Origin: an uncultured Myxococcales bacterium | Lineage (GTDB): Bacteria; Myxococcota_A; UBA9042; CAIXZC01 | Direction of reading: 5' to 3' | Assembly (NCBI GenBank): GCA_964593355.1 | Contig: CAZQHM010000002.1 | Coordinates: 99,747 to 163,746, forward strand | DNA length: 64,000 nt | In this document: positions 1-64,000 of the stretch, in pieces | How positions within the stretch are numbered: position 1 is the first letter of the stretch | Layout of the letters: each line of letters opens with the position of its first letter | Made by a program: the position numbers and the translations under genes | Notes under the pieces: generated by a model | Told to the model about the DNA's origin: nothing | The model's input: the letters and a program-made list of their open reading frames with translations, nothing else | Database searches by the model: none

Positions 1-572
1 AACCCCGTCAGCTCCTCAAAATCTCCATCAGCAGGACGATACGCTGCCGGAACACTGGTGAGGGAATCCACCAACATCTGCCCATCGGCAGAAACGGCCA
101 CGTTCTCGCCTTGGGATACCTTGGTGTAGACATTGTTACCCTGTTCGTAGAGCCCCTCGGGTTTGAGCACGTCACCCTCCAGAACCTTCCACACGGCGTA
201 GCCCTCCACAGTGTGGAATCCCGCACCGTAAAGCACTCCGTCGGGACCACGCCGAATATCGTTCACCCGCACCTGCTCAAAGTGGCGCAGCGACTCCCAG
301 CTCCTGCCACCATCCTGCGTAAGGTACATCCCCTTCCCCTCGGCATTCTGCCCGCAGCCGGCATACCCCACCTCACGATCGTCAAACCAGAGCGCATTAG
401 TCGCCGACCCGGGGCAAGGCCCCTCCACCAGTTCCCAATCCCCATCATCGCCAGGCCAGGTCGCCCCCTGCGAGGAGTAAGGATCATCAACCTCCGACGA
501 GGATTCGTCCTGCGGAAAGACGCACGATGTGACCACGAAAGAGACAGCCAGAACCAACGGTATGATTCGCAT
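1..572 (-). CDS. Hypothetical lipoprotein, 3' end runs off the window. N-terminus is MRIIPLVLAVSFVVTSCVF.
   Basis: Minus-strand frame is open from ATG at 570-572 to position 1. GGAGG sits 6 nt upstream. Signal peptide with lipobox-like VTSC. Not in the ORF track because its stop lies outside the window. Confidence 0.5.
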   Translation of the reverse strand, partial: MRIIPLVLAVSFVVTSCVFPQDESSSEVDDPYSSQGATWPGDDGDWELVEGPCPGSATNALWFDDREVGYAGCGQNAEGKGMYLTQDGGRSWESLRHFEQVRVNDIRRGPDGVLYGAGFHTVEGYAVWKVLEGDVLKPEGLYEQGNNVYTKVSQGENVAVSADGQMLVDSLTSVPAAYRPADGDFEELTG

Positions 573-1041
573 GATGGCCTCCGGAAAGAGCAATGATACT
601 GCTTCTCCGAAGAAAGTGTAGTGCCATCTGCATGGACCAGCTCCAAGAGAAGCAGCGGCCCATACGCCCTGCCCCTTCACTCCCCCTCCAAGCTGCCTCT
701 TCCCCACCCGCCTCGCTGCCGCAACCGAACCACCAACCACCAACCACTAACTACCAAATCACCGTTAGCAACGACCACCCACCAATTACAACCCACCCAC
801 AACAGTTCCGATATTTTAGATCGCTTTTTGCATATAGACTCGTGGTTAATAAATGGCGACTCATTGCGCAGCCCCTTCCTTACGGGCGGGGCTCGGAATC
901 GCACTAGCAACCCTTGATTCAATGGCCGTCTTGCAACACCGTATTACTAAACGGCTAACGCCACTATCAGGGACACCCCGGTCATCATCAACCTTCGAAC
1001 TCAATGCCTCTCATTGCAGCTTGGCGCTTCGGTGCCCTGGC

Positions 1042-2226
1042 TTAGAGCTTCAGATGCTTCCGAATACGACTTGCGGCCTCTTCTACCTGCTCCAGGCGAG
1101 GCACCAGCGCGAATCGGACATACTGGTCACCAGGGTTGGTGCCGTCGTGGGCCGTGTCCGTTATCCACGCCCCGGGCGTCACTACCAACGCCAGATCGTC
1201 CGCCAGAAGCTTCTTGGCAAACTCCACCGAATCGTATCCATCCGGTACCCGCTGCCATACATAGAACGTCGCCTCGGGCATCTCAACTGTCAGGCCAGCA
1301 TCACTCAGAGCCCCCAGCAGAACGTCCCGCTTGCTGCGGTAGAGATTGCGCATGTAGGAAACATGCTCTTCGTCCCCTAGCGCTGCTATGGCACCGTCTT
1401 GTATAAAACTCGGAGTTCCCGAATCTATATTTGTCTTAAGTTTCTTCATGTTACCAATTACATTTGCATCCCCCGCTGCCCAGCCAACCCTGTATCCTGT
1501 CATGTTGTTTCTTTTCGACATTGAATAGAATGTAATCACGCCCTCTTTAGCAACTTCAAGAATCGAGTGCGGCTTCTCATCATAATAAATATCAATATAG
1601 CATCCCTCGTCGGCAGCGACAAGGATTTCGTATTTTTGGGCCCAATCCACAAGCTTCTTATAGTATTCAATTGAGGCAATACGGCCCGTGGGCGAATTCG
1701 GATAGTTTATCCAGATAATCTTGGCCTTGCGGGCAATCTCTTCTGGAATCGACTCGAAATCCAACATAAACCCGTTGGCCTCGGTCAAGGGCGCAAAATA
1801 GGGAATCCCCTCCGCAAAGAGGGTGCCACGCTTCATCGGTGGATAGCCCGGAGTAGGGATTATCACCACGTCACCGGGATCGAGATAGGCCTCGGGGAAG
1901 TTGAAGATGGCCTCTTTGGAACCCAGCGTTGCACAAATCTCCGTGGCAGGATCAAGCCGGACGCCGAACCTGCGCTGCATCCATTGGGCCGCCGCTGTTC
2001 GGTACGACTCCATGCCTATGTAGCTGGGATAGCCCGTGCATGCATGGTCATCCACCCCCTTCTGAGTAGCCTTGCGAACCAGTTCCGGCGTTGGGTCCAG
2101 GGGATCCCCAACTCCAAAATCGATGGCCTTGATGCCTCGCTCCTGAAGCTGCGCCACAAGTCTGTCCACTTCAGCAAAGGCGTATCCGCCAAGTGACTGC
2201 AATCGTTTCGATGGAGATATGCTCAT
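1042..2226 (-). CDS. PLP-dependent class I/II aminotransferase, LL-diaminopimelate aminotransferase (DapL)-like
   Basis: N-terminal KRLQSLGGYAFAEVD...IDFGVGDP and the SMSKRNNMTGYRVGW PLP-lysine segment. Start re-placed at internal MSISPSK with an upstream GGAGG. The 150-aa N-terminal extension in the ORF track runs through the GGCGAC repeat and is rejected. Confidence 0.6.
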   Translation of the reverse strand: MSISPSKRLQSLGGYAFAEVDRLVAQLQERGIKAIDFGVGDPLDPTPELVRKATQKGVDDHACTGYPSYIGMESYRTAAAQWMQRRFGVRLDPATEICATLGSKEAIFNFPEAYLDPGDVVIIPTPGYPPMKRGTLFAEGIPYFAPLTEANGFMLDFESIPEEIARKAKIIWINYPNSPTGRIASIEYYKKLVDWAQKYEILVAADEGCYIDIYYDEKPHSILEVAKEGVITFYSMSKRNNMTGYRVGWAAGDANVIGNMKKLKTNIDSGTPSFIQDGAIAALGDEEHVSYMRNLYRSKRDVLLGALSDAGLTVEMPEATFYVWQRVPDGYDSVEFAKKLLADDLALVVTPGAWITDTAHDGTNPGDQYVRFALVPRLEQVEEAASRIRKHLKL

Positions 2227-2289
2227 GTTGGTGCCTCCAAGATTCTTGGGGCCGGATGGTAGTAGAAAGGGCCATGGGAGGCAACACCC

Positions 2290-2600
2290 CTTCACCACTG
2301 GTCCCGCCGGCCAGGGGACAGAGCTATGCCGGCGACGGCGACGGCGACGGAAACGGAAACGGCCACGGGCTGCAGGAGAACGGCGGGACAGTGGGACCGG
2401 GGACAGAGCTATGCCGGCGACGGCGACGGCGACGGGGAACAGGAGAACGGCGGGACTGCGTACGGAGCAATGCCGGCGACGGCGACGGCGACGGAAACGG
2501 GAACGGCGACGGGGAACAGGAGAACGCCTCAGAGCGGCCAGGAAAATCCCCTCTCCCGGTCCGGGAGAGGGCAGGATGAGGGCCTCACCGTGATGGGCGC
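2290..2600. repeat. GC-rich intergenic tandem repeat with three ~90-bp units, each carrying a (GGCGAC)3 core followed by GGAAAC/GGGAAC hexamers
   Basis: Direct reading shows ggcgacggcgacggcgacgg three times with the shared flank gacagagctatgccggcgacgg. All frames are open (poly-Arg and DGDGDGNGNG artefact ORFs). Related to the elements at 53440-53700 and 54060-54260. Confidence 0.7.
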
Positions 2601-3433
2601 CAGCGAGACCAATTCCCGTTTGGAACCGGAATGACGTCGGCCGCACCGGTGAGCAGCATCTCGCCGCACTCAAGGGTGCCCGGCCCCAGGAGCTGGTCCA
2701 GGAGGTTCCTCAGCACTATGGGCGATAGCCCCGGCGTGTGGCTGGTCAACAGAACAAAGGACGGTTTGTCCGAAAGCACCGCCTTGCACCCCTTCAAGGT
2801 GGTCATCAGATCCTTCTCGATCTTGTACAGCTCTCCCTTCTTCCCTCGCCCGAAGGAGGGGGGGTCGAGGATAATGGCATCGTACTTCTTCTGGCGGCTC
2901 TGCTCGCGCACCAGGAACTTGATCACGTCGTCCACGATCCAACGGATTGGGGCAGACTCCAGACCGTTTAGCTGGGCGTTCTCTCGGGCCCAGTCGACCA
3001 TACCCTTGGATGCGTCCAGATGACACACCTTCGCCCCCGATCTGGCAGCGGCCATGGTCGCCCCGCCAGAGTAGGCAAAGAGGTTCAATACGTTGAGCTC
3101 CTGGGAGCGGGACCGCTGGTCGTTGGTCAGGGTTGCGGTGATCCAGTTCCACAGATCCCGGGTCTCTGGGAAGACCCCAAGATGACCGAAATCCGTGGTG
3201 GAGAGTCGCATCTTGATGTCGTTGATGGTAACGACCCAGCTCTCGGGAAGCTTCTCCCGCCCCTTCCAGTTGAGGCCGTCTACTCTATCGAAGGTTGCGC
3301 TGGCACGGCCCCACAGCTCCGGTCTAGCCGGCTCCCAAATGGCCTGCGCACAGGGGCGGGCTAGGACAATGCTGCCGAATCTCTCCAGCTTTGCCCCGTG
3401 CCCGCTATCGACCAGTTCGTACTGATTCATCAC
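2585..3433 (-). CDS. Class I SAM-dependent RNA methyltransferase, RlmI/YccW catalytic-domain-like
   Basis: Motifs [15 protein letters not shown] (SAM binding), [19 protein letters not shown] and [15 protein letters not shown] (DPPxF-like). Confidence 0.6.
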
Positions 3434-3452
3434 ACTCGACCAAAGCGGCCGA

Positions 3453-4526
3453 TTACTCCTGGCTGGCCATGTACTGCAGCAGATCGGCGATACGGCAAGC
3501 GTAGCCGTACTCGTTGTCGTACCAGGTCACCAGCTTGAAGAATCGCTTGTTGTCCTTGAACTCCACGCCGGCGTGGTAGTCGAAAATCGAACTGCGGCTG
3601 TCCCCTACTATGTCCATGCTCACCAGCGGATCCTTGGTGAAGCCAAAAATCCCCTTCATTCCACCCTCCTCCAGAGGCGTGTTCGCTGCTTCTTCAACCT
3701 TGGCAGCAATCTCGTCCAGAGTGGCGTCCTTCTTGAGAATCACAGTCAGGTCAACCACCGAGCCCGTGGGGGTGGGCACGCGGAATGCCATGCCCGTCAG
3801 CTTGCCCTTCATCTCAGGCATCACAAGCCCAACGGCCTTTGCCGCACCCGTGGTGCTGGGAATGATGCTCAAAGCACCGGCGCGGGCCATTCTCAGACGG
3901 TCCGGTGCGGTCTTGTTCACAGGGGTGTCCACCATCTTCTGCGTGCTGGTGTATGCATGAACCGTGGTCATGAGCCCCGTCTCAACACCCCAGTTGTCGT
4001 GCAGAACCTTCACCAGCGGCGCCAAACCGTTGGTGGTGCAGCTTGCATTGGAGATCAGAGTGTGCACCGCTGGATCGTACTCTTTATGGTTCACACCGAT
4101 AACCACCGTCTTCACGTCGGCATCCTGCTTGCACGGAGCCGAGACCAGAACACGCTTTGCCCCGCCGGCAAGGTGCTTCCTTGGATCGTTGGCGGGTTTT
4201 GCCGTATCCACGAATATTCCGGTGGATTCAAGCACATAGTCTACCCCCAGCTCTTTCCAGGGCAGCGTGGCAGGGTCGGTGTTGGCGTAGAATTTGATGG
4301 TCTTGCCATTAATAATTAGATTGTCTTCCTGGACTTCGACGGTGCCCTTGAAGCCTCTGTAAACAGAATCGTATTTCAACATATAAGCAAGAACTTCGAG
4401 CTTGCTAATATCATTTATTGCCACGACTTCGATGTCCGGATACTGATTCGGATTCTCAGCGAGAACCTTCAGTACCAATCTGCCAATTCTTCCGAAACCA
4501 TTGATTGCAATCTTAACCTTCGCCAT
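3453..4526 (-). CDS. gap: Glyceraldehyde-3-phosphate dehydrogenase
   Basis: [11 protein letters not shown]-binding motif, ISNASCTTN catalytic-Cys motif, WYDNEYGY C-terminus. Start placed at [16 protein letters not shown] with upstream AAGGAG. Confidence 0.9.
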
Positions 4527-4879
4527 GATTCCACTCCTTGTTGATGGTCCGTAAGACCGGCCCAAGTTTGTGCTTTTCGGCGCTTTTGTCAAGGCCGAAC
4601 CCCCCGAAATGGAGCCCTATCCTGGATGATAATTTGGTCCACAGAGCGATGGCCGCTAGAATGGCGCCCCTTGGGTTGCCATCTTCCCAGTTCGTGGCTG
4701 AGGAGGCCCCGTTGGTATTTGTCAGTCACGATGTGCCTGCAAATTGGAGGAAGCCCTTGGCTGTGACAGAAGTATCAGGAATAGTGGCGGGTTATGTGGG
4801 TTGGAGTGATATGCTGTTTTGTTGATTAGACCACCACGGTCTGCAACTGAGTCCGGCCAGCCCGGACCCGGGAGGTACG

Positions 4880-7174
4880 ATGCCAGGTTCTATTGCGGTT
4901 GCACTCTGCTTCGGTCTCTTCGCCACAGGCTTCCCCGTTGACCAGGCCTCCGGCCAACTCCGTGACGCCTCCAAATTCGTCATGTCGGCCAGCCAACAGC
5001 AGTCGGCCGGAATGGACCTTACGCCCTTTAGCCAAGGCCATCCCCATTGGAAGCGAGGCGATGAGCTCTGGGCCGATGGAAAGCAGTCCGAGGCGCTCAA
5101 GGCCTTCGCCAAAGCGCTCAAGGGCATGAAGAGGGGAACCGACGAATGGGCCGCCCTGGCCTTGAGAGTGGGGACGCTGCTCAAGGACGCCGACAGATGT
5201 GCCGATGCCCTCCCATGGCTGGACAAAGCAGATATGGAGAGCTTCCTTGGCCGAAACTGGGCCAGATACGAAAAGGGCCAGTGCCTGCGCACCCTGAAAC
5301 GGGGCGACGAAGCGGCCCTCGTATTCCAGCGTGTGGAGCCCTGGCACTCCAATATGGCCCTTGTTACCCGTTGCCTCTGCTTTGCCCTCCTGGAGTCGGG
5401 AAAACGGGACGAGTTCCTTCTTTGTGCAGCGCAGCATCGAGAGAAATTCGGATCAGATCCCAAGCTGCTCGGCGACGAGGCCCGAATCATGAAAGAGTCC
5501 GGCCATGCTGCCAAAGCAGCGGATCTTCTCCGCATGATCGCCTCCAAACACCCCACTTCCAGCGCGGCAAGGGGGGTTCTCAAAGAGCTCAAAGAGCTGG
5601 CCCCAAAGGCTGGTCCTTCAGCAGAACTGACCAAGAGCGAGTGGGTGAGCCGGGCGCTGGGGTTCTACGATAGGCACAAGTTCAAGAGTGCCCTGGGCGC
5701 TGCCGAAATCGTCCTCGATACGGCCACCCCGGCCAGCCGGGAGTGGTGCGATGCGGCGGCAGTCAAGGGTGCGGCCCTGGCACGCGCCAGAGAACAGACC
5801 AAATCGTTGCCTCACTTCGAAACGTGGCTCGAAAAATGCCCCACCATGCTCTCGGATATCTACCTCTACAGAGCCTCCGAGGCCGCCAGAGCTGCCGGGC
5901 GACCCGACATGGTGAACCGCTTCGTTGATGCGATGCTCAAGCACTTCCCAACCTCTCGATACTGCGACGACGTGCTGCTCTTTCTGGCCAGGGCCGAAGA
6001 GCGGGCCGGCAACAGCAAGGCCCGGGAGAAGGCTCTGAATCTTGTGCTGGAGCAGTATCCTACCGCTGACATGGCTTCCGAGGCAGCATTCCAACTGCTC
6101 TTCCCCGCCTTCCTGGACAAGCAGTACCAGAAGGTCATCGACCTGGCCCAGAAGTACATCCCGTTGCTGCCTCAACGGGAAGACTACCGCACCGATGGTA
6201 GGCTGGCTTACTGGCTTGCCAGATCCCTCACCAAGAAGGGCAAAAAGGCCGCAGCAAGAGAGGTCTACGGTGAGATTCTCCGGGACTACCCCCTGAGCTG
6301 GTACGGGCTGCTGGCCTACCTACGCCTGGAAGAGACCAAAAAGGGGCTGGGCGAGAAAGAAGTGGCCCGGGTCACAGCGGCCTCCATGCCCCTGCTGCCC
6401 TCAATGTCTCAAGTGCTGGCCTCGGCTCCTTCGCACCTTCCGAATCTGCAGGCTGGAGCCCTGCTGCTCAAAGCCGGGCTTACATCCGAGGCCCGCTCGG
6501 AGTTCACCCAGGCCTTCGCAATCCTGGGCTCCGGCGATGTCTCAGTGCGCCTGCTTGAGGCGGCCCTCTATCACGTCAGTGGACATATCTCCATCTCCCA
6601 CCAGATAATGAGAAGAGCAATCCCCGAGCACGCCTACACCTGGCCCAAAAAGGAAGACGACCGCTGGTGGCTTGTGGCCTATCCCCAGGGCTACCCCGAG
6701 AAGCTCAAAGCCGAAGCCAAGCGCCAGGGAGTACCATGGTCCTTCGTCATGGCAGTCATGCGCGAAGAGTCTGGCTTCAACCCCGAAATCGTCTCCTACG
6801 CAAACGCCTTCGGCCTGCTTCAGATCCTTCCCAAAACCGCCTCGGATGTGGCGAAAAAGAAGATCACCGGCGAGCAGCTCAAGAACCCGGATATCAACAT
6901 CCCCATCGGTGTTGAGTACTTCGCCTGGCTGCTGAAACGCTTCGAACACCCGGCCCTGGCCGCTGCTGGATACAACTCGGGCCCAGGCGGCGTTCAGAAG
7001 AGCTTCGGACGCTACGACGGACATCAACTGGACGAGTTCGTGGAGAGCATCCCCTTCGACCAGACCCGACGATACACCAAACGGGTGGTCTCGTCGGCCT
7101 GGCGCTACCACGTTCTTTATGGAGACTCTGACTGGAGTAAGATCGGATTGAAAATCAAGCGGCCCAAGAAGTAG
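4880..7174 (+). CDS. slt: Soluble lytic murein transglycosylase (Slt70-like): superhelical TPR-like N-domain plus C-terminal SLT catalytic domain
   Basis: C-terminal MREESGFNPEIVSYANAFGLLQILPKTA...AAAGYNSGPGGV carries the ES / GLMQ-like / AYNAG lytic transglycosylase motifs. N-terminal signal-like segment. GGGAGG upstream. Confidence 0.8.
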   Translation: MPGSIAVALCFGLFATGFPVDQASGQLRDASKFVMSASQQQSAGMDLTPFSQGHPHWKRGDELWADGKQSEALKAFAKALKGMKRGTDEWAALALRVGTLLKDADRCADALPWLDKADMESFLGRNWARYEKGQCLRTLKRGDEAALVFQRVEPWHSNMALVTRCLCFALLESGKRDEFLLCAAQHREKFGSDPKLLGDEARIMKESGHAAKAADLLRMIASKHPTSSAARGVLKELKELAPKAGPSAELTKSEWVSRALGFYDRHKFKSALGAAEIVLDTATPASREWCDAAAVKGAALARAREQTKSLPHFETWLEKCPTMLSDIYLYRASEAARAAGRPDMVNRFVDAMLKHFPTSRYCDDVLLFLARAEERAGNSKAREKALNLVLEQYPTADMASEAAFQLLFPAFLDKQYQKVIDLAQKYIPLLPQREDYRTDGRLAYWLARSLTKKGKKAAAREVYGEILRDYPLSWYGLLAYLRLEETKKGLGEKEVARVTAASMPLLPSMSQVLASAPSHLPNLQAGALLLKAGLTSEARSEFTQAFAILGSGDVSVRLLEAALYHVSGHISISHQIMRRAIPEHAYTWPKKEDDRWWLVAYPQGYPEKLKAEAKRQGVPWSFVMAVMREESGFNPEIVSYANAFGLLQILPKTASDVAKKKITGEQLKNPDINIPIGVEYFAWLLKRFEHPALAAAGYNSGPGGVQKSFGRYDGHQLDEFVESIPFDQTRRYTKRVVSSAWRYHVLYGDSDWSKIGLKIKRPKK

Positions 7175-7189
7175 ACTTACCCACGGCGC

Positions 7190-10100
7190 TTAGCCCCCGC
7201 AAGTTACCTTTATAGTATAGCTGCCTTCTTCGCCATTATAGCCGTCAATTACTATGAAGTAGGTGTTGCCTGCAACAGCATCGATGGTGATGTCGTTCAA
7301 GCCCCAGTCCATGCACTCCGAGGCCAGGCACGATCCGTCAGAGGCTTCGCTCAACACCATAATGTCGAGATCGGCACTCTCGTCGCTGAGCGTGAAAGTC
7401 ACTGGGCCCGTGGCTTCGGCCTGGAAGATATAGGTGTACTCGGCGCCGGGGTAGTCGAAGAAGTTGCACCCATAGTTGTCCAGAAGATCCGTTGCGCCAG
7501 GATTCAAGGTCGACCAGGAGTCAGATGAATCACAGTAGAGGGTCCAGTCCGGCACGCACTGGTCAAAGGGACACGCCTCGCTGCCTGGCAGGCAGTCCTC
7601 GCTGTCTTCGCAGTCTACAAGCCCGTCCTGGTCATCGTCGATGCCGTCGGAGCAGTTCTGTTCGGTCAGTGGCACGCAGCCCACGGTGATGGTGAAGAGG
7701 CCGGTTCCCGGCAAGGCGCCACCCTCGAAGCCGTCGACCACGAAGAAGTAGGTCTTGCCCGCCTCAGCCTGGAACGATGCCGTCGAATAGTCAAAGGCTA
7801 TGCAGGCTGTGGGCTGGCAACCGGTTCCCGAAGACTCAAGGATCATGACGTCGGTGTCGGCTTCTTCCTCGGAGAGGGTCACAGTTACCGTGGCGTCGTA
7901 TTCTGCTGTAAAGCTGTATGTGTATTCAGGAGCAGAATAAGTAAATATAGAGCAGGGATAGCTTTCTATGACATCAGTGCTGCCTGTCCAGGAGTTGTCC
8001 CATCGGTCGGTTCCACCACATACCAGTGTCCAGTCGGGTTGGCACACGCCGCAAAGCTGCGTTCCGCCGGGCTGGCATACACCTTCCAGGCAGAAGTCTC
8101 CTTCGGTGCACGGGTCGTTGTCATCGCAGGCGCCGTCGAAGTTGGCGGCTATGCAGCCCACCACGGGGTCGCATGAATCGGTGGTGCACTGGTTGCCGTC
8201 GTTGCAATCGGGTGCGCCGGTGCCGGTGCAGAGGCCCTGCTGGCAGAGGTCCGTGAGCGTGCAGGCGTTGGAGTCGTCACACAGTCGGTCATCGGGGGCA
8301 TTGATCTTCTCGCACAGCCCCGTGGCCGGAACGCACTCGGTGCGCTGGCACTGGGTATCGGAGGAGGTGTCGCAGGTGACGATAGAGTCGGGATCGATGA
8401 GGCACTTGTAGCCAATGCAGCGGTAGACACCATTGCAGAGGTCTTCGTCGTCACGCTCGGCACAGTCGGCATCAACGGTGCATGTGCACTCTGGGTTGGG
8501 CTGGCCCTTGCATACGCCTTGAACGCAGATGTCGTCCAGCGTGCAGTAGTCGTTATCGTTGCAGGAGTTGTTGTTGTAGGTGTAGACGCAGCCTATTGCG
8601 CTGCTGCAGCCGTCCGACGTGCAGATGTTGCCGTCGTCGCAGACGATGTTCTGGCCCTTGCACAGGCCCCCTACGCAGGTGTCGTTCTTGGTGCAAGCGT
8701 TGGCATCATCGCAGGTGGTAGCATCGGCAGCGGCCTTGACTTCGCAGGCCCCAGTCTCGGGGATGCAGGCCACGGTCTGGCATGAGGTGGTGGGGACGTC
8801 GGCGCAATCCACGACCGAACCCTCTTTCACCACGCAGCGCTTGTTGATGCAACTCATGACTCCGTTGCACAGATCACCGTCGTCAACGCAATCCTCGTCG
8901 GTGTTGCAGTTACAGGTGGGATCGGGGTCGCCCACGCAGGCGCCGTTGACGCACTTATCGTTGATGGTGCAGGGGTCGCCATCGCCGCAATTCCCCTCTT
9001 TGGGTGCATTCACGCATCCCGTTGCAGGATCACAAGAGTCCTGGGTGCAGGCGTTGTTGTCGTTGCAGGCCACTGGCAGACCAACGCAAGCGCCCGCAGA
9101 GCAGTAGTCGTCTTTGGTGCAGGCGTTGGCGTCGTTGCAGGCCGTGCCGTTGAGTGCAAGCTTGTTCTCGCACTCGCCGGTGGAAGGATTGCATGCGTTG
9201 GTCTTGCAAGGATTGTCCGTGCCAGGGCACATGACAATAGAGGTAGGATCGTTCTTGCACTGCCCTGAGATGCACTTCACAAGACCGTTGCAGAGATTGC
9301 CGTCTTCGAACTGCTGGCACTCAACGTCGCTGGTGCAGCCGCTGCAGTCGGGCAAGGGTTCGCCTGTGCAGACGCCCTGCTTGCAGCCGTCGTCCTTCGT
9401 ACAGAGGTCGCCGTCGTTGCAGGAGGTTCCGTCGGGGGCCGAGGTCTTGGTGCAGCCGGTCGCCGGGTCGCAACTGTCCGTGGTGCACGGGTTGCCGTCG
9501 TTGCAGTTCACCGTAGTGCCCAGGCACGTCCCGGCCGTACACGTCTCATCCTTGGTGCAGGCGTTTCCATCGCTGCACGGCTTGCCGTTCTCCAAGTTCT
9601 TGTACTTGCACTGGCCGTCCTGAGGATCGCAAGAGACGCTCTTACAGGCCACCTCGGGCATGTTGCTGCAGTCGACCGCACTCGTAGGATCGGCCACGCA
9701 CTCCTGGTTGATGCACTTCACAAGACCGTTGCAGAGATTGCCGTCGTCGTACTTCACGCAGTCGGCGTCCCCCGTGCATGGATCGCATATGGTCTCGCCG
9801 CCAACACAGGCCCCATCCTTGCAGGCGTCGTCCTTGGTGCACTTGTTGCCGTCGTCGCAAGGCTGGGTGTTGTTGACGAACTGGCATTCGCCAGTTTCGG
9901 GGTTGCACTGGTCGTCAGTGCAGATACTACCGTCCGAGCATGCTTTGGGCTGCCCCTTGCACTGCCCTTGCAGGCACTGGTCGTTGTCCGTGCACTTGTC
10001 ACCATCATCACAAATCTTCCCGTTGGTCGAATCGATGACCTGACATACCTTGTCTACACAGGCAATCTCCTGACACGGACCGGGAAGCCCCTTGCCCGTG

Positions 10101-10291
10101 CAGTCGGCAGCGGTGTTGCAGCCCTCAGGGGTGGTGTCGGGCTGGGCCGTATCCTCCTGCCCCAGGTCAAAAAGAATGGCATCTGTGCCCGCATCTTTCT
10201 GATCTTCCTCCATTACAACGGTACCCCCACCGCCGCAGCCAGCGGCCAGCGCTAGTGCTAGAATGAAACTCAAAATGCTCGTAATCTTCAT
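7190..10291 (-). CDS. Giant secreted lipoprotein with about 20 Myxococcus-type cysteine-rich repeats (C-x-D-G/D-N-x-C-T-x-D-x-C) and two C-terminal pre-peptidase C-terminal (PPC)-like beta-sandwich domains
   Basis: Lipoprotein signal MKITSILSFILALALAAGCGGGG. Repeats such as CNDGNPCTTDSCDPATGC, CSDGNACTKDETC and CDDGNKCTKDDAC recur through the protein. Two repeats of YTYSFTAEYDATVTVTLS.../YTYIFQAEATGPVTFTLSD... at the C-terminus. GGAGGA RBS. Confidence 0.75.
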   Translation of the reverse strand: MKITSILSFILALALAAGCGGGGTVVMEEDQKDAGTDAILFDLGQEDTAQPDTTPEGCNTAADCTGKGLPGPCQEIACVDKVCQVIDSTNGKICDDGDKCTDNDQCLQGQCKGQPKACSDGSICTDDQCNPETGECQFVNNTQPCDDGNKCTKDDACKDGACVGGETICDPCTGDADCVKYDDGNLCNGLVKCINQECVADPTSAVDCSNMPEVACKSVSCDPQDGQCKYKNLENGKPCSDGNACTKDETCTAGTCLGTTVNCNDGNPCTTDSCDPATGCTKTSAPDGTSCNDGDLCTKDDGCKQGVCTGEPLPDCSGCTSDVECQQFEDGNLCNGLVKCISGQCKNDPTSIVMCPGTDNPCKTNACNPSTGECENKLALNGTACNDANACTKDDYCSAGACVGLPVACNDNNACTQDSCDPATGCVNAPKEGNCGDGDPCTINDKCVNGACVGDPDPTCNCNTDEDCVDDGDLCNGVMSCINKRCVVKEGSVVDCADVPTTSCQTVACIPETGACEVKAAADATTCDDANACTKNDTCVGGLCKGQNIVCDDGNICTSDGCSSAIGCVYTYNNNSCNDNDYCTLDDICVQGVCKGQPNPECTCTVDADCAERDDEDLCNGVYRCIGYKCLIDPDSIVTCDTSSDTQCQRTECVPATGLCEKINAPDDRLCDDSNACTLTDLCQQGLCTGTGAPDCNDGNQCTTDSCDPVVGCIAANFDGACDDNDPCTEGDFCLEGVCQPGGTQLCGVCQPDWTLVCGGTDRWDNSWTGSTDVIESYPCSIFTYSAPEYTYSFTAEYDATVTVTLSEEEADTDVMILESSGTGCQPTACIAFDYSTASFQAEAGKTYFFVVDGFEGGALPGTGLFTITVGCVPLTEQNCSDGIDDDQDGLVDCEDSEDCLPGSEACPFDQCVPDWTLYCDSSDSWSTLNPGATDLLDNYGCNFFDYPGAEYTYIFQAEATGPVTFTLSDESADLDIMVLSEASDGSCLASECMDWGLNDITIDAVAGNTYFIVIDGYNGEEGSYTIKVTCGG

Positions 10292-10474
10292 ACTTCATCC
10301 TCCAATAAATCGCTTAACTCGGTATTACCGACGCTTTGGGCGCGCATCGTAACTCCGATCTGCCCCTGAAGTCAAACCAAGGTCGCCGTTTCCGCATGGC
10401 GCTTGACTGAGAGGCAAGGCGCTTGTCTAGCACCAGTGCACGTGGTAGCTTCGCACGCAGTTATGGAGGGTCTC

Positions 10475-11647
10475 ATGAGGAGATTGCTGCTAGTTGCTGT
10501 GGCTTCAGTTGCTATGTGGACTCAAGCTTGCGGCGGGGACGATTCTGCGCAAGTGCAAGACGCCGTCACAGACACCACTGCCTCGGAGCTGGAAGTTCAG
10601 GCCGAAGTCGTTGAAGAGATCGCTACCCCTCTCGTGGACTTGCCATGGGTCGAGATGGATGGCGGCCTGCTCACGGGGGTCAAAAGCATCAAAGGCCTTG
10701 CTTGCTCGGGAAGCAGCGTCTTTCTCTCGGTAGACTCCTCGGACCCCGAGACCACGGGCACCTGGATGCTCGATCTGGCCTCGCAGCAGCCGCTTACCAA
10801 GTTTTTCGAAGGCTACGGCTCCATCGCTGCCACGGAAACCGGCCTGCTGGTTGCTACCTACGGCGGCCCTAACGCCACGGCAGCAGTGGTCCTGGTACAG
10901 CCCGGGGCCGATGCCGTTGACCAGGGTTTCGCTGTCCAAGCCACCGAGGTCAAAGAGCTGATTTACTCTTCGGGCAAGACCATCATGATGGCCAAAGACT
11001 GGTCCAACGCTCAATACACCATCTTCCGGGGAGGGCTCAACGCAGGTGCTTTCGAACAACTGGGAAAGACCACCGACGAAACGGGCATGAGCATCTACAC
11101 CGACGGAACTGATCTCTACTTCCTTACCCTGCTCAACGGAACCGTAGGCGCCGCTTGCCGGCAACTGCCCATTACCGCCGGCCCCGAGGATACCTGGGTC
11201 GCCTGCCAGGGCTTCCCCGAGTGGGTACAGACCAAACCCACAGACCCCTTCAGCATCCGTGCCGAGGTCTTCGGAAGCGGGTCGGATATGGCCGCCTGGT
11301 TCAAGGTCTCCAACAAAGGCACTAATGAGTATCACGTATACGCCGGAGCGGCCGGCAACTACATCACCCTGCCCGGATTCCCGGCCAATGAGCCCTCGGC
11401 CTGGCACCACACAGGCAGCGATGTGCTGCTTGGCTATGTGGGGGGCTCAGGCAAATCCGGCGCCTTCGCCGCCTCCAAATCCGGTGGTGAACCGGCCAGA
11501 GACCTCACCGAAGGACTCCTCTCTCCTGCCCACGAGAAGGATGGTGTTGCTGCTTTCTGCCAGTCCAACAAGCGCCTCGTTGCTGCCTGGTTCGCTTTTG
11601 GCGGTGGTGGATCTACGGTGACGCTGTTCCAGAAGAGCCTGGACTAA
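10475..11647 (+). CDS. Hypothetical secreted/lipoprotein
   Basis: Signal MRRLLLVAVASVAMWTQACGG. GGAGG lies 5 nt upstream of ATG 10475. No recognisable family. Confidence 0.5.
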   Translation: MRRLLLVAVASVAMWTQACGGDDSAQVQDAVTDTTASELEVQAEVVEEIATPLVDLPWVEMDGGLLTGVKSIKGLACSGSSVFLSVDSSDPETTGTWMLDLASQQPLTKFFEGYGSIAATETGLLVATYGGPNATAAVVLVQPGADAVDQGFAVQATEVKELIYSSGKTIMMAKDWSNAQYTIFRGGLNAGAFEQLGKTTDETGMSIYTDGTDLYFLTLLNGTVGAACRQLPITAGPEDTWVACQGFPEWVQTKPTDPFSIRAEVFGSGSDMAAWFKVSNKGTNEYHVYAGAAGNYITLPGFPANEPSAWHHTGSDVLLGYVGGSGKSGAFAASKSGGEPARDLTEGLLSPAHEKDGVAAFCQSNKRLVAAWFAFGGGGSTVTLFQKSLD

Positions 11648-11678
11648 ACTTCTATTATTAGTAAAACTTGGTGCTGAT

Positions 11679-12149
11679 GTGCAAGTAGATAAAGAACTTA
11701 TAAAGCGGTTTATAAAATTCGCTATTGTCGGTGGCTCTGGGGTTTTCGTCAATCTTGGTATCTATTTTCTACTTACCAGACCCACAGGCCTTGTGGATAG
11801 CATGTGGGGCCGAAACCTGGCCTACGCACTCTCGGTAGAGCTCTCCATTCTCTCCAACTTCATGCTCAACGACCGGTGGACCTTCCGTGACCGATGTGAG
11901 GGAGTCGCCTTCAAGCACCGCTTCTTCCGTTTTCACGTGGTGAGCGGTGTCGGATTCTTGATCAATTGGGGGGCCTTTGCTCTCCTGAACTGGGCCGTGG
12001 AACGAGGCAGCCTGACTCTGCTCGGTTCCATGGAGATCATGGGCAAGGTTCACAACCTCGACGACATCTTCGCTGCCATGATCGGCATTGCTGCGGCCCT
12101 AACCTGGAACTTCGGCGGGAATCTACTCTGGACCTGGGGACGTCGTTAG
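11679..12149 (+). CDS. GtrA family membrane protein (polysaccharide synthesis/translocation accessory)
   Basis: RFIKFAIVGGSGVFVNLGIYFLL...ALSVELSILSNFMLNDRWTF is the GtrA family signature with about four TM helices. GTG start, weak RBS. Confidence 0.6.
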   Translation: MQVDKELIKRFIKFAIVGGSGVFVNLGIYFLLTRPTGLVDSMWGRNLAYALSVELSILSNFMLNDRWTFRDRCEGVAFKHRFFRFHVVSGVGFLINWGAFALLNWAVERGSLTLLGSMEIMGKVHNLDDIFAAMIGIAAALTWNFGGNLLWTWGRR

Positions 12150-14447
12150 CTACTGCTCAATCCAGGAGTTGGTCCAGGCGGGTCGGGCAGGTAGCGGGTC
12201 GTAGCTGAGTCGGCCTTTCCAGTCTTCGTCAGTCAGTCGGTTGAACCCCGACTCGAAATGCTCATAGTAGGACGAGACCGGACCGACGTAGGCCCTGGTG
12301 CCGCAGGTGGTGTTCACCACCATGACCATGGCATTGGCATAGCCCGTTGCAACGTGGAGGATGTTGGTGCTGTTCGGGTCTGTGTGCACGTCGGCTACCG
12401 TGGGGTCGAAGTCGAAGGAGGTGTCGTTGCCGTTGAAGAAGAGGTTGGCGTACCAACCCGAGAAGGGCAACGAACCGCACATGGATTCGTCCTGCACCAG
12501 CTCCTTGATGAACTTGGTCTCCTCGGGCAGGCGAGGCTCCTGGGCAAGCTGCCGGTCTGCGATCTGCTTGAGCATGATGGCAGCGGTCTCAAGGTTGTTG
12601 AAGTAGGTTTCAGCTTGCTGCTTTCCGTAGGGGGCGACGTCCAGTTCCAGCCCCTGAAGCATGGCCCGACTTCCTTGGGCAAACTCGGCGATCTTCTGGT
12701 AGAAGGCCGGGATGGGCTCCACGTAACCGTCGGGATAGTCGCAGGCAACGCCGGTGTAAGACTGCTTGGCGTAGAGAATAGTGTCGTGTCTGAGCTCTGC
12801 CCAGGAGGCCAGCCCCGTGTGCATCAGCTTACGGGCATACTCTTGCGTCCGCATGGCCTCAGGGTAAGCGCTGCCTGAGAAATCGCCGCCAAGGCTGCGG
12901 ATAGAATCGAGCCAGACGTTGTACATGCTCTCTTGCCAGAAGGCCGGCGCATAAGCGTCCACAAGGCCACGCAAGACCGACAGGTTGCCGGAGTAGTGGT
13001 AGGTATCCAGCTCGGACTGAAGCGGAGGAAGAGCCTCCTGGAAGCCCAACACGAACATGGCATCCAGGGGGCTGGGCATGTATCGATGCTGCGCTTGGCC
13101 CTGGTAGTAGATTCTATCAAAGACAACATTGGAGAAAACATAGGAATCAACAACGAACCTTTGGCCCATGAAGAGGAAGATCGGGGGCAGAATCGTGGGC
13201 TTGTCGGACATAGGATCCACGGCGATGATCTGGCTGAGAATCTGCTGATTTCCAAACCCTCCGGACTCCAGAAGCTCCATGACGGGCTGAGCAACGGCGG
13301 GATCGGCAAGGTCACCCAGCGAGGGTGCCTCGGTCTGCGTCATGAACTGGTCCAACTGCGTAGGCGTCAGGTTGTCGCTCTTGCCAACGAAGACCTGTAT
13401 GGCCTTGTCGAAGGAGGCCCAACTCTCCAGCGACTGACTCTCAACGATGGTTCTTCGCATGATCTCCGATACCAGGAACTCACGGTGAAAGCGGGTAAGG
13501 ACTATCTCGGTCCTGCCCAGCCATATCATCGCCCTGAAATATTGCTCCAGCTCCTCGGACAGCGTGTAGTGCCCGCGGGGCTTGAACTGCGAGAAGTCAT
13601 AAGCACAACCGGGCCCCGCACATGGATACGGGCGTCCAAACAGGGTGATCAACTCGGGTTGCAGCCCTTCAACCTTGGCCAGCAGCTCGTCCCGAATCGC
13701 CACGTTCTCGTCGAAGATTGGTGCTACCGCTGCGCCAGACAGAAGCGATCGGGCCATGGTGTAGAAGAGATCCACGTCGCCCATGGCTTCTATCAAGAGA
13801 GGTTCTTGAACCCCCTGAGCAAGCTGGCCCAGTTGCTGGTGTGTGGCTTCCAGAATGGACGACATCAGCGGAATAAGCGTGCTCTCTTCAAATTCTCTGA
13901 GCATAGTATCATATGATTTATGCACAGCAAATAGGATTGAATCAGTTGTGATCAACACTGGGATGTGTTCTACGAACAGGTCCCGATACCCCATGGGATG
14001 GCTGGGGTACCTTACCGAGTCGATGACTGCGAAGCCCAACTGACCAATGGTCTCGAGATGCTTGGCGCTGAGCTGCAGCTTCTCAGTGATGAGGTCCATG
14101 AACTCTGCCTCCAGAGCGTCGAAACCTATGCCCGCAAGGTACGGCCGCTGCTGGTAGTGCTTCTCCATGAGCTGTTCAGTTGACATGTCCTGGGCCTCTG
14201 CCAACAGCGCCGCATGGACCTGCACCAACTTCTGCTGCTCCTCGGTGAGAGCCACGTCGCCATACTCGGGCTGGGTGATGTCCGGCTCCGGGTTCACCCC
14301 CATGTCGGGCTGGGCATGGTTGTCATCTTCGGAAATGGCATCGTCGGCCACCTCGGCCGGAGGCGAATCGCCGCATCCCGTGGGCAATAGCATCAGCATA
14401 GCGAGAAGGGCACTGGCCTTCAGAAAGGGGAATCTGGTGGGAGACAT
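12150..14447 (-). CDS. Large hypothetical lipoprotein, possibly DUF3160-like
   Basis: Start re-placed at MSPTRFPFLKASALLAMLMLLPTGCGDS (lipobox, upstream GGAGG). 765 aa with no catalytic motif recognised. The 93-aa N-terminal extension in the ORF track is rejected. Confidence 0.45.
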   Translation of the reverse strand: MSPTRFPFLKASALLAMLMLLPTGCGDSPPAEVADDAISEDDNHAQPDMGVNPEPDITQPEYGDVALTEEQQKLVQVHAALLAEAQDMSTEQLMEKHYQQRPYLAGIGFDALEAEFMDLITEKLQLSAKHLETIGQLGFAVIDSVRYPSHPMGYRDLFVEHIPVLITTDSILFAVHKSYDTMLREFEESTLIPLMSSILEATHQQLGQLAQGVQEPLLIEAMGDVDLFYTMARSLLSGAAVAPIFDENVAIRDELLAKVEGLQPELITLFGRPYPCAGPGCAYDFSQFKPRGHYTLSEELEQYFRAMIWLGRTEIVLTRFHREFLVSEIMRRTIVESQSLESWASFDKAIQVFVGKSDNLTPTQLDQFMTQTEAPSLGDLADPAVAQPVMELLESGGFGNQQILSQIIAVDPMSDKPTILPPIFLFMGQRFVVDSYVFSNVVFDRIYYQGQAQHRYMPSPLDAMFVLGFQEALPPLQSELDTYHYSGNLSVLRGLVDAYAPAFWQESMYNVWLDSIRSLGGDFSGSAYPEAMRTQEYARKLMHTGLASWAELRHDTILYAKQSYTGVACDYPDGYVEPIPAFYQKIAEFAQGSRAMLQGLELDVAPYGKQQAETYFNNLETAAIMLKQIADRQLAQEPRLPEETKFIKELVQDESMCGSLPFSGWYANLFFNGNDTSFDFDPTVADVHTDPNSTNILHVATGYANAMVMVVNTTCGTRAYVGPVSSYYEHFESGFNRLTDEDWKGRLSYDPLPARPAWTNSWIEQ

Positions 14448-14801
14448 GGCGAACCTCCGGAAAGTGGTGAAATAATGCCCAGATGGTGACCACCATTTAC
14501 AGCGTAGCCTCCCATCGAAGCAGTTGCTGGCAGATGGTGCAATAGTTATGCCAGTCTTCCGGACCTGTGTCGGATCGATGGTGCCCTTCTCAGACAGGAG
14601 CTGGGACTTCAGGCGGACGGATCCCTTCTTTGGTGGAAGGTGGTCCTTGTATCGCGGGCGCTGCTCAGGGGAGAAGAAACCATAACCGTCAGACTGCCAC
14701 TTCGGAGAGGCATGTCGGTCCACCACTGACGGTGGGACAGGATAGATCTGTCGTGCTGAAGAAGAACAGAGCAGCGAATCGGCTTTGGGATCGCCCCGGT
14801 G

Positions 14802-15041
14802 CTATTTCTCTGCCATCTTCCTGGCGCGTGAACGCAGAGCCTTTCTACGACGCCTCTCGGCCTCGCGATGCTTGCGCTTGATCTGCTCGCTGGGCTTCAA
14901 GAAGAACTTCCTCTTCTTGAGCTCTTTGTAGACTCCCTCGTTAGCCATCTTGCGCTTGAGGGCTCTAAGAGCGCGATCAACGTTTTCGTTCTCGACCTGG
15001 ACTTCTACCGGTCGATGCTCAACAACTTCTTTTGTCCTCAT
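14802..15041 (-). CDS. rpsU: 30S ribosomal protein S21
   Basis: VEVQVENENVDRALRALKRKMANEGVYKELKKRKFFLKPSEQIKRK and a basic C-terminal tail. Start at MRTKEVV with upstream AGGA. Confidence 0.8.
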   Translation of the reverse strand: MRTKEVVEHRPVEVQVENENVDRALRALKRKMANEGVYKELKKRKFFLKPSEQIKRKHREAERRRRKALRSRARKMAEK

Positions 15042-15218
15042 TCCTGTACACCATCCCTTCAAAGACAGTGGGCGGATTATGGGTAGGAGAGGGGTCGTTG
15101 TCAAGGATTTTCCTTACCGTTGCGCCCTCACGACCCCGAAGGACCCAACAGTCGCCCATTCGCTACCTTCCAACGGGCCATAACCGGCCCTATGGCCCAA
15201 TTTCCGCCTTTTACCCCG

Positions 15219-15235
15219 CTGGCACGGGTCATGCA
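15219..15235 (+). promoter_or_regulatory. Sigma-54 promoter (-24/-12) ctGGCACgggtcaTGCA
   Basis: TGGCAC-N5-ATGCA has correct GG-N10-GC spacing. It lies about 50 nt upstream of the ATG at 15289. Confidence 0.6.
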
Positions 15236-15288
15236 ACAGGCTATCCCGGGCTGGCCCGTAAGCCAGCCTCATATCCAAGGAGGATGTA

Positions 15289-15660
15289 ATGCCAGGATTC
15301 GACGGAACAGGACCCAGGGGCCAAGGACCCATGACCGGCGGTGGACGTGGTCGCTGCAGACCAGCCACTACGGCAGATGACAACGAGAGAAGCTCTGTTG
15401 CCAGCCAACCTCAGGCAGGACCGGCCGTAAACGGCGATGCAGCGCCAGGCAACCCAGCTCCGGCACAAGATGAGCTGTGGGGCGTTGGTCGCGGCGGAAG
15501 ACCTAGAGGCGGCGGCAACGGGCGCTGCTTTGGCGGTGGACGCGGGAACGGCAGAGGTCGAGGAGGCCGAGGAGGCGGCCAGGGACCAGGCGGTGGTGGT
15601 GGTGGTGGTGGCGGTGGTGGTGGTGGTGGCAGAGGTGGTAACGGATGGGGCGGGCGCTAG
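15289..15660 (+). CDS. Small Gly/Arg-rich protein with DUF5320-like N-terminus (MPGFDGTGPRGQGPMTGGGRGRC) and a poly-Gly C-terminal tract
   Basis: GGAGGA RBS. The N-terminal motif resembles the conserved DUF5320 start MPGxDGTGPxGxGPMTGRGxGxC. A (GGT)n microsatellite encodes G13. Confidence 0.55.
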   Translation: MPGFDGTGPRGQGPMTGGGRGRCRPATTADDNERSSVASQPQAGPAVNGDAAPGNPAPAQDELWGVGRGGRPRGGGNGRCFGGGRGNGRGRGGRGGGQGPGGGGGGGGGGGGGGRGGNGWGGR

Positions 15661-15663
15661 CGG

Positions 15664-16266
15664 CTACTCGTTAGGCTTCCAGATCTTCCAGACGTTGCCG
15701 GCGAGATCGGGCGAAACCTTCAACGTGGGTTGGCCCGGCTCCCAGCCCGCAGGACAAACCTCGGCGCCCTTGGTAGCACGAACGTGCTGATAGGCCTTGA
15801 GCTGACGGATGGACTCGGAAACCTTGCGTCCCACCGGCGGCGTCAGCATCTCGATGGCCTGAATGATCCCGTCGGAGTCGATGATGAACCGGCCGCGCAT
15901 GTCCACGCCCGCTGCCACATCGTACACGCCATAAACAGAACCTATCTGACCACCGGCGTCAGAGAGCATGGGGAACGGCACACCGCCATCCACCATCTTG
16001 CTGAGCTCTTGCTCCTGCCAGATCTTGTGGACGAATCGGCTGTCCGTGCTGCATGACAGCACCTGAACTCCCAGCTTCTCGAACTCATCGGCCTTGGCTG
16101 CGACCGCAGCCAGCTCGGTGGGTCAGACAAATGTGAAATCACCGGGGTAGAAGCAGAGAAAGACCCACTTCCCCCTGAACTCTGAGAGCCTGACGTTCTT
16201 GAATCCGCCCTGATAATAGGCAGAGGCTTCGAAATCCGGAGCTTCCTGTCCAACCATAACGCCCAT
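15664..16266 (-). CDS. 2-Cys peroxiredoxin (AhpC/Tsa family) with selenocysteine at the peroxidatic position; in-frame TGA at 16123-16125
   Basis: Two ORF-track pieces (16123..16452 and 15664..16062) are in the same frame. Read-through gives FYPGDFTFV-U-PTELAAVAAKADEFEKLGVQVLSCSTD, the canonical FTFVCPTE motif. The resolving Cys lies in EVCPAGW. AGGAG RBS before MGVMVGQEAPDF. Confidence 0.75.
16093..16113 (-). promoter_or_regulatory. Bacterial SECIS hairpin (mRNA GGCUGCG-GU-CGCAGCC) beginning 11 nt 3' of the UGA
   Basis: Perfect 7-bp stem with a G/U-containing apical loop. Near-identical in architecture to the E. coli fdhF SECIS apex GGUUGCAGGUCUGCACC. Canonical 11-nt spacing from UGA. Confidence 0.65.
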
Positions 16267-16513
16267 GTTCTTCTTCTCCTCGGTTTTGGGTTCGTTCTCT
16301 CGGCCCGCCGCCAACATCGGCTTCTTCACGGGCCCTCCTGCCTTAGAAACACATCCTGTCTTGGGTTCTTCAGCCAATTCTCCCTCCATGGTTAGTTGGT
16401 CTACGAAACAACACCGTTGCCCGTCAATCAGCTGCCATCTGCCAATGGCCAATACAGAAGGCTCTTACCCCCTGATCGGCCCTGAACTCTGACTGGATTC
16501 GATGGGCACCGGA

Positions 16514-17788
16514 TCAATGATCACATACATTGCTGCCAGTAACAAGAATTCCGTCCATGAACTCCTGCAAAATCGTTGCAGGGGGCGCCACGGGTGCCCC
16601 AACAACCACCTCGATGCTGTTCTGGTTGAAGAGGCTCTGGGCCCTGGAGCCCATCCCGCCGGCAATAATCAGGTTTGCTCCCTGCTCGTGAAGCCACTTG
16701 GGGTAGGTCCCAGGCTCGTGCGGAGGCGGAGTCAGCTGCGACTCGTTCAGAATCGTCTTCGCAGCCATGTCCACCTTGTAAAGATAGAACTTCTCGCAGT
16801 GCCCGAAATGGGACGAAAGCTGACCGCCCGTTACCGGTATGGCTACCATCATGATCTCTCCCTCCTTGCTTACTACGCTCTCTGCGCTGGGATTCTCCTG
16901 GCTCAGCTCCTTCTCAAGCAGCTTCCGGACAATCCTTCCAAAGGCCATGGCCGTCTGTGAGTGGGGATGCGAATGAACTATCGGATCGCCCGATTCCCCC
17001 GACCCCACCACGTCCGCCTCGATAGGAATTGCACTCAAGAATGGAACCCCCATCTCCTCTGCCATGGCCTCCCCTCCACCCGAACCAAAGATATGCACAA
17101 CCTCACCACACTTCGGACAGGCAAATCCGCTCATATTCTCTACTACACCCAAAACAGGCAGCTTCAGATGCTCGCAGAATACGACGCAACGTCGAACATC
17201 CTGCACTGCTACACCCTGGGGCGTGGTGACAACCACAGCCCCGTCGGCATCCTCGATGAGCTGCGCCACCGCTAACGGCTCGTCGCCTGTGCCGGGAGGT
17301 GAGTCGATTACCAGGTAGTCCAGATCTCCCCACGCAACATCCTTAAGAAACTGCTTGATAACCGAGTACTTCCTGGGGCCACGCCAGATCACCGCCTCGT
17401 CACGACCACGCAGCAGAAAGCCGATGGACATGACGCTGATGCTGCCAGGACCATATTCCAGCTCCACGGGGAAGAGCCCCCCCTCGAAACCCTCTACAGG
17501 CGCCCCCTCGAGGTCCAACATCTTGGGCACACTGGGCCCGTGAATATCCACATCCAACAACCCCACCTTCTTGCCAGCCAGCGCCAACGCCGCAGCAAGA
17601 TTCACCGCTACCGTGCTCTTGCCAACGCCTCCCTTGCCGGAAAGCACCAGGACCTTGTGCTTGATATGGCACATGCGGGCCTGCAACTCCTGCCGCTCCT
17701 GAAAGGCCTGTTCGTCCTCACCCGATCTCCGAGAGTGAGCTGAACAGGAAGAATCGTTACATGTTCCACACTGTTTCTCTTCAGACAT
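16514..17788 (-). CDS. Mrp/ApbC/NBP35 family Fe-S cluster carrier ATPase fused to a C-terminal NifX/NafY-like (dinitrogenase FeMo-cofactor family, PF02579-like) domain
   Basis: Cys-rich N-terminus CGTCNDSSCSAH. Deviant Walker A VLSGKGGVGKST. Mrp signature CPKCG. C-terminal MMVAIPVTGGQLSSHFGHCEKFYLY...IIAGGMGSRAQ. Confidence 0.8.
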   Translation of the reverse strand: MSEEKQCGTCNDSSCSAHSRRSGEDEQAFQERQELQARMCHIKHKVLVLSGKGGVGKSTVAVNLAAALALAGKKVGLLDVDIHGPSVPKMLDLEGAPVEGFEGGLFPVELEYGPGSISVMSIGFLLRGRDEAVIWRGPRKYSVIKQFLKDVAWGDLDYLVIDSPPGTGDEPLAVAQLIEDADGAVVVTTPQGVAVQDVRRCVVFCEHLKLPVLGVVENMSGFACPKCGEVVHIFGSGGGEAMAEEMGVPFLSAIPIEADVVGSGESGDPIVHSHPHSQTAMAFGRIVRKLLEKELSQENPSAESVVSKEGEIMMVAIPVTGGQLSSHFGHCEKFYLYKVDMAAKTILNESQLTPPPHEPGTYPKWLHEQGANLIIAGGMGSRAQSLFNQNSIEVVVGAPVAPPATILQEFMDGILVTGSNVCDH

Positions 17789-17820
17789 GTCTTTTTCCTT
17801 TATGCATCATAAACTTAAAA

Positions 17821-19701
17821 CTAATGCAAGCCTAGTTCTTCGCTGACTTTTTGCCATAAAGCCACGATGTCCTTGGCAGCACCCTCCTCGCTGAACTCCA
17901 CTATAGAAACCCCGGCAACCTGGGCCGCCGTAACCTCCTTGTCATAACGAATCTTCCCCAATACCGCCAGACCCAACTCGTTTGCCTCACGCTCTATGCG
18001 CTGGGCGAGCTCCGGATTAATGTCCGCCTTGTTGATAGCAACCCCCGTCCGGATCTTGAATTGAGCGGCCAACTCCGCCACCCGCCGCAGGTCATGAAGA
18101 CCCGACAGCGTTGGCTCGGTCACAACCAGAATCATGTCGGCACCAGTGATCGAGGCAATGACGGGACAGCCGATTCCCGGCGATCCGTCGCACAGCAGTA
18201 ACCCTGAGCCGTTTAGCTGGGCCACTGCCTTGCCCTCACGGCGTACCAGCGAGACCAGCTTCCCGCTGTTCTCTTGAGCTATGCCCAGCTTGGCATGAAC
18301 CATGGGCCCGTGCCGCGCCACGGACTGGAACCACGACCCGCTGTTCACCGGCTCCGCTGATATGGCCCGCTCCGGGCAATGGTCGACACAGACCCCGCAC
18401 CCCTCGCAGGCAATGCTGTCCACCTGGTAAGCCTGGTAGCCTGCGCCGGTCATTGGCGTATCAGCCGTGGGCCTGACTATAGCGTCGTACCTGCAGAGGC
18501 TATGGCAGACCCCGCAGGATATGCACAACTCAGGGTCCACAGCAGCTATCTTGCTACCCGAAAAGGGCCACTGGTTCTTCACCTGTGGAGAGAGCACCAG
18601 GTGCAGGTCCGCCGCATCGACATCACAATCCACCGTGGTGCTGCCTGGCGCCAGCGCACTGAACGACGCACAAACACTGGTCTTTCCCGTGCCTCCCTTT
18701 CCGCTGATAATCACCAGCTCCTTGGGAGACCTCTTCTTCCCAGCTGCTCGCAACTCCGCCGATGGGAATCGCGACACCTCTCCTACCTCCAGAAGCGGAC
18801 GCTCAACCTTGCCTTCCCTACTCTTGCCAGCCGCTGCCATCTGCTTCATAGCATCGAATGTCCTGAGAAGAGACTCTCCAAGTTCGGGAAGGACGTTCAA
18901 CGCCATCTCCCCAATTGAGTAAGCCCTTGCTATCCTCATGTCGTGCGGAACCCTGAGGACCACCGGGATGCCCTCTTGACTGCAATACTCATCCACCAGA
19001 TCCGACCCAACGCCGTCTCTGTTGATGGCTACTCCGAACGGCACCCCCACAGCCCGAACCATCTCCACAGCCAATATCAGGTCGTTCAGACCAAACGGGG
19101 TCGGCTCAGTCACCAGCAAGACCGCATCGGAATTCGAAACCGTCGTGATCACCGGGCAGGATGTGCCCGGAGGCGCATCGAGAACCGCTACACAATCCGC
19201 CGGTATGGCATCAACCACAGCCCTGATTATTGGGGGCGCCATGGCCTCCCCTACCGTCAGGCGACCCTGAATGTGGGCCAACAAACCAGAAGTTCCCCTC
19301 TCCACCACACCGATGGGACGCTCTACCTCCGTTATGGCGCCAAACTTGCACGCCAGAAGACATCCGCCACACCCATGACATAGCTTGGGGAACGTCAGCA
19401 CCTGCTTAGGAAGGGAAACTATCGCAGAAAACCTACAGGCCTCACCGCAAGCCCCACAATGGGTGCATCGCTCCGCATCAACCTGCGGCACCGGAATCGA
19501 GACATCCCTGCTACTCAATCCCGATGGCTTCAAGAAGATGTGCCCGTTGGGCTCCTCTACATCACAATCCACGTAGGCAGTACAACCCCCACTATTGGCC
19601 GACACACGCCTCGACAGCGCCAACGCCAGATTGGTCGCTATGGTCGTCTTGCCCGTGCCACCCTTGCCGCTGGCTACAGCAAGCCTGAACTCTCTACCCA
19701 T
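17821..19701 (-). CDS. Tandem fusion of two MinD/CooC-type P-loop ATPases, each with an inserted 2x[4Fe-4S] ferredoxin domain (COG1149-like)
   Basis: Two deviant Walker A motifs (ASGKGGTGKTT and ISGKGGTGKTS). Each is followed by a CDV(E/D) segment and two CxxCxxCxxxC ferredoxin motifs: CTHCGACGEAC and CHGCGGCLLAC in the first half, CISCGVCHSLC and CEGCGVCVDHC in the second. Confidence 0.8.
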   Translation of the reverse strand: MGREFRLAVASGKGGTGKTTIATNLALALSRRVSANSGGCTAYVDCDVEEPNGHIFLKPSGLSSRDVSIPVPQVDAERCTHCGACGEACRFSAIVSLPKQVLTFPKLCHGCGGCLLACKFGAITEVERPIGVVERGTSGLLAHIQGRLTVGEAMAPPIIRAVVDAIPADCVAVLDAPPGTSCPVITTVSNSDAVLLVTEPTPFGLNDLILAVEMVRAVGVPFGVAINRDGVGSDLVDEYCSQEGIPVVLRVPHDMRIARAYSIGEMALNVLPELGESLLRTFDAMKQMAAAGKSREGKVERPLLEVGEVSRFPSAELRAAGKKRSPKELVIISGKGGTGKTSVCASFSALAPGSTTVDCDVDAADLHLVLSPQVKNQWPFSGSKIAAVDPELCISCGVCHSLCRYDAIVRPTADTPMTGAGYQAYQVDSIACEGCGVCVDHCPERAISAEPVNSGSWFQSVARHGPMVHAKLGIAQENSGKLVSLVRREGKAVAQLNGSGLLLCDGSPGIGCPVIASITGADMILVVTEPTLSGLHDLRRVAELAAQFKIRTGVAINKADINPELAQRIEREANELGLAVLGKIRYDKEVTAAQVAGVSIVEFSEEGAAKDIVALWQKVSEELGLH

Positions 19702-19724
19702 ATCCGCCTCGCTTGAGTTGTTCG

Positions 19725-20603
19725 CTACTTCTTCATGCCCGAGTGGCTCTCTACATTGGGCCCCGATGCTGCCTTCAGTCCGCCGCCCTTAAACACCGAT
19801 ACCGCCTCCTCAACACTGCCCGACATTCCGATGTGAACCGCTATCCCAGCAGCACTCAAGGTCTGGTGCGCGTTGGGCCCGCAGTTGCCGGTCAACACAG
19901 CGGAAACACCCTTGTGGGCCAACATCTGCGCTGTCTGAATGCCCGCACCACCACCCAACGAACCGGCATCGTTCTCCAAAGACTCGAATTCCATACTATC
20001 GGGATCAATAATAATGAACCACGAGCACCGACCGAATCTTGAGTCCATGGCTGACGTCAGCTCTGGACCCGTAGATGTAACTGCAATTTTTCCCATTTTT
20101 TTATCTCCTTTGGATATTTCTAACCTATTATCATCTCCCAGTAATATACTACTTCGCTGCTGACCGCGGCGCCCTCCTCTTCCTGCACCGCCCCCACCTG
20201 ACTCACCCCTTCCACCGCCGCCACATCCACGAGTTCCACCACTCCCTCGTCGACCATGCCCGCGGCAGCACCCGGGCATCGCAAACGCTTCCGCTGAGAG
20301 ACTCCCCGCGAGAAGAGCTTCGATCACATCATCCTGAGTGCCCGAGACAAAAGAGAGCAACTCTATGCCCGCATCTACCAACTCGCCATGAAGCGATCTT
20401 GAGACCGCCCCACACACCAGCTGCTGTACGCCAAGGTTCCTCAGCACAACTACTCGCTCCGACAAACCCACACTTCCCAATGCCTCAGTGCGGCGTGATA
20501 CGATCGCCCCTCCGTCGACATCGAGCACCACAACCTCCCTGCTCACGTCGAACACCGGCGACACCCGCCCCTGCCATACCGCTATTGCTACTCTTCGTGA
20601 CAT
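19725..20603 (-). CDS. Protein with two NifX/NafY/NifB-C-like domains (PF02579-like) joined by a Gly/Arg/Cys-rich linker
   Basis: First domain: RVAIAVWQGRVSPVFDVSREVVVLDVDGG. Second domain: KIAVTSTGPELTSAMDSRFGRCSWFIIID...VLTGNCGPNAHQTLSAAGIAV. Linker: MPGCCRGHGRRGSGGTRGCGGGG. ATG at 20601-20603 with a GAAAGGA RBS; the ORF-track start at 20621 is a TTG. Confidence 0.7.
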   Translation of the reverse strand: MSRRVAIAVWQGRVSPVFDVSREVVVLDVDGGAIVSRRTEALGSVGLSERVVVLRNLGVQQLVCGAVSRSLHGELVDAGIELLSFVSGTQDDVIEALLAGSLSAEAFAMPGCCRGHGRRGSGGTRGCGGGGRGESGGGGAGRGGRRGQQRSSILLGDDNRLEISKGDKKMGKIAVTSTGPELTSAMDSRFGRCSWFIIIDPDSMEFESLENDAGSLGGGAGIQTAQMLAHKGVSAVLTGNCGPNAHQTLSAAGIAVHIGMSGSVEEAVSVFKGGGLKAASGPNVESHSGMKK

Positions 20604-20653
20604 GGTCCTTTCTTCCGCCAATCAAACAGGGCCCCGTGCCCCCGCTGGCTCTA

Positions 20654-20670
20654 TGCATATCTTGGACCAT
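20654..20670 (-). promoter_or_regulatory. Candidate sigma-54 promoter aTGGtCCaagatATGCAt
   Basis: GG-N10-GC spacing is correct. It lies about 50 nt upstream of the tandem NifX-like gene start. It is weaker than the element at 15219. Confidence 0.35.
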
Positions 20671-20921
20671 AAGAAATGCCCCCGTCGGCAATGCCGGGCC
20701 CTCCAGGAGATGCGTCATCGCTTTCGCCCCCAACGAGGCTACTGCCTTCCGACTTCAAGCCCCAATGCCCAGGGAATCGGGCGGACCTCGCTGAACTGAG
20801 CCCCGTCGCCTCTCCGGCCACGGCACTCTCGCCCAGTCCACTGGTCACGGAAATCATAAGGTAGCGCTTATGCGACTCTTTGCGGAAAAACGGTGGCGTT
20901 CATGCGACTCTAGAGCGCCCG

Positions 20922-22304
20922 TCAGAACCTTCCCCCCCGACCATCCCTTCTGGGCAATTGCAGACCAAGAGCCTTAACCTTCCGGAAGAACGTGCTCTTG
21001 TGCATGCCCAACTCTCTGGCAGCTTCTAACCTGTTGCCTCCGCAACGCTCCAGTGCCGCCAGAATCGCCTCTGTCTCGGTCTGGTGAATGGACTCTGCCA
21101 GCGAATGGGAGGATGCCTGCCTCTTGCCAAGAGGAACAAGAACCTCCGGCAAGTGGCTGACTTCTATTTGACCTTTATGAACAAGCACAAAGCTGTGCTC
21201 GATAATATTCTGCAATTCCCTTACATTGCCAGGGAAATGGTGTGCCATCAGCAATCCCAGCACATCAGGACTCACACCGGTTATGTCTTTGTTTTGTAAT
21301 GAATTATAGAGCGAAATGAAGTGTTGCACCAGTAATGGTATATCATCTTTTCTGTCACGCAACGGTGGCAGATGCAGCATCATTACATTGATTCTGTAAT
21401 ACAAATCATGACGAAATTTGCCTTCGGCTACCATCGTTTCAAGATTTCTATTGGTCGCTACCACTATTCTAACGTCCGCCTTTTCTGTCTTTGTAGAACC
21501 AAGAGGCTCGAAGAGCCGCTCCTGAATCACCCGAAGCAGACGAACCTGCATGGCTTGCGATATCTCCCCAATTTCGTCCAGAAAGAGGGTACCGCCCCTC
21601 GCCAGAGAAAACCTGCCTGGCTTGTCTTTGGTCGCTCCCGTGAAGGCTCCCGACTTGTACCCGAAGAGCTCCGACTCAAGGAGAGTGTCCGGAAGAGCCC
21701 CGCAGTTCACAGCAACGAAGGGACCGTTCTTACGTGCCGAAAGACTATGAATCGCCCTCGCTGCCAGTTCCTTTCCAGTGCCAGTCTCTCCAGTAAGCAG
21801 CACGGTGCTCTCACTCTCTGCAATGAGCGGAATCATCTGCAGAATGTGCCTCATCGAAGGACTTCGGCTTACGATGTCTCCCACCTGGTGACGACCGAGT
21901 ATCTCCTTTCTGAGCTCCTCAATAATCGTCAGATCTCTGAAGGTCTCGGCCCCGCCAACAGTAGCCCCGCTCGCATCCTTCAGCAGCGCCGTCGATACCG
22001 ACACGGGTATCCTGTTGCCCTCGGCGTTGACAATGAATGCGGCCCTGTTGACCACAGGCACCCCCTCATCGAGCGTCCTCCGCAGAGCGCAGTCCGTCTC
22101 ACACATGCTGGCCCTGAAGACATCAGAGCAGCGGCGGCCCATAGCCTCTTCCCTGCCTATACCGGTGATACGCTCCGCTGCCCTATTAAACGAGGTTACC
22201 CGCCACTGGTCATCCACAGTGAAGACCCCGTCAGAGATGCTTTCAAGAATCGCATCAGTAGGTATTGGTGGCGCCGCTTCTGGTTTTCCGTTTCGTCGAC
22301 TCAT
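20922..22304 (-). CDS. Sigma-54-dependent transcriptional activator (NtrC family) with an N-terminal Cys-containing PAS sensor and a C-terminal Fis-type HTH
   Basis: AAA+ sigma54-interaction motifs TGETGTGKELAARAIH, GAFTGA and RELQN. PAS segment contains CSDVFRASMCETDCAL. HTH segment is HKSTFFRKVKALG. Confidence 0.85.
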   Translation of the reverse strand: MSRRNGKPEAAPPIPTDAILESISDGVFTVDDQWRVTSFNRAAERITGIGREEAMGRRCSDVFRASMCETDCALRRTLDEGVPVVNRAAFIVNAEGNRIPVSVSTALLKDASGATVGGAETFRDLTIIEELRKEILGRHQVGDIVSRSPSMRHILQMIPLIAESESTVLLTGETGTGKELAARAIHSLSARKNGPFVAVNCGALPDTLLESELFGYKSGAFTGATKDKPGRFSLARGGTLFLDEIGEISQAMQVRLLRVIQERLFEPLGSTKTEKADVRIVVATNRNLETMVAEGKFRHDLYYRINVMMLHLPPLRDRKDDIPLLVQHFISLYNSLQNKDITGVSPDVLGLLMAHHFPGNVRELQNIIEHSFVLVHKGQIEVSHLPEVLVPLGKRQASSHSLAESIHQTETEAILAALERCGGNRLEAARELGMHKSTFFRKVKALGLQLPRRDGRGGRF

Positions 22305-22443
22305 GGCCCCTGCATGGTAGTGTCCCCTGGTCCGAAGTCAAGGTTGCAAGGCTCGGCCGCTGGACGAGCAACCGCTCGTGACACGGGACCAAGGAGATGG
22401 TATCTCTGTGGCCGAATCGGCCCGTTGCATAATGGAGGGGGTC

Positions 22444-23085
22444 ATGGCGCACCGCTTTTCCAGGCTTCGTTTGTGCCTGCCTTTCTGGCGCCGGCTTTTC
22501 CTCTTGGCGCCGGTTCTGTTAGCGCCGGCCCTCCTCTCCGGTTGTGCCTTCGGTGGAGGCGGTGGTCTGGGCATTACAGGCGATACCAGGGGTTCCGTGG
22601 GGATTATGCTGACTGGCCACGTCCAGACTTGGGGCATCCGGGCCGAACCGGAGAAGGGCAAGCGCCACGAGACCGCCGCCGTGCTCATGCCGGCCCAGGT
22701 CTCCGGAGGCTACGAATTCAACCCATCGGCCTGGGTACTGCGGCTAGACGCCCCGGGCATCGGTGTCGTCTCCGACAGTGTGGATAACAGCTCTTTTGGA
22801 CTCTCCAGCTCTCTTCACCTGCGAGCGCTTATTCGATGGGAGGATGGAGCAGAGGCCGCCACCACCGCACTGGGGCCCGCCATTCGACTTGCGTGGCTGC
22901 CACATCTCTCCACAAGCCAGTTACCCAGGCTCGATTCCAGACCCGAGTGGCCCGATGGTTGGGAGTTTCACTCCGTGGGACCTGCCATGGACATATCCGT
23001 GCTCACCGATGACAAGGGCTGGTTCGGCTCCATGTTCCTTGGCGGGCAGTACCAGTACCTATCCTATTTCTACATGGGTTTGTGA
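22444..23085 (+). CDS. Hypothetical lipoprotein
   Basis: MAHRFSRLRLCLPFWRRLFLLAPVLLAPALLSGCAFGG (lipobox LSGC). GGAGGGGG RBS upstream of ATG 22444. Confidence 0.5.
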   Translation: MAHRFSRLRLCLPFWRRLFLLAPVLLAPALLSGCAFGGGGGLGITGDTRGSVGIMLTGHVQTWGIRAEPEKGKRHETAAVLMPAQVSGGYEFNPSAWVLRLDAPGIGVVSDSVDNSSFGLSSSLHLRALIRWEDGAEAATTALGPAIRLAWLPHLSTSQLPRLDSRPEWPDGWEFHSVGPAMDISVLTDDKGWFGSMFLGGQYQYLSYFYMGL

Positions 23086-23720
23086 TGATTGCGGCCCTGC
23101 TGGTCGGAACCCTCTTCGGCTTCTTCGGCGCCATGCCCCTGGCTGGCCCCGTCGCCCTTGTTGTGTTCTCCAAAGGCATGGAGGGGCATCGCAGGGCCGC
23201 ACTCTTCACAGCCGCAGGCGCTTCCGCCGCAGAGTTCGCCTACGCATGGCTCGCCTTTCTGGGATTCGCTACCCTGCTGGCCCAAATCGACTGGGTCCTC
23301 GATGCCTCCAAGCTGGTCGCTGCCTTCGTCCTTGCGGCCCTGGGCGTTGCACTTATCCGACGACAGAGCAGCGACGTGCGTGAACCAGGGGCCGAGAGCA
23401 GAGGACGAACTTCCTTCGTCGTGGGATTCTTGCTCACAGCCCTCAACCCTACACTTATCGCTACCTGGTCTGCCGCCATAACCACCCTCTATTCCACCCA
23501 AATTGTCGAGTTCCAGCCTTCTCACGCCCTCCCATTCGCCCTGGGTGTCTTCTCCGGTGACATGCTCTGGTACTGGTTGATGCTGCTCCTCATTCGCAAG
23601 CACAGCGGTCGCCTTGGACGCCAGTGGCTGACTCTGGTTCTCCGGTTCATGGGGTGGGCGCTGGTGGCCCTCAGCCTCTGGTTCCTGGTCGCTTTCTTGA
23701 GGTCTATGCTCAGTTCGTGA
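23082..23720 (+). CDS. LysE/RhtB family amino-acid exporter
   Basis: Six TM segments with the LTALNPTLIATW motif typical of LysE/RhtB translocators. ATG at 23085 overlaps the upstream stop (TGATG). Confidence 0.7.
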   Translation: MMIAALLVGTLFGFFGAMPLAGPVALVVFSKGMEGHRRAALFTAAGASAAEFAYAWLAFLGFATLLAQIDWVLDASKLVAAFVLAALGVALIRRQSSDVREPGAESRGRTSFVVGFLLTALNPTLIATWSAAITTLYSTQIVEFQPSHALPFALGVFSGDMLWYWLMLLLIRKHSGRLGRQWLTLVLRFMGWALVALSLWFLVAFLRSMLSS

Positions 23721-23981
23721 CTGCCTCCACCCCCAGCGGCCGCCATACCCAGTTTCCGCATGGAATGGGTAGCTGGCTGAGCGGGCCCAAGTCCACGCTT
23801 CCTTCGCTTTCGGACCACCGGTGAAGGTCTTTGACTTGTCCCCAATTCTAACCGAACATGGGGCGTGCAAGTGGACCGGGTGAGTCAGCCGGTCCGCCCC
23901 GCTTGCCTATTATTACCCATATTTCATCGATTCTGTCCGAGAGCTAGATTTTGGTTAAGGCTTTCCCTTGGAGGTGCGACT

Positions 23982-26900
23982 GTGGACAAGAAAATCGAAG
24001 TCAGTAGTCGCAGCTTTGGAATTACAATAGCTTTAATTTTGGTTCTTATGAGTATGGTACTAATTGGTGGCAGTCTTCTATATCTGAATCATTGGTCTGG
24101 TCATTATCGTAAGCAGGTTGAAGATCAGCTTCTAAGCGTTGCCAGCCTCAAATCCGATCGGCTGGCAGAATATATGGAAGAGACTACTTCTATTGGTAGA
24201 TTCGTGGCCAGCAACCCTTATTTTACCGGATTGGTATCAAGCTTTATGGCAAATGCCGACAATAAACTTGCCAAAGATATTGCTAGCTGTCTTAAACATA
24301 TGCGCAGCGTATTCCCTGTGGACGCTGTTATGCTCCTCGACCCCACAGGGGCGAAGCTCATCGTCGATTCAGACCGAGATGAGAGGCCCCTCTCCCAGAT
24401 CAGCCCTACAACATTGACGGCCCTCCACAGGGGCGAAACTGTCTTTGAAGACTTTTATCTAAATCAGCATAACGACATGCCATTTTTGAAGCTACTAAGT
24501 CCAGTTTTTGCTCCTGATTCTAAGAATAAAATGATAGCCATCCTTGCGCTGAGAATTGATCCCAACCAATATATATATCCTTTGCTTGCCTCCTGGCCAA
24601 CAGAATCTCCATCGTCGGAGACTTTGATGATGCGGCGTGATGGTGAACGGGCAACCTATCTGAACAACGTCAGGTTCAAAGCCAACACAGCGATGAGGCT
24701 TTCCTTTGCCGTGGACGAAAGTCAGGTTCCTGCGGTCAGGGCCATCGCTGGTGAACGGGGGATCCTGGAGGGTCCCGACTACCGCGGGGTGCCCACTATC
24801 GCCGCTGCAACGGAGGTGCCAGGGTCGCCGTGGGTACTGGTGGCTCGAATTGACCGGGAAGAGGTGCTCGGGTCACTGAAATCTGAGGGCCGAACGGTGG
24901 TCGGATTGGCTCTCCTGCTGACCGTCTCCGTTTGGGCCGCAATGTATCTTGTTTGGCGCAAACGAAAGGCGCTGTTCAAGCGAGCCATCGCGGTAGCCCG
25001 AAAAGACCAGTTGGAGGCTAACAACCGCTTCGAGGCTCTCTTTGAGAACCTTGGCGTCGGGGTCTCGGTTGTTGACCCTGCATTGAAGGTGGTCAAGACG
25101 AATCGGCTTCTGAACCAGTGGTTCCCAGGCGGAGTCACCGAGGGACGCAGCCGCTGCGAAGGAGGGCTTTGTGGCAAGGATGGGGTTGTTCATTGCGCTG
25201 GATGCGCCGTCTCCAGGTCCTTGAAGGACGGCGGAACCCACGAGGGAGACATCGTCGTCGATACCGCTGAGGGGCGGCGAGTTCTTCGGGCCATTGCAAC
25301 ACCTCTCAGGGGCCCTGACGGCCGCATCGAGGCGGCCATTGAGGTTCTTGATGATGTAACGGAGCGGCGAGGGCTGGCAGCGGAGATCTCGGCCCGAGAG
25401 TCTGTGCTTTCGGCCATAACCGGGTCGGCCCAAGACGCCATCGTGATGATGGATGATGGTGGCCTGATCACGTTCTGGAATCCTGCCGCTGAGCGCATGT
25501 TTGGCCGCCAGGCGTCGGAGGCAGTAGGAAAGACTCTCCACATTCTCATCGCCCCCGAGCGATTCAGGGCGGCCCATGGCAAAGCCTTTGAGCGCTTTTT
25601 GCTTACAGGCGAAGGCGATGCCGTGGGCAAGACTCTGGAGTTGCCGGCGCTGCACTCCGACGGCCACGAGATTGACGTGTCGTTGTCCTTGTCCGCAGTC
25701 AAGTTGCAGGGCAAATGGAATGCCGTGGGCATTATGCGGGATATCACGCAGCAGAAGGTTGAACGTGAGCAACTCCGCATAGCCAATGAGCAGCTTGAAC
25801 ACGCCAATCTGGCCTTGGCATCGGCGGCCGAAGAGTCCAAGCGCATGGCCCGGGAAGCTGATGCTGCCAGCGTAGCCAAAAGCCAGTTCCTCGCAAATAT
25901 GAGCCACGAGATCAGAACTCCCATGAATGGCGTCATCGGCATGACAGGGCTGCTCATGGAGACCACCCTGACACCAGAGCAGAGGCGCTTCACCGAGGTC
26001 ATTCAGTCCAGCGGTGATGCTCTGCTGGATGTCATCAACGATATCTTGGACTTCTCTAAGATCGAGGCCGACAAGCTGGAAATGGAGGAACTTGACTTCG
26101 ACCTTCGGAATACCGTTGAGGATGCCGCTGAGTTGCTTGCCTTCAAGGCACAAGAAAAGGAGCTGGAGTTCGTTTGCCGAATTGACCCCGATGTGCCCTC
26201 TCGACTGGTTGGCGATCCCGGGCGGATTCGGCAGGTGCTCGTGAACCTGGGGGGTAACGCCGTTAAGTTCACCAGCAAAGGAGAAGTGGTAGTGGACGTT
26301 TCGCTTGTCTCTGAGGATGAGCGCACCGCTACAGTGCGATTCGAGGTGCGGGACACCGGTATCGGGATTCCGCCGGAGAAGCTGGGGTTGGTGTTTCGAG
26401 CTTTTGAGCAGGTGGACGCATCAACAACCCGAAGATACGGTGGCACCGGCCTTGGGCTGGCCATCTGCCAGAGAATCGTTGACCGCATGGGTGGTCAGAT
26501 AGCCGTGGAGAGCGAACTTGGGCTCGGCTCGACCTTCCGATTCACGCTGACATTGGGCAAGCAGCCTGTATCGCAGCGTCCCACCATGCCGCAGTGGGGT
26601 GATATATCCGGGCTGCGAGTGCTGGCGGTGGACGATAACGCGACCAACAGGCTGGTGGTCTCAGAGCAGCTGTCCTCCTGGGGAGTCGAGGTGGAGGTTC
26701 GTTCCTCGGGGCTCGAGGGTATTGAAGTGATGCGACAAGCAGCGGAAGCCGGCCGTCCCTTTGATGTGCTGCTCACAGACATGCAGATGCCCGATATGGA
26801 TGGCGAGGCCTTGGGGGTGGCAGTTAAGGCCGATCCGCTGCTGAGGCGCACACAGGTGGTTGTTCTGACATCGGTTGGTCGCCGGGGAGATGCCAAACGC

Positions 26901-27806
26901 CTTCGCTGTCTGGGATTCTCTGCCTATCTGACCAAGCCGGTCAAACAATCGCACCTGTACGAGTGCCTGGCCCGACTGGTAGGTGGAGGCTTTGATGACG
27001 CTGCCAATGGGCACCTGATCACCAAGCACAGCCTGGAAGACGCTCGTCGGGGTGAGACCACAGTGTTGCTGGTTGAGGATCATCCCACGAATCAGCTGGT
27101 GGCCATGAAGATCTTGGAGAAGTTGGGCTATCAGGCTTTGGCCGTATTCAACGGCGCAGAGGCTCTCCAAGCGTTGAAGGAGCGTCTGTTCGATGTCGTG
27201 CTCATGGATGTCCAGATGCCCGTGATGGATGGGTTCGAAGCTACTCGTCGCATTCGCAGCGGTGAGTCGGGAGTGCTCAACCCCCGTGTGCCCATCATCG
27301 CCATGACCGCACACGCCGTGAAAGGTGACCGTGAGCGCTGTCTCGACCAGGGCATGGACGACTACGTCAGCAAACCCGTTGATGCCGCCAAACTCGTGGA
27401 GGCCTTGGACCGATGCCTTCAACGCCCCGATGAGGTTTCCAACCCACCCACAGTCTCCACGCCCAACGCCACGGCAGAGCCCCACGCGGCCGTGTTCGAT
27501 AGAGAGGCTCTCTTCCGACGCCTAATGGAGGACGAGGAGCTTCTCTCCGAGGTCCTTGAGGGGTTCCTTGATGACCTGCCCAGTCAGTTGACGGCCTTGA
27601 ATGCAGCGCTGGTTGCTGGTGACCTGGAGGCCGTGGCCAGGGGTGCGCATACGGTAAAGGGTGCCGCCGCAAACGTCGGGGCCATGAAGCTGAGTGCCGC
27701 TGCACTGGCCCTGGAGCAGGCCGTTAAGCTGGGAGACTTGGCTGATTTGAACAGGTTCATGGATAGTCTTCGAAGAGCCTTCGAAGAGTTCAGAAAAGCA
27801 ATATAA
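23982..27806 (+). CDS. Hybrid sensor histidine kinase: periplasmic double-Cache-like sensor, TM, two PAS, HisKA, HATPase, two receiver domains and a C-terminal Hpt
   Basis: H-box SHEIRTPMNGVIGM. G-boxes GTGLGLAICQ. Receivers VLAVDDNATNRLV...DVLLTDMQMPDMDG and VLLVEDHPTNQLV...DVVLMDVQMPVMDG. Hpt segment AHTVKGAAANVGA. GTG start with GGAGG 7 nt upstream. Confidence 0.85.
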   Translation: MDKKIEVSSRSFGITIALILVLMSMVLIGGSLLYLNHWSGHYRKQVEDQLLSVASLKSDRLAEYMEETTSIGRFVASNPYFTGLVSSFMANADNKLAKDIASCLKHMRSVFPVDAVMLLDPTGAKLIVDSDRDERPLSQISPTTLTALHRGETVFEDFYLNQHNDMPFLKLLSPVFAPDSKNKMIAILALRIDPNQYIYPLLASWPTESPSSETLMMRRDGERATYLNNVRFKANTAMRLSFAVDESQVPAVRAIAGERGILEGPDYRGVPTIAAATEVPGSPWVLVARIDREEVLGSLKSEGRTVVGLALLLTVSVWAAMYLVWRKRKALFKRAIAVARKDQLEANNRFEALFENLGVGVSVVDPALKVVKTNRLLNQWFPGGVTEGRSRCEGGLCGKDGVVHCAGCAVSRSLKDGGTHEGDIVVDTAEGRRVLRAIATPLRGPDGRIEAAIEVLDDVTERRGLAAEISARESVLSAITGSAQDAIVMMDDGGLITFWNPAAERMFGRQASEAVGKTLHILIAPERFRAAHGKAFERFLLTGEGDAVGKTLELPALHSDGHEIDVSLSLSAVKLQGKWNAVGIMRDITQQKVEREQLRIANEQLEHANLALASAAEESKRMAREADAASVAKSQFLANMSHEIRTPMNGVIGMTGLLMETTLTPEQRRFTEVIQSSGDALLDVINDILDFSKIEADKLEMEELDFDLRNTVEDAAELLAFKAQEKELEFVCRIDPDVPSRLVGDPGRIRQVLVNLGGNAVKFTSKGEVVVDVSLVSEDERTATVRFEVRDTGIGIPPEKLGLVFRAFEQVDASTTRRYGGTGLGLAICQRIVDRMGGQIAVESELGLGSTFRFTLTLGKQPVSQRPTMPQWGDISGLRVLAVDDNATNRLVVSEQLSSWGVEVEVRSSGLEGIEVMRQAAEAGRPFDVLLTDMQMPDMDGEALGVAVKADPLLRRTQVVVLTSVGRRGDAKRLRCLGFSAYLTKPVKQSHLYECLARLVGGGFDDAANGHLITKHSLEDARRGETTVLLVEDHPTNQLVAMKILEKLGYQALAVFNGAEALQALKERLFDVVLMDVQMPVMDGFEATRRIRSGESGVLNPRVPIIAMTAHAVKGDRERCLDQGMDDYVSKPVDAAKLVEALDRCLQRPDEVSNPPTVSTPNATAEPHAAVFDREALFRRLMEDEELLSEVLEGFLDDLPSQLTALNAALVAGDLEAVARGAHTVKGAAANVGAMKLSAAALALEQAVKLGDLADLNRFMDSLRRAFEEFRKAI

Positions 27807-27817
27807 GGGGTACTGCA

Positions 27818-28723
27818 ATGAGAGTACTTATTGCTGAGGATGATTTCACATCAAGACGAATCCTGACTTCAGTTGTGAAGAAGTGGGGGTTTGATGTGGT
27901 GGCAGTCGATAATGGCCTGGCGGCATGGGAAGAGTTCAATGCTCCCCGCAGTCCTGACCTGCTGTTGCTGGACTGGAACATGCCCGGCATGGATGGCGTT
28001 GAGATCTGTGCGAGGATTGGCAGCTTGGGCCTGCCCAGCCCACCCTACGTCATACTTATCACCGGCCGCGGAGAAAGAGACGACATTGTGGCTGGCTTGA
28101 ATTCCGGGGCCAACGACTACATCACCAAACCCTACGACATCGAGGAGTTGAGAGCCCGCATAGCCGTTGGCGCACGAGTCCTCGAGATGCAGACTGAACT
28201 GGTCCGGATGAGGGACGAGATGGCCCACCTCGCCTCCCACGATGCACTCACTGGGCTTTTGAACCGGCGGGCCGTTATGAATCGACTTGAGGCAGAGTTA
28301 AGCAGGGCTCAGCGGCTCAAGTCGACCATATGCCTGGCTATGTGCGATATTGACCATTTTAAACTGATCAGCGACACATACGGCCACCAAGCCGGTGATG
28401 ATGTTTTGGGCGCAGTCTCCCGGGCCCTGGTGCATAGCGTACGTCCCTACGACTGCGTTGGGCGTGTTGGGGGTGAGGAGTTTCTTGTGGTTTTGCCCCT
28501 GGAAAAGCCGGATTGCATGAAGGACATCTTTGAGCGAATACGAGAAGAAATCGCCATGCTTCATATATCACATGGAGCGATATCAATAAATGTCACCATA
28601 AGTATTGGTGGTGTTCTGGGGCAAGGAGGGGATAAGGCTCCAGAACTCCTGGCCAGGGCTGATGCTGCCTTATACAGAGCAAAAGCCCTCGGTAGAAACA
28701 GGGTAGAAATAGCCGATCAATAA
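27818..28723 (+). CDS. Response regulator with receiver plus GGDEF diguanylate cyclase domain (PleD/WspR-like)
   Basis: Receiver segments LIAEDD...LLLLDWNMPGMDG. GGDEF active site RVGGEEFLVV. Confidence 0.85.
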   Translation: MRVLIAEDDFTSRRILTSVVKKWGFDVVAVDNGLAAWEEFNAPRSPDLLLLDWNMPGMDGVEICARIGSLGLPSPPYVILITGRGERDDIVAGLNSGANDYITKPYDIEELRARIAVGARVLEMQTELVRMRDEMAHLASHDALTGLLNRRAVMNRLEAELSRAQRLKSTICLAMCDIDHFKLISDTYGHQAGDDVLGAVSRALVHSVRPYDCVGRVGGEEFLVVLPLEKPDCMKDIFERIREEIAMLHISHGAISINVTISIGGVLGQGGDKAPELLARADAALYRAKALGRNRVEIADQ

Positions 28724-28792
28724 GGGTCCTGAGGCAACAAATATCTGCGAATAATTTGTCTTTGCAGCGAACCGAGACGTGTGAGCATCCGT

Positions 28793-30238
28793 TTACTGAT
28801 CAGCCCTCGCTCCCGATGTCACCACCGACTCTATTCCCCCCTTTGATACGTGGCGGAAGAAGGCCTCCAGGCCAAAACGGGCCAAGGTACCAGACTTGAG
28901 CTTCCAGGCCGGAGGGTTGACCGTCATGGCAGCGATGGCGATTTCTGGTTCGTCTGCGGGGGCATACCCGATGAACCAGGAGTAGTGCGGCGGCTGGGCC
29001 GAGCCGTCCTTCAGGGTCAAGGAGCCAGTCTTCCCGGCCACCTTAATCCCCCACAACGGACTCTCTTGCTTTGCGGTGAAAAACTTGGCGGCCGTCCCGA
29101 AGCTGGTAGTCGCCTCCATCATATGGCCCAGAACCTCTGCTATCTCTGGCTTGAACGCCTCCCCAAGGACCGCCGCAGGTATGGTCACCATCTGTCCATC
29201 CTTGCCCGGAATCTCCTCGGCTATTCTGGGTGACATCATGACGCCTTTGTTGGCTATGGCCGCCGCTATGAGGGCGCCATGCAGCGGCGAAAGAGTGGCG
29301 TTGCGGAATCCGGCGGCCATTGAAGCCCGCTCGTTGCTCTCCTGGGGTACCGATGCCTTGCTCACCTCCACTGGCCAGATGAAGGGGATGTGCTTGTTAA
29401 ACATGAAGCGCTCCGCCGTCTCCCCAAGGTCACGCTGCGACAAATGCTTGTCAGCAAGACGGGCCAGAATGGGATTGTTGGAGTGGCCCATGGCCTCTAC
29501 CAGAGTCTCGCAGTGCCTGTCCCTATCTGGGTTGGGAGTCAAGAAGAGGGCCTCGCTGTTCTTCTTCGGCTTGGGTGTGCACACCGTCGTATCCCCGGAA
29601 ACCTTGCCCTTCTCCAGCAAAGCAGCAGCAGTAATGACCTTGAAGATGGATGCAGCAGGACCCTTGGCCTCCAATGCCGCAACGGGCTGAAGCTTGCCGT
29701 CTCGATACCCCACCATGGCCAAAACCCGACCCGTCTTCGGATCGATAGCCACGAAGGCCGCTTCCATCGGGTCAACTTCCGCCAGAAACTTCTCTACACG
29801 CTCCTGGAAGACAAGATTGAGAGTCAAGTTCATCGGAGCACTCCTGATGGGGTCGCTGCCCTCGGCAGAACCGGCCTGGGATGCATCAGCCGATGATGGA
29901 TTCGAATCGCCACCCTTCTTGGTGCTGACGACGGCAACTTCAAGAAGCTCGGCGTGCTCTGCCGGATCGAAGGTCTCAGGAAGCGCCGGTGGAGTGGTCA
30001 AAGGCCTGCTCATCTCTCTGAGACGCTTCCGCTCCTCCATGCCATCCTTGGCACCTAGCGGCAATGGCGACTCCTTCTCGCTCGCATCTCCATCAAAGGC
30101 CGTTAGCCCCGCTGCCAGAACAACCCCGGCAATGAAGGCGATGAGCATCGTGTAGCGAACGCCTCGGATCTCTGGGAACTTGGATGAACCACGAAGTAAT
30201 GCCATCTCCACACCTCTTGCGGGCAGGAATGCTACCAT
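28793..30238 (-). CDS. Penicillin-binding protein, transpeptidase-domain membrane protein
   Basis: N-terminal TM helix. SxxK (ASIFK), SxN (HSNN) and KTG (AGKTGS) motifs. Confidence 0.65.
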   Translation of the reverse strand: MVAFLPARGVEMALLRGSSKFPEIRGVRYTMLIAFIAGVVLAAGLTAFDGDASEKESPLPLGAKDGMEERKRLREMSRPLTTPPALPETFDPAEHAELLEVAVVSTKKGGDSNPSSADASQAGSAEGSDPIRSAPMNLTLNLVFQERVEKFLAEVDPMEAAFVAIDPKTGRVLAMVGYRDGKLQPVAALEAKGPAASIFKVITAAALLEKGKVSGDTTVCTPKPKKNSEALFLTPNPDRDRHCETLVEAMGHSNNPILARLADKHLSQRDLGETAERFMFNKHIPFIWPVEVSKASVPQESNERASMAAGFRNATLSPLHGALIAAAIANKGVMMSPRIAEEIPGKDGQMVTIPAAVLGEAFKPEIAEVLGHMMEATTSFGTAAKFFTAKQESPLWGIKVAGKTGSLTLKDGSAQPPHYSWFIGYAPADEPEIAIAAMTVNPPAWKLKSGTLARFGLEAFFRHVSKGGIESVVTSGARADQ

Positions 30239-30319
30239 GAGCGTTCCCTCACGCAAAAAAGCGACCCCCGAGGGACAGCACAGCGAATCCCAGCAAGAGG
30301 CTCAACGCCCTCCAGCATC

Positions 30320-32260
30320 CTACACGTTGATAGTCTCTATCGTGACGCCGGAATCGGATTCGAGACCGAAGTAGTCCGTGACCGGCTTGCTGAGCCGGTT
30401 GATCTTGGAGAACAGGGAGAGCCTTTTCCTTGCCAGCCATGAGTCGGCTTTCGTTACAAATCGCTCTGAACCTATGAGTATTAGCCATTTGGTTGTGGCC
30501 TGTGGTATCTTAATCTGCCTTGCGTTTTTTAGCTCCTTGAGAATGCTTCTAACGCTTGGTCTTTCCATATATCCAAATTTAACCACAACCGATACTATCG
30601 TGCCTATATCATCCTGCAAAAACGGCACTATATGATATCTTTCGTCGACTGGGACTTCTGGTTTATTAACCTGATTGATTGATAAAAACACTATGTGCTT
30701 AGGCAATGTTCTCCAGTTTCTAAAATGAATCGCCATCACCGGCGGGATAGTATCCTCCGGCTTCAACACCGGACGAGAGGCCATGACCACCAGAGACACC
30801 GATGTTCCAGGCTCGTAGAAGCGTCGGTGCTGGCGCATCAACTCCGCCAGGCTCATCGGCTCCACAACCCTGCCACTCTCGTAGGCCTTCTTCACCCACT
30901 GCCTGCCCCAACGCCAGATGTCCATTACACCGAAGAGAAGACCCGCTATCAACAAAGGCACCCAAGCTCCGTTCTTAAGCTTGGCCACGTTGGAACTCAA
31001 AAAGGTAAGGTCAACCAACAGCAGCAACGCAACCATGGCCAACACAAGCCATCGATTCCATTTCCACACCGAGTATGCCACGTACCCTATGGCAATGGTC
31101 GTTATGGTCATGGCGCCCGTCACCGCAAGGCCATACGCCGCCGCCAATGACCCCGAGTCTCTGAACCCAAGCACAAGGCTTGCGGCCCCCACAAAAAGGA
31201 TCTGGTTCATCAGCGGGATGAAGATCTGGCCCTGAACGTCGGGGTTGGTGTGAATTACCCTGAGCCTCGGCGATAGACCCAGAGCCATTGCCTGCTGCGT
31301 CAGTGAGAAGACCCCCGAGATGAGGGCCTGGCTGGCGATAATCGTTGCGAAGGTAGCCAGAATGAGCAGGGGGATTCTTCCCCAGCCCGGCGCCATGGAA
31401 TAGAAAACATTGTTCAGCACAATCTCCTCGTGGCCCAGCATCATCGCCCCCTGGCCGATGTAGTTGAGCGACAGACAAGGAAGCACCAGGAAGAGCCACG
31501 AGCGGCGCACTGCATCTATCCCAAAATGGCCCAGATCGGCATAAAGGGCCTCCACCCCGGTGAAGGCCAGCATGATGGCCCCCAGGATGAAGATGGCCAA
31601 GCCTGAGTTGTCCCTGAGAAGAGCGAAACCATAGTACGGATTAACAGCAGCAAATATCTCTGGATGTTGAATGATTCTATATATACCAAGAACACCGAGC
31701 ACAGTAAACCACACCAGCATTACTGGACCAAAAACCGCACCGATGCGGTGTGTGCCCCTGCGCTGAACAGAGAACAGGCCCAAAAGGATAAGCAGCGTCA
31801 GGGGTATGACCAACGGCTCCGTGGCCGGTGCAATCACCGGCAGTCCCTCGACCGCCGACAGCACCGATATCGCCGGAGTTATCATGCCCTCCGCTGCCAG
31901 CAACGCCGCCCCCATCGCGATTAGAAGTGTGACGGCTCTCAGAATGCGAGGGCGCTTGTTATGGGGAACGTCGCAGTGATGGGTGTTGAGCAGGGCCAGC
32001 AAGGCAAAGATGCCCCCCTCGCCGTGGTTGTCTGCCCGGAGCACCAGCACCACATACTTCAGAGTGACCACCAAGATCAGTGACCATAGCACCAGGGACG
32101 CTACCCCAAGGGCATTGGCCGCCGATGAATCTAGTGGGTGAGAGCCGAAAAAAGTCTCTGAGACGGTGTAAAGTGGAGAGGTTCCGATATCGCCGAAAAC
32201 TACCCCCAGGGCACCAACCAGAAGCCCCGCTTTCACCTTGTGCCTGACTGAAGGCTCCAT
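30320..32260 (-). CDS. kup: KUP/HAK/KT potassium uptake transporter
   Basis: GALGVVFGDIGTSPLYT signature, 12 TM helices and a cytoplasmic C-domain. Confidence 0.9.
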   Translation of the reverse strand: MEPSVRHKVKAGLLVGALGVVFGDIGTSPLYTVSETFFGSHPLDSSAANALGVASLVLWSLILVVTLKYVVLVLRADNHGEGGIFALLALLNTHHCDVPHNKRPRILRAVTLLIAMGAALLAAEGMITPAISVLSAVEGLPVIAPATEPLVIPLTLLILLGLFSVQRRGTHRIGAVFGPVMLVWFTVLGVLGIYRIIQHPEIFAAVNPYYGFALLRDNSGLAIFILGAIMLAFTGVEALYADLGHFGIDAVRRSWLFLVLPCLSLNYIGQGAMMLGHEEIVLNNVFYSMAPGWGRIPLLILATFATIIASQALISGVFSLTQQAMALGLSPRLRVIHTNPDVQGQIFIPLMNQILFVGAASLVLGFRDSGSLAAAYGLAVTGAMTITTIAIGYVAYSVWKWNRWLVLAMVALLLLVDLTFLSSNVAKLKNGAWVPLLIAGLLFGVMDIWRWGRQWVKKAYESGRVVEPMSLAELMRQHRRFYEPGTSVSLVVMASRPVLKPEDTIPPVMAIHFRNWRTLPKHIVFLSINQVNKPEVPVDERYHIVPFLQDDIGTIVSVVVKFGYMERPSVRSILKELKNARQIKIPQATTKWLILIGSERFVTKADSWLARKRLSLFSKINRLSKPVTDYFGLESDSGVTIETINV

Positions 32261-32467
32261 GTCTCCTTCCTCTGCCGAACGCCGTGGGGCCGTAGCTTCC
32301 CCCTACCGGCATCCTGCTCAGGCCGCGCTACATACTATCCCTGACTCAGAAACGCAACGCATCTGTGGAGCGCTGGCGGGTAGCGGGCCCGAACGCTCAT
32401 GTTTACTTCCTTGAACAACCGGCTGTCAGGGCGTATACTCCGCGCTGGAGTACTGTGGAGGTGTGCC

Positions 32468-34336
32468 ATGAAGAGCCGTCTGGCTGTGAGTCTGTGGGGT
32501 CGGTTGGGAGGGGCTTCTCTGGTCGTTGCGGCCTTGCTTGTGGCTTCGTGCGGAGCCCAGACGGTGGTCACCTACGAGGAGGACCTTGAAGAGTGGGGCC
32601 CGGAACTCTCATGGAACGACGAAGACTCCGTCTCCCAAACCGACAGCGGTGGGGGCGGAGGCGTCAAAGACTACTCCAATATGGAGATCCAAGGAGGAGT
32701 CCGATACCAGATTATCCCCCTCCACGAGCCAACCCTCTCCATCACCGTGGAGGACCACCTCTCCGTCCGGGTCAAAGTGGTGGACTACCAGACTGCCCAA
32801 CCAGCTAAACACTATGATGTTAAATACAAGGTAATTGAAAGCAATCCGGAATGCTCTCAGGGTGCCGATTGTGGGCATTTCCTCGTTAGTGAAGGCACCA
32901 CTGATACTAATGGCAACGCCTCTGTCACCTTCGACGCCGCTACTACCGGTAACGTTCAGTACATAGTCGAGATGTCAGGACCTCAGGCCTACCCCGAGGC
33001 CCTCAAAATCAACGTCCTGGCCATGCCCACAGGCACGCTCAAGGTCAAATTCAACTACTCCAGCGACGTGCCCCTTCACGACCTCAATGTCCGGCTCAGC
33101 AAAGGCTTCAAATCCTGCACCCAATTCTCCCCCGTTGCCCCATGGAACACCGACATCGTTGGCCAGAAGACCGTTAGCAGCATTCAAGCCACCCCACAGT
33201 TCGAAGAGCTCTCTCTTCTGCCTACCTACCAAGTCTTCGCTACCGCCATGGGCCCCAATGGACACCTCGCCGCCGCCGGATGCATCGATGCTGTTCATGT
33301 GCTGCCCACTGAGCAGGGCGTCACCGAAGTCACCCTGAACCTCTACCTCCTGCCCCTCAATCCCGCCGGCACCTTTGATACCATCAACAATTTCGATTTT
33401 AAGGATGCTATCCCGGATGGGCAGGTTGGTGATATTATCAATCTGGTTATCGATATTTTCTACGACCCAGGCAAGGTCATTATTGATATGATCAAAGTGC
33501 TCGTGTCTCAGTACATCGGCTCCTGGGTCACCGATCTCGCCTTCGGCCTCTTCGAAGACGCCCTTGCCAACCTCGTCACCGACTGGCTGCTCAATAACTC
33601 CCCCCCATTCATCCAGGACCTCTTCGTTATCGGCCAAGACCTCGTCCAAATTGTCACGAACCTCGAGGTCATATCCAAGCTGAAGATCGCCAAGCTCGGG
33701 TCCGACTACTCCGTGGCAGGACAACAGACCTGGATCGGACTGAACCTCTACTGGAAACTCGGCTGCGACAAAGACGACCCCAATTATGATGACTGTGGTA
33801 AACACACCTTTAGTATGGAAGATCTAAACGCCACAGATTTCCCCATGGATCTCATCGCTGGTCAATATACGGCCATGATTAGCTATGACAAAATGGTCAT
33901 CGTTACCCATCCAATCGAAATCAATTATGGCAAACTCATCCTGTTCGTGATCAATAACATGCTGCTTCCGGCTATTTCCAGCTTCAACAGCTTGACTGAT
34001 TTGCTCTACTCCATCATCGACTGCGCCGCTATCGCCAACGGCTTCGTCGGCAGCATCTTGTCAAACATCGGCGTCAACCAGGCTACCCTCGAAGGCTTCT
34101 GCAATACCGCGGAAACCTTCATCCTTGGCCCTATCGAGGGCCTCATCGGTAACCTGGCCCTCGATTCAAGATTGCGGATCCATGGCCAATGCCGTATGGT
34201 TGATGAGAACGATGACCTTATCGTTGATAAGCTTGTTGAAGGTCAGTGGTGGGGACACATAGAAGTTAATAATCAGCAGGGCAATGAATTCCAGGGAACG
34301 TTCGAAGGTGAGCGCTTCATTTTCCAGGGCCAGTAA
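32468..34336 (+). CDS. Hypothetical lipoprotein (~620 aa)
   Basis: MKSRLAVSLWGRLGGASLVVAALLVASCGA. GGAGGTG RBS. No known domain recognised. Confidence 0.5.
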   Translation: MKSRLAVSLWGRLGGASLVVAALLVASCGAQTVVTYEEDLEEWGPELSWNDEDSVSQTDSGGGGGVKDYSNMEIQGGVRYQIIPLHEPTLSITVEDHLSVRVKVVDYQTAQPAKHYDVKYKVIESNPECSQGADCGHFLVSEGTTDTNGNASVTFDAATTGNVQYIVEMSGPQAYPEALKINVLAMPTGTLKVKFNYSSDVPLHDLNVRLSKGFKSCTQFSPVAPWNTDIVGQKTVSSIQATPQFEELSLLPTYQVFATAMGPNGHLAAAGCIDAVHVLPTEQGVTEVTLNLYLLPLNPAGTFDTINNFDFKDAIPDGQVGDIINLVIDIFYDPGKVIIDMIKVLVSQYIGSWVTDLAFGLFEDALANLVTDWLLNNSPPFIQDLFVIGQDLVQIVTNLEVISKLKIAKLGSDYSVAGQQTWIGLNLYWKLGCDKDDPNYDDCGKHTFSMEDLNATDFPMDLIAGQYTAMISYDKMVIVTHPIEINYGKLILFVINNMLLPAISSFNSLTDLLYSIIDCAAIANGFVGSILSNIGVNQATLEGFCNTAETFILGPIEGLIGNLALDSRLRIHGQCRMVDENDDLIVDKLVEGQWWGHIEVNNQQGNEFQGTFEGERFIFQGQ

Positions 34337-34365
34337 CTGATTATTACAATTATTCGGGGGTTCGT

Positions 34366-34887
34366 TTGAGTACACAGGGGAAAGCCTCACTGGGTGGTCT
34401 TTTGTTGGTCGCTGCACTCTCCGTCGGCTGTGCCGACCCCCTCGCCGTTGAACCGCTCCTGGGTGAGGGTAACGAATTCGTCAAACTCATCATGGAGGAG
34501 AACGGACAATCCAAGGAGATTGCCTCTGCCTCCGCTCTGCTCAAAGAGTTCCTTGACAAGGTCTCAGGACCAGAGTGTCACTCCGCATGGCCCCTCCTCT
34601 CCGAACAATACCGGCAGAGGGTGGTGGAACTCGCTGGCGACGAACAGCAGGCTCTCAAAGAAACCTGCGCCGGCAGAGTCCTCACTAATAATGGTCTCGT
34701 AGAACACAAGTGGCGCGACCTCTTCATGGGCCCATACCCCGCTTACCTCACCACCGCCCCGGGCGAGATTCCCCTCAGGATGCCCCAGGGACGCTCTCTC
34801 TTCTTCGTTGTACAGCAAGATGGTGGCTATCGAGCCTTTGTTCTCGTTTCAGAGGGCGGAACCACCCGTATTGAACCTTTCTTCTGA
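34366..34887 (+). CDS. Hypothetical lipoprotein (173 aa)
   Basis: MSTQGKASLGGLLLVAALSVGCADP lipobox. Confidence 0.45.
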   Translation: MSTQGKASLGGLLLVAALSVGCADPLAVEPLLGEGNEFVKLIMEENGQSKEIASASALLKEFLDKVSGPECHSAWPLLSEQYRQRVVELAGDEQQALKETCAGRVLTNNGLVEHKWRDLFMGPYPAYLTTAPGEIPLRMPQGRSLFFVVQQDGGYRAFVLVSEGGTTRIEPFF

Positions 34888-34955
34888 TGCCTGCGTTCAT
34901 TCACGCGGCACAGATGATACATACATTAGTCTTGTGGAATGGGAGGATAAAGTAG

Positions 34956-35711
34956 ATGATCATTGCGCAGGTACAACCCAGTCGTACTTTTATTGGTTGC
35001 TTAGATCTTGGTAGTGAGCTTGTCAGGAGCTTAAAGGCTGTATTGGACGACCGTGGAGTTGAAACTGCATTCATAACAGGATACGGTTATCTTGAAGATC
35101 CAAATTTGTTCCTGTACTCAAGGGCCGATAAGGACTACTCCCTGGCCAAAAAGCACGAGGGCATGTGGGTCGTCGCCGCCCTCCAAGGCTCCATCTCCAA
35201 AGGCGAAAACGACAAGCCCCAACTGACACTCTTCATGCAGGGCACCAGAACCGAGGCCGGTCGCACTACCACCGTCGCCGGACAGGTGGCATCGGCTACC
35301 GTCAGGCAATTCGAATTCCTCGTCACTACCGTGGACAACGTCTCCCTGCGCAGGGCCAAAGAGCGCACCGGCAACGTGCTGCAATGGCTGATGATGTACC
35401 CCGCCGGCGCTAACGCCGATATCGCCATCCCCGTCCGCGATGAGACAACACAACAGTTCGACTCCAGCTTCGAAGAGGATGAACGCTCAGGCAGCGATGA
35501 AGATGTCGTGCTGCATCCTGGCGACTGGCTCAACCATCCACGCCTCGGTATGTGCTGCGTCGTCCTCTCAGACGGCGAGGAGAGGGTCAAGTGTCGCCTC
35601 GCCAGTGGAAGAGTCGCCGAGTTGATGCTCTCCCTCTTCAAGCTTCGTGGAGCCGGAGTCAAAGATGGTGGCAGAGTTTATGATGTTGAAGTACGGAAGA
35701 AGACAACCTAA
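34956..35711 (+). CDS. Hypothetical protein with N-terminal PPC/DUF296-like domain
   Basis: PSRTFIGCLDLGSELVRSLKAVLDDRGVETAFITGYGYLED...LTLFMQGTR resembles the PPC (DUF296) fold. Confidence 0.4.
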   Translation: MIIAQVQPSRTFIGCLDLGSELVRSLKAVLDDRGVETAFITGYGYLEDPNLFLYSRADKDYSLAKKHEGMWVVAALQGSISKGENDKPQLTLFMQGTRTEAGRTTTVAGQVASATVRQFEFLVTTVDNVSLRRAKERTGNVLQWLMMYPAGANADIAIPVRDETTQQFDSSFEEDERSGSDEDVVLHPGDWLNHPRLGMCCVVLSDGEERVKCRLASGRVAELMLSLFKLRGAGVKDGGRVYDVEVRKKTT

Positions 35712-35788
35712 TTATACTATCGCTGGTTATATCACACAAAATCGCTTATATATGCTGTAGAACTGCGAGTCCCTGTGCCGTTGAATCG

Positions 35789-36523
35789 TCACGCCCCCGT
35801 GTTCGCTGCGGCGATGTCCGCCACCACTATCACGTCCTTGTGCAGCGCCAGAGCCGAGGCCGGCAGAAGCGGGTCAAAGGAGTCTGCATTGCGAACCAGC
35901 GCCAAAACATCGGCCTTGCTCTCTCCCGTAACCAGCACAAGAATCCGGTCCGCCTCCAGAATCGTCGCTATTCCCATCGTTATAGCATTGCACGGCGTCA
36001 TATCGTAATCGTCGCCGAACAAATACGCATTGGCCCTTCTTGACCTCTCCGTAAGCTGCCTTGGCCCCGTTCTACTCTGCAAAGAGGTGCCCGGCTCGTT
36101 GAAGGCTATGTGCCCGTTGTTGCCAAGACCAAGAACTGCCAGCTTCAACCCCCCTAGCCCCACGATGCTGGCTTCGTAGCTGGACCCCTCGGCCAACGGG
36201 TCGCTCGTGCGGGCGTTCAACGTGTGCAGCTTGCCCAGCGGCAACCCCGCCGGTTCAACGAATCGGCTCTTCAAAAAGTGGCCGAAGGTCGCCTCTTCTG
36301 GTATCTCCGGGCACAAAAAGTCGTCCAGCGCAAACCAGTGGATCTCCTCAAATTGAGCCCGGCTCGCTTCCGCTCTTGATATCAGCTCCTTGTACATTAG
36401 TAAGGGTGTCTTTCCAGTGGGCAGAGCAATGGCACAACCTGGGTGACAACGAATCGTATCCTCTATAATATTCGCAGAATACTTCGCTACATCTTCAGCC
36501 GAGGCTAGAACTTCAACTATCAT
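35789..36523 (-). CDS. nagB: Glucosamine-6-phosphate deaminase
   Basis: LGLGNNGHIAFNEPGTS signature and IALPTGKTP N-terminal motif. Confidence 0.85.
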   Translation of the reverse strand: MIVEVLASAEDVAKYSANIIEDTIRCHPGCAIALPTGKTPLLMYKELISRAEASRAQFEEIHWFALDDFLCPEIPEEATFGHFLKSRFVEPAGLPLGKLHTLNARTSDPLAEGSSYEASIVGLGGLKLAVLGLGNNGHIAFNEPGTSLQSRTGPRQLTERSRRANAYLFGDDYDMTPCNAITMGIATILEADRILVLVTGESKADVLALVRNADSFDPLLPASALALHKDVIVVADIAAANTGA

Positions 36524-36620
36524 ATCGGGCTCCCTTCACAGGTCGGCGCAGGCCTTCTTTGGCCGGGCCATGGAATAGCGCAGGATTGGCAAAGTGGCAA
36601 TGGTCAATTCGAGAGAAAAA

Positions 36621-39600
36621 TCACTGCACGCAGAATCCGTTCCATGCCTCCACCGTGTCCTCCTTCACCGGCAACGCCTTGGAGAAGGTGTAGCGATTGG
36701 AAGCATCCAGACAGCCCGCCCATTTCTCCACCGACTCCCAATCCCCCAACGTGTACTTGTATTCGAACCAGACTCCACGAGGCACGGTCACCGTCCCCTG
36801 AGCCGTTTGGCCGTCTACCCATGGCAACTCCACCTGAGCCCAGTTGTTCAGGCTTGTGGCCACATGGACCTTGCGATCCTGAGGAGTACCGGGCGGGGTG
36901 GTAACCCGGAAAGTGACCTGCACCGCTGGCTCTGGACTCTGAAGCACGGGATCATAGGTTGCCACCACGTGGAAGTCGGCGTCCTTACCAATAGAGACCC
37001 ACAAGCTTCGGTCGTTGCCATCGAAGAACCAGCCGTTCCCGCCAGCCAGGGCTCCATAACTGCCCTGCGAAGCCAGCGCCACGCCGTCGAGAGTAACCGC
37101 GGAAGGTGCCTTGTCCACGGCCCTGAAGCGCAGCAGCACCCTCCTGGGCGCCGGCACAAAGCTGCCGCTCCTTGGCCCCGCACTGAACTCGGCCCCTTGA
37201 GCTGTGCCAACCAGTGAATAGGTCACTCTGGATGGTGCCATGGAGGCCAGCGGAGTCTCTCCGTCATCCTCAACCATCTCGAAGGTGCTCTGCTGGGCCG
37301 AAGGGAAAAGCTCCAAGGTCAGCGGATCTACCGGTGCAGCGTCGCTGTACTCCATCCACGGTCCCTTGGGCACAATAGCCCCCTCTCTCAGATAGAACGG
37401 CATGGCCTGCAAGGTCAGTGCTACTTGAAGCGTAGCCGGCCCCTGGTGCACAGCCCCCGAGTAGTACTCAAGCCACTTGCCCTCTGGCAGAGTGACGCTC
37501 CTCTGCGTCTGCCCCTGCTCCAGCGCAGGCGCCGTGAGCAGCCAAGGCCCAATCATGGCCTGGTCGTCCAGCTCCTCAAGCTGACTCTGACCCTGGAACT
37601 CGAAGATCATGGGCCTGATCATAGGGTCTCCGGTCTCCGAGGCATGGTGCATAAGCGTGTACCAATAAGGCAGCAGAGTGTAGCGCTCGCCAATATGGAT
37701 TCGGCTGATCTCCTCAACCTCGGCACCAAATTGCCACGGCTCCTGGTGCTGGGCAGAACTCTGAACGTGGGCCCTGAAGAAGGGAGAGATGGCCCCCACA
37801 GCCACCCAGCGGGCGAAGAGCTCCGGCGTCGCCCCACCTTCCCAACCTCCTACATCGCTGCCTACCATGGGCACACCACTCAACCCCATGTTCATCATCA
37901 TTGGAAGCTGCATTCGCAGCGCCGGCCAGTTCGAGGCAGCATCACCCGTCCATACCGCTGCATACCTCTGAATCCCGGCGAAACCGGCCCTGGTAAGGAT
38001 GAATGGCCGACGGTTGGGCACCAGCTTCTTGAGCGCCTCGTGAGTCGCTCTGCACTCCAGCAGAGCATACACATTGTGGATGTCCGCCATGGTGGTCTGG
38101 AAACCGTCGCCGTGGCACTTCAGACTGTTGGGCACCGTCCAGCCGAACTCCTCCTTAAAATTGGCCGGCTCGTTCATGTCCAGCCACACACCCCTGACAC
38201 CAAAGGCCGTAAGCGCCGGAAAGAGCGAGCCCCACCAGTCCCTCGCACCAGGATTCGTGAAATCCGGGAAGACCGACGGCCCGGGCCAAACCTCTCCAAC
38301 ATACACCTGCCCAGCCTCATCCTTGAGGAAATAGCCCTTCTCAACACCGTCATCATAAACCTGCCACCCTGGATCGTGCTTCAGCCCAGGGTCTATAATC
38401 GCCGTTACCTTGAAACCATCCTCCTCTAAATCCTGCACCAGCCCTTGAGGATCGGAAAAACCCACCGGGTCCCAAGTGAACGAGCGGTAACCATCCATGT
38501 AATCGATATCCAGCCACATACCGTCGGCCGGTATCTTCCTGCTCCTCAACTCGTTGGCTATCTCCTTGACCTGCGTGTCCGGATAGTAGCTCCAGCGACA
38601 CTGATGGTAACCCAACGTCCAGCGGGGCATCAGATCCGGCTTCCCCGTCAGCTTGATGTACGAGCGGACCACCTTCCTCAACTGCGGCCCGGCAATGAAG
38701 TAGAGATCCGGTGCCCGCATCTCCGTCATCATCTCCCATTGGTTGGTCAGCCCCTGGGATGCCATGTTCAGCGTCATGTAAGGAGAGTGATCAACAAAGA
38801 GGCCATAGGCCTTGCTGTCACGATAGCCGATGAAGAAGGGGATGGACTGGTAGAGAGGATCGTGCTCCGGGCCATATCCGGGCCGGTCGCTGTTCCAAAA
38901 GGCCATCTTGCGCCCACGCTTGTTCAGCGGCCCCGTCTTCTCCCCAAAACCGTAGTAGCGCTCTTGGGCCGGCGCCTTCGCCCTCATGGTGTACCGGCTC
39001 ACCATCTTGCCGTCAGCGCCCGAGGCAGCGGCACTCTCCTCTGGCGCTCCCAGAGTAGTCAAGTAGCTGTGCCCCTCTGGAGTGGTGACGCTCAGTGAGC
39101 AATCCTCCTGCTTCAAATCCAGAACCACCTCGGGTGTGCATATCCGGAACAGCCCATCATTTCCTTCAACCGGCTGAAAAAACACCGTCCTCTCCGATGC
39201 CGCCTTGCCCACAACAGCGTAGGAGAATTCCTTCACAGGTTCGCCAGTGAGAAACCTCAGCCTCACTACTCCATCCTCAAGCACCGTAATCGCCATGGTT
39301 ACGTCGGCACACTCTGCCTCCAGACGAGTGCCTCCAGCATCGTCTCCCTTCCACTTGACCCACGTCGCCAGATCCTGCCCTTCGTAACAGCCCACTGGCT
39401 CCACAACATCCACCTGGTCTACTGAATCCACCACATCTCCGGGAAGCTGATCCTCTGCGGCGTCAACCATCTCCACCGTGTCACCGGAACTCATGTCTGG
39501 GATATCCGATGTGTCCATAGGATAGACCGTATCCGCGTCTGCTCCGTCCCCCACGTCATCGTCCCCCACCCCATCCACCGCTCCATCGCCCTGCCTCTGG

Positions 39601-39782
39601 TCCAGCGCAGATAGATCGGCTACAGAGTTCGTGTCTCCCTTGTCCGACGAATCCCCGGAGCAGCCCAAACCCATCGCAGCAAAAGTCAGAGCCAAGAAAA
39701 GCAACAGGCTCTCGCTTTTATTAATGCCTATGCGTCTGTTCATTCTAATCGCTCTAAGATTATCAGCCGTTCTCTCTGTCAT
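36621..39782 (-). CDS. Glycoside hydrolase family 31 alpha-glucosidase with C-terminal CBM20-like starch-binding module; lipoprotein
   Basis: GH31 catalytic nucleophile motif GVWLDMNEPANF. C-terminal VHVATSLNNWAQV...GVWFEYKYTLGDWESVEKW CBM20-like module. Signal with lipobox MGLGCSG. AAGGAG RBS. Start overlaps the upstream gene's stop (TGAATATG). Confidence 0.85.
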   Translation of the reverse strand: MTERTADNLRAIRMNRRIGINKSESLLLFLALTFAAMGLGCSGDSSDKGDTNSVADLSALDQRQGDGAVDGVGDDDVGDGADADTVYPMDTSDIPDMSSGDTVEMVDAAEDQLPGDVVDSVDQVDVVEPVGCYEGQDLATWVKWKGDDAGGTRLEAECADVTMAITVLEDGVVRLRFLTGEPVKEFSYAVVGKAASERTVFFQPVEGNDGLFRICTPEVVLDLKQEDCSLSVTTPEGHSYLTTLGAPEESAAASGADGKMVSRYTMRAKAPAQERYYGFGEKTGPLNKRGRKMAFWNSDRPGYGPEHDPLYQSIPFFIGYRDSKAYGLFVDHSPYMTLNMASQGLTNQWEMMTEMRAPDLYFIAGPQLRKVVRSYIKLTGKPDLMPRWTLGYHQCRWSYYPDTQVKEIANELRSRKIPADGMWLDIDYMDGYRSFTWDPVGFSDPQGLVQDLEEDGFKVTAIIDPGLKHDPGWQVYDDGVEKGYFLKDEAGQVYVGEVWPGPSVFPDFTNPGARDWWGSLFPALTAFGVRGVWLDMNEPANFKEEFGWTVPNSLKCHGDGFQTTMADIHNVYALLECRATHEALKKLVPNRRPFILTRAGFAGIQRYAAVWTGDAASNWPALRMQLPMMMNMGLSGVPMVGSDVGGWEGGATPELFARWVAVGAISPFFRAHVQSSAQHQEPWQFGAEVEEISRIHIGERYTLLPYWYTLMHHASETGDPMIRPMIFEFQGQSQLEELDDQAMIGPWLLTAPALEQGQTQRSVTLPEGKWLEYYSGAVHQGPATLQVALTLQAMPFYLREGAIVPKGPWMEYSDAAPVDPLTLELFPSAQQSTFEMVEDDGETPLASMAPSRVTYSLVGTAQGAEFSAGPRSGSFVPAPRRVLLRFRAVDKAPSAVTLDGVALASQGSYGALAGGNGWFFDGNDRSLWVSIGKDADFHVVATYDPVLQSPEPAVQVTFRVTTPPGTPQDRKVHVATSLNNWAQVELPWVDGQTAQGTVTVPRGVWFEYKYTLGDWESVEKWAGCLDASNRYTFSKALPVKEDTVEAWNGFCVQ

Positions 39783-39784
39783 AT

Positions 39785-40979
39785 TCACTCCTTGGGGCAG
39801 ATTTCTATGGGGAAACTGTCAACCAATGCCTGCCCGTAGGGCGACTGCGTTACATGATACAACGGCACCTGTGAGGCCGTGAAGGCCAACTGCCCACCCT
39901 CGTCATCACTAGTCCCGACAGCATTAGAGACTGTAGCATACCCACCTATACCAACCGCTGCCAAACACTTACTGCCGTCTGGCTTATAGTTAAACATGTA
40001 CAATCGGGTTGCCCCCATGACCTGGAAATTCATGGGATAATCACCGAGAGCTATATTAGAGTAAGCAAAATGCATCTCAAACTGTGGGTTGTTATATACT
40101 ATTTCCTCGTTAACTTCCGACAACGATTCCTGAACTATGTATAGCCACTGCTTCTGTGTGTTTCTTAGCGCTAACGACACAGTAGCCTGCGCATCTGGGT
40201 TAGGTATCTGCTTCTGTGTACTACCATATTGCCCAGTAATGGCTGCCGCCATAACAACACCTTCTGGATGGCCAGCAAGATACTCTGTATCGCCTATCTT
40301 AGCATCATTAAACACATATCCAGAAGTAAAATCTATATCAACATAACCATATGGTGCTACATCTGTAGTACAAGCCCCGATATCATAGGTACCGCAGTCG
40401 AAACTGCACGTCGCTACTCCCCCCGTCCAGTCCGTCCCCAGCTCGGTGCACTCCTTGGGATCCCCGTCACACGCCTCAAGCCCCTCCTTCTTCCCGTTGC
40501 CACAATATGGCTTTCCGTTCGTGATACACCCCACCGTCGACCAACCAGAGCAGTCCGGCTTGCAGTATGCTGTCCCTCCAGTGAAGTTCATGATCAATTC
40601 CTTGCACGGCTTCGTACCGCCGTCGCAACTCTCCCCCGACTCAATGAGGCCGTTGCCGCACCCCTCCACCAAAGTGTTGTCCTCCTTGAAGTCAAAGGGG
40701 ATGTCGCTCCACAACTCACCCTCGCCAAGATCCGGCACGGCCAGGTCTGGCCCCACCTCCACCAGATCCACAACATCTTCTGCCACAACATCCTGGGCCA
40801 CCTCGTTGAGATCTGGCTGCGCAGATACCTCCTCTGCCTGGCCATCCTGCTCGCTCATGTCTTGCGATCCCGCCGTATCCTTCGTGCCGGAACTGGTGCC
40901 GGAATCCCCGGAACAGTTCCAAAGAACCAACAAGCTCAACAGCACCATGAACCGAGAAATCTTCTTCATGATTGGCCTC
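39785..40979 (-). CDS. Lipoprotein with two Myxococcus-type cysteine-rich repeats and a C-terminal domain of unknown function
   Basis: MKKISRFMVLLSLLVLWNCSG with a GGAGGGGAGG RBS. Repeats CGNGLIESGESCDGG and CGNGKKEGLEACDGD. The 5' part of the 631-aa ORF in the track is rejected because it overlaps the divergent gene at 41123. Confidence 0.6.
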
Positions 40980-41122
40980 CCCTCCGAAGAGCGCATCATT
41001 CTATACTGTGACGCCGCAAGGGAAAAGCCGAATGCCGAATTCCCTCTTCCCAACCACCTCTTGCCCAGAGCGCAACTTTCGGGCATTTTCCCCTGAGTAG
41101 CATGGAAAGGGGAGACTAAACC

Positions 41123-42235
41123 TTGTACAAACCACAGCTCGACCTGGCCATGGAGCTTCTCCAAGCTGCCTTTCGGCCGCTTCTGACCACCGTAACGGTG
41201 CCTCTGGTTAAGGCGTTGGGCCTGGTTTCTGCAACCGAGATTGAGGCAGCCCATTGGCCCCAGCAGCGAATCGCCTGGAAAGATGGCTGGGCCTTGGGAG
41301 GCAGCATTCAGGTGCCGGCGCATGAGCAGATACTCACGGGCCAGCCCGTACCTCAGTGGGCCGTAAGAGTCGTTCCCGACGAGTTGATGAAGCAGCGTCC
41401 CATGAGCGCATGGCTTGAAACCGCTCACCTTGAGAGGCCGGAAATCATGGCCGCTGGCAGAGAGTACCAAGCCGGTGAATCCCTGCTCAAACCCGGTGAA
41501 ATCATCGACCGGGGCAAGAAGAGCCAGTTGGCATTCCTGGGCATAGACACTGTAGCGGTGAACCCCGCCCCCCCAATCAAGGTGGTGCTGTTCGGCAGCG
41601 CCCAGGGGGCTGTTGGCAATGGTGGCAACGCTGCTGTCTCCTGGTTGTCCGACCTTCTTGCTGAACACGGTGTGCCACAACCGGAATTCGCCACGGCTGA
41701 TAGCCTACCACAGGTTGAGGCCCTGGCCCGGGGTACCTCTATTGTCTTTCTGGTCTCCGACGGCGCACCAGGCCGCTACGAGTCCCTTGCACCCATGTGG
41801 CGCCACCCCGAGTCTCCCTTCGAAACCATCTTCTGGAAATGGGCCCTCTACCCCTGCAAACACACCGGCCTGTTCCGCCTGGGCTCCACTCTCGTCGTGG
41901 CCTTGCCCGACCTCGCCTCCAAAACAATGCTCTCTGCCATGCTACTGGTCCCGGCCATCGCCTCCGCTGCCTGGAACTACCCCTGCGCACCACCGCTTGT
42001 ACTTCCTTGTCCAGTAGACGTTCAGGTGGAATCCGAGGCGGCCCGAATGGTGCCTCTTCGCTTGACTCTACGTTCCGATGGCACACACGTTCGCCCGCTG
42101 GACCTGGACAAAGTCTGGTCCGGCCGAGGCACTTGTGACGCCAACGCCTTCGCCCTCCTGAGACGCTCTGCAAAGGCCCACAGCGACTTGGTTAAATGCA
42201 GAGTGTTCGGCCATGCAGCGAGCATGCTCCAGTGA
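41123..42235 (+). CDS. MoeA-like molybdopterin-binding protein, divergent
   Basis: The N-terminal segment (LDLAMELLQAAFRPL...DIAWKDGWAL) resembles the MoeA N-domain MDGYAV region. The GGVSxG loop is degenerate. TTG start with an AAGGGGAG RBS. Confidence 0.4.
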   Translation: MYKPQLDLAMELLQAAFRPLLTTVTVPLVKALGLVSATEIEAAHWPQQRIAWKDGWALGGSIQVPAHEQILTGQPVPQWAVRVVPDELMKQRPMSAWLETAHLERPEIMAAGREYQAGESLLKPGEIIDRGKKSQLAFLGIDTVAVNPAPPIKVVLFGSAQGAVGNGGNAAVSWLSDLLAEHGVPQPEFATADSLPQVEALARGTSIVFLVSDGAPGRYESLAPMWRHPESPFETIFWKWALYPCKHTGLFRLGSTLVVALPDLASKTMLSAMLLVPAIASAAWNYPCAPPLVLPCPVDVQVESEAARMVPLRLTLRSDGTHVRPLDLDKVWSGRGTCDANAFALLRRSAKAHSDLVKCRVFGHAASMLQ

Positions 42236-42291
42236 TCGTCCGTCGGCGGCAATCTTTGGCATCACCTGCGAAAACCTGATAAGCGTGATTC

Positions 42292-43668
42292 TCAGTTCTT
42301 GATGCTGTGGATTGGACCCGGAATATTGCCACGAAGGTTTATGAAATTCTGGCAGGAGAAGCGGTTCACCGGCATCACGGCCAAGGTGCCCAGCAACCCG
42401 CCAAGGTCTATGAGGTCTCCGGCCTTCGCACCAGGCACAGGCACTATTCGAACGGCCGTTGTCTTGTTGTTCACCATACCGATAGCAAGCTCGTCGGCGA
42501 TAACCCCGGAAATGGTGCTCGCCGGCGTGTCACCAGGCACCGCCACCATATCCAGACCCACAGAACAGACCGCCGTCATCGCCTCCAACTTCTCCAGCGT
42601 CAGGCTGCCGCGCTTGGTAGCCTCGATCATGCCCTGGTCTTCCGATACAGGAATGAAGGCCCCCGAGAGACCGCCTACGTTCGAGGCCGCCATGGCGCCA
42701 CCCTTCTTCACAGCGTCAACCAGCATGGCCAGGGCCGCCGTAGTCCCCGGCGCCCCGGTACTCTCCAGCCCCATCAACTCAAGGATGTCACCGATAGAGT
42801 CCCCGATGGCCGGCGTGGGGGCCAATGAGAGATCCACTATGCCGAAGGGCACATCGTCGCCCAACATCCGAGCCACTTCACGGCCAACAAGCTCTCCGGC
42901 CCTGGTTATCTTGAAGGAGATTCTCTTGATAACCTCAACGATGTCGCTCAAGCCGGTCATGCCACCCGTGGCCTTCAGCCTCTCCAAAGCGGCACGGACC
43001 GCTCCAGGACCAGAAACGCCAACGTTCAGCACCACGTCCCCACCACCTATGCCGTGGAACGCCCCGGCGATGAAGGGGTTGTCCTCTACCGCATTGCAGA
43101 AAACCACCAACTTGGCACAACCCAGAGCGTTTGGCGTCTTGCTCGCAAGATCAAGGATGATCCCGCCCATTTTCCGAACACTGTCCAGGTTTATACCATC
43201 ACGGGTAGTTCCAAGGTTAATAGAGGAACATATTCTATTAGTAGAGGCCAGCGCTGCAGGTATAGACTCCATCAGCAGGTTGTCCGCCCTCGTAGCACCC
43301 TTGTGCACCAACGCACTATAGCCCCCAAGGTAGTCCACCTTGCAATCCTCGGCCACCTTGTCCAGAACCCGGGCCACTGCCACGAAGTCGTCAATGGACT
43401 GAAGCGCTGCGCCCGCTACCGCTATGGGTGTCACGGCTATGCGCTTGTTCACAATGGGGATTCCGTACTTGTCCTCTACGGACTGGGCCACTTCCACCAA
43501 TTTGCTGGCCCTGCTATATATACGATTATAAATAAACTCACAGAATGCCTCTCTGGATCTGTTAGGTGCATCCAGTAGACTAATTCCTAATGTCACTGTC
43601 CGTATGTCGAGATTCTCCGCTTCAATCATGCGGATCGTCTCGTGAACTTCCTTCATGGTGTATAGCAT
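42292..43668 (-). CDS. UPF0210 family protein (DUF711)
   Basis: N-terminal [29 protein letters not shown] matches the UPF0210 signature start. About 455 aa. The start lies 2 nt after the upstream stop, with an AAGGTG RBS. Confidence 0.75.
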
Positions 43669-43670
43669 TT

Positions 43671-44339
43671 TTACACCTTATGCATGGCGCTGAAGATGCC
43701 TTCGTGCATCACCAGAATCTTGACGCAACCCAGCCTGGCCTCCTCTTCAAGCAACTTCTCCTTGAAGACACGGAAGGAGACCCCCTTTGTAGCCAGACCC
43801 TGAAGGTCGACCACAAAGATCAACGAGAAATAGTCCCCCACAATGGTCTGGTTCATATCCGCAAGATCACCGCCGCACCCGGCAACGGCCGAGGATATTG
43901 CCGCCACAACCCCGGGGCGATTCCTGCCCACGATGGTCACCAAGGCTCTGCTCAAGGCAGTGTCTCCCTCGTGCAGAGACGCCAGCGCATCGTTGAGCTG
44001 GTTGCGATCAACCTTGCTCGGAGGAGCGGCCACAGTAGCTGCGGTCGCTACAGCCGACCCACTGCCCCCTAATGTAGAAGTACCCCCCGATGGCATGGTG
44101 CCCGCCGAAGCCTTGGCCCCAAGAACCTCCTTCACCACCAGATCCTCGATAAGCCTGGCCAGCTCTGCTGTGGATGCCGGCATCTCTGCTGTGGTCTTCT
44201 CCGTGGAATAGACCAGCTTGATGCCCTTGCGCATGGCAAACTCCCTTGCCGATGGCGTCAGGAGCATTTCCCGATCGACAACCACTGTGCCATCTTTGAC
44301 CAGAGCTTCCAGTTCGTGCTCAGTTATGGCTCTTTTCAT
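43671..44339 (-). CDS. ACT-domain protein (UPF0237-like) with an extra ~45-aa N-terminal domain and a low-complexity linker
   Basis: C-terminal [48 protein letters not shown] is an ACT fold. The UPF0237+UPF0210 gene pairing is conserved. N-terminus is [44 protein letters not shown]. Confidence 0.65.
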
Positions 44340-44671
44340 TTATTCTTCCTATTCACATTAACGGAATACTTATCTACTATTGCTACAACGGCAGCATCTA
44401 TGGGGCGGGTTGGTTTGGCGTTGGGCGCCAGCTCCGGCTCCACGGCCATTCTTCCCGCATGCCCATAAGCAACAATCACATCCTCACCCACACCAGCCCC
44501 CAAGATATCGGCAACAACGACACCGTCACCTGCTCCAGTGGGCGGCGCATCGGGGTCACTGGATAGGTCCGCCAGATGGTATGGCCTCACCACCAGAAAC
44601 TTCATCCCTTCAAGCCCTTCCCACTTCACCGTGGACCAGACGGTTCCAACAACCCGTGCCAGAAACATCAC
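44336..44671 (-). CDS. EutN/CcmL/PduN family BMC vertex (pentamer) protein, paralog 1
   Basis: MMFLARVVGTVWSTVKWEGLEGMKFLVV...VVADILGAGVGEDVIVAYGHAGR...PIDAAVVAIVD fits the EutN/CcmL consensus. 4-nt overlaps with both neighbours. Confidence 0.8.
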   Translation of the reverse strand: MMFLARVVGTVWSTVKWEGLEGMKFLVVRPYHLADLSSDPDAPPTGAGDGVVVADILGAGVGEDVIVAYGHAGRMAVEPELAPNAKPTRPIDAAVVAIVDKYSVNVNRKNK

Positions 44672-44982
44672 ACCCCTCCCTGGGTATCGAAGAGCTGCTC
44701 CAAATCCGTATATCCATCAACTATTCGGCATATTGCTGCTTCACAAAGTATTGATGAATCATTCTCCAAGCCAAACACTTTTCTTGCTCCGCTGCCCCAC
44801 GTCACCACCACCAGATGGCCCGTATCAGCCCCCATTCGGTCTCGAGCCACCACCACTTCACCCGTAGGGAGCAGCCGTCCATCACTCTGCTCCAGTCCAG
44901 CCACAAGCAGCATCTTGGCCCCGCTCAGTCGCTCATGCTTCTTGGTTGCCCAAACTTCGCCAATGACCTTGCCAAGCATCAT
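44668..44982 (-). CDS. EutN/CcmL family BMC vertex protein, paralog 2
   Basis: MMLGKVIGEVWATKKHERLSGAKMLLV...GSGARKVF...ILCEAAICRIVDG. Start overlaps the paralog-3 stop (ATGATG). Confidence 0.75.
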   Translation of the reverse strand: MMLGKVIGEVWATKKHERLSGAKMLLVAGLEQSDGRLLPTGEVVVARDRMGADTGHLVVVTWGSGARKVFGLENDSSILCEAAICRIVDGYTDLEQLFDTQGGV

Positions 44983-45368
44983 GGCGTCGCCTCTTCCTGA
45001 GAGTTGCCGCTGGCCGCTCCTGGTGAAAGCAGTTCCAAGGTGGCAATAGGATGATCTTCCCGAAGACGGAAGGGAATTTCTGGGTCCGTAAGGGCCGAAG
45101 CATCTATTTGGGTCCGGTCTACAATGGCCATGACGCTGGCCTCTATGGGGGTGCGAGCATCGCCCGCTTGCCAGCGTCCGGGGGCTCCCATGCAAACCAC
45201 CACGTCCTGCCCCTCTTCGGCACCCACCTTGTCCACGGCTATCAGGTTGTCTACGGCATGGGAGGGACGATACCAGAAATAGGGGCGCACGATGACCATC
45301 TTCAGATCGGCTAGCCGCTGGCTCTTCCTGGTTGCCCAGACTGTCCCCACTACGCTGCCGAGAATCAT
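44979..45368 (-). CDS. EutN/CcmL family BMC vertex protein, paralog 3 (C-terminal ~35-aa extension)
   Basis: MILGSVVGTVWATRKSQRLADLKMVIVRPY...AVDKVGAEEGQDVVVCMGAPGR...PIEASVMAIVD. Confidence 0.75.
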   Translation of the reverse strand: MILGSVVGTVWATRKSQRLADLKMVIVRPYFWYRPSHAVDNLIAVDKVGAEEGQDVVVCMGAPGRWQAGDARTPIEASVMAIVDRTQIDASALTDPEIPFRLREDHPIATLELLSPGAASGNSQEEATP

Positions 45369-45700
45369 CTCCTATCCCCGCCCAGCAGCGCTCTGTCCAC
45401 CTCACAAGAGTCTACAATGGCCACCACCACATCTTTGACCGGCATGCTCTGACCCACCGTGAGATCACGCACCCTCGAACCATGGGCCACCAGAACGTAC
45501 TCACCCACCCCAGCTCCAAGCTGGTCCACGGCCAGGCGCACGGCACCCCCTAATACGGGTGCTGGCCCATCGGCCGACAGCGCCAGCGTCCCCCTGCCCG
45601 CCGTCATGGCCAGAGGCTGAACCTTGACTATCTTGGCACCACGGAGATTCTCGCTCTCCTTGGCGCCCCATACCGTACCCGTGATACGACCGAGCAACAT
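45365..45700 (-). CDS. EutN/CcmL family BMC vertex protein, paralog 4
   Basis: MLLGRITGTVWGAKESENLRGAKIVKV...AVDQLGAGVGEYVLVAHGSRVR...PVKDVVVAIVD. GGAGGGAAG RBS. Confidence 0.75.
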   Translation of the reverse strand: MLLGRITGTVWGAKESENLRGAKIVKVQPLAMTAGRGTLALSADGPAPVLGGAVRLAVDQLGAGVGEYVLVAHGSRVRDLTVGQSMPVKDVVVAIVDSCEVDRALLGGDRR

Positions 45701-45794
45701 GGACTTCCCTCCGTCGGGGCGCAGGTATAGCAGCCTTGAAGGCCCAAAGCAACAACGCAAAAGGTCACTGCACCCACCTGAGAGAGGGCCGGGC

Positions 45795-48700
45795 TTAGTC
45801 GCAGCGGATGCTTCTTAGAATAGTGACCGTGGAGGAACCGGCGTTGAGCACCGCCAGATCGGGACAACCGTCGTTGTCCATGTCGGAAACTTCAAGATCG
45901 ATGGGGCTGGACCCAGCTGGCAGGTAGTGCGGGCCAAGGAACTCCCTGCCACCGGCGCCAACATAGATAGCCAGCTGATTCTGCTTCTTGCTCGAGACTA
46001 TGACATCGTTGATGCCGTCGTCGTTGACGTCGGCCACAGCAACCGCACTGGGTTGCAACTCATCGGTGCCCGCCTGCACCAGAAACTTGGGGGGATCAAA
46101 AGTAATACCGCCATCACGTCCGTACATAATAGAAATATTCTCGCCAAGTGCTGCAACAACATCAACAATGCCATCTTTATCGATATCTGAGGCTCCAAGA
46201 TCCTGAGGATTCATTCCAATAGCGTAAAGGTTAGGATTCAATCCAGTGCTGTGGAACTTGTAGGCGTTAGGCCCGCAGACCCCCTTGAGGTAACTCATGG
46301 AGCCGTTGGTCCAGGCTACCAGGATGTCGTTGCAATTCTCCCCGTCCGGGTAGAAGTCGCCGACAATCGCCGACACAGGCTCAATACCCACCTCCCAAGG
46401 CAGTGTCTGATCCGACGGCTTTGCCGGGCCATACCACGGTCCGCACGTACCCTCGCCGGACACCGGCACACACTTAGGCAACTCCGAACCCCCTGATGCG
46501 CCGCAGAAGGCGTCGGACATCTGCTGAATCGGCCAGTAGGGGGCGCACTCGAACCAGATCTGATCGTAACGCTGTGGACAGGTTATGAAACCGCCGATGT
46601 TCTGAAGCCAGTCGTCATCAAATCGGGTTAGATAGGTGGCCACAATGTCTGGCTGGAAGTCCTCGGGGTTCTCAACCTCGCCTACTGCCGGAGCAAATAC
46701 CACTATGTCGTCCATGGAATCGTTGTTCAGCTTTCCAAGCGCCAACCCGTTGGGGCTCTGCAACCCGAAGAAGCCACCCAAAGACCAGAAGTGACCCGGC
46801 TGAACCGAGGCCTGGGGAATGAAGTAGTCCGCATTGGCCCCAAATAGAGCCTCCTCCTCGGTGTGTGCTCCCTGAACCTTCCTGCACCCGCGCATTACCT
46901 CAATGGTCCTGGCCTCACAACCCGTAGTTCCCTTCTCATCCAGCGTTAACACAAGATCCATGCACTGGTCCGCAGTATCAAGCTTCCCCGCCGCCAACCC
47001 GGTTACCACCTCGAAATCGGGATTCAACGCAGACTTAATGGCAGGCATGGTCGGGAACCAGCCGCTGGAGAGCCAGGTCAGCACCATCTGCGCCTGAATC
47101 TCACTCTCTCCAAGAAGCTGATCCTGCTTGTCTACCACCACAACAAGATCGTCCCCCGGGAAGTTGTCGATGTTCTTCGCCAGAAACTTCAACGGCACCA
47201 CACGCCCCTTGGTCCAGTCGGCCTGCACCGGCATTGGAACCTCAAGCGGCGAAATGAAGGTCCCAGGACCCGCTGCGCCCCGGTTGTGAATCACAGCTAC
47301 CCGACCCTCTCCCACAAGGCAGGCAAGATCGTTGAAATTGTCGCCGTTGAAACGGCCAGCCACCAACGACCGTGGCTTCAAACCAGGATTCACCGAATAG
47401 TACTCACCAAAATCCCCCGCCGATCCCGGCTGATAACGGTAAATGCCGATACGGTTGGACTCCGGAACCGCCACAGCTATGTCCTTCTCGGGAAACTCAT
47501 CGAAGTTCGCCAAAGCTATCGAATCCGGATCCTCGCCGATGAACAGAAGATCTCCAAGCGGACGTATCCCACTGTTCAGCAACCCCATGGTCACCTGGTT
47601 CGTTACATGCTCCAACCCGAAGTCAACGTCCGACTGCCCCAGGTTCGGCCCCAGAGGATTGAAGTACCCCAGACCGTTGCCGCGCTCCACATACAGTGCA
47701 CCCATGGTCAGACCCGTCACCAGAACGTCGTCCAAGCCATCCTCAGTGAAGTCCCCAACCACCGCAAGCTTGGTTCCTCCACCATGAAGCACAGTGTCAT
47801 GAGCAATACCATACTTGCCGTTCTTGTCGTTGATCACAACCGACAAGGTCGGCTCTCCACCACGGCCAAGAACTATGTCTGGATAGCTATCAGAATCAAG
47901 ATAACCGAATTCAATGCTTGTTACGCCTGTAACACCTGTGAACACTGCCGGTATAGTATAATAATCCTGTATAATGTTGTTTTCTTCGCTTTTTCTGGTG
48001 TGAATGAAAATTGCTACGCTGTAGTAATCGCTTGGTCCACCAAGAACTATATCCGGAAATCCATCCACGTTCATGTCTCGAATTTTCAATATCGTAGCCT
48101 GCCCTGCCAGATCTGCCGAATATATAGGCTCATCTGGAAAACTCCACGTGGGCTGCCCTTCATCATTTACTCTCTGTGCGTATACATTAAGGTAGTCTAT
48201 TTCACCATCTGTGCTCAAAACCACCAAATCATCAAAACCATCGCCAGTGACATCGGTGAGCTGGGCGTCCTTAAGCCCTTCTGCCTCGAACAGCGGCTTT
48301 ATTGGCTGAACAACTCCATCCAATCCATTTCTGATAAGACCCACTCTTGTTGGAGTCACCGCCAGCAAGTCATCAATGCCATCCTCTTTATCGTAGTCGG
48401 CAAGATTAAGCTTAATGGCCCCAGCAAAGTTGTCATCTATCTGGGGATGGGCAGCTGATTCGTATTTTGGAGAAGCAATAATCTGGACAGGTATCTCAAC
48501 TTCAGTGATATTATCAACACAGTCGCTTGCCACGATCTTGAAAACATCGTTCTTCGTCGGGAAATCCGAGATATCAAGGCTGCGCGCAAAAGGCGTGCTG
48601 GACGTTGTTCCGTTCATTCCCGTTACCGATGGTTCCAACTCGGTGCTGCCCAGATAGAAATGCAGCTCCTTCAATCCCGACAGCGTGTCCCCAGCAACCA

Positions 48701-49385
48701 TGGTCGTCTCGAGGGTCTCGATGAACCTCAGAGTCTTACCATCCTCAACCTTAGGTTTCACCAACTGAATCTTTGGACCCGTAGTGTCCACAGCAATGGC
48801 CAACGTGGCCGACTTCTCCAACGGATCTCCTAACTCATCCTTGTTCTTCGAAAGAGCCAGAATCTTGAAGGGATAGACGCCATCCTTAACCACGCCCTCT
48901 TCGTCCTGCGCAAAGATCGTGTTAACCTCCAACCAGAATACCCCTGTCTCGTCGGGTAACTTGGCTTCGGTCACCAACACCCCCTCAGGCTTCTCCGGGT
49001 TCCCCATGAACAATAACCGAACTCGATAGATGCCCGCCGCCCCCTCAAACTTCCCCGCTGTGTGCTCTGCCCTCACCTTTATGCGAGTGCCATCCTTCAC
49101 ATGCCAGCCACAATCCTTGGGCGGAATAACCTTGGGATCACATCCACACAACGAAGGAGGATAGTATTGCAGAACCATGGGCAGATCCTTGGGCTCCTCA
49201 ACCTCATCGGCCAAATCCGGCTTCAATTCCGGCTCTACTGCCGTGTCGGGAGCGCTCTCATCCTGCACCACCTGGTCCTCCGGAGGCTGTGTCGTGTCCT
49301 CCTGTGAAGAGCCGCCACCGCTGCTGCATCCAGCGGCCATCAGTAAAAACATTAAACCTGCCACGCACGCGCTAATCCGGATCAT
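45795..49385 (-). CDS. Very large secreted lipoprotein with multiple FG-GAP/VCBS (integrin-alpha-like) repeats
   Basis: MIRISACVAGLMFLLMAAGCSSGG lipobox with a GGAGGAG RBS. Recurrent DGFDDLVV, NVDGFPDIVLG, DSYPDIVLG, NDDGINDVIVS and MDNDGCPDLAVL Ca-binding FG-GAP motifs. Confidence 0.7.
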   Translation of the reverse strand: MIRISACVAGLMFLLMAAGCSSGGGSSQEDTTQPPEDQVVQDESAPDTAVEPELKPDLADEVEEPKDLPMVLQYYPPSLCGCDPKVIPPKDCGWHVKDGTRIKVRAEHTAGKFEGAAGIYRVRLLFMGNPEKPEGVLVTEAKLPDETGVFWLEVNTIFAQDEEGVVKDGVYPFKILALSKNKDELGDPLEKSATLAIAVDTTGPKIQLVKPKVEDGKTLRFIETLETTMVAGDTLSGLKELHFYLGSTELEPSVTGMNGTTSSTPFARSLDISDFPTKNDVFKIVASDCVDNITEVEIPVQIIASPKYESAAHPQIDDNFAGAIKLNLADYDKEDGIDDLLAVTPTRVGLIRNGLDGVVQPIKPLFEAEGLKDAQLTDVTGDGFDDLVVLSTDGEIDYLNVYAQRVNDEGQPTWSFPDEPIYSADLAGQATILKIRDMNVDGFPDIVLGGPSDYYSVAIFIHTRKSEENNIIQDYYTIPAVFTGVTGVTSIEFGYLDSDSYPDIVLGRGGEPTLSVVINDKNGKYGIAHDTVLHGGGTKLAVVGDFTEDGLDDVLVTGLTMGALYVERGNGLGYFNPLGPNLGQSDVDFGLEHVTNQVTMGLLNSGIRPLGDLLFIGEDPDSIALANFDEFPEKDIAVAVPESNRIGIYRYQPGSAGDFGEYYSVNPGLKPRSLVAGRFNGDNFNDLACLVGEGRVAVIHNRGAAGPGTFISPLEVPMPVQADWTKGRVVPLKFLAKNIDNFPGDDLVVVVDKQDQLLGESEIQAQMVLTWLSSGWFPTMPAIKSALNPDFEVVTGLAAGKLDTADQCMDLVLTLDEKGTTGCEARTIEVMRGCRKVQGAHTEEEALFGANADYFIPQASVQPGHFWSLGGFFGLQSPNGLALGKLNNDSMDDIVVFAPAVGEVENPEDFQPDIVATYLTRFDDDWLQNIGGFITCPQRYDQIWFECAPYWPIQQMSDAFCGASGGSELPKCVPVSGEGTCGPWYGPAKPSDQTLPWEVGIEPVSAIVGDFYPDGENCNDILVAWTNGSMSYLKGVCGPNAYKFHSTGLNPNLYAIGMNPQDLGASDIDKDGIVDVVAALGENISIMYGRDGGITFDPPKFLVQAGTDELQPSAVAVADVNDDGINDVIVSSKKQNQLAIYVGAGGREFLGPHYLPAGSSPIDLEVSDMDNDGCPDLAVLNAGSSTVTILRSIRCD

Positions 49386-49773
49386 GGTCTCCTCCGCGCA
49401 GTAGACCAAGGGACATTCTCTGGTTCCCCCCCCTGCACGTCAAGTAATCCACCTATTTCTCTTTCCAAAGGAACACCCCTCTCCCTCGGAACTGGCCCAG
49501 GGACCATGCGCCTCCAACCAAACGGAGACCCCTCAGTACAAGGCAGCTCCACTGTCACCACCAAACCGACCCACACCGATGACCACGGCCCAAGCTCCTC
49601 TGACCACACATTTTCGCATTGACCGTTTGCCAAACAGGTTCGATATGGCCGGCGAGCGCCCGTTCGGCAAGGCCGGGCGCTGGGCGGCTGCGCAGTCGTG
49701 CTTTGCACGGCGAGCACGACCGGCCAAGCCCAACGCAGCCCAGCGGGATGATCGACGGTCAGAGCGAGCCTGT

Positions 49774-50826
49774 TTATAGCCCAAGTACCTCCGCCACAAC
49801 CCCCCTTGCTACCCTGGCCTCTGTCGTGCCTATTACTAGAACTCTCCCATTGCCGAATACTATCAACTCCAAATTGGCCACCTTCACCCGGACTACCGGC
49901 CCCACAACGCTGCATTCATAAACCGTCCCCAAACGCTCCGCCAACTCTTCCACATTAACCTCAACAGCAATGGCTGGTGTTATTTGCACAGTATTGCTTC
50001 CACAAATAGATACTATTTCGGATGTGCTCTTGTCGTTTAGATAATCGAATTCGCGTAGCCCACAGCACCGACACCCCTTCTCCCTCTTCACCACCATCCT
50101 CCGGAACCCCATGGGCCCCACATCCATGCTCCATAACTCAGCGGCCCCATCGGCCACCCCCCCGGAGGCCCCCCCGCTTTCGCTCCCCAACCACATAAGC
50201 GCCGTGGATGCCTGTACCGACGCCACCAAACCCACCGCCGGCCCCAGCACACCTACCTGATCGCACGTGTGCATGTTCGGACCCGCCGGCACCTCCGGGA
50301 TCAAACACCGGAAGCAGGGCCCTTCACCAGGCCTCACCAGCATTGCCATCCCACTGGTTCCTACTACGCCGCCATACATCCATGGAATACTGTTCTTGAC
50401 ACAAGCGTCATTTATTATGAGTCGAGTTTCGAAATTATCCGTACCATCCAAGACCATATTTGAGTCTTTTATTATTGACTCAATGTTTCTTGATGTTATA
50501 TCGTCTACCATGGCAACAATATCTATCTCGCTGTTGATGACCCGCAGACGAATCCTCGCCGCCTCCGCTTTGGGTATCCCCAGCCTCACATCCTCCTCGG
50601 TGAACTGAATCTGCCGGTGCAGATTCACCAGCGAAGGCACGTCTCTATCCACCAGCACAACCCGTCCAACCCCCGCCCGAACCATGTACTCGGCCAGAAA
50701 TCCCCCCAGCGCCCCAACCCCGGCTATCACTACCGAAGAGGATGAGATCCTCTCCTGCCCCTCCCTTCCGATGGCTGACAACCTCACTTGCCTTGCATAA
50801 CGCTCCAATACTCCCAATTCCACCAT
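49774..50826 (-). CDS. ThiF/MoeB/HesA family E1-like adenylyltransferase with a C-terminal ~90-aa extension
   Basis: VVIAGVGALGGFLAEYMVRAGVGRVVLVDRD nucleotide-binding segment. CFRC...CRCCG zinc motifs. Confidence 0.75.
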   Translation of the reverse strand: MVELGVLERYARQVRLSAIGREGQERISSSSVVIAGVGALGGFLAEYMVRAGVGRVVLVDRDVPSLVNLHRQIQFTEEDVRLGIPKAEAARIRLRVINSEIDIVAMVDDITSRNIESIIKDSNMVLDGTDNFETRLIINDACVKNSIPWMYGGVVGTSGMAMLVRPGEGPCFRCLIPEVPAGPNMHTCDQVGVLGPAVGLVASVQASTALMWLGSESGGASGGVADGAAELWSMDVGPMGFRRMVVKREKGCRCCGLREFDYLNDKSTSEIVSICGSNTVQITPAIAVEVNVEELAERLGTVYECSVVGPVVRVKVANLELIVFGNGRVLVIGTTEARVARGVVAEVLGL

Positions 50827-50850
50827 CGCTCTTCCCCCACAGAAGGTTCC

Positions 50851-51963
50851 TCAGACCTGTTGCCCAGCCGTTGAGCGCGTGGCCGTAATGGTGCCGGCCC
50901 CAAAGACATCGTCGCCTACATAACAGACCGCCAACTGCCCCGCCGATACCCCCGCCACCGGCTCTTCAAACCGAATAGAGACCCTACCCTCTGCTAACGG
51001 CGAGACCAGAGCAGGAACAGCTCTCTGCCGATACCTCGTCTGCACAAGACACTCCACCGACCCTACCGGAGGCTCCGTCGCCCAGGCACCATCCGCCGTG
51101 GTCTCTATCTCCCTTACCAAGAGATCCTCTGGGTCGTCGGAGACCAGAACCACGCCACTCACAGGATCAACCGAGACCACATACAGAGGCCTGGGATAGA
51201 CCAGCCTCAGACCCTTGCGCTGACCCGTGGTGAACATCCTCGCATCTTTGTGCTCTCCAAGCACGGCGCCATCCACATGCACAATGGGCCCCGGAACCGC
51301 CACCCCTCGGAAGTGCTCTCGAAGATACTCTGGAAAACTGCCCCCCTGAGGCACGAAACAGGCGTCCTGACTATCCTTCCGTGTGGCACTGCTCAGCCCC
51401 ATCATCGCTGCTTTTTCCCTGACCTGAACCTTGTGCAATGACCCCAGAGGCATCAGCAACCTGGACAGAACATCCTTGCCCAGAGTGGCCAGGAAGTACG
51501 ACTGATCCTTGCCTCGGTCCACCCCACGCCGTAACACCGGCACCGACCCCTGCACTATGGTGGCATAGTGACCCGAGACGACACCCCATGCACCGATTCC
51601 TTCGGCCCACTCCAACAACTTCCCGAATTTCATCCGCTTGTTGCACACTACACATGGGTTGGGCGTCCTGCCGGCCTCGTATTCCCGCCAACTACCAGCC
51701 AAAACCTCCCGCTCAAACTCCTCGGACACATCCAGTACGTAATGCCTTATCCCCAGCCCCCCACACACCGACCTGGCAACGGCCACGGCGTCGGGACCGC
51801 AACAGGTGCGTCCCTCGAATTCCTCATGGCACGGCCTCAACTGCAACGTCACACCCACAACCTCAAACCCCTGCTCCAGCGCCAGAGCCGCTGCTACCGA
51901 CGAATCCACCCCGCCGCTCACCGCTGCTACCACCAAACGCCCTTTCTCCATATTCTGCTCCAC
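50851..51963 (-). CDS. mnmA: tRNA-specific 2-thiouridylase
   Basis: PP-loop VAAVSGGVDSSVAA, catalytic Cys region and C-terminal beta-barrel domain. Confidence 0.85.
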   Translation of the reverse strand: MEQNMEKGRLVVAAVSGGVDSSVAAALALEQGFEVVGVTLQLRPCHEEFEGRTCCGPDAVAVARSVCGGLGIRHYVLDVSEEFEREVLAGSWREYEAGRTPNPCVVCNKRMKFGKLLEWAEGIGAWGVVSGHYATIVQGSVPVLRRGVDRGKDQSYFLATLGKDVLSRLLMPLGSLHKVQVREKAAMMGLSSATRKDSQDACFVPQGGSFPEYLREHFRGVAVPGPIVHVDGAVLGEHKDARMFTTGQRKGLRLVYPRPLYVVSVDPVSGVVLVSDDPEDLLVREIETTADGAWATEPPVGSVECLVQTRYRQRAVPALVSPLAEGRVSIRFEEPVAGVSAGQLAVCYVGDDVFGAGTITATRSTAGQQV

Positions 51964-52133
51964 GATATGGTGGCCCCTAAACCAGTGACCTTCATTCTCG
52001 CCCCTACCCCTCGACTCGGCAAGAGCCTCGCTCCCCTCGAAGGGCCTGAGGGGCCCCTCGGGTCCGTCGAAGGCGGGGCAAACGGCTGGGGGGGCGGATC
52101 GAGATATCTGGCCAGCCGTTTAGAGGCCCTCCT

Positions 52134-53387
52134 TCACTTCCGTAGGCCCATCCCCCCAGCCCGAATCTGCTCCACCGCACGACAAATAGCCCCTACCGCA
52201 TAGTCAATCTCCTCCTCGGTATTCTCGTGGCTCAAAGAGACCCGTATGGACTCCCGAGCCTCCTCCTGGCTGCGCCCCGCTGCCATTAGAACCCTCGATG
52301 GCTCGTCGCTCTGGCTAGCACAAGCAGACCCAGTGGAGACCGCTACCCCCTCTATGTCCAGAAGAATCATGAGCATCTGACCGCTCACCCCACTGAAACT
52401 GAGGTTGCTGGTGTTGGGCAGCCGAGTGGCCTCGCTGCCGTTGACCCGAAGGCCATCAACCATAACGCTCAGTCTCTCCTCCAAGGTGTCCCGCAGCTTC
52501 GCTACATACAGCGCACGCTCCACCATCTTCTCGCTGGCCTCCTCAGCCGCTCTCGCCATCCCCGCTATCCCCGCTACGTTCTCCGTCCCCGCCCTCTGCC
52601 CACGCTCCTGCTTGCCCCCCAGGAGCAGAGCCGGCAACTTCACGCCACGTCGTTTCAACAGCAGACCCACTCCCCGAGGACCGTGAAACTTGTGCGCCGA
52701 GACCGTCATCAGATCGACCCCCAGAGCACCAAAATCCACGGGCACTTTGCCCACTGCCTGCACCGCATCCACATGCATCAGAACCCCAGCTTCACGAGCT
52801 ATGGCCGCAAGCTCCCTGATAGGCTGGATGACCCCCAGATCGTTGTTCGCCAGCATCACCGAAACCAGATTGGTGATACACGGCTGCTCAGATATCTCCA
52901 TCCCCCCAGCAGCCGTGTACCCTGAGCGAGGCCAAGGCCGAGTCGAAGGGGGGGAGAGATTGGTGAGCGGTGGTCTAGCCCTCAGTACCCCCGATAACGC
53001 CGAAACGTCAACTACTCCACGGGCGTCCACCGGCAACAAACTCACCTCCACTCCCATTCCCTCCAGATGCCTGCAAGTTGAGTAGACCGAGGCGTGCTCT
53101 ATGCCGCTGGTGACTATGTGGCACGCTCCACCGTGAAGCTCCGCAATGCCCCTCAGAACCTGGTTGTTGCTCTCCGTCCCGCTCCCCGTGAAGAAGACCT
53201 CCTCCGCCGATGCACCCAGGAATCGGCCAAGAGCGTACCTCGCCTTGTCCAGTATCCTCCGCCCCTCTGACCCAAAATCGTGGATGCTGGAAGGGTTCCC
53301 CCAACACCGCTCCATGGTCTCCGCTACAACCTGGGTCACCCCACGGGAAGGTCTCGTCGTCGCATTGTTGTCCAGATACACTCTCAT
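52134..53387 (-). CDS. Cysteine desulfurase (NifS/IscS/YrvO-like), carrying a ~35-aa insertion relative to canonical IscS
   Basis: PLP lysine SAHKFHGPRG. Active-site STGSACAS. Start at MRVYLDNNATT. The upstream ORF extension runs into repeat B and is rejected. Confidence 0.8.
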   Translation of the reverse strand: MRVYLDNNATTRPSRGVTQVVAETMERCWGNPSSIHDFGSEGRRILDKARYALGRFLGASAEEVFFTGSGTESNNQVLRGIAELHGGACHIVTSGIEHASVYSTCRHLEGMGVEVSLLPVDARGVVDVSALSGVLRARPPLTNLSPPSTRPWPRSGYTAAGGMEISEQPCITNLVSVMLANNDLGVIQPIRELAAIAREAGVLMHVDAVQAVGKVPVDFGALGVDLMTVSAHKFHGPRGVGLLLKRRGVKLPALLLGGKQERGQRAGTENVAGIAGMARAAEEASEKMVERALYVAKLRDTLEERLSVMVDGLRVNGSEATRLPNTSNLSFSGVSGQMLMILLDIEGVAVSTGSACASQSDEPSRVLMAAGRSQEEARESIRVSLSHENTEEEIDYAVGAICRAVEQIRAGGMGLRK

Positions 53388-53439
53388 GACTTCATTTCCC
53401 ACCAATCCGGTGGGTTTTCTACTATTGTCCGAGCCCCGG

Positions 53440-53700
53440 GTCAAGAGGAGCCGTCGCATCCAGGTGCGGATCCGCTGCCGGGGAGAGGGACGTCCAACGA
53501 GCGCCCTTCGTGGCCGTAGTCCCTCCGAAGCGACAGCGAAGGTGGGTTGACGTCGACGTCGACGTCGCCGAACGGTCCAGCAACGTGACTGAGCCCATTT
53601 GCTCCCCGGTTCGGGAACCGAACCTGTCGCATCCAGGCGCGGATCCGCTGCCGGGGAGCTGGACGTCCAAACTCCGGCCTGGGGCCGATTCGCCCCGTCG
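53440..53700. repeat. Structured GC-rich repeat element B: two ~50-nt direct repeats (each holding the palindrome GCGGATCCGC) flank a core with (GACGTC)3 and the hairpin GGTTCGGGAACCGAACC
   Basis: Direct comparison with 54106-54215 in inverted orientation gives ~80% identity over ~110 nt. It also shares a hexamer core with 2290-2600. Confidence 0.7.
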
Positions 53701-53740
53701 GGACAGAAATGGTGTTCGCTGATTCTGGTTGGAAGGCTGG

Positions 53741-54001
53741 TTATTTCTTCTCAAGCTCGCAGGCTGGTTCAACCTTGTAATATTCACAAAGTTTCCTGCA
53801 TTTTTCCTTATCTCCCTTAGTGCAAGCTTCCATACCTATCAACTTCAGTTTGGCACATGCTGCCTCGTCCTTATCCACATCGCATGTCTCAACACATGCT
53901 CCCCACTCGCCCTTATCCAGGCAATCGCCCTTCTTGCTGTTGCATCCAAAACCGAAGCTAATAACCACAAGCAACACCACTACACCAAATCCTCTCTTCA
54001 T
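53741..54001 (-). CDS. Small Cys/Lys/Glu-rich lipoprotein (86 aa; 10 Cys), encoded in a low-GC island flanked by inverted repeats
   Basis: AGGAGG RBS. Signal MKRGFGVVVLLVVISFGFGC. The mature 66-aa peptide has nine Cys. Local GC is roughly 43% against ~60% for the window. Confidence 0.6.
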   Translation of the reverse strand: MKRGFGVVVLLVVISFGFGCNSKKGDCLDKGEWGACVETCDVDKDEAACAKLKLIGMEACTKGDKEKCRKLCEYYKVEPACELEKK

Positions 54002-54059
54002 GTCCCTTCCTCCTGATAGGTGTCCATTGGCCAGACTGCCAGCCCGGTGCCCATTATCT

Positions 54060-54260
54060 ACTACGCTTCCCCATGGAAGGCAACGGGCTTGACGCCCGCG
54101 GGTGCGGATCCCAAACCGGGGAGCAAATGGACTCTGTCACGCTGGTACACGGTTCGGCGACGGCGACGGCGACGTCAACCCGCCTTTGGCGGGGCTACGG
54201 CCACGAAATGCACCCGGCTGACGTAGCGGTCCCCGGCAACGTAACCGCACCCACGCCCCG
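54060..54260. repeat. Repeat element C: inverted copy of the core of element B, with (GGCGAC)3 in place of (GACGTC)3
   Basis: The reverse complement of 54106-54215 aligns to 53497-53612: ttcgtggccgtag...gggttgacgtcgccgtcgccgtcgccgaac...agtccatttgctccccgg. Confidence 0.7.
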
Positions 54261-54327
54261 CGGCATCAGATAGTCCCGGCTCATCAGGCAATTATGGGAT
54301 CTCAAAGATAATAAAGCGTTAATACGG

Positions 54328-55827
54328 CTACTTACAGACAACTGCAGTATAGACCGCCCGGTCCTCGGTCCCTGGCCAATATCCGGCCCCCGGCGACGAA
54401 GCCCAAAATGCCGAGGAACCACCTCCATCCAAGTTCAGAGCCTCCACACACCCCTGCGATATCATGTAGTCCGCCAGCTCCGGCAAAGTGAATCCTCTTG
54501 CCTTAACTGTATCGTTTTGCGCTGCTAAAACCATAATACTTCCGTCGTCTAATATGCATATGGCACTCCTGGGCAGTGGAGAGCTGGGGCTTATGCCCGA
54601 GGTTCCGAAGTCTTCTAACTCATACTGCTGCCAAAATACGTTCTGCCCCCCGGAAACCAGGATGGGACCAGCACAGACCACGTCCGAAGCCTCGGGAAAC
54701 AACCCCGGACCCCACGTCCCTCCTCCCAGGAAATTCCTGCCCATAGAGACCCCTATCCCCGCTGTCCGCTCCTCCTTGTCGTACCACAGACAGCCCCTCG
54801 GCCCCTTCACATTCCCCGATGGACTCTCATAGCCCAACTGCCCCTTCGCATAAGAGACCGGCCCCTGGCCCGACGCAAAATAGCCGCCGTTCACCGCCCC
54901 CCTCGCCCCAACCACCGGCAATGCCATGTTCTGGACAGTCTTGGCCGACCCGCTCCCCGTAACTACCAAATCATGCTCCAGGTCCGCCGTGGGAAACCGC
55001 ACCCTCCTGACGGTGAACCCGTTCCCGTTCGAGTCCGTCTTGCTCTGACTGTCAACAAGAAAGGCCCCCTGGATAGTTATCTTGACCTCCGACGTTGCCT
55101 CGCACCCAGACTCCCCAACCACCTTGACGGAGATGGTTCTTTCAATACCAGGAGTATTAAAAACATATTGATAGTCATACGATGATGTAGAAACTTGTTT
55201 GCTACCCAAGACGTACAGTTCGTCTGCTGTAAAAGTCAGCTTTCCTGGCACGCAATTAGAACTTCCATAGAAACTAATCGCTTTTCCAACAACCCCCTTG
55301 TTGTTGTCTGTCTTAATCGTTACATACGGTTCCTGCGCGGAAAGGTCCTCTTCCCCCGAATCGGGCCAATCAACATCAACCTCCTCCGCTTGATCCCCCG
55401 GTCCAACCAAATCGCCCAAATCCCAAGCCCCGTCCAAGCCATCCCCTGCATCGGCCACCTGGTCCTGACCCCACTGATCCCCATGGCCCAAATCGGCAAG
55501 CTCCTGAAGATCCACCGTCACCAGTTCCCAAGCGTCTACGCTCCCTTGGTCGACACTCCCTTGATCACCAGTCACACCATCCTGTAAGCCCGCCCCGTCC
55601 AACACAACTCTGGCGTCAGAAACCGTGTCGTCCTTGCCCAATCCCCCTTCACCCCAGAAGTCCCATGAGCCGGCATCCGGGAACTTCACCTCGCCCGTGA
55701 CCACATCAGACCCACCACCACCCCCGCACCCCAGAACTGACACGATACACAGCAGCAAGGGATAAGCCCCAAAACAGACTTTGCCCCCTTCAACCGCAGA
55801 ATCCTTTGGCGCTGAAAACCCAGCCAT
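54328..55827 (-). CDS. Secreted phosphodiester glycosidase family protein (DUF2233/NAGPA-like C-domain) with an acidic N-terminal region
   Basis: The C-terminal LNLDGGGSS and GGYF..GQGP segments are typical of the phosphodiester glycosidase family. Signal with lipobox-like LGCGGGGG. Confidence 0.55.
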   Translation of the reverse strand: MAGFSAPKDSAVEGGKVCFGAYPLLLCIVSVLGCGGGGGSDVVTGEVKFPDAGSWDFWGEGGLGKDDTVSDARVVLDGAGLQDGVTGDQGSVDQGSVDAWELVTVDLQELADLGHGDQWGQDQVADAGDGLDGAWDLGDLVGPGDQAEEVDVDWPDSGEEDLSAQEPYVTIKTDNNKGVVGKAISFYGSSNCVPGKLTFTADELYVLGSKQVSTSSYDYQYVFNTPGIERTISVKVVGESGCEATSEVKITIQGAFLVDSQSKTDSNGNGFTVRRVRFPTADLEHDLVVTGSGSAKTVQNMALPVVGARGAVNGGYFASGQGPVSYAKGQLGYESPSGNVKGPRGCLWYDKEERTAGIGVSMGRNFLGGGTWGPGLFPEASDVVCAGPILVSGGQNVFWQQYELEDFGTSGISPSSPLPRSAICILDDGSIMVLAAQNDTVKARGFTLPELADYMISQGCVEALNLDGGGSSAFWASSPGAGYWPGTEDRAVYTAVVCK

Positions 55828-55898
55828 GGTACCGACCTCACCATCGTTGGCCTAAAAGCCCATACTGGGCCACTTCAGGCCTTTGAGTCAATGGCTTG

Positions 55899-57392
55899 TC
55901 AGCTGCGAAGTCCCAGTACTGAATCAACCCTGTCCCTTATCGACTTCAGCAGCTCGGGCGTGGTGCCCACATCCTTTCCCCAGCTGGGAACCACCTTGCT
56001 CAGATTGGCCCGAAATCCCTTCGTCGCCGCATCACCCGGAAAACACCTGTGTATGATCTCCAGCATCGTCTCCGCTGCCGTCGACGCCCCCGGCGAGGCA
56101 CCCAGCAATGCCGCCAGAGACCCATCCGCTGCCACCACAACCTCGGTCCCGAACTCCAAACGCCCACCCCTCCGGGCATCGCCTTTGATAATCTGAACCC
56201 TCTGCCCAGCCTGAGCCAACTCCCAATCGTCCCCAACCGCCAGAGGATAGTACTCTCTCAGTGCTGCCAGACGCTGATTCTGCGACTGCATAACCTGACC
56301 TATCAAATACCGGGTGAGATCCATGTTATCCCTGGCCACCGCTAGCATTGGTAGTATATTGTGATGTCTTAAAGACATAAACATATCTAAATAACTGCCC
56401 TGTTTCAAATATTTCGTGGTGAATCCTGCGAACGGGCCAAACAACAAAGCGGGCTTGCCGTTCCAGTATCGCGTATCCAAGTGCGGCACAGACATGGGCG
56501 GGGCACCAATGGAGGCCTTGCCATACACCTTCGCACCGTGGCGTTCAACGACCTTGCTGTTCTTACACACAAGCCACTGACCACTCACCGGGAATCCGGC
56601 ATACCCCCTGGCCTCGGGAATCCCTGCCTTCTGCAACAGCGGCAAGGCCCCACCTCCGGCACCCAGAAAAACGAACCCCGCCTGTACATCGAACGGCTCC
56701 CCTGTGCCCAAATCAGTCCCCTGAACCAGCCAACCCCCATCCCCGCTACGGCGAACCGAAGTGACATCGTGCTTCACTTTCACGGCTACACGGCCCGAAC
56801 GGCGCATGGCAGCGAAAAGCTCCCTGGTCAGCATCCCGAAGTCGACATCGGTTCCACGCCTGACCCTGGTTCCAGCGATAAGATCGTCGGGGCCCCTCCC
56901 CTCTATGACCAGCGGCGCCCACTCCAGTAACTCCGCCCTCTCCGTGCTGTACTCCATCGCCTGGAACATCGGATGCTTCGAAAGCGCCTCATGCCTCAGA
57001 TGCAAATAGTCGATGTTGTTGCGCCCCCACACGAAGGCCACGTGCGGTACATTATTAAGAAAGGCCCGAGGATTGGGAATCCGCCCGCTCTCTACCAGAT
57101 GCGCCCAGAACTGCAAGGAGACCTCGAAGGAGGAATTCACCTTCAACGCCTTGCTTATGTCCACCCTTCCAGCAGTGACCTCCGGCGTGTAATTCAGCTC
57201 GCAGTTGCCCGCATGCCCCGTGCCGGCATTGTTCATCGACTGGCTGCTCTCCCAAGCTATCTCGGGCAACCGCTCCAGCACCACTATCCTGATGCCCGGT
57301 ATCAACTCTGAAAGCATCGCACCAAGAGTGGCACTCATTATCCCGCCCCCAACAAGAATCACGTCGCTTCGCTCCACAGAACTGCCTCTCAT
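55899..57392 (-). CDS. mqo: Malate:quinone oxidoreductase
   Basis: DVILVGGGIMSATLGAMLSEL FAD-binding N-terminus. About 500 aa with MQO-like conservation throughout. GGGGGA RBS. Confidence 0.85.
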   Translation of the reverse strand: MRGSSVERSDVILVGGGIMSATLGAMLSELIPGIRIVVLERLPEIAWESSQSMNNAGTGHAGNCELNYTPEVTAGRVDISKALKVNSSFEVSLQFWAHLVESGRIPNPRAFLNNVPHVAFVWGRNNIDYLHLRHEALSKHPMFQAMEYSTERAELLEWAPLVIEGRGPDDLIAGTRVRRGTDVDFGMLTRELFAAMRRSGRVAVKVKHDVTSVRRSGDGGWLVQGTDLGTGEPFDVQAGFVFLGAGGGALPLLQKAGIPEARGYAGFPVSGQWLVCKNSKVVERHGAKVYGKASIGAPPMSVPHLDTRYWNGKPALLFGPFAGFTTKYLKQGSYLDMFMSLRHHNILPMLAVARDNMDLTRYLIGQVMQSQNQRLAALREYYPLAVGDDWELAQAGQRVQIIKGDARRGGRLEFGTEVVVAADGSLAALLGASPGASTAAETMLEIIHRCFPGDAATKGFRANLSKVVPSWGKDVGTTPELLKSIRDRVDSVLGLRS

Positions 57393-57610
57393 CGTTCCCC
57401 CTGAATTTGCCGTATCTGCCCAAAACCCCACCAGAAACCTCGGGCGCCACCATCTCATAGCTTGTCTCGCTTCAATATCGGTCTGTCCAGAGGATTTTCA
57501 AGATCCCGATTGGGCCACCGCCAGTCGCCCCCGCAAAAAATCGTGCCGCTCGCTGTCGAAAACTCTTGCCATCCCCAAAACCCTGTGATACAAAGCGCCT
57601 CGTTGTTCTT

Positions 57611-57684
57611 GGGGTGGTAGTTAAGCCGGTTATAACGTCGGCCTGTCACGCCGAAGGCCGCGGGTTCGAATCCCGTCCACCCCG
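57611..57684 (+). tRNA. tRNA-Asp (anticodon GTC); CCA not encoded
   Basis: Cloverleaf folds as follows. Acceptor stem GGGGTGG/CCACCCC. D-arm GTTA/TAAC. Anticodon stem TCGGC/GCCGA with loop CTGTCAC. T-arm GCGGG-TTCGAAT-CCCGT. Discriminator G. Confidence 0.85.
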
Positions 57685-57696
57685 CCTCACCAAGCC

Positions 57697-57735
57697 TGGA
57701 AACCCGTTTCCGGGCTTTCGTGTTTAATCCCCTTG
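57697..57735 (+). terminator. Rho-independent terminator after tRNA-Asp
   Basis: Hairpin GGAAACCCGTTTCC followed by GGGCTTTCGTGTTT (T-rich). Confidence 0.55.
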
Positions 57736-57797
57736 AAAAGCCAACGCCTTATCGACTAACTTCACTTCCGTTGAAACAATGACTTCAAGGAGGTCTC

Positions 57798-58589
57798 ATG
57801 AGAGGGTTTCCCCTGCTGATCCCGCTGCTGGCTCTAATCAGCGGATGCGGTATGTCTGCCTACGACTCCTCGTCCCAGTACTACAAGGGTGCAACTGAAC
57901 ACGCTGTTGCCTCTTCCGCCGATGCCGATGAGTACTTCGCCGGTGGCCTGGAACGTAGGCTGGAGGCCAAGCCCGCCCCCGCAGCGGAACGTGCGGCCCC
58001 CAACAGACCCTCCGATAAGGCGGAGAACCCCGTCGCCGGAGAGAATGCCCAAGCCTTCGCCAGGAAAATCGTCTACACGGCACGCTTCGTCGTCGATGTA
58101 TTCGATATCGAGAAATCCCGGGAGGAGATCGTCGCCTGGACCGAATCCCTGGGCGGATACATGCACTCCCAGCGCGCTGGTACCGTGGTGCTCAAAGTGC
58201 CAGCTGAGAAGTTCCCCGAAGTCCTTACCCAGCTGCGCAAGGCCGGTCGCGTCAATGACGACCTCACTGACATCCGGGCCCAAGACATAACCCAGGAGTT
58301 CTACGACCTGGAACTCCGCCTCAAGACCAGAAAAGAGTACCTCGCCAGCCTCTCTGAACTGCTCAAGCAGGCCGGAAAACTCGAAGAGAAGCTCGCCGTC
58401 CAGCGAGAAGTGGCTAACGTCCTGGCTGACATCGAACAGATGGAGGGAAAACTCCGCGTCATGGTACACATGGTCGCTTTTGCTACCGTTACCGTGGAAT
58501 TCAGACCCGCCTACAAGGGACCAACGCGAACCTTCAAGCTCCCCTGGGATTGGCTGGATCGCCTTGGCGTTGAGTACCTCTTCAACTAG
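57798..58589 (+). CDS. Lipoprotein, DUF4349-like
   Basis: MRGFPLLIPLLALISGCG lipobox. C-terminal coiled-coil-like region and final TM-like segment are reminiscent of DUF4349 proteins. Confidence 0.45.
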   Translation: MRGFPLLIPLLALISGCGMSAYDSSSQYYKGATEHAVASSADADEYFAGGLERRLEAKPAPAAERAAPNRPSDKAENPVAGENAQAFARKIVYTARFVVDVFDIEKSREEIVAWTESLGGYMHSQRAGTVVLKVPAEKFPEVLTQLRKAGRVNDDLTDIRAQDITQEFYDLELRLKTRKEYLASLSELLKQAGKLEEKLAVQREVANVLADIEQMEGKLRVMVHMVAFATVTVEFRPAYKGPTRTFKLPWDWLDRLGVEYLFN

Positions 58590-58680
58590 GAACCATGACC
58601 ACCCTCGACCCGGCCAACTCTGGCCGGAATCCCGGCCGCCGAGGGCTGGTCTTGTTCAAGCGGCCGTGCTGGAGGAAAAC

Positions 58681-59133
58681 ATGAACAGATTTATGCTGCC
58701 ACTTCTTGCAGCTGTTGTGATGCTGGCCTCCTCCTGCGTCTCCGTCAAAGTCCCCGACGGCTACGCCAGGATGAGCTACACCGCCCAATACGACGTCAAA
58801 GCCGTCTCTACAGATGGCAATATATTCACCATGAGGGAGATAACAAATCAGGACGAGAAGAACGGCTCCCTGGACTACTGGGCCACTGCCATGAAGAACC
58901 AGTTCACCCTCTCCCGAGGCTACGAATTCGTCCAGGATGGCGACTTCAAATCCGGAAAGGGCCCCGGGCGTTGGCAACATTACACACATAAGTTCAAGGG
59001 GCTTGAGTATGTATATATAGTGGGAATTGTGGTTGATGACGATGAAATATATGTCATGGAAGCTGGTGGAGAAAAAGACCGCTTCAAGAATCAGGAAGCT
59101 TCTGTCAGAAAATCCTTCGAAACACTGAAGTAG
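58681..59133 (+). CDS. Hypothetical lipoprotein (150 aa)
   Basis: MNRFMLPLLAAVVMLASSCVS. GGAGGAAAAC RBS. The upstream part of the ORF in the track is rejected. Confidence 0.5.
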   Translation: MNRFMLPLLAAVVMLASSCVSVKVPDGYARMSYTAQYDVKAVSTDGNIFTMREITNQDEKNGSLDYWATAMKNQFTLSRGYEFVQDGDFKSGKGPGRWQHYTHKFKGLEYVYIVGIVVDDDEIYVMEAGGEKDRFKNQEASVRKSFETLK

Positions 59134-59334
59134 CCTTCCTGCCCTGACTACCCATCTCAAGCCGCACTCGGGCCCTTCTCACAAGCCCCTCCATCAGACT
59201 TGCATCCTGTCGTTTCTCAGCCTATTCTCCCCCTTCGTGTTGGCGTCCCAGGCCCTTGTGCCGCTCCACGGCTCCTTGGCCCGTGGACTCACCGGCCTGA
59301 GATTTCGTGGCCGCAGAAACGGAAAGGAACCCTC

Positions 59335-60705
59335 ATGAAAACCATCATTGAACCCTTCAAAATCAAAATGGTCGAGCCCATTCGAATGACCACCAGGGAG
59401 CAGCGCGTTGAACTCATCAAGTCCGTTGGCTATAACCCCTTCCTGCTCAAATCCGATGACGTGCTCATAGACCTCCTCACCGACTCCGGCACCTCCTCCA
59501 TGTCCGATAAGCAGTGGGCCGCCATGATGATGGGCGATGAGGCCTATGCCGGCGGACGCTCCTTCTTCGATTTCGAACGAGTCGTCAAAGAGATCACCGG
59601 CTACCAATATGTCATCCCCACGCACCAGGGCCGAGCCGCAGAGAGAATCCTCTTCTCCGTAGTGGTCAATCCCGGTGATGTCATCCCCAACAACACCCAC
59701 TTCGATACCACCAGGGCCAACATCGAACACAACAAGGCCGACCCCGTCGACCTCGTCACCGCCGATGGCTCCAACCCGGAAACAGACCTCCCCTTCAAAG
59801 GAAACATCGACCTCGATGCCGTAGAGAAGCTGCTGGCCACCACCGACCACAGCAAAATCCCTATGGGTATGATCACCGTCACCAACAACGCCTCAGGTGG
59901 ACAGCCCGTCTCCATGGAGAACATCAAGGCCCTCTCGAAGCTGCTGCACGATAACGGCATCCCCCTTATCTTCGACGCCTGCCGGTTCGCCGAAAACGCC
60001 TACTTCATTAAGATGAGAGAGCCGGGCTACGCCCATAAGACCATCAAAGAAATTGCCCAGGAGATGTTCTCCTACGGCGACGGCGCTACCATGTCCTGCA
60101 AGAAGGACGCCTTCGCAAACATGGGCGGATTCCTGGCACTGAACAATACCCAGTGGGCCGATAAGGCCAGGGCAATGCTCATCCTCACCGAGGGCTTCCC
60201 AACATACGGTGGCCTCTCTGGCAGAGACCTGGCCGCTATTGCCCAGGGTCTCGAAGAGATCCTCGACGAAGACTACATGCAGTATCGCATTGCCTCCACC
60301 AGATACCTCGGGGAACACCTGGTGAAGGCCGGCGTGCCCATCTTCAATCCCCCGGGCGGCCACGCCATATACGTTGATGCCCGAAGGCTCCTTCCACATA
60401 TCCCGGCCCACCAGTTCCCCGGCCAGGCCCTCTGCGTAGAAATGTACGTCGAGGGCGGCATCCGTGCCGTGGAGATCGGCTCCGTCATGTTCGGTAAGTG
60501 GGGCCCCGATGGCTCTTTCCGCGGTGCAAGAAACGAGCTTGTTCGACTTGCTATCCCGAGGCGAGTCTACACCCAAAGCCACGTTGACTTCGTCGTGGAG
60601 GCTATGGGGAACCTGGCCCAGCGCAAAGAGGAGATCCGTGGCTTCCGGTTCCTCTACGAAGCGCCTGTGCTGCGTCACTTCACCAGCACTTTCGAGCGCA
60701 TCTGA
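59335..60705 (+). CDS. Beta-eliminating lyase of the tryptophanase/tyrosine phenol-lyase family (PLP-dependent)
   Basis: IIEPFKIKMVEPI N-terminus. DSGTSSMSDKQWAAMMMGDEAYAG. PLP lysine in MSCKKDAFAN. Conservation is high across the whole length against TnaA/TPL. Confidence 0.85.
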   Translation: MKTIIEPFKIKMVEPIRMTTREQRVELIKSVGYNPFLLKSDDVLIDLLTDSGTSSMSDKQWAAMMMGDEAYAGGRSFFDFERVVKEITGYQYVIPTHQGRAAERILFSVVVNPGDVIPNNTHFDTTRANIEHNKADPVDLVTADGSNPETDLPFKGNIDLDAVEKLLATTDHSKIPMGMITVTNNASGGQPVSMENIKALSKLLHDNGIPLIFDACRFAENAYFIKMREPGYAHKTIKEIAQEMFSYGDGATMSCKKDAFANMGGFLALNNTQWADKARAMLILTEGFPTYGGLSGRDLAAIAQGLEEILDEDYMQYRIASTRYLGEHLVKAGVPIFNPPGGHAIYVDARRLLPHIPAHQFPGQALCVEMYVEGGIRAVEIGSVMFGKWGPDGSFRGARNELVRLAIPRRVYTQSHVDFVVEAMGNLAQRKEEIRGFRFLYEAPVLRHFTSTFERI

Positions 60706-60737
60706 AACCCCTAACCCTACACTGCGACCAGGTGAAC

Positions 60738-61493
60738 ATGTTCGCTCTGATTACCAATGACGACGGAATCGGCGCCCCGGGAATCAAGGCCCTCGAAGAA
60801 GCTGCTCGCCAGGTCTTCGAGGAGGTGCTGGTAGTTGCCCCCAAAGGGCAGGCCAGCGCAATAAGCCACGCCATAACCCTCAATCGCTCCTTCCGCCTCT
60901 TTCGGCAGGACGAGAGCCACGTGGCCTTGGAAGCCTACCCCGCTGACTGCGTCTTCTTCGCCCTCCGAGAACTCTGCCACAAACAACCCGACGTGGTGCT
61001 CTCCGGTATCAATATGGGGCCCAATCTGGGATACGACACCCTCTACTCGGGCACCGTGGCCGGCGCCCGCGAAGGTGCCATGAGCGGCATTGCCTCCCTG
61101 GCGTTCTCGCTGGCCGGTATGCCACCTGATTTCCCCTTCGACATGACCATCCCCCATGTCATCCGAATTCTTCAACTGGTCAAACGCTTCGGTTTGCCCC
61201 CGGAAACACTCCTCAATGTCAATCTCCCGGCACCGGAGATATTCGGAGACCCGAAAGGCTTTCGCTTCTGCCACCTCGGCCGCCGTGTCTTCGATAACGC
61301 CACAGCTGTCTTCAAAGACCCCATGGGCGGTGAACATGGCTGGATCGGAGGCCGCAACTTCGTCATGGCCGGAGATGAGGGGTCGGATTGCCACGCCATG
61401 AAGAATGGCTACATCACCCTCTCTTCCCTCACATGGAACATGAGCAGCGCTCCTCTCCCCGAAGTGGACTCCTGGGAGAGAGCCCTCAACTGA
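60738..61493 (+). CDS. surE: 5'/3'-nucleotidase SurE
   Basis: MFALITNDDGIGAPGI signature. AGGTGA RBS. Confidence 0.85.
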   Translation: MFALITNDDGIGAPGIKALEEAARQVFEEVLVVAPKGQASAISHAITLNRSFRLFRQDESHVALEAYPADCVFFALRELCHKQPDVVLSGINMGPNLGYDTLYSGTVAGAREGAMSGIASLAFSLAGMPPDFPFDMTIPHVIRILQLVKRFGLPPETLLNVNLPAPEIFGDPKGFRFCHLGRRVFDNATAVFKDPMGGEHGWIGGRNFVMAGDEGSDCHAMKNGYITLSSLTWNMSSAPLPEVDSWERALN

Positions 61494-61504
61494 ACGGAGA
61501 TACC

Positions 61505-62017
<513 letters not shown>

Positions 62018-62194
62018 GGAGCCTCTCCCCCTCCTCCGCCTCGGGGTTGCACCACCGCTAACCTCCTCCATGGGTTTTCGGGTGCCGTTCTCAATCCGAT
62101 GAGCCCGAGGAGAACGCCGAAGGCTGAGTTGTAACAGCCCCGTTTGCCGGTAGACAAGGCCGGGCCGGGGGCCGAACATGTGAGTCACGGAATT

Positions 62195-63148
62195 ATGACC
62201 TACTCTGACAAAGAAGCCTTCGCTCAGGCCGTCGTGGCCGGTGATGTTCGCTCCGCTGCCCGACTCATGCGGCTGGCCGATGACCGCGAACCGCTGGCTC
62301 GAGATCTCCTCTCGCTGCTCTTCCCCCACACCGGCAGAGCCCATATCGTTGGCATAACAGGCAACCCCGGTGCCGGTAAATCCAGCCTTGTTGATAACCT
62401 CATCACTTCGTGGCGAGGACGGGGCCTCTCCGTCGGCGTCGTTGCCGTTGACCCAAGCAGCCCTTTCTCCGGTGGCGCCGTTCTAGGCGATAGAATCCGC
62501 ATGATGAGACACGCCACCGACCCCGGTGTCTTCATCCGCTCCCTGGCTACCAGAGGGGCCCTGGGCGGTCTCAGCCGCTCCGCCGGCGATATCGCTACGG
62601 TCATGGATGCCATGGGCCTGGATAGAGTGCTCATCGAAACCGTAGGCGTTGGCCAGGACGAGGTTGACGTCGTCCGCATGGCCCACACCACCGTCGTAGT
62701 CATGGTGCCGGGCCTCGGCGATGAGATTCAGATTCTTAAAGCCGGCATTCTGGAGATTGCCGACATCTTCGCAGTAAACAAAGCAGACAAGCCCGGCGCC
62801 GACCGCCTCGCCATGGAGTTGCAGTCGGTGCAGCACCTGGGCACCGACCAACGCCACATCCCTATTGTCAGAACCGTTGCCACCGCCCAGGAGGGCATCG
62901 AGGAGTTGGTGGACGCTATCGAAACTCATGCTGGGCTTCTCCGAAGCAGTGGAGAACTACAAGAAAGGGACGCACGACGACTCACCCAGGCCGTATTCCA
63001 ACTGGTGCACGAAGCCGTCGATGCTGACCTGACAGAGCTGTTTGACCGCCTGAACAAAGAGAACGCCATCATCGACGAACTCCTCTCCAGAAGAAGCGCC
63101 CCCGCTACCGTCGCTCAACGACTGCTTGAACTGATCAATAAGATATAG
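62195..63148 (+). CDS. meaB: Methylmalonyl-CoA mutase-associated GTPase MeaB/ArgK family
   Basis: P-loop GITGNPGAGKSSL. AVDPSSPFSGGAVLGDRIRM switch motif. NKADK. Confidence 0.85.
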   Translation: MTYSDKEAFAQAVVAGDVRSAARLMRLADDREPLARDLLSLLFPHTGRAHIVGITGNPGAGKSSLVDNLITSWRGRGLSVGVVAVDPSSPFSGGAVLGDRIRMMRHATDPGVFIRSLATRGALGGLSRSAGDIATVMDAMGLDRVLIETVGVGQDEVDVVRMAHTTVVVMVPGLGDEIQILKAGILEIADIFAVNKADKPGADRLAMELQSVQHLGTDQRHIPIVRTVATAQEGIEELVDAIETHAGLLRSSGELQERDARRLTQAVFQLVHEAVDADLTELFDRLNKENAIIDELLSRRSAPATVAQRLLELINKI

Positions 63149-63168
63149 TGCGATTCAGTCCCCGAAAC

Positions 63169-64000
63169 CTACTCGGCTGGAGCATCCTCTGAAGGCAGCA
63201 TGTCCGCGGTGAGAAGCAACTGTCGAGCAGCTTTGGCCTCGTCAAGACGACTGAAGTGCGTCACGTGCGGAGCATTCTGCAACGACTCCGGATCACGCTC
63301 CGCCACCCCAACAATTTCCTCAAGAGCTTCAACCAGAAGATCCAGATCCTCCACGGTCTCGTTCTCTGTCGGCTCTATCATCAAAGAACCATGGATATTG
63401 ATCGGGAAGGACATGGTAGGCGGATGAATGCCCCTGTCTATAAGCCCCTTAGCAACATCCACATTAGAAACGTGATGTTTCTTCAGGTCATGGTCTGTCA
63501 CCACACACTCATGCATGCACATACGATCATGGGGAACATCAAAGAAATCCCTAATTTTTACTCGAACATAGTTAGCATTCAAGACAGCGTGTTGAGTAAC
63601 ATCCAAAATACCCTGGTTGCCCATCTCAAGGATGTAGGCATAAGCCCTTACCATAACCAGGAAGTTGCCGAAGAAGGCCCTGACCCTGCCGATTGAATCC
63701 TTGGCCTCGTAGTCCAGACGGTACTTGCCCCCCTCCTTCACGACCCTTGGCTTCGGCAGATACTTCACCAACTCACCACGGACACCCACTGGGCCGGAAC
63801 CCGGGCCGCCGCCGCCGTGAGGGGTGGAGAAGGTCTTGTGAAGATTGTAGTGCATCACATCGAAGCCCATGTCGCCCGGCCTGGCTACACCCATGAGAGC
63901 ATTCAGGTTTGCGCCGTCACAGTAGAGGAAACCTCCCTTGGCATGCACTACCTCGGCTATCTTCGCCGACTCTTCCTCGAAGAGCCCCAGAGTGTTGGGG
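63169..64000 (-). CDS. gcvPB: Glycine dehydrogenase (decarboxylating) subunit 2, C-terminal part; 5' end beyond window
   Basis: LYCDGANLNALMGVARPGDMGFDVMHYNLHKTFSTPHGGGGPG (PLP-lysine region). The frame stays open to position 64000. Confidence 0.85.
   Translation of the reverse strand, partial: PNTLGLFEEESAKIAEVVHAKGGFLYCDGANLNALMGVARPGDMGFDVMHYNLHKTFSTPHGGGGPGSGPVGVRGELVKYLPKPRVVKEGGKYRLDYEAKDSIGRVRAFFGNFLVMVRAYAYILEMGNQGILDVTQHAVLNANYVRVKIRDFFDVPHDRMCMHECVVTDHDLKKHHVSNVDVAKGLIDRGIHPPTMSFPINIHGSLMIEPTENETVEDLDLLVEALEEIVGVAERDPESLQNAPHVTHFSRLDEAKAARQLLLTADMLPSEDAPAE

Follow-up and report, generated by a model that had tools for sequence, protein, structure and literature searches.

Dispersed GC-rich repeats from a probable Myxococcota lineage comprise a MITE family and a non-coding tandem array

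Two of the three GC-rich intergenic repeat loci in the window (the whole stretch of DNA that was analysed, 64 kb), at 53462-53625 and 54100-54252, are copies of a MITE, a non-autonomous transposon of about 155 bp. We consider it likely that the dispersed element is a MITE mobilised in trans and that the third locus, at 2306-2534, is a lineage-specific non-coding array, with no function indicated at the RNA level. As far as we have checked the MITE family is new, and it probably comes from an uncultured Myxococcota lineage. The element is of an ordinary kind, and the feature worth pursuing is the fixed distance that its copies keep to promoters.

Repeat loci and their genomic setting

The initial annotation had joined the three loci into one family. 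A dispersed, intergenic, GC-rich family does exist and has further copies, but the locus at 2290-2600 shares only the core with it. The neighbouring genes had been described as lying on one strand, and those around all three loci are indeed on the minus strand:

1042-2226, minus strand: class I/II aminotransferase, of the LL-diaminopimelate type by its homologues (dapL-like)
2585-3433, minus strand: SAM methyltransferase
52134-53387, minus strand: class V aminotransferase of the cysteine desulfurase type
53741-54001, minus strand: 86-aa Cys-rich protein with a lipoprotein-like signal (the small lipoprotein gene)
54328-55827, minus strand: NAGPA-domain protein

The occurrences of the window organism that we found are all in metagenome assemblies. 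The closest DapL with a named source belongs to an uncultured Myxococcales MAG, GCA_964442235.1 (77% identity, with gene order partly kept), and the MITE left end is matched exactly over 24 nt on another of that assembly's contigs. Elsewhere in the window, a large gene at 8100-9860 contains many Cys-rich repeats (repeat families TGCA...GTCGTTGCA), and its counterpart in another assembly is annotated with a Dicty_CTDC domain; at about 44340-45700, four EutN/CcmL-type genes (the microcompartment vertex protein family, as annotated on the matching contig) stand in a row.

Exact (GGCGAC)3 occurs on the plus strand at 2331, 2416, 2475 and 54156, with a GACGTC variant at 53552-53569, and within the 64 kb the exact trimer is confined to the flagged loci. 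When up to three mismatches are allowed, the window contains 10 matches against 0.12 expected, so the observation of hexamer repeats is real. The bare trimer was also found in at least 120 viral contigs; being common in unrelated DNA, it is a poor family marker when alone, and it was dropped as a search key for lack of specificity.

Structure and copies of the MITE family

The two full copies in the window (here L and R), their target-site duplications and an adjoining fragment are as follows:

53453-53461: left 9-bp target-site duplication of copy L, GTCGCATCC, with its right copy at 53626-53634 (9/9)
53462-53625, plus strand: MITE copy L, 164 bp, long-hairpin subfamily, core mutated to GACGTC
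53635-53714, plus strand: truncated second MITE copy, adjoining the right duplication of copy L
54100-54252, minus strand: MITE copy R of 153 bp, in the opposite orientation to copy L; it belongs to the short-hairpin subfamily and its (GTCGCC)3 core is intact
54253-54261: 9-bp target-site duplication of copy R, GCGGGGCGT on the element strand; its partner at 54091-54099 reads GCGGGCGTC

The duplication of copy R matches at 8/9 positions once a 1-nt deletion is allowed for. The inverted copies L and R are 76-79% identical to each other (162 nt at 76%, E 1e-27), with inverted arms at 53525-53624 and 54101-54200. The possibility that they bound a composite transposon containing the small lipoprotein gene was rejected, since each copy has its own 9-bp duplication. 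At its left end the truncated copy matches copy L at 93% identity for 45 nt and diverges beyond; because the two have a pair of private substitutions in common, the fragment looks like a local duplication followed by deletion and not a separate arrival, the alternative being a second insertion at the same 9-bp target as copy L.

To look beyond the window, we scanned metagenomes with an 18-base internal pattern, which returned 23 loci, 15 of them with the element, whole or as far as the contig reaches. After removal of duplicates (L177 duplicates L188, L176 and L190 are orthologues, and L185 represents the window locus, with copy L sampled again), 14 independent insertion sites remained, two in the window and twelve on metagenome contigs that may not share the window's genome. 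The search for additional copies that the initial annotation had proposed is thereby answered by 12 more independent insertions outside the window. The copies lie between long ORFs in flanks that cannot be aligned with one another, and in an anchored alignment their ends are sharp and common to all, GGGTGCGG...CCGCACCC.

Copies range in size from 152 to 211 bp, the basic form having 153-164 bp and the larger ones carrying extra modules, with a GC content of 67%. Every full copy has imperfect terminal inverted repeats of about 23 nt (GGGTGCGGWTCCGTTGCCGGGGA ... TCCCCGGTTYGGGAWCCGCACCC), and the ends GGGTGCGGWTCCGTTGCCGGGGA and GGGTGCGGWTCCCRAACCGGGGA are complementary at about 19 of 23 positions. 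Between them lies a core with a small hairpin and the (GTCGCC)3 run, which occupies the centre of the element. The family divides into two subfamilies, one of 153 bp with the hairpin CCCGCCAAAGGCGGG and one of 163-164 bp with a longer hairpin, with identities of 89-97% within and 79-87% between them: copy L is 92-93% identical to L172, L183 and L189, and copy R is 91-96% identical to L176, L190, L182, L186 and L188. In four copies, one or two examples of an extra 31/32-nt module, AGCTTGCCCCGCCGAAGCCTTGGCGAAGGGGG, lie within the hexamer core:

L174:2015-2225, module-bearing MITE copy
L175:3157-3366, module-bearing MITE copy
L180:6578-6762, module-bearing MITE copy
L191:2879-3063, module-bearing MITE copy

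GTNNCC hexamers always adjoin this module, which looks like a separate small repeat in its own right.

The target-site duplications recur across the family. Six of the 13 scorable copies have perfect 9-bp duplications (9/9) and 11 match at 7/9 or better, with a mean of 7.5/9 for cognate flanks, as against a mean of 2.6/9 and a maximum of 6 among 156 non-cognate flank pairs, none of which reached 7. Most reading frames of the element are interrupted by stops; one frame of 51 aa is open in 13/14 copies, and a protein search found no relatives of it. Prokaryotic MITEs are defined as small elements (about 50-800 bp) with terminal inverted repeats of at least 10-15 bp, a target-site duplication of 2-10 bp, no coding capacity and dispersed copies (PMC11602168, PMC10969869). 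Small, non-coding, dispersed between genes and bounded by terminal inverted repeats and 9-bp duplications, the element fits this definition.

The assemblies of the window loci that we compared are all identical, the nearest other relatives being about 79% identical at the protein level, and no empty site was recovered. Three contigs from other, short-read samples start or stop inside the repeats or at their edges (L003:1, L201:1 and the end of L002), which is consistent with a multi-copy state in the source genome. The orthologous loci L176 and L190 are near-identical over the MITE, with one difference in it, and over about 110 nt of flank; in the downstream Ogt-like gene the N-terminal part is about 50-60% identical and the sequence further on about 93-95%, so that the stretch some 60-250 nt downstream of the MITE has a mosaic, recombination-like pattern. 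We drew no inference of purifying selection from this pair, given that the identity extends through the 110 nt of flank and that the locus has a mosaic pattern.

A close parallel among the systems that we compared is MITEAba12 of Acinetobacter, an element of 113 bp with 16-bp imperfect terminal repeats and 9-bp duplications, for which ISAba12 is the proposed parent (PMC6382973). Both elements are small and non-coding, have imperfect terminal inverted repeats and 9-bp duplications, are dispersed at mostly intergenic sites and are presumed to be mobilised in trans; unlike MITEAba12, with which it has no sequence similarity, the present MITE is GC-rich (67%) and not AT-rich, has longer terminal repeats (23 nt) and yielded no parent IS (PMC6382973). 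In its modular build the family is also reminiscent of the BrickBuilt MITE of Porphyromonas gingivalis, which carries a variable minisatellite of 23-nt repeats inside the element (PMC4596501), and of the pneumococcal BOX elements, with their A-Bn-C modules (PMC10969869). All of these combine conserved end modules with a central short tandem repeat and are always intergenic (PMC4596501, PMC10969869), and the 32-nt module of the present MITE is likewise present zero, one or two times. In contrast to BrickBuilt, the present element has at its centre a (GTCGCC)3 run that is fixed, and its 9-bp duplications are clear (PMC4596501), and unlike both BrickBuilt and BOX, a related repeat also occurs in free arrays without MITE ends (2306-2534 and L182:9150-9520).

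Search for a parent element

Neither the window nor the fetched loci yielded an autonomous element whose ends match, and the fetched loci were also free of lone or distant terminal repeats. An IS with a DDE transposase lies beside dapL in a relative, and its ends are unrelated to those of the MITE; the viral contigs and plasmid collections that we searched contained no parent IS. Among species-representative genomes, a set that does not include the source genome, the terminal-repeat pattern gave 47 single matches in unrelated taxa, attributable to chance, the exception being the 24-nt exact solo end in the Myxococcales MAG GCA_964442235.1. As no autonomous element was found, we infer mobilisation in trans. 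In keeping with established transposon biology, a transposase supplied in trans would bind the MITE ends, make staggered cuts 9 bp apart and insert the element, which would give rise to the 9-bp direct duplications. Duplications of 9 bp are made by several IS families, so the IS family to which the MITE belongs cannot be named from them.

The tandem array at 2306-2534

The third locus is organised differently, in direct units between a terminator-like hairpin and a predicted promoter:

2306-2534: head-to-tail array of three non-coding units with no inverted ends, start spacing 85 and 59 nt
2306-2382, 2391-2467 and 2450-2526: the three array units, all direct
2331-2366, plus strand: hexamer run of unit 1, (GGCGAC)3 (GGAAAC)2 GGCCAC, with equivalents at 2416-2433 and 2475-2510
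2541-2571, minus strand: hairpin resembling a terminator, CCCTCTCCCGG A CCGGGAGAGGG, then GATTTTCC, immediately past the methyltransferase gene and outside the units
2284-2256, minus strand: predicted promoter-like site of the dapL-type gene, TTGCCT at 2284-2279, a 17-nt spacer and TACCAT at 2261-2256

The three tandem units that had been reported are present and direct, but their spacing is 85 and 59 nt and not about 90 bp throughout. In each unit (GGCGAC)3 is followed by GGAAAC, GGGAAC or GGCCAC hexamers, the first two of which had been correctly described, and the flank said to be shared, GACAGAGCTATGCC, occurs in units 1 and 2, whereas unit 3 has GGAGCAATGCC. Such a head-to-tail arrangement of three units, spaced by 85 and 59 nt, is the one expected of a minisatellite or VNTR.

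Two further assemblies contain the array unchanged, and in a third a break falls within it. Relatives with 76-79% identical DapL have an orthologous spacer of 93-142 nt upstream of dapL in which the array is absent, indicating a lineage-specific expansion, and their dapL promoter-like site is at the same place (TTGCCC-N17-TAACAT). The array appears to be ordinary neutral repeat DNA, which would most likely have expanded through slippage or unequal recombination in the interval from the methyltransferase terminator to the dapL-type promoter. In relatives, the dapL promoter spacers (L196:5940-5990, L198:880-930) contain CCGTTTCC and CGTTCCCGTTT, which resemble the array hexamers GTTTCC and GTTCCC and may represent the seed of the array or a coincidence. 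An 8-bp direct repeat, CGGCCAGG, flanks the array at 2308-2315 and 2535-2542; as there are no inverted ends, it may be due to chance.

How the array relates to the MITE is less direct. The core and adjacent sequence had been described as common to all three loci; an 18-25 nt hexamer core is common to them (E 0.003), but the spacers at 2290-2600 are not significantly similar to the MITE. One clear relative of the array was identified, L182:9150-9520 (spacer similarity p ~0.004), in which 9268-9437 has a period of 90 with 1.9 copies at 97% matches, and beside its hexamers the 31-nt module occurs twice in reverse complement (9159-9189 and 9439-9469). On the strength of this module, of the GTNNCC run and of the order in which short motifs follow one another in both array and MITE (CGTGGCCGT, then the GTNNCC run, then ...CCCCGG), we judge that the array was probably derived from the MITE core or shares an ancestor with it. 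The array could instead be an independent local minisatellite that converged on (GGCGAC)3, so that the supposed family would be two unrelated things, a reading that we regard as possible but doubtful. It would account for the alignment of array and MITE over the hexamer core alone, for the failure of a MITE profile (HMM) search to match 2306-2534, for array spacers whose similarity to the MITE outside the hexamers is not significant (p 0.2-0.5) and for the frequency of the trimer in unrelated DNA. It fits less well with the only other such array, that of L182, having beside its hexamers two copies of a module otherwise found only in MITE cores, with the occurrence of the exact trimer at these loci only within 64 kb, and with the motif order found in both, although CGTGGCCGT occurs seven times in the window.

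Long ORFs do cross the repeats, as the initial annotation had stated in calling them spurious. Since 85 and 59 are not multiples of three, the frame differs from unit to unit, and the long ORFs are low-complexity artefacts. That the repeats nevertheless code for small proteins, or for an sRNA such as a GGA-rich protein sponge read from the plus strand at 2290-2546, strikes us as extremely improbable. ORFs of 102-128 aa do run across the array, one of which gene callers annotated in other assemblies, the plus strand is GGA-rich, and one MITE frame is open in nearly all copies (13/14); the shifts in frame, however, give differing low-complexity peptides, protein searches with the MITE and array pseudo-ORFs gave no match, no plus-strand promoter or terminator was found, Rfam had no match and there is no excess structure. 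We rejected a coding or GGA-rich sRNA role of the array because the frame shifts between units, no plus-strand promoter or terminator signals were found, and neither strand folds more stably than shuffled sequences (z scores of +1.7 and +0.3).

RNA-level readings

The repeats had been interpreted as a REP/BIME-like family of structured RNAs that punctuate mRNA. What we find in its place is an element of about 155 bp whose terminal inverted repeats and 9-bp duplications are marks of cut-or-copy transposition at the DNA level and not of REPs. Co-transcription in polycistronic mRNAs had also been put forward on the basis of gene orientation; it is not implied, given the promoter-like sites downstream of the elements and the terminator-like hairpin before the array. 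In addition to the site upstream of dapL, the following promoter-like sites are predicted:

53444-53416, minus strand: promoter-like site of the cysteine desulfurase gene, TTGACC at 53444-53439, a 17-nt spacer and TAGAAA at 53421-53416
54083-54055, minus strand: promoter-like site of the small lipoprotein gene, TTGCCT at 54083-54078, a 17-nt spacer and TAGATA at 54060-54055

Multiple perfect hairpins had been expected in the repeats, but only one is present in 2229-2584, the terminator-like stem at 2549-2571, which lies outside the units. The consensus fold of the MITE approximates to the terminal repeats paired with each other plus small internal hairpins, and its folding is modestly stronger than that of shuffled sequence (folded as RNA, copy R has a z of -2.4 and copy L one of -1.3; folded as DNA, a consensus-like copy has a z of -3.1). 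The covariation analysis that had been suggested did not favour an RNA structure, the covariation term being +0.46 kcal/mol with compensatory change in just 2 of 46 pairs; the single real swap at the level of subfamilies is a G-C to A-U change in the internal hairpin, in three copies. Searches of Rfam 15 gave no match at gathering thresholds or at E<=1, and copies lie in both orientations relative to transcription, the window having one of each. Taken together, the missing Rfam match, the near absence of covariation and the two orientations indicate that the MITE is not an RNA-level element.

To our knowledge, REPs make no target duplication. REPs are short palindromes that cluster in alternating orientation and are linked to Y1 (HUH) RAYT transposases, and they lack terminal inverted repeats of the kind found in this MITE (PMC3333891, PMC2817692). 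The present repeats are like REPs and BIMEs in being GC-rich, intergenic, highly repeated, capable of forming stem-loops and found in mosaics with other motifs; they differ in that the dispersed unit is about 155 bp and not an imperfect palindrome of about 20-40 nt, the 59-85 nt array units have no inverted repeats, and the three units at 2306-2534 are all direct where BIMEs alternate (PMC3333891, PMC2817692). Co-transcribed palindromes whose hairpins punctuate or stabilise mRNA would suit loci that are repeated, GC-rich and intergenic, a MITE that folds as a long imperfect hairpin, and neighbouring genes on one strand. We nevertheless think this reading very unlikely, in view of a unit far from a palindrome of 20-40 nt, direct array units without excess structure, insertion in both orientations relative to transcription with covariation close to zero, and the positions of the promoter-like sites downstream of the elements and of the terminator upstream of the array. 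The accompanying proposal that the repeats may be a substrate for recombination is plausible.

Promoter-proximal insertion

The MITE copies lie at a recurrent distance from predicted promoters. From the left end of copy L it is 17 nt to the -35 hexamer of the desulfurase gene, which starts 18 nt beyond the end, and from the right end of copy R it is 16 nt to that of the lipoprotein gene, which starts 17 nt beyond. Across the family, a TTGnnn -35-like hexamer lies at position 14-19 beyond one end in 11/14 copies (a gap of 13-18 nt, mostly 17); the histogram of TTG positions peaks at 18, with seven flanks at exactly 18. Given a TTG background of 0.021 per position, the binomial P is about 1e-5, a value computed post hoc after the pattern had been noticed. 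By eye, in the anchored flanks, a -10-like TAnnnT follows 16-17 nt past the TTG hexamer, making these predicted promoters, and a stricter scan found a full predicted promoter site in 6/13 copies; at least eight of the promoter-like sites are followed by a Shine-Dalgarno sequence and start codon. In a twelfth copy (L190/L176) the -10 is good and stands where expected, but the -35 is poor. With that copy included, the promoter lies beyond the right end nine times and beyond the left end three times, and the solo end in the Myxococcales MAG (L010:1009-1078) has the same spacing to a -35-like hexamer.

MITE insertions would pile up, by target choice or selection, in the narrow space directly upstream of promoters, with the element end typically 17 bp from the -35 hexamer. 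We tentatively raise the possibility that the MITE is promoter-directed, in the sense that the transposition machinery, or strong selection right after insertion, sets its end 17 bp upstream of the -35. The 9-bp target would then lie at about -53 to -45 and the terminal repeat at about -54 to -76, in either orientation. The phase is present in 5/6 copies with perfect duplications, which leans towards target choice over slow selection, the sample being small and the promoters predicted; insertion in this phase could perhaps be guided by promoter-bound RNA polymerase or another promoter-bound protein. A transposase that recognises promoter sequence resembling its own terminal repeat was also considered and dropped, as the TTGCC motif is inconsistently placed in the two ends.

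The same spacing could reflect a domesticated regulatory cassette, in which the terminal repeat, at about -54 to -76, is a protein-binding site kept by selection. The fixed 17-bp gap to -35-like hexamers, found in 11/14 copies whichever end faces the promoter, would agree with such a role, as would the high conservation of the terminal repeats and the internal hairpin, the latter with one compensatory change between subfamilies. The spacing is also seen, however, in copies with perfect duplications, which are presumably young, target choice fits it equally, and conserved terminal repeats are expected of any active MITE; we therefore consider domestication unlikely.

Among the elements compared, the likeness in position is to the Correia elements of Neisseria. 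Correia elements duplicate TA. They are abundant MITEs situated mostly immediately upstream of genes, where they could affect the expression of neighbours, as could the present family, and they have their own promoters and an IHF site (PMC10969869). In the present family, unlike Correia, the promoter-like sites lie in the host flank at a fixed 17 bp and the duplication is 9 bp. A fixed promoter distance like that of the present MITE is not among the features given for MITEAba12 in the accessible text of its description (PMC6382973).

Implications

For annotation, these elements explain why spurious ORFs appear and contigs break here, and they point to a family of mobile elements in an uncultured, Myxococcota-like lineage about which little is known. 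If the promoter-directed reading is true, it would add a promoter-phased mode of insertion for a bacterial DDE-type element, and, should target choice be responsible, a targeting rule that is unusual among bacterial transposons. A single 23-bp protein-binding sequence would then have been planted upstream of many genes, and by delivering one sequence repeatedly to the upstream-activator position the family could rewire transcription.

Follow-up and report, generated by a model that had tools for sequence, protein, structure and literature searches.

The locus raises the question of which system is formed by a row of predicted metallocluster proteins that lies between a sigma-54 activator gene and a selenoprotein gene. 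The analysis covered a window of 64 kb (the whole stretch of DNA under study). Very probably the genes specify the ORP (orange protein) metalloprotein system known from anaerobes and the regulator dedicated to it, OrpR, in a compact layout with some subunits fused. The locus is a rearranged copy, a recognisable variant of the known ORP system and not a new kind of system. It departs from that system by two subunit fusions, the added prxU gene and a separately promoted gene for a Gly/Arg-rich protein. The literature contains a proposal that ties the ORP complex to cell division.

Gene content of the locus

The six genes claimed in an earlier note on this DNA were all present, with positions and strands as given there, and its intergenic gaps of 23 and 32 nt were correct. 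Its description of an Fe-S/metallocluster protein set under the control of sigma-54 and an EBP was supported. The genes and the elements inside them were as follows.

15289..15660, plus strand: DUF5320-like Gly/Arg-rich gene, 123 aa, N-terminal match to PF17253
15664..16377, minus strand: prxU, selenocysteine 2-Cys peroxiredoxin, UGA at 16123-16125
16096..16111, minus strand: SECIS-like hairpin GGCUGC-GGUC-GCAGCC (centroid structure), 11 nt after the UGA
16514..17788, minus strand: mrpORP (orp9), 424 aa, ParA/NUBPL and PF02579
17821..19701, minus strand: orp3-orp4 fusion, 626 aa, Pfam CbiA (two) and Fer4 (four)
19725..20603, minus strand: orp5-orp8 fusion, two PF02579 stretches
20094..20110, minus strand: Shine-Dalgarno sequence AAGGAGA and ATG retained inside the orp5-orp8 fusion gene, within AT-rich DNA that was formerly an intergenic spacer, as read from the sequence
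20922..22304, minus strand: orpR, 460 aa, PAS / AAA+ sigma-54 activator / Fis-type HTH (Pfam PAS_9, Sigma54_activat, AAA_lid_14, HTH_8)

MrpORP passed the NCBIfam equivalog model NF041136 with 508.3 bits (cut-off 450), and its Walker A motif GKGGVGKST and the motif C224-P-K-C227 were invariant in alignment A1. The fusion of Mrp/ApbC to a third NifX-like domain was confirmed by the ParA/NUBPL and PF02579 matches, but it is not the unusual chimera that had been supposed. It is the canonical MrpORP, with more than 8000 homologues at E<=1e-30, the best 120 of which all had both domains. The same Mrp/NBP35 and NifX-like build, deviant Walker A and CXXC motif occur in the known MrpORP proteins (Orp9/DVU2109, Dde3202; PMC6345978), and no difference from these was detected at the sequence level. 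In the orp3-orp4 product, two P-loop ATPase units of the MinD/CooC type, which share 28% identity, each carry a 2x[4Fe-4S] ferredoxin insert; the predicted double ATPase with four [4Fe-4S] motifs was thus found by Pfam. The Orp3, Orp4 and Orp5 types were assigned by domains and motifs.

The tandem protein comprises an Orp5-like NifX domain (aa 1-108), an Arg/Gly-rich tail with the former spacer (aa 109-166) and an ORP domain (aa 167-287). Pfam detected both expected PF02579-like domains here and one in the 424-aa protein. The AF2 model showed two confident alpha/beta domains, while the linker 109-166 had a pLDDT below 50. The N-terminal domain has the ICGAIS cysteine and the (A/S)MPGC motif of Orp5-like proteins; Orp5 relatives bind [2Fe-2S]. 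The linker had been thought to echo the DUF5320 N-terminus, but its MPGCC...RG-rich segment belongs to Orp5-type proteins as their native C-terminal tail and occurs in nearly all homologues. The best solved-structure match of the C-terminal domain was D. gigas ORP (2WFB, E 5.9e-22), which holds a non-covalent Mo/Cu-sulfide cluster. The domain aligned over the full length with D. gigas ORP and MTH1175 (1EO1) at E 6e-22 and 7e-20; unlike these, it is fused behind an Orp5-like domain. A DUF5320-type Gly/Met/Arg and coiled-coil tail, present in 65 of the 120 best ORP-domain homologues, was absent from the window ORP domain.

DUF5320 genes are present in many orp clusters, and the DUF5320-like gene is a regular accessory of such clusters. 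Its earlier naming held for the N-terminal 30 residues, as PF17253 matched residues 1-30 (E 1.3e-9, 39.5 bits) when the first 40 aa were scanned alone. The full protein gave no match to PF17253, and the C-terminal coiled coil of the family was absent. A (GGT)13 tandem repeat at 15592-15629 encodes a poly-Gly tract.

The claimed Sec-peroxiredoxin was identified as PrxU by NCBIfam NF040737 (peroxi_PrxU; 382.8 bits, cut-off 270, profile positions 2-232) and by the in-frame TGA at 16123-16125, which occupies the position of the peroxidatic cysteine (FTFV-U-PTE). The resolving-Cys motif EVCPAGW was also present. The peroxidatic Sec, the N-terminal extension and the resolving Cys are shared with PrxU-type peroxiredoxins (NF040737; family in PMC1794560), and in a Smithella homologue the extension recurs and the corresponding codon is also TGA. 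The start of prxU had been placed at 16266, with a gap of 247 nt. As the extension matches the profile from position 2 and is common to Smithella PrxU, ATG 16377 is the most likely start, and the gap to mrpORP is then 136 nt. The folding energy of the 63-nt stretch around the SECIS-like hairpin was not distinguishable from that of shuffled sequences (z -0.18), and the hairpin is therefore compatible with Sec decoding and not proof of it.

OrpR, predicted promoters and candidate sites

The window OrpR has the GAFTGA loop and is 51-63% identical to EBPs adjoining orp genes in other loci. It is 52% identical to an OrpR-type EBP of Pseudodesulfovibrio, which has the same Cys triad and the GAFTDA variant of DvH OrpR, from which the canonical loop of the window protein differs. 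D. vulgaris OrpR has a redox-sensitive [4Fe-4S] cluster with the ligands C52/C61/C65 (PMC8359166). The spacing of C59/C68/C72 and D61 in the window protein equals that of C52/C61/C65 and D/E54 in DvH OrpR, and the Cx8Cx3C pattern with D/E was found in the window OrpR and its 13 homologues in an alignment of 14. The earlier guess of redox sensing by a PAS cysteine cluster agrees with the published OrpR, while the spacing is Cx8Cx3C and not Cx7Cx3C. The regulatory elements were as follows.

15150..15167, plus strand: candidate OrpR upstream activating site 3, AGTCGCCCATTCGCTACC, third exact copy of an 18-nt element, ~87 nt upstream of the predicted start site
15220..15235, plus strand: sigma-54 promoter of the DUF5320-like gene, TGGCACGGGTCATGCA, TGGCAC-N5-ATGCA, 10/11 consensus, GG-N10-GC
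20654..20669, minus strand: candidate sigma-54 promoter of the orp operon, TGGTCCAAGATATGCA, 8/11 consensus, 51 nt before ATG 20603
20860..20877, minus strand: candidate OrpR upstream activating site 2, AGTCGCATAAGCGCTACC, exact copy of the 18-nt element
20892..20909, minus strand: candidate OrpR upstream activating site 1, AGTCGCATGAACGCCACC, exact copy of the 18-nt element
22314..22341, minus strand: sigma-70-like promoter candidate of orpR, TTGACT-16-TACCAT, weak (9/12 in a consensus scan)

In DvH, orpR is transcribed from a sigma-70 promoter (PMC3897727). The sigma-54 promoter claimed at 15219 was present one position further on; it lies 53 nt before ATG 15289, with AAGGAGG in between. As the pattern alone was not rarer than chance (31 matches in the window at <=2 mismatches, 36.6 expected), this promoter rests on position and context. 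Stand-alone DUF5320 genes in loci L092 and L040 likewise have 10/11 promoters. The candidate before the orp operon is a weak match, with TGGTCC instead of TGGCAC. In the 300 nt that precede the first orp gene it is the sole correctly spaced GG-N10-GC, and it was identical in the independent contig L091. All 13 comparison loci had a 9-11/11 promoter at the equivalent place. The distance to the candidate OrpR sites, 190-220 nt, is about twice that in relatives and DvH. No rpoN was found among the window proteins scanned.

The element AGTCGC-N5-CGCYACC, defined after its copies had been seen, occurred in three exact copies in 64 kb, with no further copy at one mismatch. Sites 1 and 2 have centres 32 bp apart. 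The location of the element upstream of the two sigma-54 promoters and nowhere else in the window suggests one regulon. The chance of a 13-base-specified match within the 200-nt region of site 3 was estimated at ~1e-5. Sites 1 and 2 also matched 10/12 to the palindrome GTCGCA-N4-TGCGAC, which precedes orp sigma-54 promoters of L004 and L084; chance alone often gives a match of this level (14 per 100 kb per strand). Orp regulation in DvH needs IHF, but neither regulatory region of the window contained an IHF consensus. The activator site differs, GTCGCA-N4-CGCYAC in the window versus GGGCGYRTTTTGCGCCC in DvH, and the latter was not found as such in the window. Site 3 lies at a position similar to that of the DvH orp2 site at -88 (PMC3897727).

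The first three steps of the following scheme are experimental in D. vulgaris and are applied to the window by homology. OrpR would carry a [4Fe-4S] cluster on the Cx8Cx3C and Asp site of its PAS domain, and at low redox potential its AAA+ domain would be free to remodel sigma-54 RNA polymerase; at rising potential the cluster would be oxidised or lost and the PAS domain would block activation. OrpR may bind the three candidate copies, two just downstream of orpR and one upstream of the DUF5320-like gene, and from there would fire the two convergent promoters. The plus-strand transcript would give the small Gly/Arg-rich DUF5320-type protein. The minus-strand transcript would give Orp5-ORP with its two NifX-like cluster-binding domains, Orp3-Orp4, MrpORP, which may act as an ATP-dependent Fe-S carrier maturing other Orp proteins, and probably PrxU, as the 136-nt gap before its gene showed no promoter and no terminator.

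It is nearly an even question whether PrxU is instead a passenger under its own peroxide-responsive or constitutive control, with no functional tie to ORP. Oxidising conditions lead OrpR to turn off its targets (PMC8359166), contrary to the expectation for a peroxidase gene, and the mrpORP-prxU gap holds a moderately stable hairpin. The claimed coupling to a selenoprotein holds in the window, where prxU adjoins mrpORP, but no PrxU adjoined MrpORP in the other orp loci examined, and the Smithella orthologue lies 6 kb away. A place directly after an orp operon was seen only in the window in this survey, and the orp-PrxU coupling is peculiar to this lineage. Against a passenger role, both genes lie on the same strand, scans of the gap found neither sigma-70 or sigma-54 promoter matches nor anything resembling a terminator, and a recurrent association is hinted at by a Victivallales locus in which a non-Sec peroxiredoxin follows MrpORP after 78 nt.

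Relation to known ORP systems

The earlier note had called such neighbourhoods poorly characterised, but the regulator (OrpR) and the carrier (MrpORP, PMC6345978) of the ORP system have names, and the structure of an ORP has been solved (2WFB). The DvH system consists of orp2 (DVU2103-2105), orp1 (DVU2107-2109) and OrpR (DVU2106), and the composition of the complex and the function of MrpORP in D. vulgaris have been reported (PMC6345978). As in DvH, the window encodes two MinD-like ATPases with 2x[4Fe-4S], two NifX-like proteins (Orp5, ORP/Orp8), MrpORP and a PAS-AAA+-HTH sigma-54 activator with the Cx8Cx3C and D/E site, and two sigma-54 promoters have activator sites (candidates here) upstream. 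Unlike DvH, where two divergent operons flank orpR, the window has one operon and a convergent single gene, Orp3-Orp4 and Orp5-Orp8 are fused, and a PrxU gene is appended. The fusions unite subunits already known from one physical complex in D. vulgaris. The order OrpR, Orp5-like, ORP, MinD-Fd, MinD-Fd, MrpORP recurred in loci labelled Smithella, Verrucomicrobiota, Planctomycetia, Spirochaetes, UBP1 and Myxococcota. The Myxococcota-type cluster L083 (OrpR, Orp5, ORP, DUF5320, fused Orp3-4, MrpORP) resembles the window in gene order, the fused double ATPase (58-61% identity) and the regulator upstream on the same strand; it differs by separate, overlapping Orp5 and ORP genes, DUF5320 inside the operon and the absence of PrxU.

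It is improbable that the locus is a generic NifX-like/MinD-ferredoxin/Mrp neighbourhood of the MTH1175/COG1149 type, unrelated to Desulfovibrio ORP, with an EBP that senses a non-redox signal. In favour of that reading, archaea and many phyla have similar gene sets with no OrpR-like gene close by (for example L005, L006, L008, L079). The equivalog-level MrpORP match, ORP itself as the best solved-structure match, the regulator's identity and Cys triad shared with Pseudodesulfovibrio and the common candidate sites upstream of two sigma-54 promoters argue against it.

The two gene fusions

Full-length fused Orp3-4 homologues were found in at least 120 protein clusters (56-61% identity), the few named ones being Myxococcota-type MAGs. 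In 20 loci from other phyla Orp3 and Orp4 are separate adjacent ORFs. The Orp5-ORP tandem is rare and occurred in three other protein clusters. The set had been called unusually fused; this applies to the Orp5-ORP tandem but not to the canonical Mrp-NifX build or the common double MinD-Fd.

The fusions are real. The public gene calls for the source contig divide the tandem gene, and since the partners are often overlapping ORFs among the 20 loci of other phyla where they are separate, a single indel could fuse them. An assembly or sequencing artefact (lost stop codons or frameshifts) is nonetheless very improbable: an independent JGI contig from another sample was 99.6% identical over 4.5 kb, with 17 substitutions and no indels, the tandem ORF of this independent assembly is the same and its 626-aa protein is 99% identical, and other fused proteins exist for both pairs. 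Least credible is a role in nitrogenase FeMo-cofactor biosynthesis with NifX/NafY-type carriers and a NifH-like ATPase, which the name of PF02579 (dinitrogenase iron-molybdenum cofactor) and weak Fer4_NifH matches might suggest, as the examined flanks contained none of nifHDK, nifEN and nifB, the NifH model scored 25.6 against a cut-off of 394, and the NifX-like domains group with ORP/MTH1175.

At the internal ATG of the orp5-orp8 fusion, where the retained ribosome-binding sequence points to a possible internal translation start, the public gene call begins a 123-aa ORP protein. The same module, made up of OrpR, the tandem gene and a convergent DUF5320 gene that has a sigma-54 promoter of its own, recurs in one of the other Orp5-ORP fusion loci.

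Gene content and identity of the locus

The six genes that the earlier note had claimed were all present, and their domains were found by family searches. The features are as follows.

20922-22304, minus strand: PAS/AAA+/HTH sigma-54 activator of the OrpR type (domain calls)
19725-20603, minus strand: 292-aa tandem protein with two PF02579 NifX-like domains (domain calls)
17821-19701, minus strand: 626-aa protein (two P-loop units of the MinD/CbiA type, four 4Fe-4S ferredoxin motifs)
16514-17788, minus strand: mrpORP, 424 aa, Mrp/NBP35 ATPase fused C-terminally to a NifX-like domain (PF10609 and PF02579)
16123-16125, minus strand: in-frame TGA of prxU, within FTFV-U-PTE at the peroxidatic position
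15289-15660, plus strand: 123-aa Gly/Arg-rich DUF5320-like protein, convergent with the peroxiredoxin gene

The mrpORP product scored 508.3 bits against the NCBIfam equivalog NF041136 (cut-off 450), and its deviant Walker A motif GKGGVGKST and the pair C224-x-x-C227 were invariant in aligned homologues. The top solved-structure match of the second NifX-like domain in the tandem protein was 2WFB, the orange protein (ORP) of D. gigas (E 5.9e-22), followed by MTH1175; the 2WFB match spanned residues 1-114 of the 123-aa ORP protein. The N-terminal NifX-like domain resembled PF02579 and had the conserved cysteines of ICGAIS and MPGC, and this Orp5-like domain was encoded by the first gene, beside orpR, in 13 loci. 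In the 626-aa chain CbiA was found twice and Fer4 four times, and the halves of the chain were 28% identical to one another. In Desulfovibrio vulgaris Hildenborough (DvH) the ORP complex comprises Orp3 and Orp4 (MinD-like, with two [4Fe-4S] motifs each), Orp5 and Orp8 (NifX-like) and Orp9 (MrpORP) (PMC6345978), and the orp genes form two sigma-54 operons on either side of the activator DVU2106, which is OrpR (PMC3897727, PMC4641369). Because curated models and the structure match gave its hallmark proteins, the locus is assigned on sequence grounds to the characterised ORP/OrpR system and not to a new one. The earlier reading was right in kind but had missed this identity. A known cluster has thus been re-identified, and the picture of the ORP system is unchanged.

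Carriers of the nitrogenase cofactor (NifX/NafY), CooC and the cell-division protein MinD were rejected as readings, because their partner genes were absent nearby and family scores were far below the cut-offs. The NifH model scored 25.6 bits (cut-off 394), and no nif genes were present in the flanks examined. An Rfam scan of positions 14700-22500 (E<=1) gave no known RNA.

DvH OrpR senses redox potential by a [4Fe-4S] cluster in its PAS domain, for which C52, C61 and C65 are needed, and has a conserved D/E at position 54 (i.e. +2); activation is on at low potential and is lost upon oxidation (PMC8359166). The PAS domain of the window activator contained C59, C68 and C72 together with D61, and the resulting Cx8Cx3C has the same spacing as in DvH OrpR. 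The pattern of the cysteine triad was kept in all 14 of the 14 aligned homologues from orp loci. A cysteine cluster had been noticed in this domain before, with a Cx7 spacing that was wrong; the proposed redox sensing was borne out by the spacing shared with OrpR, for which it was previously published (PMC8359166). According to the 2021 OrpR paper, OrpR seems restricted to Deltaproteobacteria. OrpR-type activators with the cysteine triad also occurred beside orp genes with strong sigma-54 promoters in seven comparison loci (L007, L009, L013, L017, L021, L024 and L027) from metagenome-assembled genomes (MAGs) labelled, as deposited, Verrucomicrobiota, UBP1, Planctomycetia/Planctomycetaceae and Spirochaetes.

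Three features are peculiar to this locus: an Orp5-ORP fusion that is rare and keeps a putative internal start, a truncated DUF5320 gene preceded by a candidate sigma-54 promoter of its own and by a shared element, and the addition of PrxU.

Fused genes in comparison with other orp loci

For comparison, a sample of 80 loci around Mrp homologues, taken among the matches listed, and a dozen additional contigs around closer relatives were used. The order OrpR, Orp5-like, ORP, MinD-Fd, MinD-Fd, MrpORP recurred in MAGs labelled Smithella, Verrucomicrobiota, Planctomycetia, Spirochaetes, UBP1 and Myxococcota. Twenty loci of this kind had two separate MinD-Fd genes, and their NifX-like genes were separate too, though often overlapping.

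The locus had been described as unusually fused, which applies to one of the three fusions. The double MinD-Fd protein, an Orp3-Orp4 fusion, is common: the best 120 clusters had 603-741 aa, covered 98-100% of the query and were 56-61% identical to it; the few named members among them bore the labels Myxococcales, Polyangia or Myxococcota. The supposed Mrp-NifX chimera is plain MrpORP, with more than 8000 homologues, of which the best 120 all had both domains. The tandem Orp5-ORP protein, on the other hand, is rare; among 1015 matches there were three other clusters of this kind (291-335 aa, 37-39% identity, 97% coverage). One fused Orp3-Orp4 homologue (P0184, 741 aa) also had a NifX domain.

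Over 4.5 kb, a JGI contig from another sample differed by 17 substitutions and no indels (99.6% identity), and it encoded the same 298-codon tandem open reading frame and a 99%-identical 626-aa protein. The fusions are real and not an assembly artefact.

The origin of the tandem gene can be read from its middle part. In nearly all loci the Orp5-like protein ended with a conserved (A/S)MPGC motif and, behind it, a tail rich in Arg and Gly, and the "linker" of the window protein, MPGCCRGHGRRGSGG..., is such an Orp5 tail. Behind it followed a 57-nt AT-rich stretch with AAGGAGA 7 nt upstream of the ATG of the ORP domain (20096). This stretch looks like a former intergenic spacer that would have been read through once the orp5 stop codon was lost. 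In the public annotation of the source contig, this ATG is the start of a 123-aa ORP protein, and the N-terminal domain is missed. Since AAGGAGA and the ATG are kept and the public call starts there, both the fusion and, by internal initiation, free ORP may be made. In some Orp5-like proteins a C-terminal CxxC...CPKC zinc ribbon was located behind the Arg/Gly tail.

The AlphaFold model of the tandem protein showed two confident alpha/beta domains (block-mean pLDDT mostly 84-97) and disorder in residues 109-166. The pTM was 0.50 and the inter-domain packing was without confidence, therefore no confident Orp5-ORP interface was obtained, and the model neither supports nor refutes a fixed one. The fusions themselves provide indirect support for Orp3-Orp4 and Orp5-ORP contacts. 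The ORP complex is widespread in anaerobes. Natural fusions of this sort could guide structural work on it via partner assignments.

Public calls fragmented the locus on the source contig (L001; ena:ERZ27257504:k141_263100) and on the JGI contig (L091). PrxU was cut at the UGA into products of 84 and 132 aa, what was left of the tandem gene was a piece of 123 aa (or 89 aa), accompanied by spurious small open reading frames, and OrpR was shortened to 406 aa, so that half of its PAS domain was lost. The protein database therefore lacks the fused tandem protein.

Candidate sigma-54 promoters and OrpR sites

The plus-strand sigma-54 promoter claimed in the earlier note was recovered as TGGCACGGGTCATGCA at 15220-15235, which agreed with 10 of the 11 consensus positions, lay 53 nt upstream of the start of the DUF5320-like gene and was followed by an AAGGAGG ribosome-binding site. 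All 13 comparison loci had a sigma-54 promoter (9-11 of 11 positions) directly upstream of the first orp gene. At the same place the window had only TGGTCCAAGATATGCA (20669-20654; 8 of 11); no other sequence in the 300-nt intergenic region had GG-N10-GC spacing.

An 18-nt element, AGTCGC-N5-CGCYACC, occurred in three exact copies, with no other copy within the 64 kb even at one mismatch.

20909-20892, minus strand: copy 1, candidate OrpR site 1, directly past the orpR stop codon
20877-20860, minus strand: copy 2, candidate OrpR site 2, 32 bp from copy 1
15150-15167, plus strand: copy 3, candidate OrpR site 3, about 87 nt ahead of the start predicted for the DUF5320 transcript

The chance of a third copy within that 200-nt region was estimated at about 1e-5, for an element that was defined after its copies had been seen. 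The distance of copy 3 is similar to that of the OrpR site of DvH orp2, at -88. The left half of the element, GTCGCA, resembles the GGCGCA half of the DvH OrpR site, and is also identical to the half-site in the perfect palindromes GTCGCA-N4-TGCGAC that precede the orp promoters in two comparison loci (L004 and L084). The window sites matched this palindrome at 10 of 12 positions, a level that is common by chance and was for this reason not used as evidence alone. The IHF consensus WATCARNNNNTTR had no match in either regulatory region. Taken together, the promoters and the shared element make it likely that OrpR co-regulates both convergent units.

An inverted repeat at 15175-15198 (plus strand), GGGCCATA-N8-TATGGCCC, lay between candidate site 3 and the putative promoter of the DUF5320-like gene; it could serve as another operator or in DNA bending. 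Two further sigma-54-type sequences were found. The first, TGGCATAACTATTGCA (14538-14553, minus strand; one mismatch), lay about 91 nt ahead of the probable start (14447) of a DUF3160 lipoprotein gene (12150-14447), which could be a second sigma-54 target beside the orp locus. The second, a perfect TGGCAC-N5-TTGCA at 24806-24821 (minus strand), lay antisense within a hybrid histidine kinase gene (23865-27806) and is probably a chance match.

PrxU and the DUF5320-like protein

PrxU belongs to the Sec-peroxiredoxins, a known bacterial selenoprotein family (PMC1794560). It scored 370 bits with the NCBIfam equivalog, or 382.8 bits with its N-terminal extension (cut-off 270). The extension, MEGELAEEPKTGCVSKAGGPVKKP, aligned with the PrxU profile from position 2, and the prxU orthologue from a Smithella contig (L004) had the TGA at the same codon and the same extension. 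The most likely start predicted for prxU is the ATG at 16377, and the gap between mrpORP and prxU is therefore 136 nt. A hairpin 11 nt past the UGA, GGCUGC-GGUC-GCAGCC, was energetically not distinctive; with its GGUC loop it appears compatible with a bacterial SECIS. No tRNA-Sec was present in the window. Scans of the 136-nt gap for sigma-54 promoters, sigma-70 promoters and terminators gave no match, and co-transcription of prxU with mrpORP is therefore possible. Folding of the gap gave one hairpin, which was not significant.

We rate prxU as about equally likely to be a passenger or a member of the OrpR regulon. PrxU stood beside orp genes in none of the other loci examined, and co-expression with targets that OrpR switches off upon oxidation would be counter-intuitive for a peroxiredoxin, which speaks for a passenger. 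The possible co-transcription with mrpORP is compatible with a regulon member, and the nearest parallel was a Cys-peroxiredoxin encoded 78 nt downstream of MrpORP in a Victivallales MAG. The adjacency of PrxU is a testable link from ORP to peroxide defence.

DUF5320 proteins have an N-terminal MPxxDxTGPxGxGPxTG motif and a C-terminal coiled coil. The full DUF5320-like protein gave no match to PF17253 at E<=0.01, and the gathering score was not reached by the whole protein. The N-terminal 40 aa alone gave 39.5 bits (against 27) over profile positions 1-30 of 99, and a poly-Gly/Arg tail was found in place of the coiled-coil half. Because only the N-terminus matches and the coiled-coil half is replaced, the predicted product is classed as a truncated relative of DUF5320, like the protein of locus L008 and the first copies in L017 and L060. 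Within the sequence for this tail, a (GGT)12.7 tract at 15592-15629 (plus strand) encodes a run of 14 glycines and is likely a site of length variation by slippage.

DUF5320 genes were regular members of orp clusters, mostly within the operon and sometimes convergent to MrpORP, and a DUF5320-type tail was fused C-terminally in 65 of the 120 best ORP-domain homologues. One other lineage with a tandem Orp5-ORP gene had a module of OrpR, the tandem gene and, convergent to these, a DUF5320 gene that was preceded by a separate sigma-54 promoter (10 of 11 positions). Its arrangement follows the same logic as that of the window. Locus L040 was a third stand-alone case. This recurrence, here with its own candidate OrpR-type promoter, nominates DUF5320 as an overlooked ORP component. 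Literature searches on DUF5320 and on DVU2107 (Orp7) yielded nothing useful.

The stop codons of the convergent DUF5320-like gene and prxU were 3 nt apart (15660-15664), and scans between them found neither a terminator nor a sigma-70 promoter. With the stops so close and no terminator-like structure detected, the 3' ends of the two putatively co-activated transcripts would overlap or collide.

A joint reading of the locus would be that of a rewired OrpR regulon, in which two convergent sigma-54 units recruit prxU, the DUF5320-type protein is a sixth ORP component and the fusions are "Rosetta stones"; as a whole we regard it as improbable. Under reducing conditions PrxU would then be produced alongside the ORP complex, which is oxygen-labile, as an integral guard against peroxide. 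The DUF5320-type Gly/Arg protein, standing alone, would be dosed separately, and the low-complexity tails of DUF5320-type, Orp5 and many ORP homologues would mediate complex assembly. If this were true, the fusions would fix Orp5-ORP and Orp3-Orp4 as direct partners.

In four comparison loci (L084, L086, L088 and L090), recurrent extra neighbours of the orp genes were DUF364/DUF4213, FeoA/FeoB and NifU_N with a class-V aminotransferase; ARMT1-like, Zn_ribbon_8, rhodanese and DUF134 proteins were further recurrent neighbours.

Follow-up and report, generated by a model that had tools for sequence, protein, structure and literature searches.

A probable prxU gene with an in-frame UGA and a SECIS-like hairpin, predicted to encode a selenocysteine-containing peroxiredoxin

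Two open reading frames separated by one in-frame TGA

In the 64-kb stretch of DNA analysed here (the window), two open reading frames on the minus strand, 16123..16452 and 15664..16062, share one frame with a single TGA (16125..16123) between them, which raises the question of whether the locus is a damaged peroxiredoxin gene or one gene whose UGA is decoded as selenocysteine (Sec). The initial annotation had proposed the latter, and its description of a split gene with Sec in the peroxidatic motif was borne out by translation through the TGA, the product reading ...FYPGDFTFV*PTELAAVAAKADEFEK... with the TGA at the peroxidatic codon. A resolving Cys was likewise found where it had been placed, in the motif EVCPAGW near the C-terminus (codon 15756..15754), and the spacer CCCACCGAGCU set the hairpin GGCUGC-GGUC-GCAGCC (16111..16096) exactly 11 nt past the UGA, as claimed. 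Translation of the window from the ATG at 16266 gave a read-through product of 200 aa (short form), and that from an in-frame ATG at 16389 gave 241 aa (long form). The coordinates are compiled in Table 1.

Table 1. Positions of prxU, its elements and the neighbouring same-strand genes in the window
Feature	Position	Strand	Remarks
prxU, long form	15664..16389	-	241 codons including predicted Sec89, and TAG stop (15666..15664)
UGA, predicted Sec codon	16123..16125	-	Peroxidatic position, PGDFTFV-U-PTE; residue 89 of the long form, residue 48 of the short form
Spacer between UGA and hairpin	16112..16122	-	11 nt, CCCACCGAGCU
SECIS-like hairpin	16096..16111	-	Arm GGCUGC 16111..16106, loop GGUC 16105..16102, arm GCAGCC 16101..16096
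N-terminal extension	16267..16389	-	41 aa; motif TGCVSKAGGPV; Cys13 codon 16353..16351
Internal ATG	16264..16266	-	GAGGAG just before; possible alternative start
Cys212 codon	15754..15756	-	EVCPAGW; canonical resolving-Cys position of typical 2-Cys peroxiredoxins
Three upstream same-strand genes	16514..20621	-	Context, based on Pfam matches
NUBPL/Mrp-type P-loop ATPase fused to NifX-like domain	16514..17788	-	Pfam
Double MinD/CbiA ATPase with 4Fe-4S domains	17821..19701	-	Pfam
NifX-like protein	19725..20621	-	Pfam

Family assignment of the read-through product

The product matched the Pfam families AhpC-TSA (PF00578, 2.9e-37), Redoxin and 1-cysPrx_C (PF10417). Against the NCBIfam equivalog NF040737 ('peroxi_PrxU, thioredoxin-dependent peroxiredoxin'), which has a curated cutoff of 270 bits, the short form scored 370.2 bits with a match beginning at profile position 36, and the long form scored 382.8 bits and covered positions 2-232 of 233. 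The score with the AhpC model TIGR03137 was below that model's own cutoff. The nearest solved structures were typical 2-Cys peroxiredoxins, such as human Prx2 (5ijt, 6e-48), matching over residues 44-233 only. The identity as a 2-Cys type peroxiredoxin, suggested from the sequence at the outset, was thus confirmed as AhpC/Prx1-type by the two Pfam families and by the NF040737 score above cutoff. We consider it very probable that the gene is a functional prxU encoding an AhpC/Prx1-type, thioredoxin-fold peroxiredoxin with Sec as the peroxidatic residue; the gene structure, the family membership, the conservation of the UGA, the selection on the RNA pairing and the purifying selection on both sides of the UGA are shown by the present data.

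The original purification of PrxU was from Eubacterium acidaminophilum (Söhling et al. 2001, as cited in PMC9312934 and PMC13188914), and in these two reviews, citing the same work, a peroxiredoxin with the motif TxxU or PxxxTxxU is among the experimentally verified prokaryotic selenoproteins. The review motif of Sec peroxiredoxins, PxxxTxxU (PMC13188914), is fitted by the active site found here, P-GDF-T-FV-U. For Desulfotignum phosphitoxidans, a prxU annotation dates from 2013 (PMC4046663). Descriptions of the family, its recoding mechanism and its motif go back to 2001, and NCBI has a curated model for them, so that the locus is in this respect an ordinary find. Such enzymes had been called rare in the initial annotation, which was overstated: they are common among anaerobes, a 2006 survey gives 12 Sec peroxiredoxin genes, mainly from anaerobes and ranking fifth in frequency among bacterial selenoprotein families (PMC1794560), and all 80 species-representative matches described below are Sec forms.

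Conservation of the TGA and of the sequence beyond it

When each GTDB species was represented by one genome, scanning yielded 80 related loci with 67-87% identity, distributed over Acidobacteriota, Myxococcota/Deltaproteobacteria, Chloroflexota, Planctomycetota, Ignavibacteria, Bacillota, Zixibacteria and others, and every one of them (80/80) had TGA at the homologous codon. True Cys forms were found at L081 (Aggregatilinea lenta), with TGC, and at L082, with TGT. A near-identical locus was also present on an independently assembled ENA contig (L083). In 40 ungapped comparisons with the window, the differences at codon positions 1, 2 and 3 numbered 333, 248 and 927 upstream of the TGA and 1154, 938 and 3108 downstream, the third position thus holding 927 of 1508 differences before the UGA and 3108 of 5200 after it. 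Purifying selection acts on both halves of the gene.

These data bear on the simplest alternative, in which a nonsense mutation or a TGC-to-TGA miscall has struck a Cys peroxiredoxin gene and the hairpin is coincidental. Such a reading would agree with the gene caller's division of the locus into two fragments, with the window hairpin alone being within the shuffled range (see below), and with two relatives that look damaged, L006 by an extra stop and L040 by a frameshift. It is contradicted by the TGA shared among 80 of 80 independent loci, by the independently assembled near-identical copy, by the purifying selection persisting past the TGA, and by compensatory substitutions that maintain the hairpin, two of which occurred in the window's own lineage. 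A pseudogene or sequencing error is therefore extremely improbable, being effectively refuted by the comparative data.

A second alternative is that UGA has been reassigned in this organism, to Trp (code 4) or to Gly (code 25). It could draw on the Trp at the Sec position (FTFVWPTE) in 85 of the best 120 database homologues, but these residues are TGA in the DNA and come from short contigs, where callers switch codes; in the one W-bearing homologue that was checked at the DNA level, the codon was TGA. The Trp at the Sec site is a genetic-code-4 artefact on short contigs. The phyla concerned use the standard code. In the window, TGA terminates 8 of the 28 Pfam-supported genes, and it is therefore not reassigned in this organism; among the window's genes, no housekeeping gene was found with an in-frame TGA where Trp or Gly is conserved. 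Furthermore, an enzyme with Trp as its peroxidatic residue would be inactive, and a reassigned codon would not need a hairpin conserved at a fixed distance of 11 nt. The chance of a reassigned code is, in our estimate, negligible, and decoding of this UGA as Sec is the reading that we retain.

The hairpin downstream of the UGA

A 49-nt stretch of the window sequence in the UGA region folded at -18.4 kcal/mol, and its MFE fold contained the hairpin, in agreement with what had been predicted for this region; the stability, however, was within the range of shuffled sequences (z = -1.29, with 20 of 200 shuffles folding as well), and the window hairpin alone is not statistically unusual. A search of the whole window against Rfam at the gathering threshold gave no match to a SECIS family, and at E <= 10 the region 15600-16500 gave no SECIS match either, the one match there being to CcsR1, by chance and on the opposite strand. 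The stem had been drawn in the initial annotation as 7 bp closed by a GU loop. ViennaRNA gave 6 bp and a GGUC tetraloop, a 2-nt loop not being permitted, and what held of the drawing was that the bases flanking the loop covary like a pair. The lower stem with a bulged A, also proposed there, turned out to be specific to the window, pair 18-41 being unpaired in 66 of 77 sequences.

Since the window fold alone is unremarkable, the case for a hairpin beyond chance is carried by comparison among relatives. The ungapped alignment A1 consisted of 77 distinct 54-nt segments, with a spacer of 11 nt in 77 of 77 and with 95.2% of the cells of the 6-bp stem paired. Cells in which both sides of a pair had changed numbered 55, versus 18.0±2.9 in shuffles, none of 500 shuffles reaching 55, and the covariation score was 0.320, versus at most 0.135 for controls with slid partners. 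Pair 24-33, made of two synonymous third positions, was GC in 57 sequences, AU in 17, UA in 2 and GU in 1, and was unbroken throughout. The loop read GGUC in 51, AGUU in 21, GGUU in 4 and AGUC in 1, with the central bases G28 and U29 invariant (77/77); the flanking positions 27/30, which are synonymous sites, covaried (GC 51, AU 21, GU 4, other 1). The residues encoded by the stem (codons 22-24 and 34-36) also covaried according to the pairing, Ser with Asp/Gly, Ala with Ala and Thr with Val. Compared with its closest relatives (GUCGGC...GCCGAC), the window stem had undergone two compensatory double changes, giving a U-A and a G-C pair. Of the two Cys-form controls, L081 (TGC) kept 3 of the 6 pairs, and L082 (TGT) kept 5 of 6 with an altered loop from which the loop G was lost. 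As judged from this covariation, the hairpin is an evolutionarily maintained SECIS-like element whose pairing is under selection.

It could be argued that the hairpin simply results from conservation of the encoded peptide, L-(A/S/T)-A-V-A-x, read-through occurring, if at all, by other means, given that the stem lies wholly in coding sequence for a conserved Ala-rich helix and that 3 of its 6 pairs are almost invariant. A peptide constraint, however, would not account for the covariation of synonymous third positions (24-33 being GC, AU or UA and always paired, 27-30 being GC or AU), nor for residues at codons 22-24 and 34-36 that vary together as pairing dictates. In addition, the Cys form L082 has a similar peptide, LAAVAA, and loses one pair and the loop G, while L081 loses three pairs. 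We therefore regard a peptide by-product as very improbable and treat the hairpin as a selected element, which constitutes a modest addition to what is known of the family: comparison among relatives shows cleanly that synonymous sites and the choice of amino acids are both under constraint from the SECIS.

Start codon and N-terminal extension

The ATG at 16266, taken initially as the start of the gene, was found to be an internal Met, the family-wide start being the upstream ATG at 16389, from which the window N-terminus reads MEGELAEEPKTGCVSKAGGPV. In-frame upstream of the internal Met, nearly all relatives encode M-x(5-10)-GCVxxAxGP(I/L/V), and of the 82 family loci about 72 carried the motif GCVxxAxGP(I/L/V). 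Its entropy by codon position (0.95, 0.75 and 1.73) was that of a coding sequence, and its Cys, encoded by either TGC or TGT, did not vary (72/72 loci); in alignment A2, Cys13 was conserved at 90% or more. A canonical Shine-Dalgarno sequence preceded the upstream ATG in 63 of 72 relatives. Of 69 loci, 54 also had an SD-like sequence ahead of the internal Met, although there it forms part of the conserved codons for 'KEE/KEV'. Based on these observations, prxU probably starts at ATG 16389 and encodes 241 aa. Because the upstream ATG of the window itself is without a Shine-Dalgarno sequence, the start codon actually used is uncertain, and ATG 16266 may serve as an alternative start, perhaps with both in use. 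In the AF2 model of a Cys-form relative (P0053), pLDDT was above 90 across the peroxiredoxin domain, and the N-terminal extension was of low to moderate confidence (block means 57, 61 and 49).

Genomic context

Upstream of prxU on the same strand lie the Mrp/NUBPL, MinD/CbiA-4Fe-4S and NifX-like genes (Table 1), in accordance with the Fe-S/metallocluster locus suggested by the initial annotation. The gap between prxU and these genes is 124 nt, and neither a sigma-70-like promoter nor a terminator was found on the minus strand within it; prxU may be co-transcribed with the three genes. A gene for a sigma-54 activator is located further upstream of them. In at least 12 loci, spread over several phyla, prxU had homologues of the Mrp, MinD-4Fe4S and NifX-like genes next to it, and other recurrent neighbours at prxU loci were Fur-family regulators, rubrerythrin/ferritin-like proteins and KatG. 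Across the loci there were recurrent themes of this kind only, with no single conserved prxU operon. The neighbours fit a role in peroxide defence, and it is conceivable, though rather unlikely, that the placement of prxU beside Mrp, MinD-4Fe4S and NifX-like genes reflects a dedicated protection of metallocluster assembly against peroxide. It was also noticed that a Gly-rich convergent ORF, which has no Pfam match, showed a weak N-terminal match (E = 0.004) to a DUF5320 neighbour of another prxU.

Sec machinery and other TGA-containing genes

No selA, selB, selC or selD was found in the 64-kb window: ARAGORN detected a tRNA-Asp only and no tRNA-Sec, and Pfam annotation of the 30 large window ORFs contained no SelA, SelB or SelD domain. 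Because the window holds no sel genes, we infer that this organism decodes Sec from the intactness of the gene and from the SECIS being maintained by selection. An organism with this prxU probably uses Sec and would have a peroxide defence that depends on selenium, as is typical of anaerobes or microaerophiles.

The window showed no further selenoprotein gene. A mechanical search gave 144 in-frame-TGA candidates, and none of those in unannotated regions resembled a genuinely split gene. Of the candidates, one is an APRT gene that ends at its normal TGA and another a LysE-type gene that starts after the TGA.

Predicted mechanism and the cysteines

If decoding proceeds as for E. coli fdhF, the SelB·GTP·Sec-tRNASec complex would bind the hairpin as the UGA enters the A site of the ribosome and would deliver Sec there in competition with RF2, whereby the UGA would be read as Sec89 and translation would proceed to the TAG at 15664. 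In a cycle modelled on that of typical 2-Cys peroxiredoxins, the selenolate would attack the hydroperoxide and become selenenic acid, with which a Cys of the partner subunit, most likely Cys212 (EVCPAGW), would form the resolving selenenylsulfide; a thioredoxin-type reductant, as the NCBIfam product name suggests, would then regenerate the enzyme. SelB binding, selenium incorporation, the resolving residue and the reductant are all predicted from these two model systems.

Cys212 is kept in the clade to which the window belongs (L001-L028 and L040), and most other PrxU loci have Thr, Ala, Met or Leu at this position. A Cys at the canonical resolving position is the minority state in PrxU, and most database members are without Cys there too. 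It is conceivable, though rather unlikely in our estimation, that Cys13 of the GCVxxAxGP motif is a functional redox partner of Sec and serves as the resolving residue in the PrxU majority with Thr, Ala or Met; if so, the window clade, with both Cys13 and Cys212, would represent an intermediate or dual-resolving form. No description of the N-terminal extension and its invariant Cys, or of the lack of the canonical resolving Cys in most PrxU, was found in the searchable literature.

Consequences for annotation

It had been anticipated that a standard pipeline would split the gene, and this was indeed the case on a 155-kb ENA contig carrying the same locus, where the caller gave one gene of 84 aa and another of 132 aa. 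The point of importance to annotators is that the locus very probably is one intact selenoprotein gene, neither two fragments nor a pseudogene. Most database homologues are either truncated or have the UGA mistranslated as Trp, by which the catalytic residue is corrupted in family alignments. Two features of PrxU are as yet uncharacterised, namely its Cys motif near the N-terminus and the variability of its resolving Cys.

Comparison with known systems

The window gene resembles the PrxU of E. acidaminophilum and the NF040737 family in scoring above the equivalog cutoff over the full profile, in having Sec in PxxxTxxU, in carrying a hairpin inside the ORF after the UGA, and in possessing a Cys-bearing N-terminal extension, which the profile includes. 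It differs from most members, which have Thr, Ala or Met at the position in question, in that it and its clade of Acidobacteriota- and Myxococcota-type MAGs keep EVCPAGW.

With typical 2-Cys peroxiredoxins, such as human Prx2 (5ijt) and Amphibacillus AhpC (1we0), the product shares the fold, the active-site motif and the resolving-Cys motif EVCPxGW, with E-values of 1e-43 to 6e-48 for the solved structures over residues 44-233. Unlike these enzymes, it has Sec in place of the peroxidatic Cys and a 41-aa N-terminal extension with an invariant Cys, which is outside the coverage of every solved structure, and ahpF is not adjacent to the gene. Other selenoproteins of the same Pfam clan with Sec in a redox motif, as described in PMC9312934 and PMC13188914, include the Prx-like thiol:disulfide oxidoreductase (UxxC/UxxU), the UGC-containing Prx-like protein and Prx-SUH. 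In these families Sec is situated in UxxC, UGC or CxxU, whereas the window gene has the TxxU of a genuine peroxiredoxin.

The apex of the hairpin had been said to mirror the SECIS of E. coli fdhF, the sequence of which we confirmed in 5419 of 5426 complete E. coli genomes. In the latter, the UGA is followed by 11 nt and GGUUGCA-GGUC-UGCACC, and in prxU by 11 nt and GGCUGC-GGUC-GCAGCC. According to PMC8659212, the fdhF element has an 11-nt spacing and a minimal upper stem-loop of 17 nt, SelB contacts the bulged U17 and G23, and the bulged U is needed by E. coli SelB. The resemblance held for the 11-nt spacer, the G+C-rich 6-bp stem, the GGUC loop and the conserved loop G and U. It did not extend to the bulge: the prxU stem is a continuous 6-bp helix with no bulged U17, in the window or in the relatives, and the loop GU is therefore one nucleotide nearer to the UGA than in fdhF. 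Moreover, fdhF has a lower stem, whereas in prxU a lower stem is not conserved. By analogy, the prxU hairpin would work like an fdhF-type SECIS, to which SelB is expected to bind, without being a structural copy of it.

Genomic context of prxU

The prxU locus of the window was also found on an independently assembled contig of 155 kb (L083; ENA ERZ27257504:k141_263100), at L083:11412-12125, where the annotation splits prxU into two genes, one of 84 aa and the other of 132 aa. The coordinates imply that this contig extends about 100 kb further left than the window and ends short of its right edge.

A sigma-54 activator accompanies the Mrp/NUBPL-NifX, MinD/CbiA-4Fe4S and NifX-like cluster in the window, and the cluster directly adjoins prxU in at least 12 loci (L004, L006, L021, L026, L033, L036, L059, L065, L068, L069, L076 and L077), belonging to Acidobacteriota, Deltaproteobacteria, Dehalococcoidales and Anaerolineae. 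On the other side, only 3 nt separate the stop codons of prxU and the Gly/Arg-rich ORF, which contains 14 consecutive Gly residues encoded by repeated GGT and GGC codons, (GGT/GGC)n. The N-terminus of the ORF, DGTGPRGQGPMTGGGRGRC, showed a weak likeness (pairwise E = 0.004) to a DUF5320 protein that is likewise a prxU neighbour in L082, a true-Cys form, and a Pfam search of this ORF gave no match. The two very large repeat proteins have no obvious connection to prxU.

Features of the window considered with prxU
Feature	Position	Strand	Remarks
Very large repeat protein, 1033 aa	7190..10291	-	Dictyostelium-type CTDC repeats and PPC domain
Ribosomal protein S21 gene	14802..15104	-	Just downstream of the prxU locus
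Gly/Arg-rich ORF, 123 aa	15289..15660	+	Convergent with prxU
Canonical resolving-Cys codon of prxU	15754..15756	-	Compared across 80 related loci (L001-L080) and the 120 best database homologues (P0001-P0120)
N-terminal extension of PrxU	16267..16389	-	Cys13 codon at 16353..16351
Cluster of Mrp/NUBPL-NifX fusion, double MinD/CbiA-4Fe4S ATPase and NifX-like protein, with sigma-54 activator	16514..22304	-	
Very large repeat protein, 1204 aa	45795..49409	-	FG-GAP repeats

Among the related loci, the prxU of L006 (2851-3603) carried an additional in-frame stop (FRG*WVF), and that of L040 (2851-3603) was a frameshifted second copy from the same MAG as L012; in both, gene decay or an error of assembly may be the cause. 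In L035, an ordinary Cys-Prx gene (FTFVCPSE, L035:3851) was located about 700 nt downstream of prxU, and the SECIS-like hairpin was absent from it.

Sequence features of PrxU

The 120 best homologues in the databases include 85 in which the Sec codon had been read as Trp (FTFVWPTE), one in which it had been read as Arg and one as Gly. The DNA encoding P0001 has a TGA underlying its W (L084:237-839). Short contigs were evidently put into genetic code 4 by gene callers, and this switching has contaminated the protein databases at the catalytic residue of PrxU.

The N-terminal extension is conserved in PrxU proteins (L001-L082) as the motif GCVxxAxGP(I/L/V), in which the Cys is invariant; a linker of variable sequence or length, about 25 aa long, lies between it and the Prx domain. 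The extension evolves in the mode of a coding sequence, and in most prxU loci has a Shine-Dalgarno sequence and ATG of its own. No solved structure covers it, and a literature search found no account of it.

At the canonical resolving-Cys position, EVCPAGW is a property of the window's clade (about 30 of the 80 loci), and most PrxU outside that clade have Thr, Ala, Met or Leu, as do both true-Cys forms (L081 and L082). Most PrxU are therefore '1-Sec' enzymes in formal terms, unless resolution falls to another Cys.

Follow-up and report, generated by a model that had tools for sequence, protein, structure and literature searches.

Inverted repeats around a Cys-rich lipoprotein gene belong to a previously undescribed MITE family of an uncultivated bacterium

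Two inverted repeats, B and C, on either side of a small Cys-rich lipoprotein gene in the 64-kb stretch of DNA analysed here (the window) are members of a new, previously undescribed MITE family in an uncultivated bacterium. B and C are very probably independently inserted copies of this non-autonomous DNA transposon, with a 36-nt stub beside B as the remnant of a third copy, while the gene between them is resident and compositionally atypical, not MITE cargo. As B and C landed independently on either side of the gene, the arrangement is best read as ordinary mobile-DNA litter and not as a gene cassette. The features of the locus are as follows.

52134–53387, minus strand: nifS-type cysteine desulfurase (Pfam Aminotran_5; 417-aa call), first gene of the nifS-mnmA-thiF operon
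53453–53461, unstranded: left target-site duplication of B, GTCGCATCC, 9/9 match to 53626–53634
53462–53625, plus strand: MITE copy B, B-type, 164 nt, GC 0.66 (nhmmer E = 1e-43)
53626–53634, unstranded: right target-site duplication of B, GTCGCATCC
53635–53670, plus strand: truncated third MITE copy, the first 36 nt of a B-type copy (left terminal repeat plus 13 nt)
53741–54001, minus strand: 86-aa Cys-rich small lipoprotein gene (P0001) between B and C, orphan family
54009–54014, minus strand: Shine-Dalgarno AGGAGG, 7 nt before the ATG, read from the sequence
54091–54099, unstranded: target-site duplication of C, lower side, GACGCCCGC, with duplicated part ACGCCCGC
54100–54252, minus strand: MITE copy C, C-type, 153 nt, GC 0.67, inverted relative to B (nhmmer E = 5e-46)
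54253–54261, unstranded: target-site duplication of C, upper side, ACGCCCCGC
Reconstructed pre-insertion junction of B: ...GGAGCC-GTCGCATCC-AGGCGCGG...
Reconstructed pre-insertion junction of C: ...TTG-ACGCCCCGC-GGCATC...

The resemblance between B and C, put at ~80% identity in inverted orientation by a first-pass annotation of this DNA, was reproduced in alignment (121 of 153 ungapped columns identical, 79%, plus an 11-nt indel; blastn E = 1.7e-27) and is not due to chance, with a 30-nt core pattern occurring twice in the window and never in 100 shuffles. A repeat search of the window paired 100-nt arms at 53525–53624 in B and 54101–54200 in C (81% complementary) and found further pairing in an extension of the arms (53463–53530 with 54184–54251). 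The repeats are thus real, but the extents first assigned to them were too narrow and become 53462–53625 for B and 54100–54252 for C. Copy B has the left terminal repeat AGGTGCGGATCCGCTGCCGGGGA, the right end TCCCCGGTTCGGGAACCGAACCT and an interior with a GTAG plus hairpin module and a (GACGTC)3 tract; the hairpin GGTTCGGGAACC that had been noted at this element exists and belongs to its right terminal repeat. Two ~50-nt direct repeats previously placed in B were recovered as a 45-nt pair (53453–53497 and 53626–53670; 93% identical, with GCGGATCCGC in both) and are accounted for by the duplication of B together with the 36-nt left end of the truncated third copy. As a perfect palindrome, GCGGATCCGC is peculiar to copy B of the window, other copies having GCGGATCCGT or GCGGTTCCGT, and is not a conserved feature. 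Beyond the two full copies and the one 36-nt fragment, the window contains nothing more of the family.

The earlier description of the repeats as MITE-like is borne out: copies of the family are scattered, end in inverted repeats and are flanked by 9-bp target-site duplications, the defining features following PMC6382973 and PMC10969869. A metagenome scan with a 17-mer matched 83 loci, 10 of which had complete or almost complete copies (on nine different Ga0302238 contigs and one from Ga0116144); L028 and L081 represent one locus, and the copy on L014 is truncated by the contig end. At least eight further loci beyond the window hold the 153–211-nt MITE. At least ten distinct MITE loci were found, with different flanking sequence at each. 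Copy number in the source genome is estimated from these near-identical metagenome populations, the scan having covered the window and the metagenome loci. The rest of the 83 matches were chance matches within coding genes, and a set of loci with weak nhmmer and blast matches extending from the 17-mer, considered as a related family (L008, L025, L027, L029, L041, L046, L056, L067, L068, L076, L078 and L080) was likewise rejected as chance matches in conserved coding genes.

All copies possess imperfect 23-nt terminal inverted repeats (GGGTGCGGWTCCGTTGCCGGGGA), matching at 17 of 23 positions within B and likewise within C, and the outermost 8 nt (GGGTGCGG/CCGCACCC) hardly vary among 11 copies, with similarity between aligned copies stopping precisely beyond GGGTGCGG...CCGCACCC. 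The elements are GC-rich, non-coding and ~153–164 nt in size, with variants up to 211 nt, a size that leaves no room for a transposase; stop-free stretches reach at most 51–54 aa, in a frame that is not kept between B and C, and the copies sit in intergenic DNA between long ORFs. Two subfamilies could be distinguished: B-type, in which copy B is 93–95.5% identical to copies on L010, L014, L052 and L079, and C-type, in which copy C is 94–96% identical to copies on L028, L050 and L081, the two types being separated by an 11-nt loop insert and ~21% substitutions. The interior is variable, consisting of (GTCGCC)3/(GACGTC)3 or of one to two copies of a ~38-nt unit (L015, L020 and L043), and a GTAG tetranucleotide directly precedes a GC-rich hairpin in every copy. 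Descriptions of bacterial MITEs usually have them AT-rich (PMC6382973), and the GC of 0.66–0.67 observed here is, as a counterpoint to the MITE reading, unlike this.

Contigs bearing the MITE ranked 1, 2, 4, 5, 6, 8, 9 and 10 among 120 loci by tetranucleotide similarity to the window, signatures that tie the MITE loci to the lineage of the window, and Ga0116144, the source of the copy on L028, also holds a 99.7%-identical strain variant of the window locus. The pattern GAGNCCATTTGCTCCCCGGTT had 0 matches in the genomic contigs of 185,579 species representatives, indicating that none of these representatives carries the MITE. Among viral contigs the lone match (L156) was a chance match, and plasmids had only low-complexity matches of the (GACGTC)n type. 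Neither the window nor 1.5 Mb of loci held any other instance of the terminal repeat, with up to 5 mismatches allowed, or an autonomous IS whose ends match it. From the comparison of L028 and L081, better conservation of the MITE than of its flanks was considered as a sign of selection and rejected, as the flanks beside the copy are equally identical and near-identical blocks alternate with divergent ones along the two contigs.

Perfect 9/9 duplications were identified at six distinct loci (window B, L028/L081, L043, L050, L079 and L052, the last once its end coordinate was corrected by 1 nt) and near-perfect duplications at three more (L010, 8/9; L015, 7/9; window C, 8/9 plus a one-base indel). 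For C, both sides read ACGCCC(C)GC and are equal but for one C in the C-run. Six independent assemblies of the window locus (L001, L002, L003, L061, L150 and L151) carry whichever of the elements they cover, and an empty, pre-insertion site was recovered for none of the copies. Duplications of 9 bp fit several IS families in ISfinder (IS1, IS4, IS5/IS903, IS256, ISAs1 and ISLre2).

These duplications bear directly on the proposal that B, the low-GC gene and C moved in together as one MITE-bounded unit, a repeat-bounded acquired gene or miniature cassette as it had been described, which is now considered highly unlikely. The geometry is suggestive in that two related inverted elements bracket one gene whose GC3 (0.49) is far lower than that of the 14 other window genes (0.61–0.75), the gene is missing upstream of nifS in L148 and L149, the insertions are clustered and pairs of MITEs are known to mobilise the DNA between them (PMC10969869). 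Yet a separate 9-bp duplication surrounds each copy, the sequences flanking the B...C unit on the outside (GTCGCATCC and ACGCCCCGC) agree at only 2 of 9 positions, and B and C are from different subfamilies with only 79% identity. The closest homologue of the peptide gene (68% identical) lies at normal GC with no flanking MITE copies, a second B-gene-C unit did not occur in any search, and the peptide gene was at none of the other MITE loci. The model behind the cassette idea, in which a coding segment lies between two copies, is that of the MITE-flanked class 1 integrons of Acinetobacter, which, as they are summarised in PMC10969869 (Gillings 2009; Domingues 2011), have identical MITEs and one outer duplication; the window copies differ from that summary in their 79% identity, two subfamilies and separate duplications.

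The gene itself is genuine and under purifying selection. The 86-aa ORF with an AGGAGG ribosome-binding site that had been called from the sequence was confirmed (53741–54001, minus strand); its nine Cys stand, though in a mature part counted at 67 residues from Cys20 in place of 66, and its low GC also stands, though the value for the CDS is 0.456 as opposed to ~0.43. The only close homologue, P0002 on L004, is 68% identical (dN 0.15, synonymous sites saturated) with all nine Cys conserved, and is found at a locus unrelated to that of the window, with a normal GC of 0.56 and no MITE copy nearby. No MITE copy accompanies the nearest homologues of the gene, on L004 and L152–L155. The product is predicted to be a bacterial lipoprotein from its N-terminus (K/R n-region, hydrophobic core and Cys20), and the signal peptide ends in Cys in 7 of 7 aligned family members, though the lipobox of P0001 is atypical (GFGC, with LAGC, VVGC, FAAC, LTGC, ALGC and LTAC at the aligned position in relatives). 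The family has eight members among 1.84e9 (1.84 billion) representatives, the AF2 model of P0001 is all-helical (pLDDT 79), and sequence and fold comparisons gave no informative match. P0001 belongs to a tiny orphan family of Cys-rich helical lipoproteins, whose conserved scaffold predicts four disulfides among Cys27–Cys81; the metal-binding or bacteriocin-like role suggested earlier is putative.

Copy B is located 75 nt upstream of the nifS ATG; nifS is context and lies outside the element. A TTGACC-N17-TAGAAA site at ~53445–53417 may be where its transcription starts. In the nearest relatives, L148 and L149, nifS-mnmA is kept with neither the peptide gene nor the MITE upstream, and the operon is conserved in L149. 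Insertion in front of the operon, as placed earlier, is partly consistent with these relatives lacking both gene and MITEs, but the relatives are distant, their NifS proteins (P0006 and P0007, the closest) being only 56–57% identical, and the comparison informs only on the absence of the gene and MITEs upstream of nifS. Against contigs of species-representative genomes, NifS is 28–45% identical across many phyla, leaving no usable orthologous locus among them. The bacterium has no close genome representative: the identity of NifS reaches 45% at most among GTDB species representatives and 57% at most in 5.8 billion proteins. The true nifS start is the methionine of MRVYLDNNATT at 53387. A 441-aa nifS call in one public record starts at an ATG inside the target-site duplication of B.

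Long hairpins raise the possibility that B and C are structured RNA (cis-regulatory leader, terminator or sRNA) kept for its fold, in which case mobility would be secondary or absent. Folding of each copy gives a long closed hairpin (−85 to −107 kcal/mol), which both strands are able to form, core blocks are conserved across the ~79%-identical subfamilies, and the hairpin after GTAG has one compensatory change between them (CCCGCC/GGCGGG to CCCACC/GGTGGG). The probability given to this reading is nonetheless very small: the folding z-scores are modest (−1.1 to −2.25), the 36 pairs predicted by RNAalifold have no compensatory change save at the terminal base (covariation term +0.76), and B and C are oppositely oriented though the gene string is co-directional. 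In Rfam, the sole match at the gathering threshold in the window was a tRNA, with none at E ≤ 10 in 53350–54350, and no sigma-70-like promoter was found in the region, its only two terminator-like sites falling outside the elements. The 9-bp duplications at unrelated loci show transposition and likewise count against an RNA kept for its fold.

REP elements have a head-plus-palindrome layout, and REP/RAYT elements are 20–40-nt units with no target-site duplications. The GTAG and GC-rich hairpin of every copy resemble that layout, but the mobile unit here is 153 nt or longer, bounded by 23-nt terminal repeats and flanked by 9-bp duplications, and spread of REP/BIME-like units by a RAYT (Y1/HUH) transposase, not a DDE transposase, is accordingly assigned next to no likelihood, even though QMITE2 of Coxiella burnetii also contains a GTAG REP (PMC10969869). 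Less likely still is an invertible segment; a gene flanked by inverted repeats has the geometry of an invertible switch, but the arms are only 79% identical and all six assemblies of the locus (L001, L002, L003, L061, L150 and L151) are in one orientation. A reading of the repeats as integron attC sites was dropped: attC sites within an array are direct repeats, while those here are inverted, and a cassette array is absent.

As MITEs, the elements can be set beside several known systems. The Correia elements of Neisseria (~100–155 bp, intergenic, ~26-bp terminal repeats) share with them the intergenic position, similar size and terminal repeats, but duplicate TA and not 9 bp. Transcripts of Correia elements form hairpins, and the elements can change the expression of neighbours, with promoters, RNase III sites and IHF binding documented; any such functional effect of the window MITE is putative. 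The architecture of QMITE2 is nearly identical to that seen here, with 7–9-bp direct repeats, 23–29-bp terminal inverted repeats, a 113–145-bp core, a long hairpin and an internal GTAG palindrome in an intergenic, multi-copy, non-coding element (PMC10969869, PMC5896051), though the host phylum is unrelated, the likeness is one of architecture, and the GTAG palindrome of QMITE2 is a known IS1111 target. MITEAba12 of Acinetobacter (113 bp, 78% AT, 16-bp terminal repeats) has a parent, ISAba12, and has been observed to transpose experimentally, its copies with intact duplications being taken as recent events (PMC6382973). Both it and the window MITE are non-autonomous, with imperfect terminal repeats, 9-bp duplications and mobilisation in trans, which for the window MITE is putative; the mobility of the 153–211-nt, 66% GC element described here is deduced only from its sequence. 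A MITE of Porphyromonas gingivalis with an internal minisatellite (PMC4596501) also has a variable tandem repeat inside, but differs in sequence, size and host, and only a few copies were seen here.

The stub directly abuts the right duplication of B, matches the first 36 nt of B at 33 of 36 positions (nhmmer model positions 3–38) and has the same unusual terminal A. Three insertion events fall within ~800 bp, with none in the remainder of the window, an arrangement with a chance of ~0.4% under uniform intergenic insertion (a crude estimate based on ~5.5 kb of intergenic DNA), so that chance by itself does not fully explain the clustering. A transposase from elsewhere in the genome would bind the terminal repeats, and insertion through 9-bp staggered cuts would leave a 9-bp direct duplication each time. 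The MITE is dispersed, as B-type and C-type, in the intergenic DNA of this bacterium and its near relatives. Both intergenic spacers of the lipoprotein gene would have received insertions by chance, local hopping or an end-adjacent target preference. Mobilisation in trans by a DDE-type transposase, the sequence of insertions at B and any influence on transcription are putative. The gathering of three insertions about one gene of foreign composition may be more than accident: the MITE may favour sites beside its own ends, with pairs mobilising genes as composites, or the GTAG-hairpin core may be kept as an insulator or processing site, suggestions that are improbable at present. If true, end-adjacent insertion, with B directly beside the older stub, would build MITE pairs able to move the intervening genes; insulators or processing sites in read-through transcripts would keep the acquired lipoprotein gene and the essential nifS-mnmA-thiF operon apart.

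Neither the MITE family nor the lipoprotein family changes the current understanding of mobile elements. For annotation, ORFs reading through MITE copies are spurious, and the MITE breaks short-read assemblies of the lineage; it also offers a handle for the search for a parent IS and for typing strains in metagenomes of anaerobic communities. The bacterium is deep-branching and uncultivated, and the MITE family that it adds to those known comprises two subfamilies, with hairpin modules inside and a repeat tract that varies.

The two GC-rich repeats that the first-pass annotation had described as inverted copies bracketing a small gene were reproduced by alignment, with element boundaries somewhat wider than annotated. 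The features of the region are as follows:

52134–53387, − strand: nifS (cysteine desulfurase), first gene of the nifS-mnmA-thiF operon
53453–53461: left target-site duplication of B, GTCGCATCC
53462–53625, + strand: element B (true ends from global alignment)
53626–53634: right target-site duplication of B, GTCGCATCC
53635–53670: stub, a truncated further copy matching the first 36 nt of B at 33/36, after which similarity stops
53741–54001, − strand: P0001, 86-aa Cys-rich lipoprotein
54100–54252, − strand: element C (true ends from global alignment, reverse-complemented)

A repeat search of the window paired 53525–53624 with 54101–54200 (inverted, 100 nt, 81% complementary), extending at 53463–53530/54184–54251, and a 30-nt core pattern occurred twice in the window compared to zero times in 100 shuffles. 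B and C matched by blastn (E = 1.7e-27), and B shared 121 identities over 153 ungapped columns (79%; one 11-nt indel) with reverse-complemented C in a global alignment; the sequence of the region agrees with the earlier description. Both elements have a higher GC content (0.66–0.67) than the window (0.574) and carry terminal inverted repeats (left 23 nt compared to the reverse complement of the right 23 nt, 17/23), and neither matched Rfam at either threshold used. The 64-kb window holds only B, C, and the 36-nt fragment.

Elsewhere in the window, three spaced 20-nt GCGACG-type repeats (2330–2349, 2415–2434, and 2474–2493) exactly match the (GTCGCC)n tract of C, though they lie inside an ORF region and are probably a low-complexity coding repeat and not a MITE fragment. 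Separately, gene calls and Pfam place four consecutive tandem EutN/CcmL-family (microcompartment vertex) genes, an unusually long run of paralogues, at ~44336–45700 (contig L001, 9939–11303), downstream of a 1196-aa FG-GAP protein.

No exact 21-mer match turned up among 185,579 species-representative genomes. Among JGI metagenome contigs, a 17-mer search hit 83 loci, including the window locus itself (L061), and 10 of the 83 had full-length or near-full-length copies, nine on separate contigs from metagenome Ga0302238 (L010, L014, L015, L020, L043, L050, L052, L079, and L081) and one from Ga0116144 (L028). The remaining loci were rejected as chance matches within conserved protein-coding genes. 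When the copies were aligned with 40-nt flanks, similarity ended exactly outside GGGTGCGG...CCGCACCC. The copies lie between long ORFs and form two subfamilies, distinguished by a hairpin loop of 14 nt in B-type and 3 nt in C-type copies, and L015, L020, and L043 contain one or two extra internal units of ~38 nt. The family is multi-copy in the lineage of the window, because copy-bearing contigs rank 1, 2, 4, 5, 6, 8, 9, and 10 of 120 loci in tetranucleotide similarity to the window (r = 0.885–0.96) and Ga0116144 also contains a strain variant that is 99.7% identical to the window locus and includes B. L028 and L081, the orthologous MITE locus in two metagenomes, are a mosaic in which ~99–100% identical blocks (MITE and duplication included) alternate with a strongly diverged ~250-bp block, with no similarity beyond L028 position 1164, a pattern suggesting recombination between strains or chimeric assembly.

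The copy count and search for duplications bore out the proposal that the repeats are miniature mobile elements, with dispersed copies at separate loci possessing terminal repeats and 9-bp duplications. A duplicated 9 nt either side of a copy is the signature left by transposition with 9-bp staggered target cuts.

Target-site duplications flanking copies of the element (copy; duplication; identity)
L028/L081; AACCCTCCC; 9/9
L050; GGCAATCAT; 9/9
L052; CTATTCTTG; 9/9 once the end coordinate is corrected by 1 nt
L079; AAACCTCGT; 9/9
L043; GATGCGAAA; 9/9
Window B; GTCGCATCC; 9/9
L010; (A/G)ACGGCGAA; 8/9
L015; –; 7/9
Window C; ACGCCC(C)GC; 8/9 plus an indel

The two ~50-nt direct repeats previously placed inside B are present as a 45-nt repeat (53453–53497/53626–53670, 93% identical), but do not both lie within it: from the layout of 53453–53670, the repeat consists of the duplication of B plus the left end of the stub. 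B and the stub share a terminal A where all other copies have G. B may have inserted directly beside an older sister copy that was truncated later; another history that fits is local tandem copying of the element with its duplication, and then a deletion.

The palindrome GCGGATCCGC and hairpin GGTTCGGGAACC noted in B are present as parts of its terminal repeats, but are not perfect palindromes in other copies. Single-sequence folds were strong (−85 to −107 kcal/mol), but only 1.1–2.25 SD better than shuffles. The RNAalifold consensus of 11 copies was essentially the terminal-repeat stem plus small hairpins, with a double change in the terminal pair only (covariation term, +0.76). An internal hairpin directly after an invariant GTAG differs in a compensatory manner between subfamilies (CCCGCC/GGCGGG vs CCCACC/GGTGGG), with the pair broken in window B. 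This difference, a single evolutionary event, is a hint that the hairpin module has some importance for the element, and does not establish RNA function.

The ORF between B and C has an AGGAGG 7 nt before its ATG and low GC (0.456; GC3 0.49 compared to 0.61–0.75 in 14 other window genes), as had been observed. Low-GC patches (0.43–0.49) also occur at 55100–55300 (NAGPA-domain gene) and 56200–56500 (mqo), so the peptide gene is not alone in its neighbourhood in having low GC. Among 5.8 billion proteins P0001 has one close homologue, P0002 (68% identical), encoded on contig L004, where an SNF-family transporter gene lies on one side and an unrelated gene on the other. Over 67 mature residues, P0001 and P0002 have 20 identical codons, 32 synonymous-only differences, and 15 non-synonymous differences, and such strong purifying selection (pS 0.97, saturated; dN 0.15) indicates that the gene is real. 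Eight proteins at E ≤ 1e-3 were recovered when 1.84 billion representatives were searched exhaustively with a profile. All seven aligned members have a signal peptide ending in Cys, in keeping with the lipoprotein assignment, and a common scaffold (C-x6-C ... AC-x3-C ... C-x-K ... C ... C), and P0001 is best described as a predicted small, disulfide-stapled, helical lipoprotein. The more distant homologue P0128 is encoded on Logan contig L153 (222–491 and 799–6491), adjoining a CRISPR adaptation and effector cluster that includes Cas2, a Cas4-Cas1 fusion, and a GSU0053-family protein; this protein is also present in ENA samples containing the window organism.

The arrangement of B, gene, and C had been read as a single mobile cassette, for which MITE-flanked integrons of Acinetobacter offer a precedent, but the single outer duplication that defines those integrons is absent: each element has a duplication of its own, and the flanks outside the B...C unit agree at 2/9. 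B and C further belong to different subfamilies, the gene for P0002 has no element copy nearby and a GC of 0.56, and P0128 occurs on four contigs without element copies. B...C is thus not one cassette. An invertible segment between the inverted elements is argued against by the same orientation in 6/6 independent assemblies of the locus. Horizontal acquisition of the gene is compatible with its low GC3, but nothing links an acquisition to the MITEs. A homologue without flanking repeats does exist in P0002, though at an unrelated locus and not the orthologous position.

The nearest NifS proteins anywhere are 56–57% identical (loci L148 and L149), so these relatives offer a distant comparison. 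Both keep nifS-mnmA, L149 also has thiF, and upstream of nifS each has a different gene, with neither the small lipoprotein gene nor a MITE; the position of the peptide gene in the window is therefore lineage-specific. L148 and L004 derive from one sequencing run, suggesting that the peptide gene sits away from nifS in the relative behind both.

The end of B lies 75 nt upstream of the nifS ATG (53387), and the intervening sequence reads as a sigma-70-like TTGACC-N17-TAGAAA, which a consensus promoter scan did not flag, and a conserved hairpin; the predicted nifS promoter is probably intact. A 441-aa nifS ORF starting at an ATG inside the duplication of B is an artefact. The hairpin (CCCACCGGATTGGTGGG, 53398–53414, in the 5′ UTR), flagged by a scan as a ‘+ strand terminator’, is kept as CCACCGTATTGGTGG at the same position in L148 (~9955–9975; NifS 56% identical) and may serve the nifS-mnmA operon as an operator or a leader hairpin.

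The window NifS also has an in-frame insertion of ~33 aa (52867–52966, − strand) absent from all homologues. In the DNA, a perfect 10-nt direct repeat, TCACCAATCT, bounds ~80 nt, and the insert has a 10–12-bp hairpin (TACACGGCTG...CAGCCGTGTA) at its end. It resembles the trace of a further small palindromic mobile element that entered in frame, as Rickettsia palindromic elements do. L061 (1122–1204; Ga0209605_1096588; window ~52876) matches the window without differences as far as ...GCCGTGTA, diverges exactly at the right-hand TCACCAATCT junction, and continues GGGTGGTGCCAAGACCCGCCGGCAGCCTCCGGGGAGGTGGACCCC... to the contig end. The divergent sequence begins like the MITE terminal repeat (CCGGGGAGG-GGAC in common), has no second occurrence in the locus sequences compared, and may represent a related element in nifS of a population variant or an assembly chimera.

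Bacterial MITEs are small, non-coding elements with terminal inverted repeats, target-site duplications, and multiple copies (PMC6382973, PMC10969869), and by these criteria the element, judged from its sequence, is a MITE family. Its architecture closely matches Coxiella QMITE2 (7–9-bp direct repeats, 23–29-bp terminal repeats, and a 113–145-bp core; PMC10969869), including the GTAG hairpin, which resembles the internal GTAG palindrome of QMITE2. The duplication length is that of MITEAba12 (PMC6382973), and the variable interior is reminiscent of the P. gingivalis MITE that has a minisatellite inside. A transposase encoded elsewhere would recognise the terminal repeats and insert the element; no parent element was found in 1.5 Mb of locus sequence. 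Duplications of 9 bp are compatible with several IS families. The copies form a family with terminal repeats and 9-bp duplications, inserted independently into intergenic targets. Three insertion events fall within ~800 bp, with none elsewhere in the window, whose intergenic DNA amounts to ~5.5 kb (probability 0.4% under uniform intergenic insertion, a crude estimate). This clustering alone is left unexplained by pure chance; it would follow from local hopping or from a preference for targets next to element ends. The original observation is real and now explained, and the element adds to an already known kind, the MITEs.
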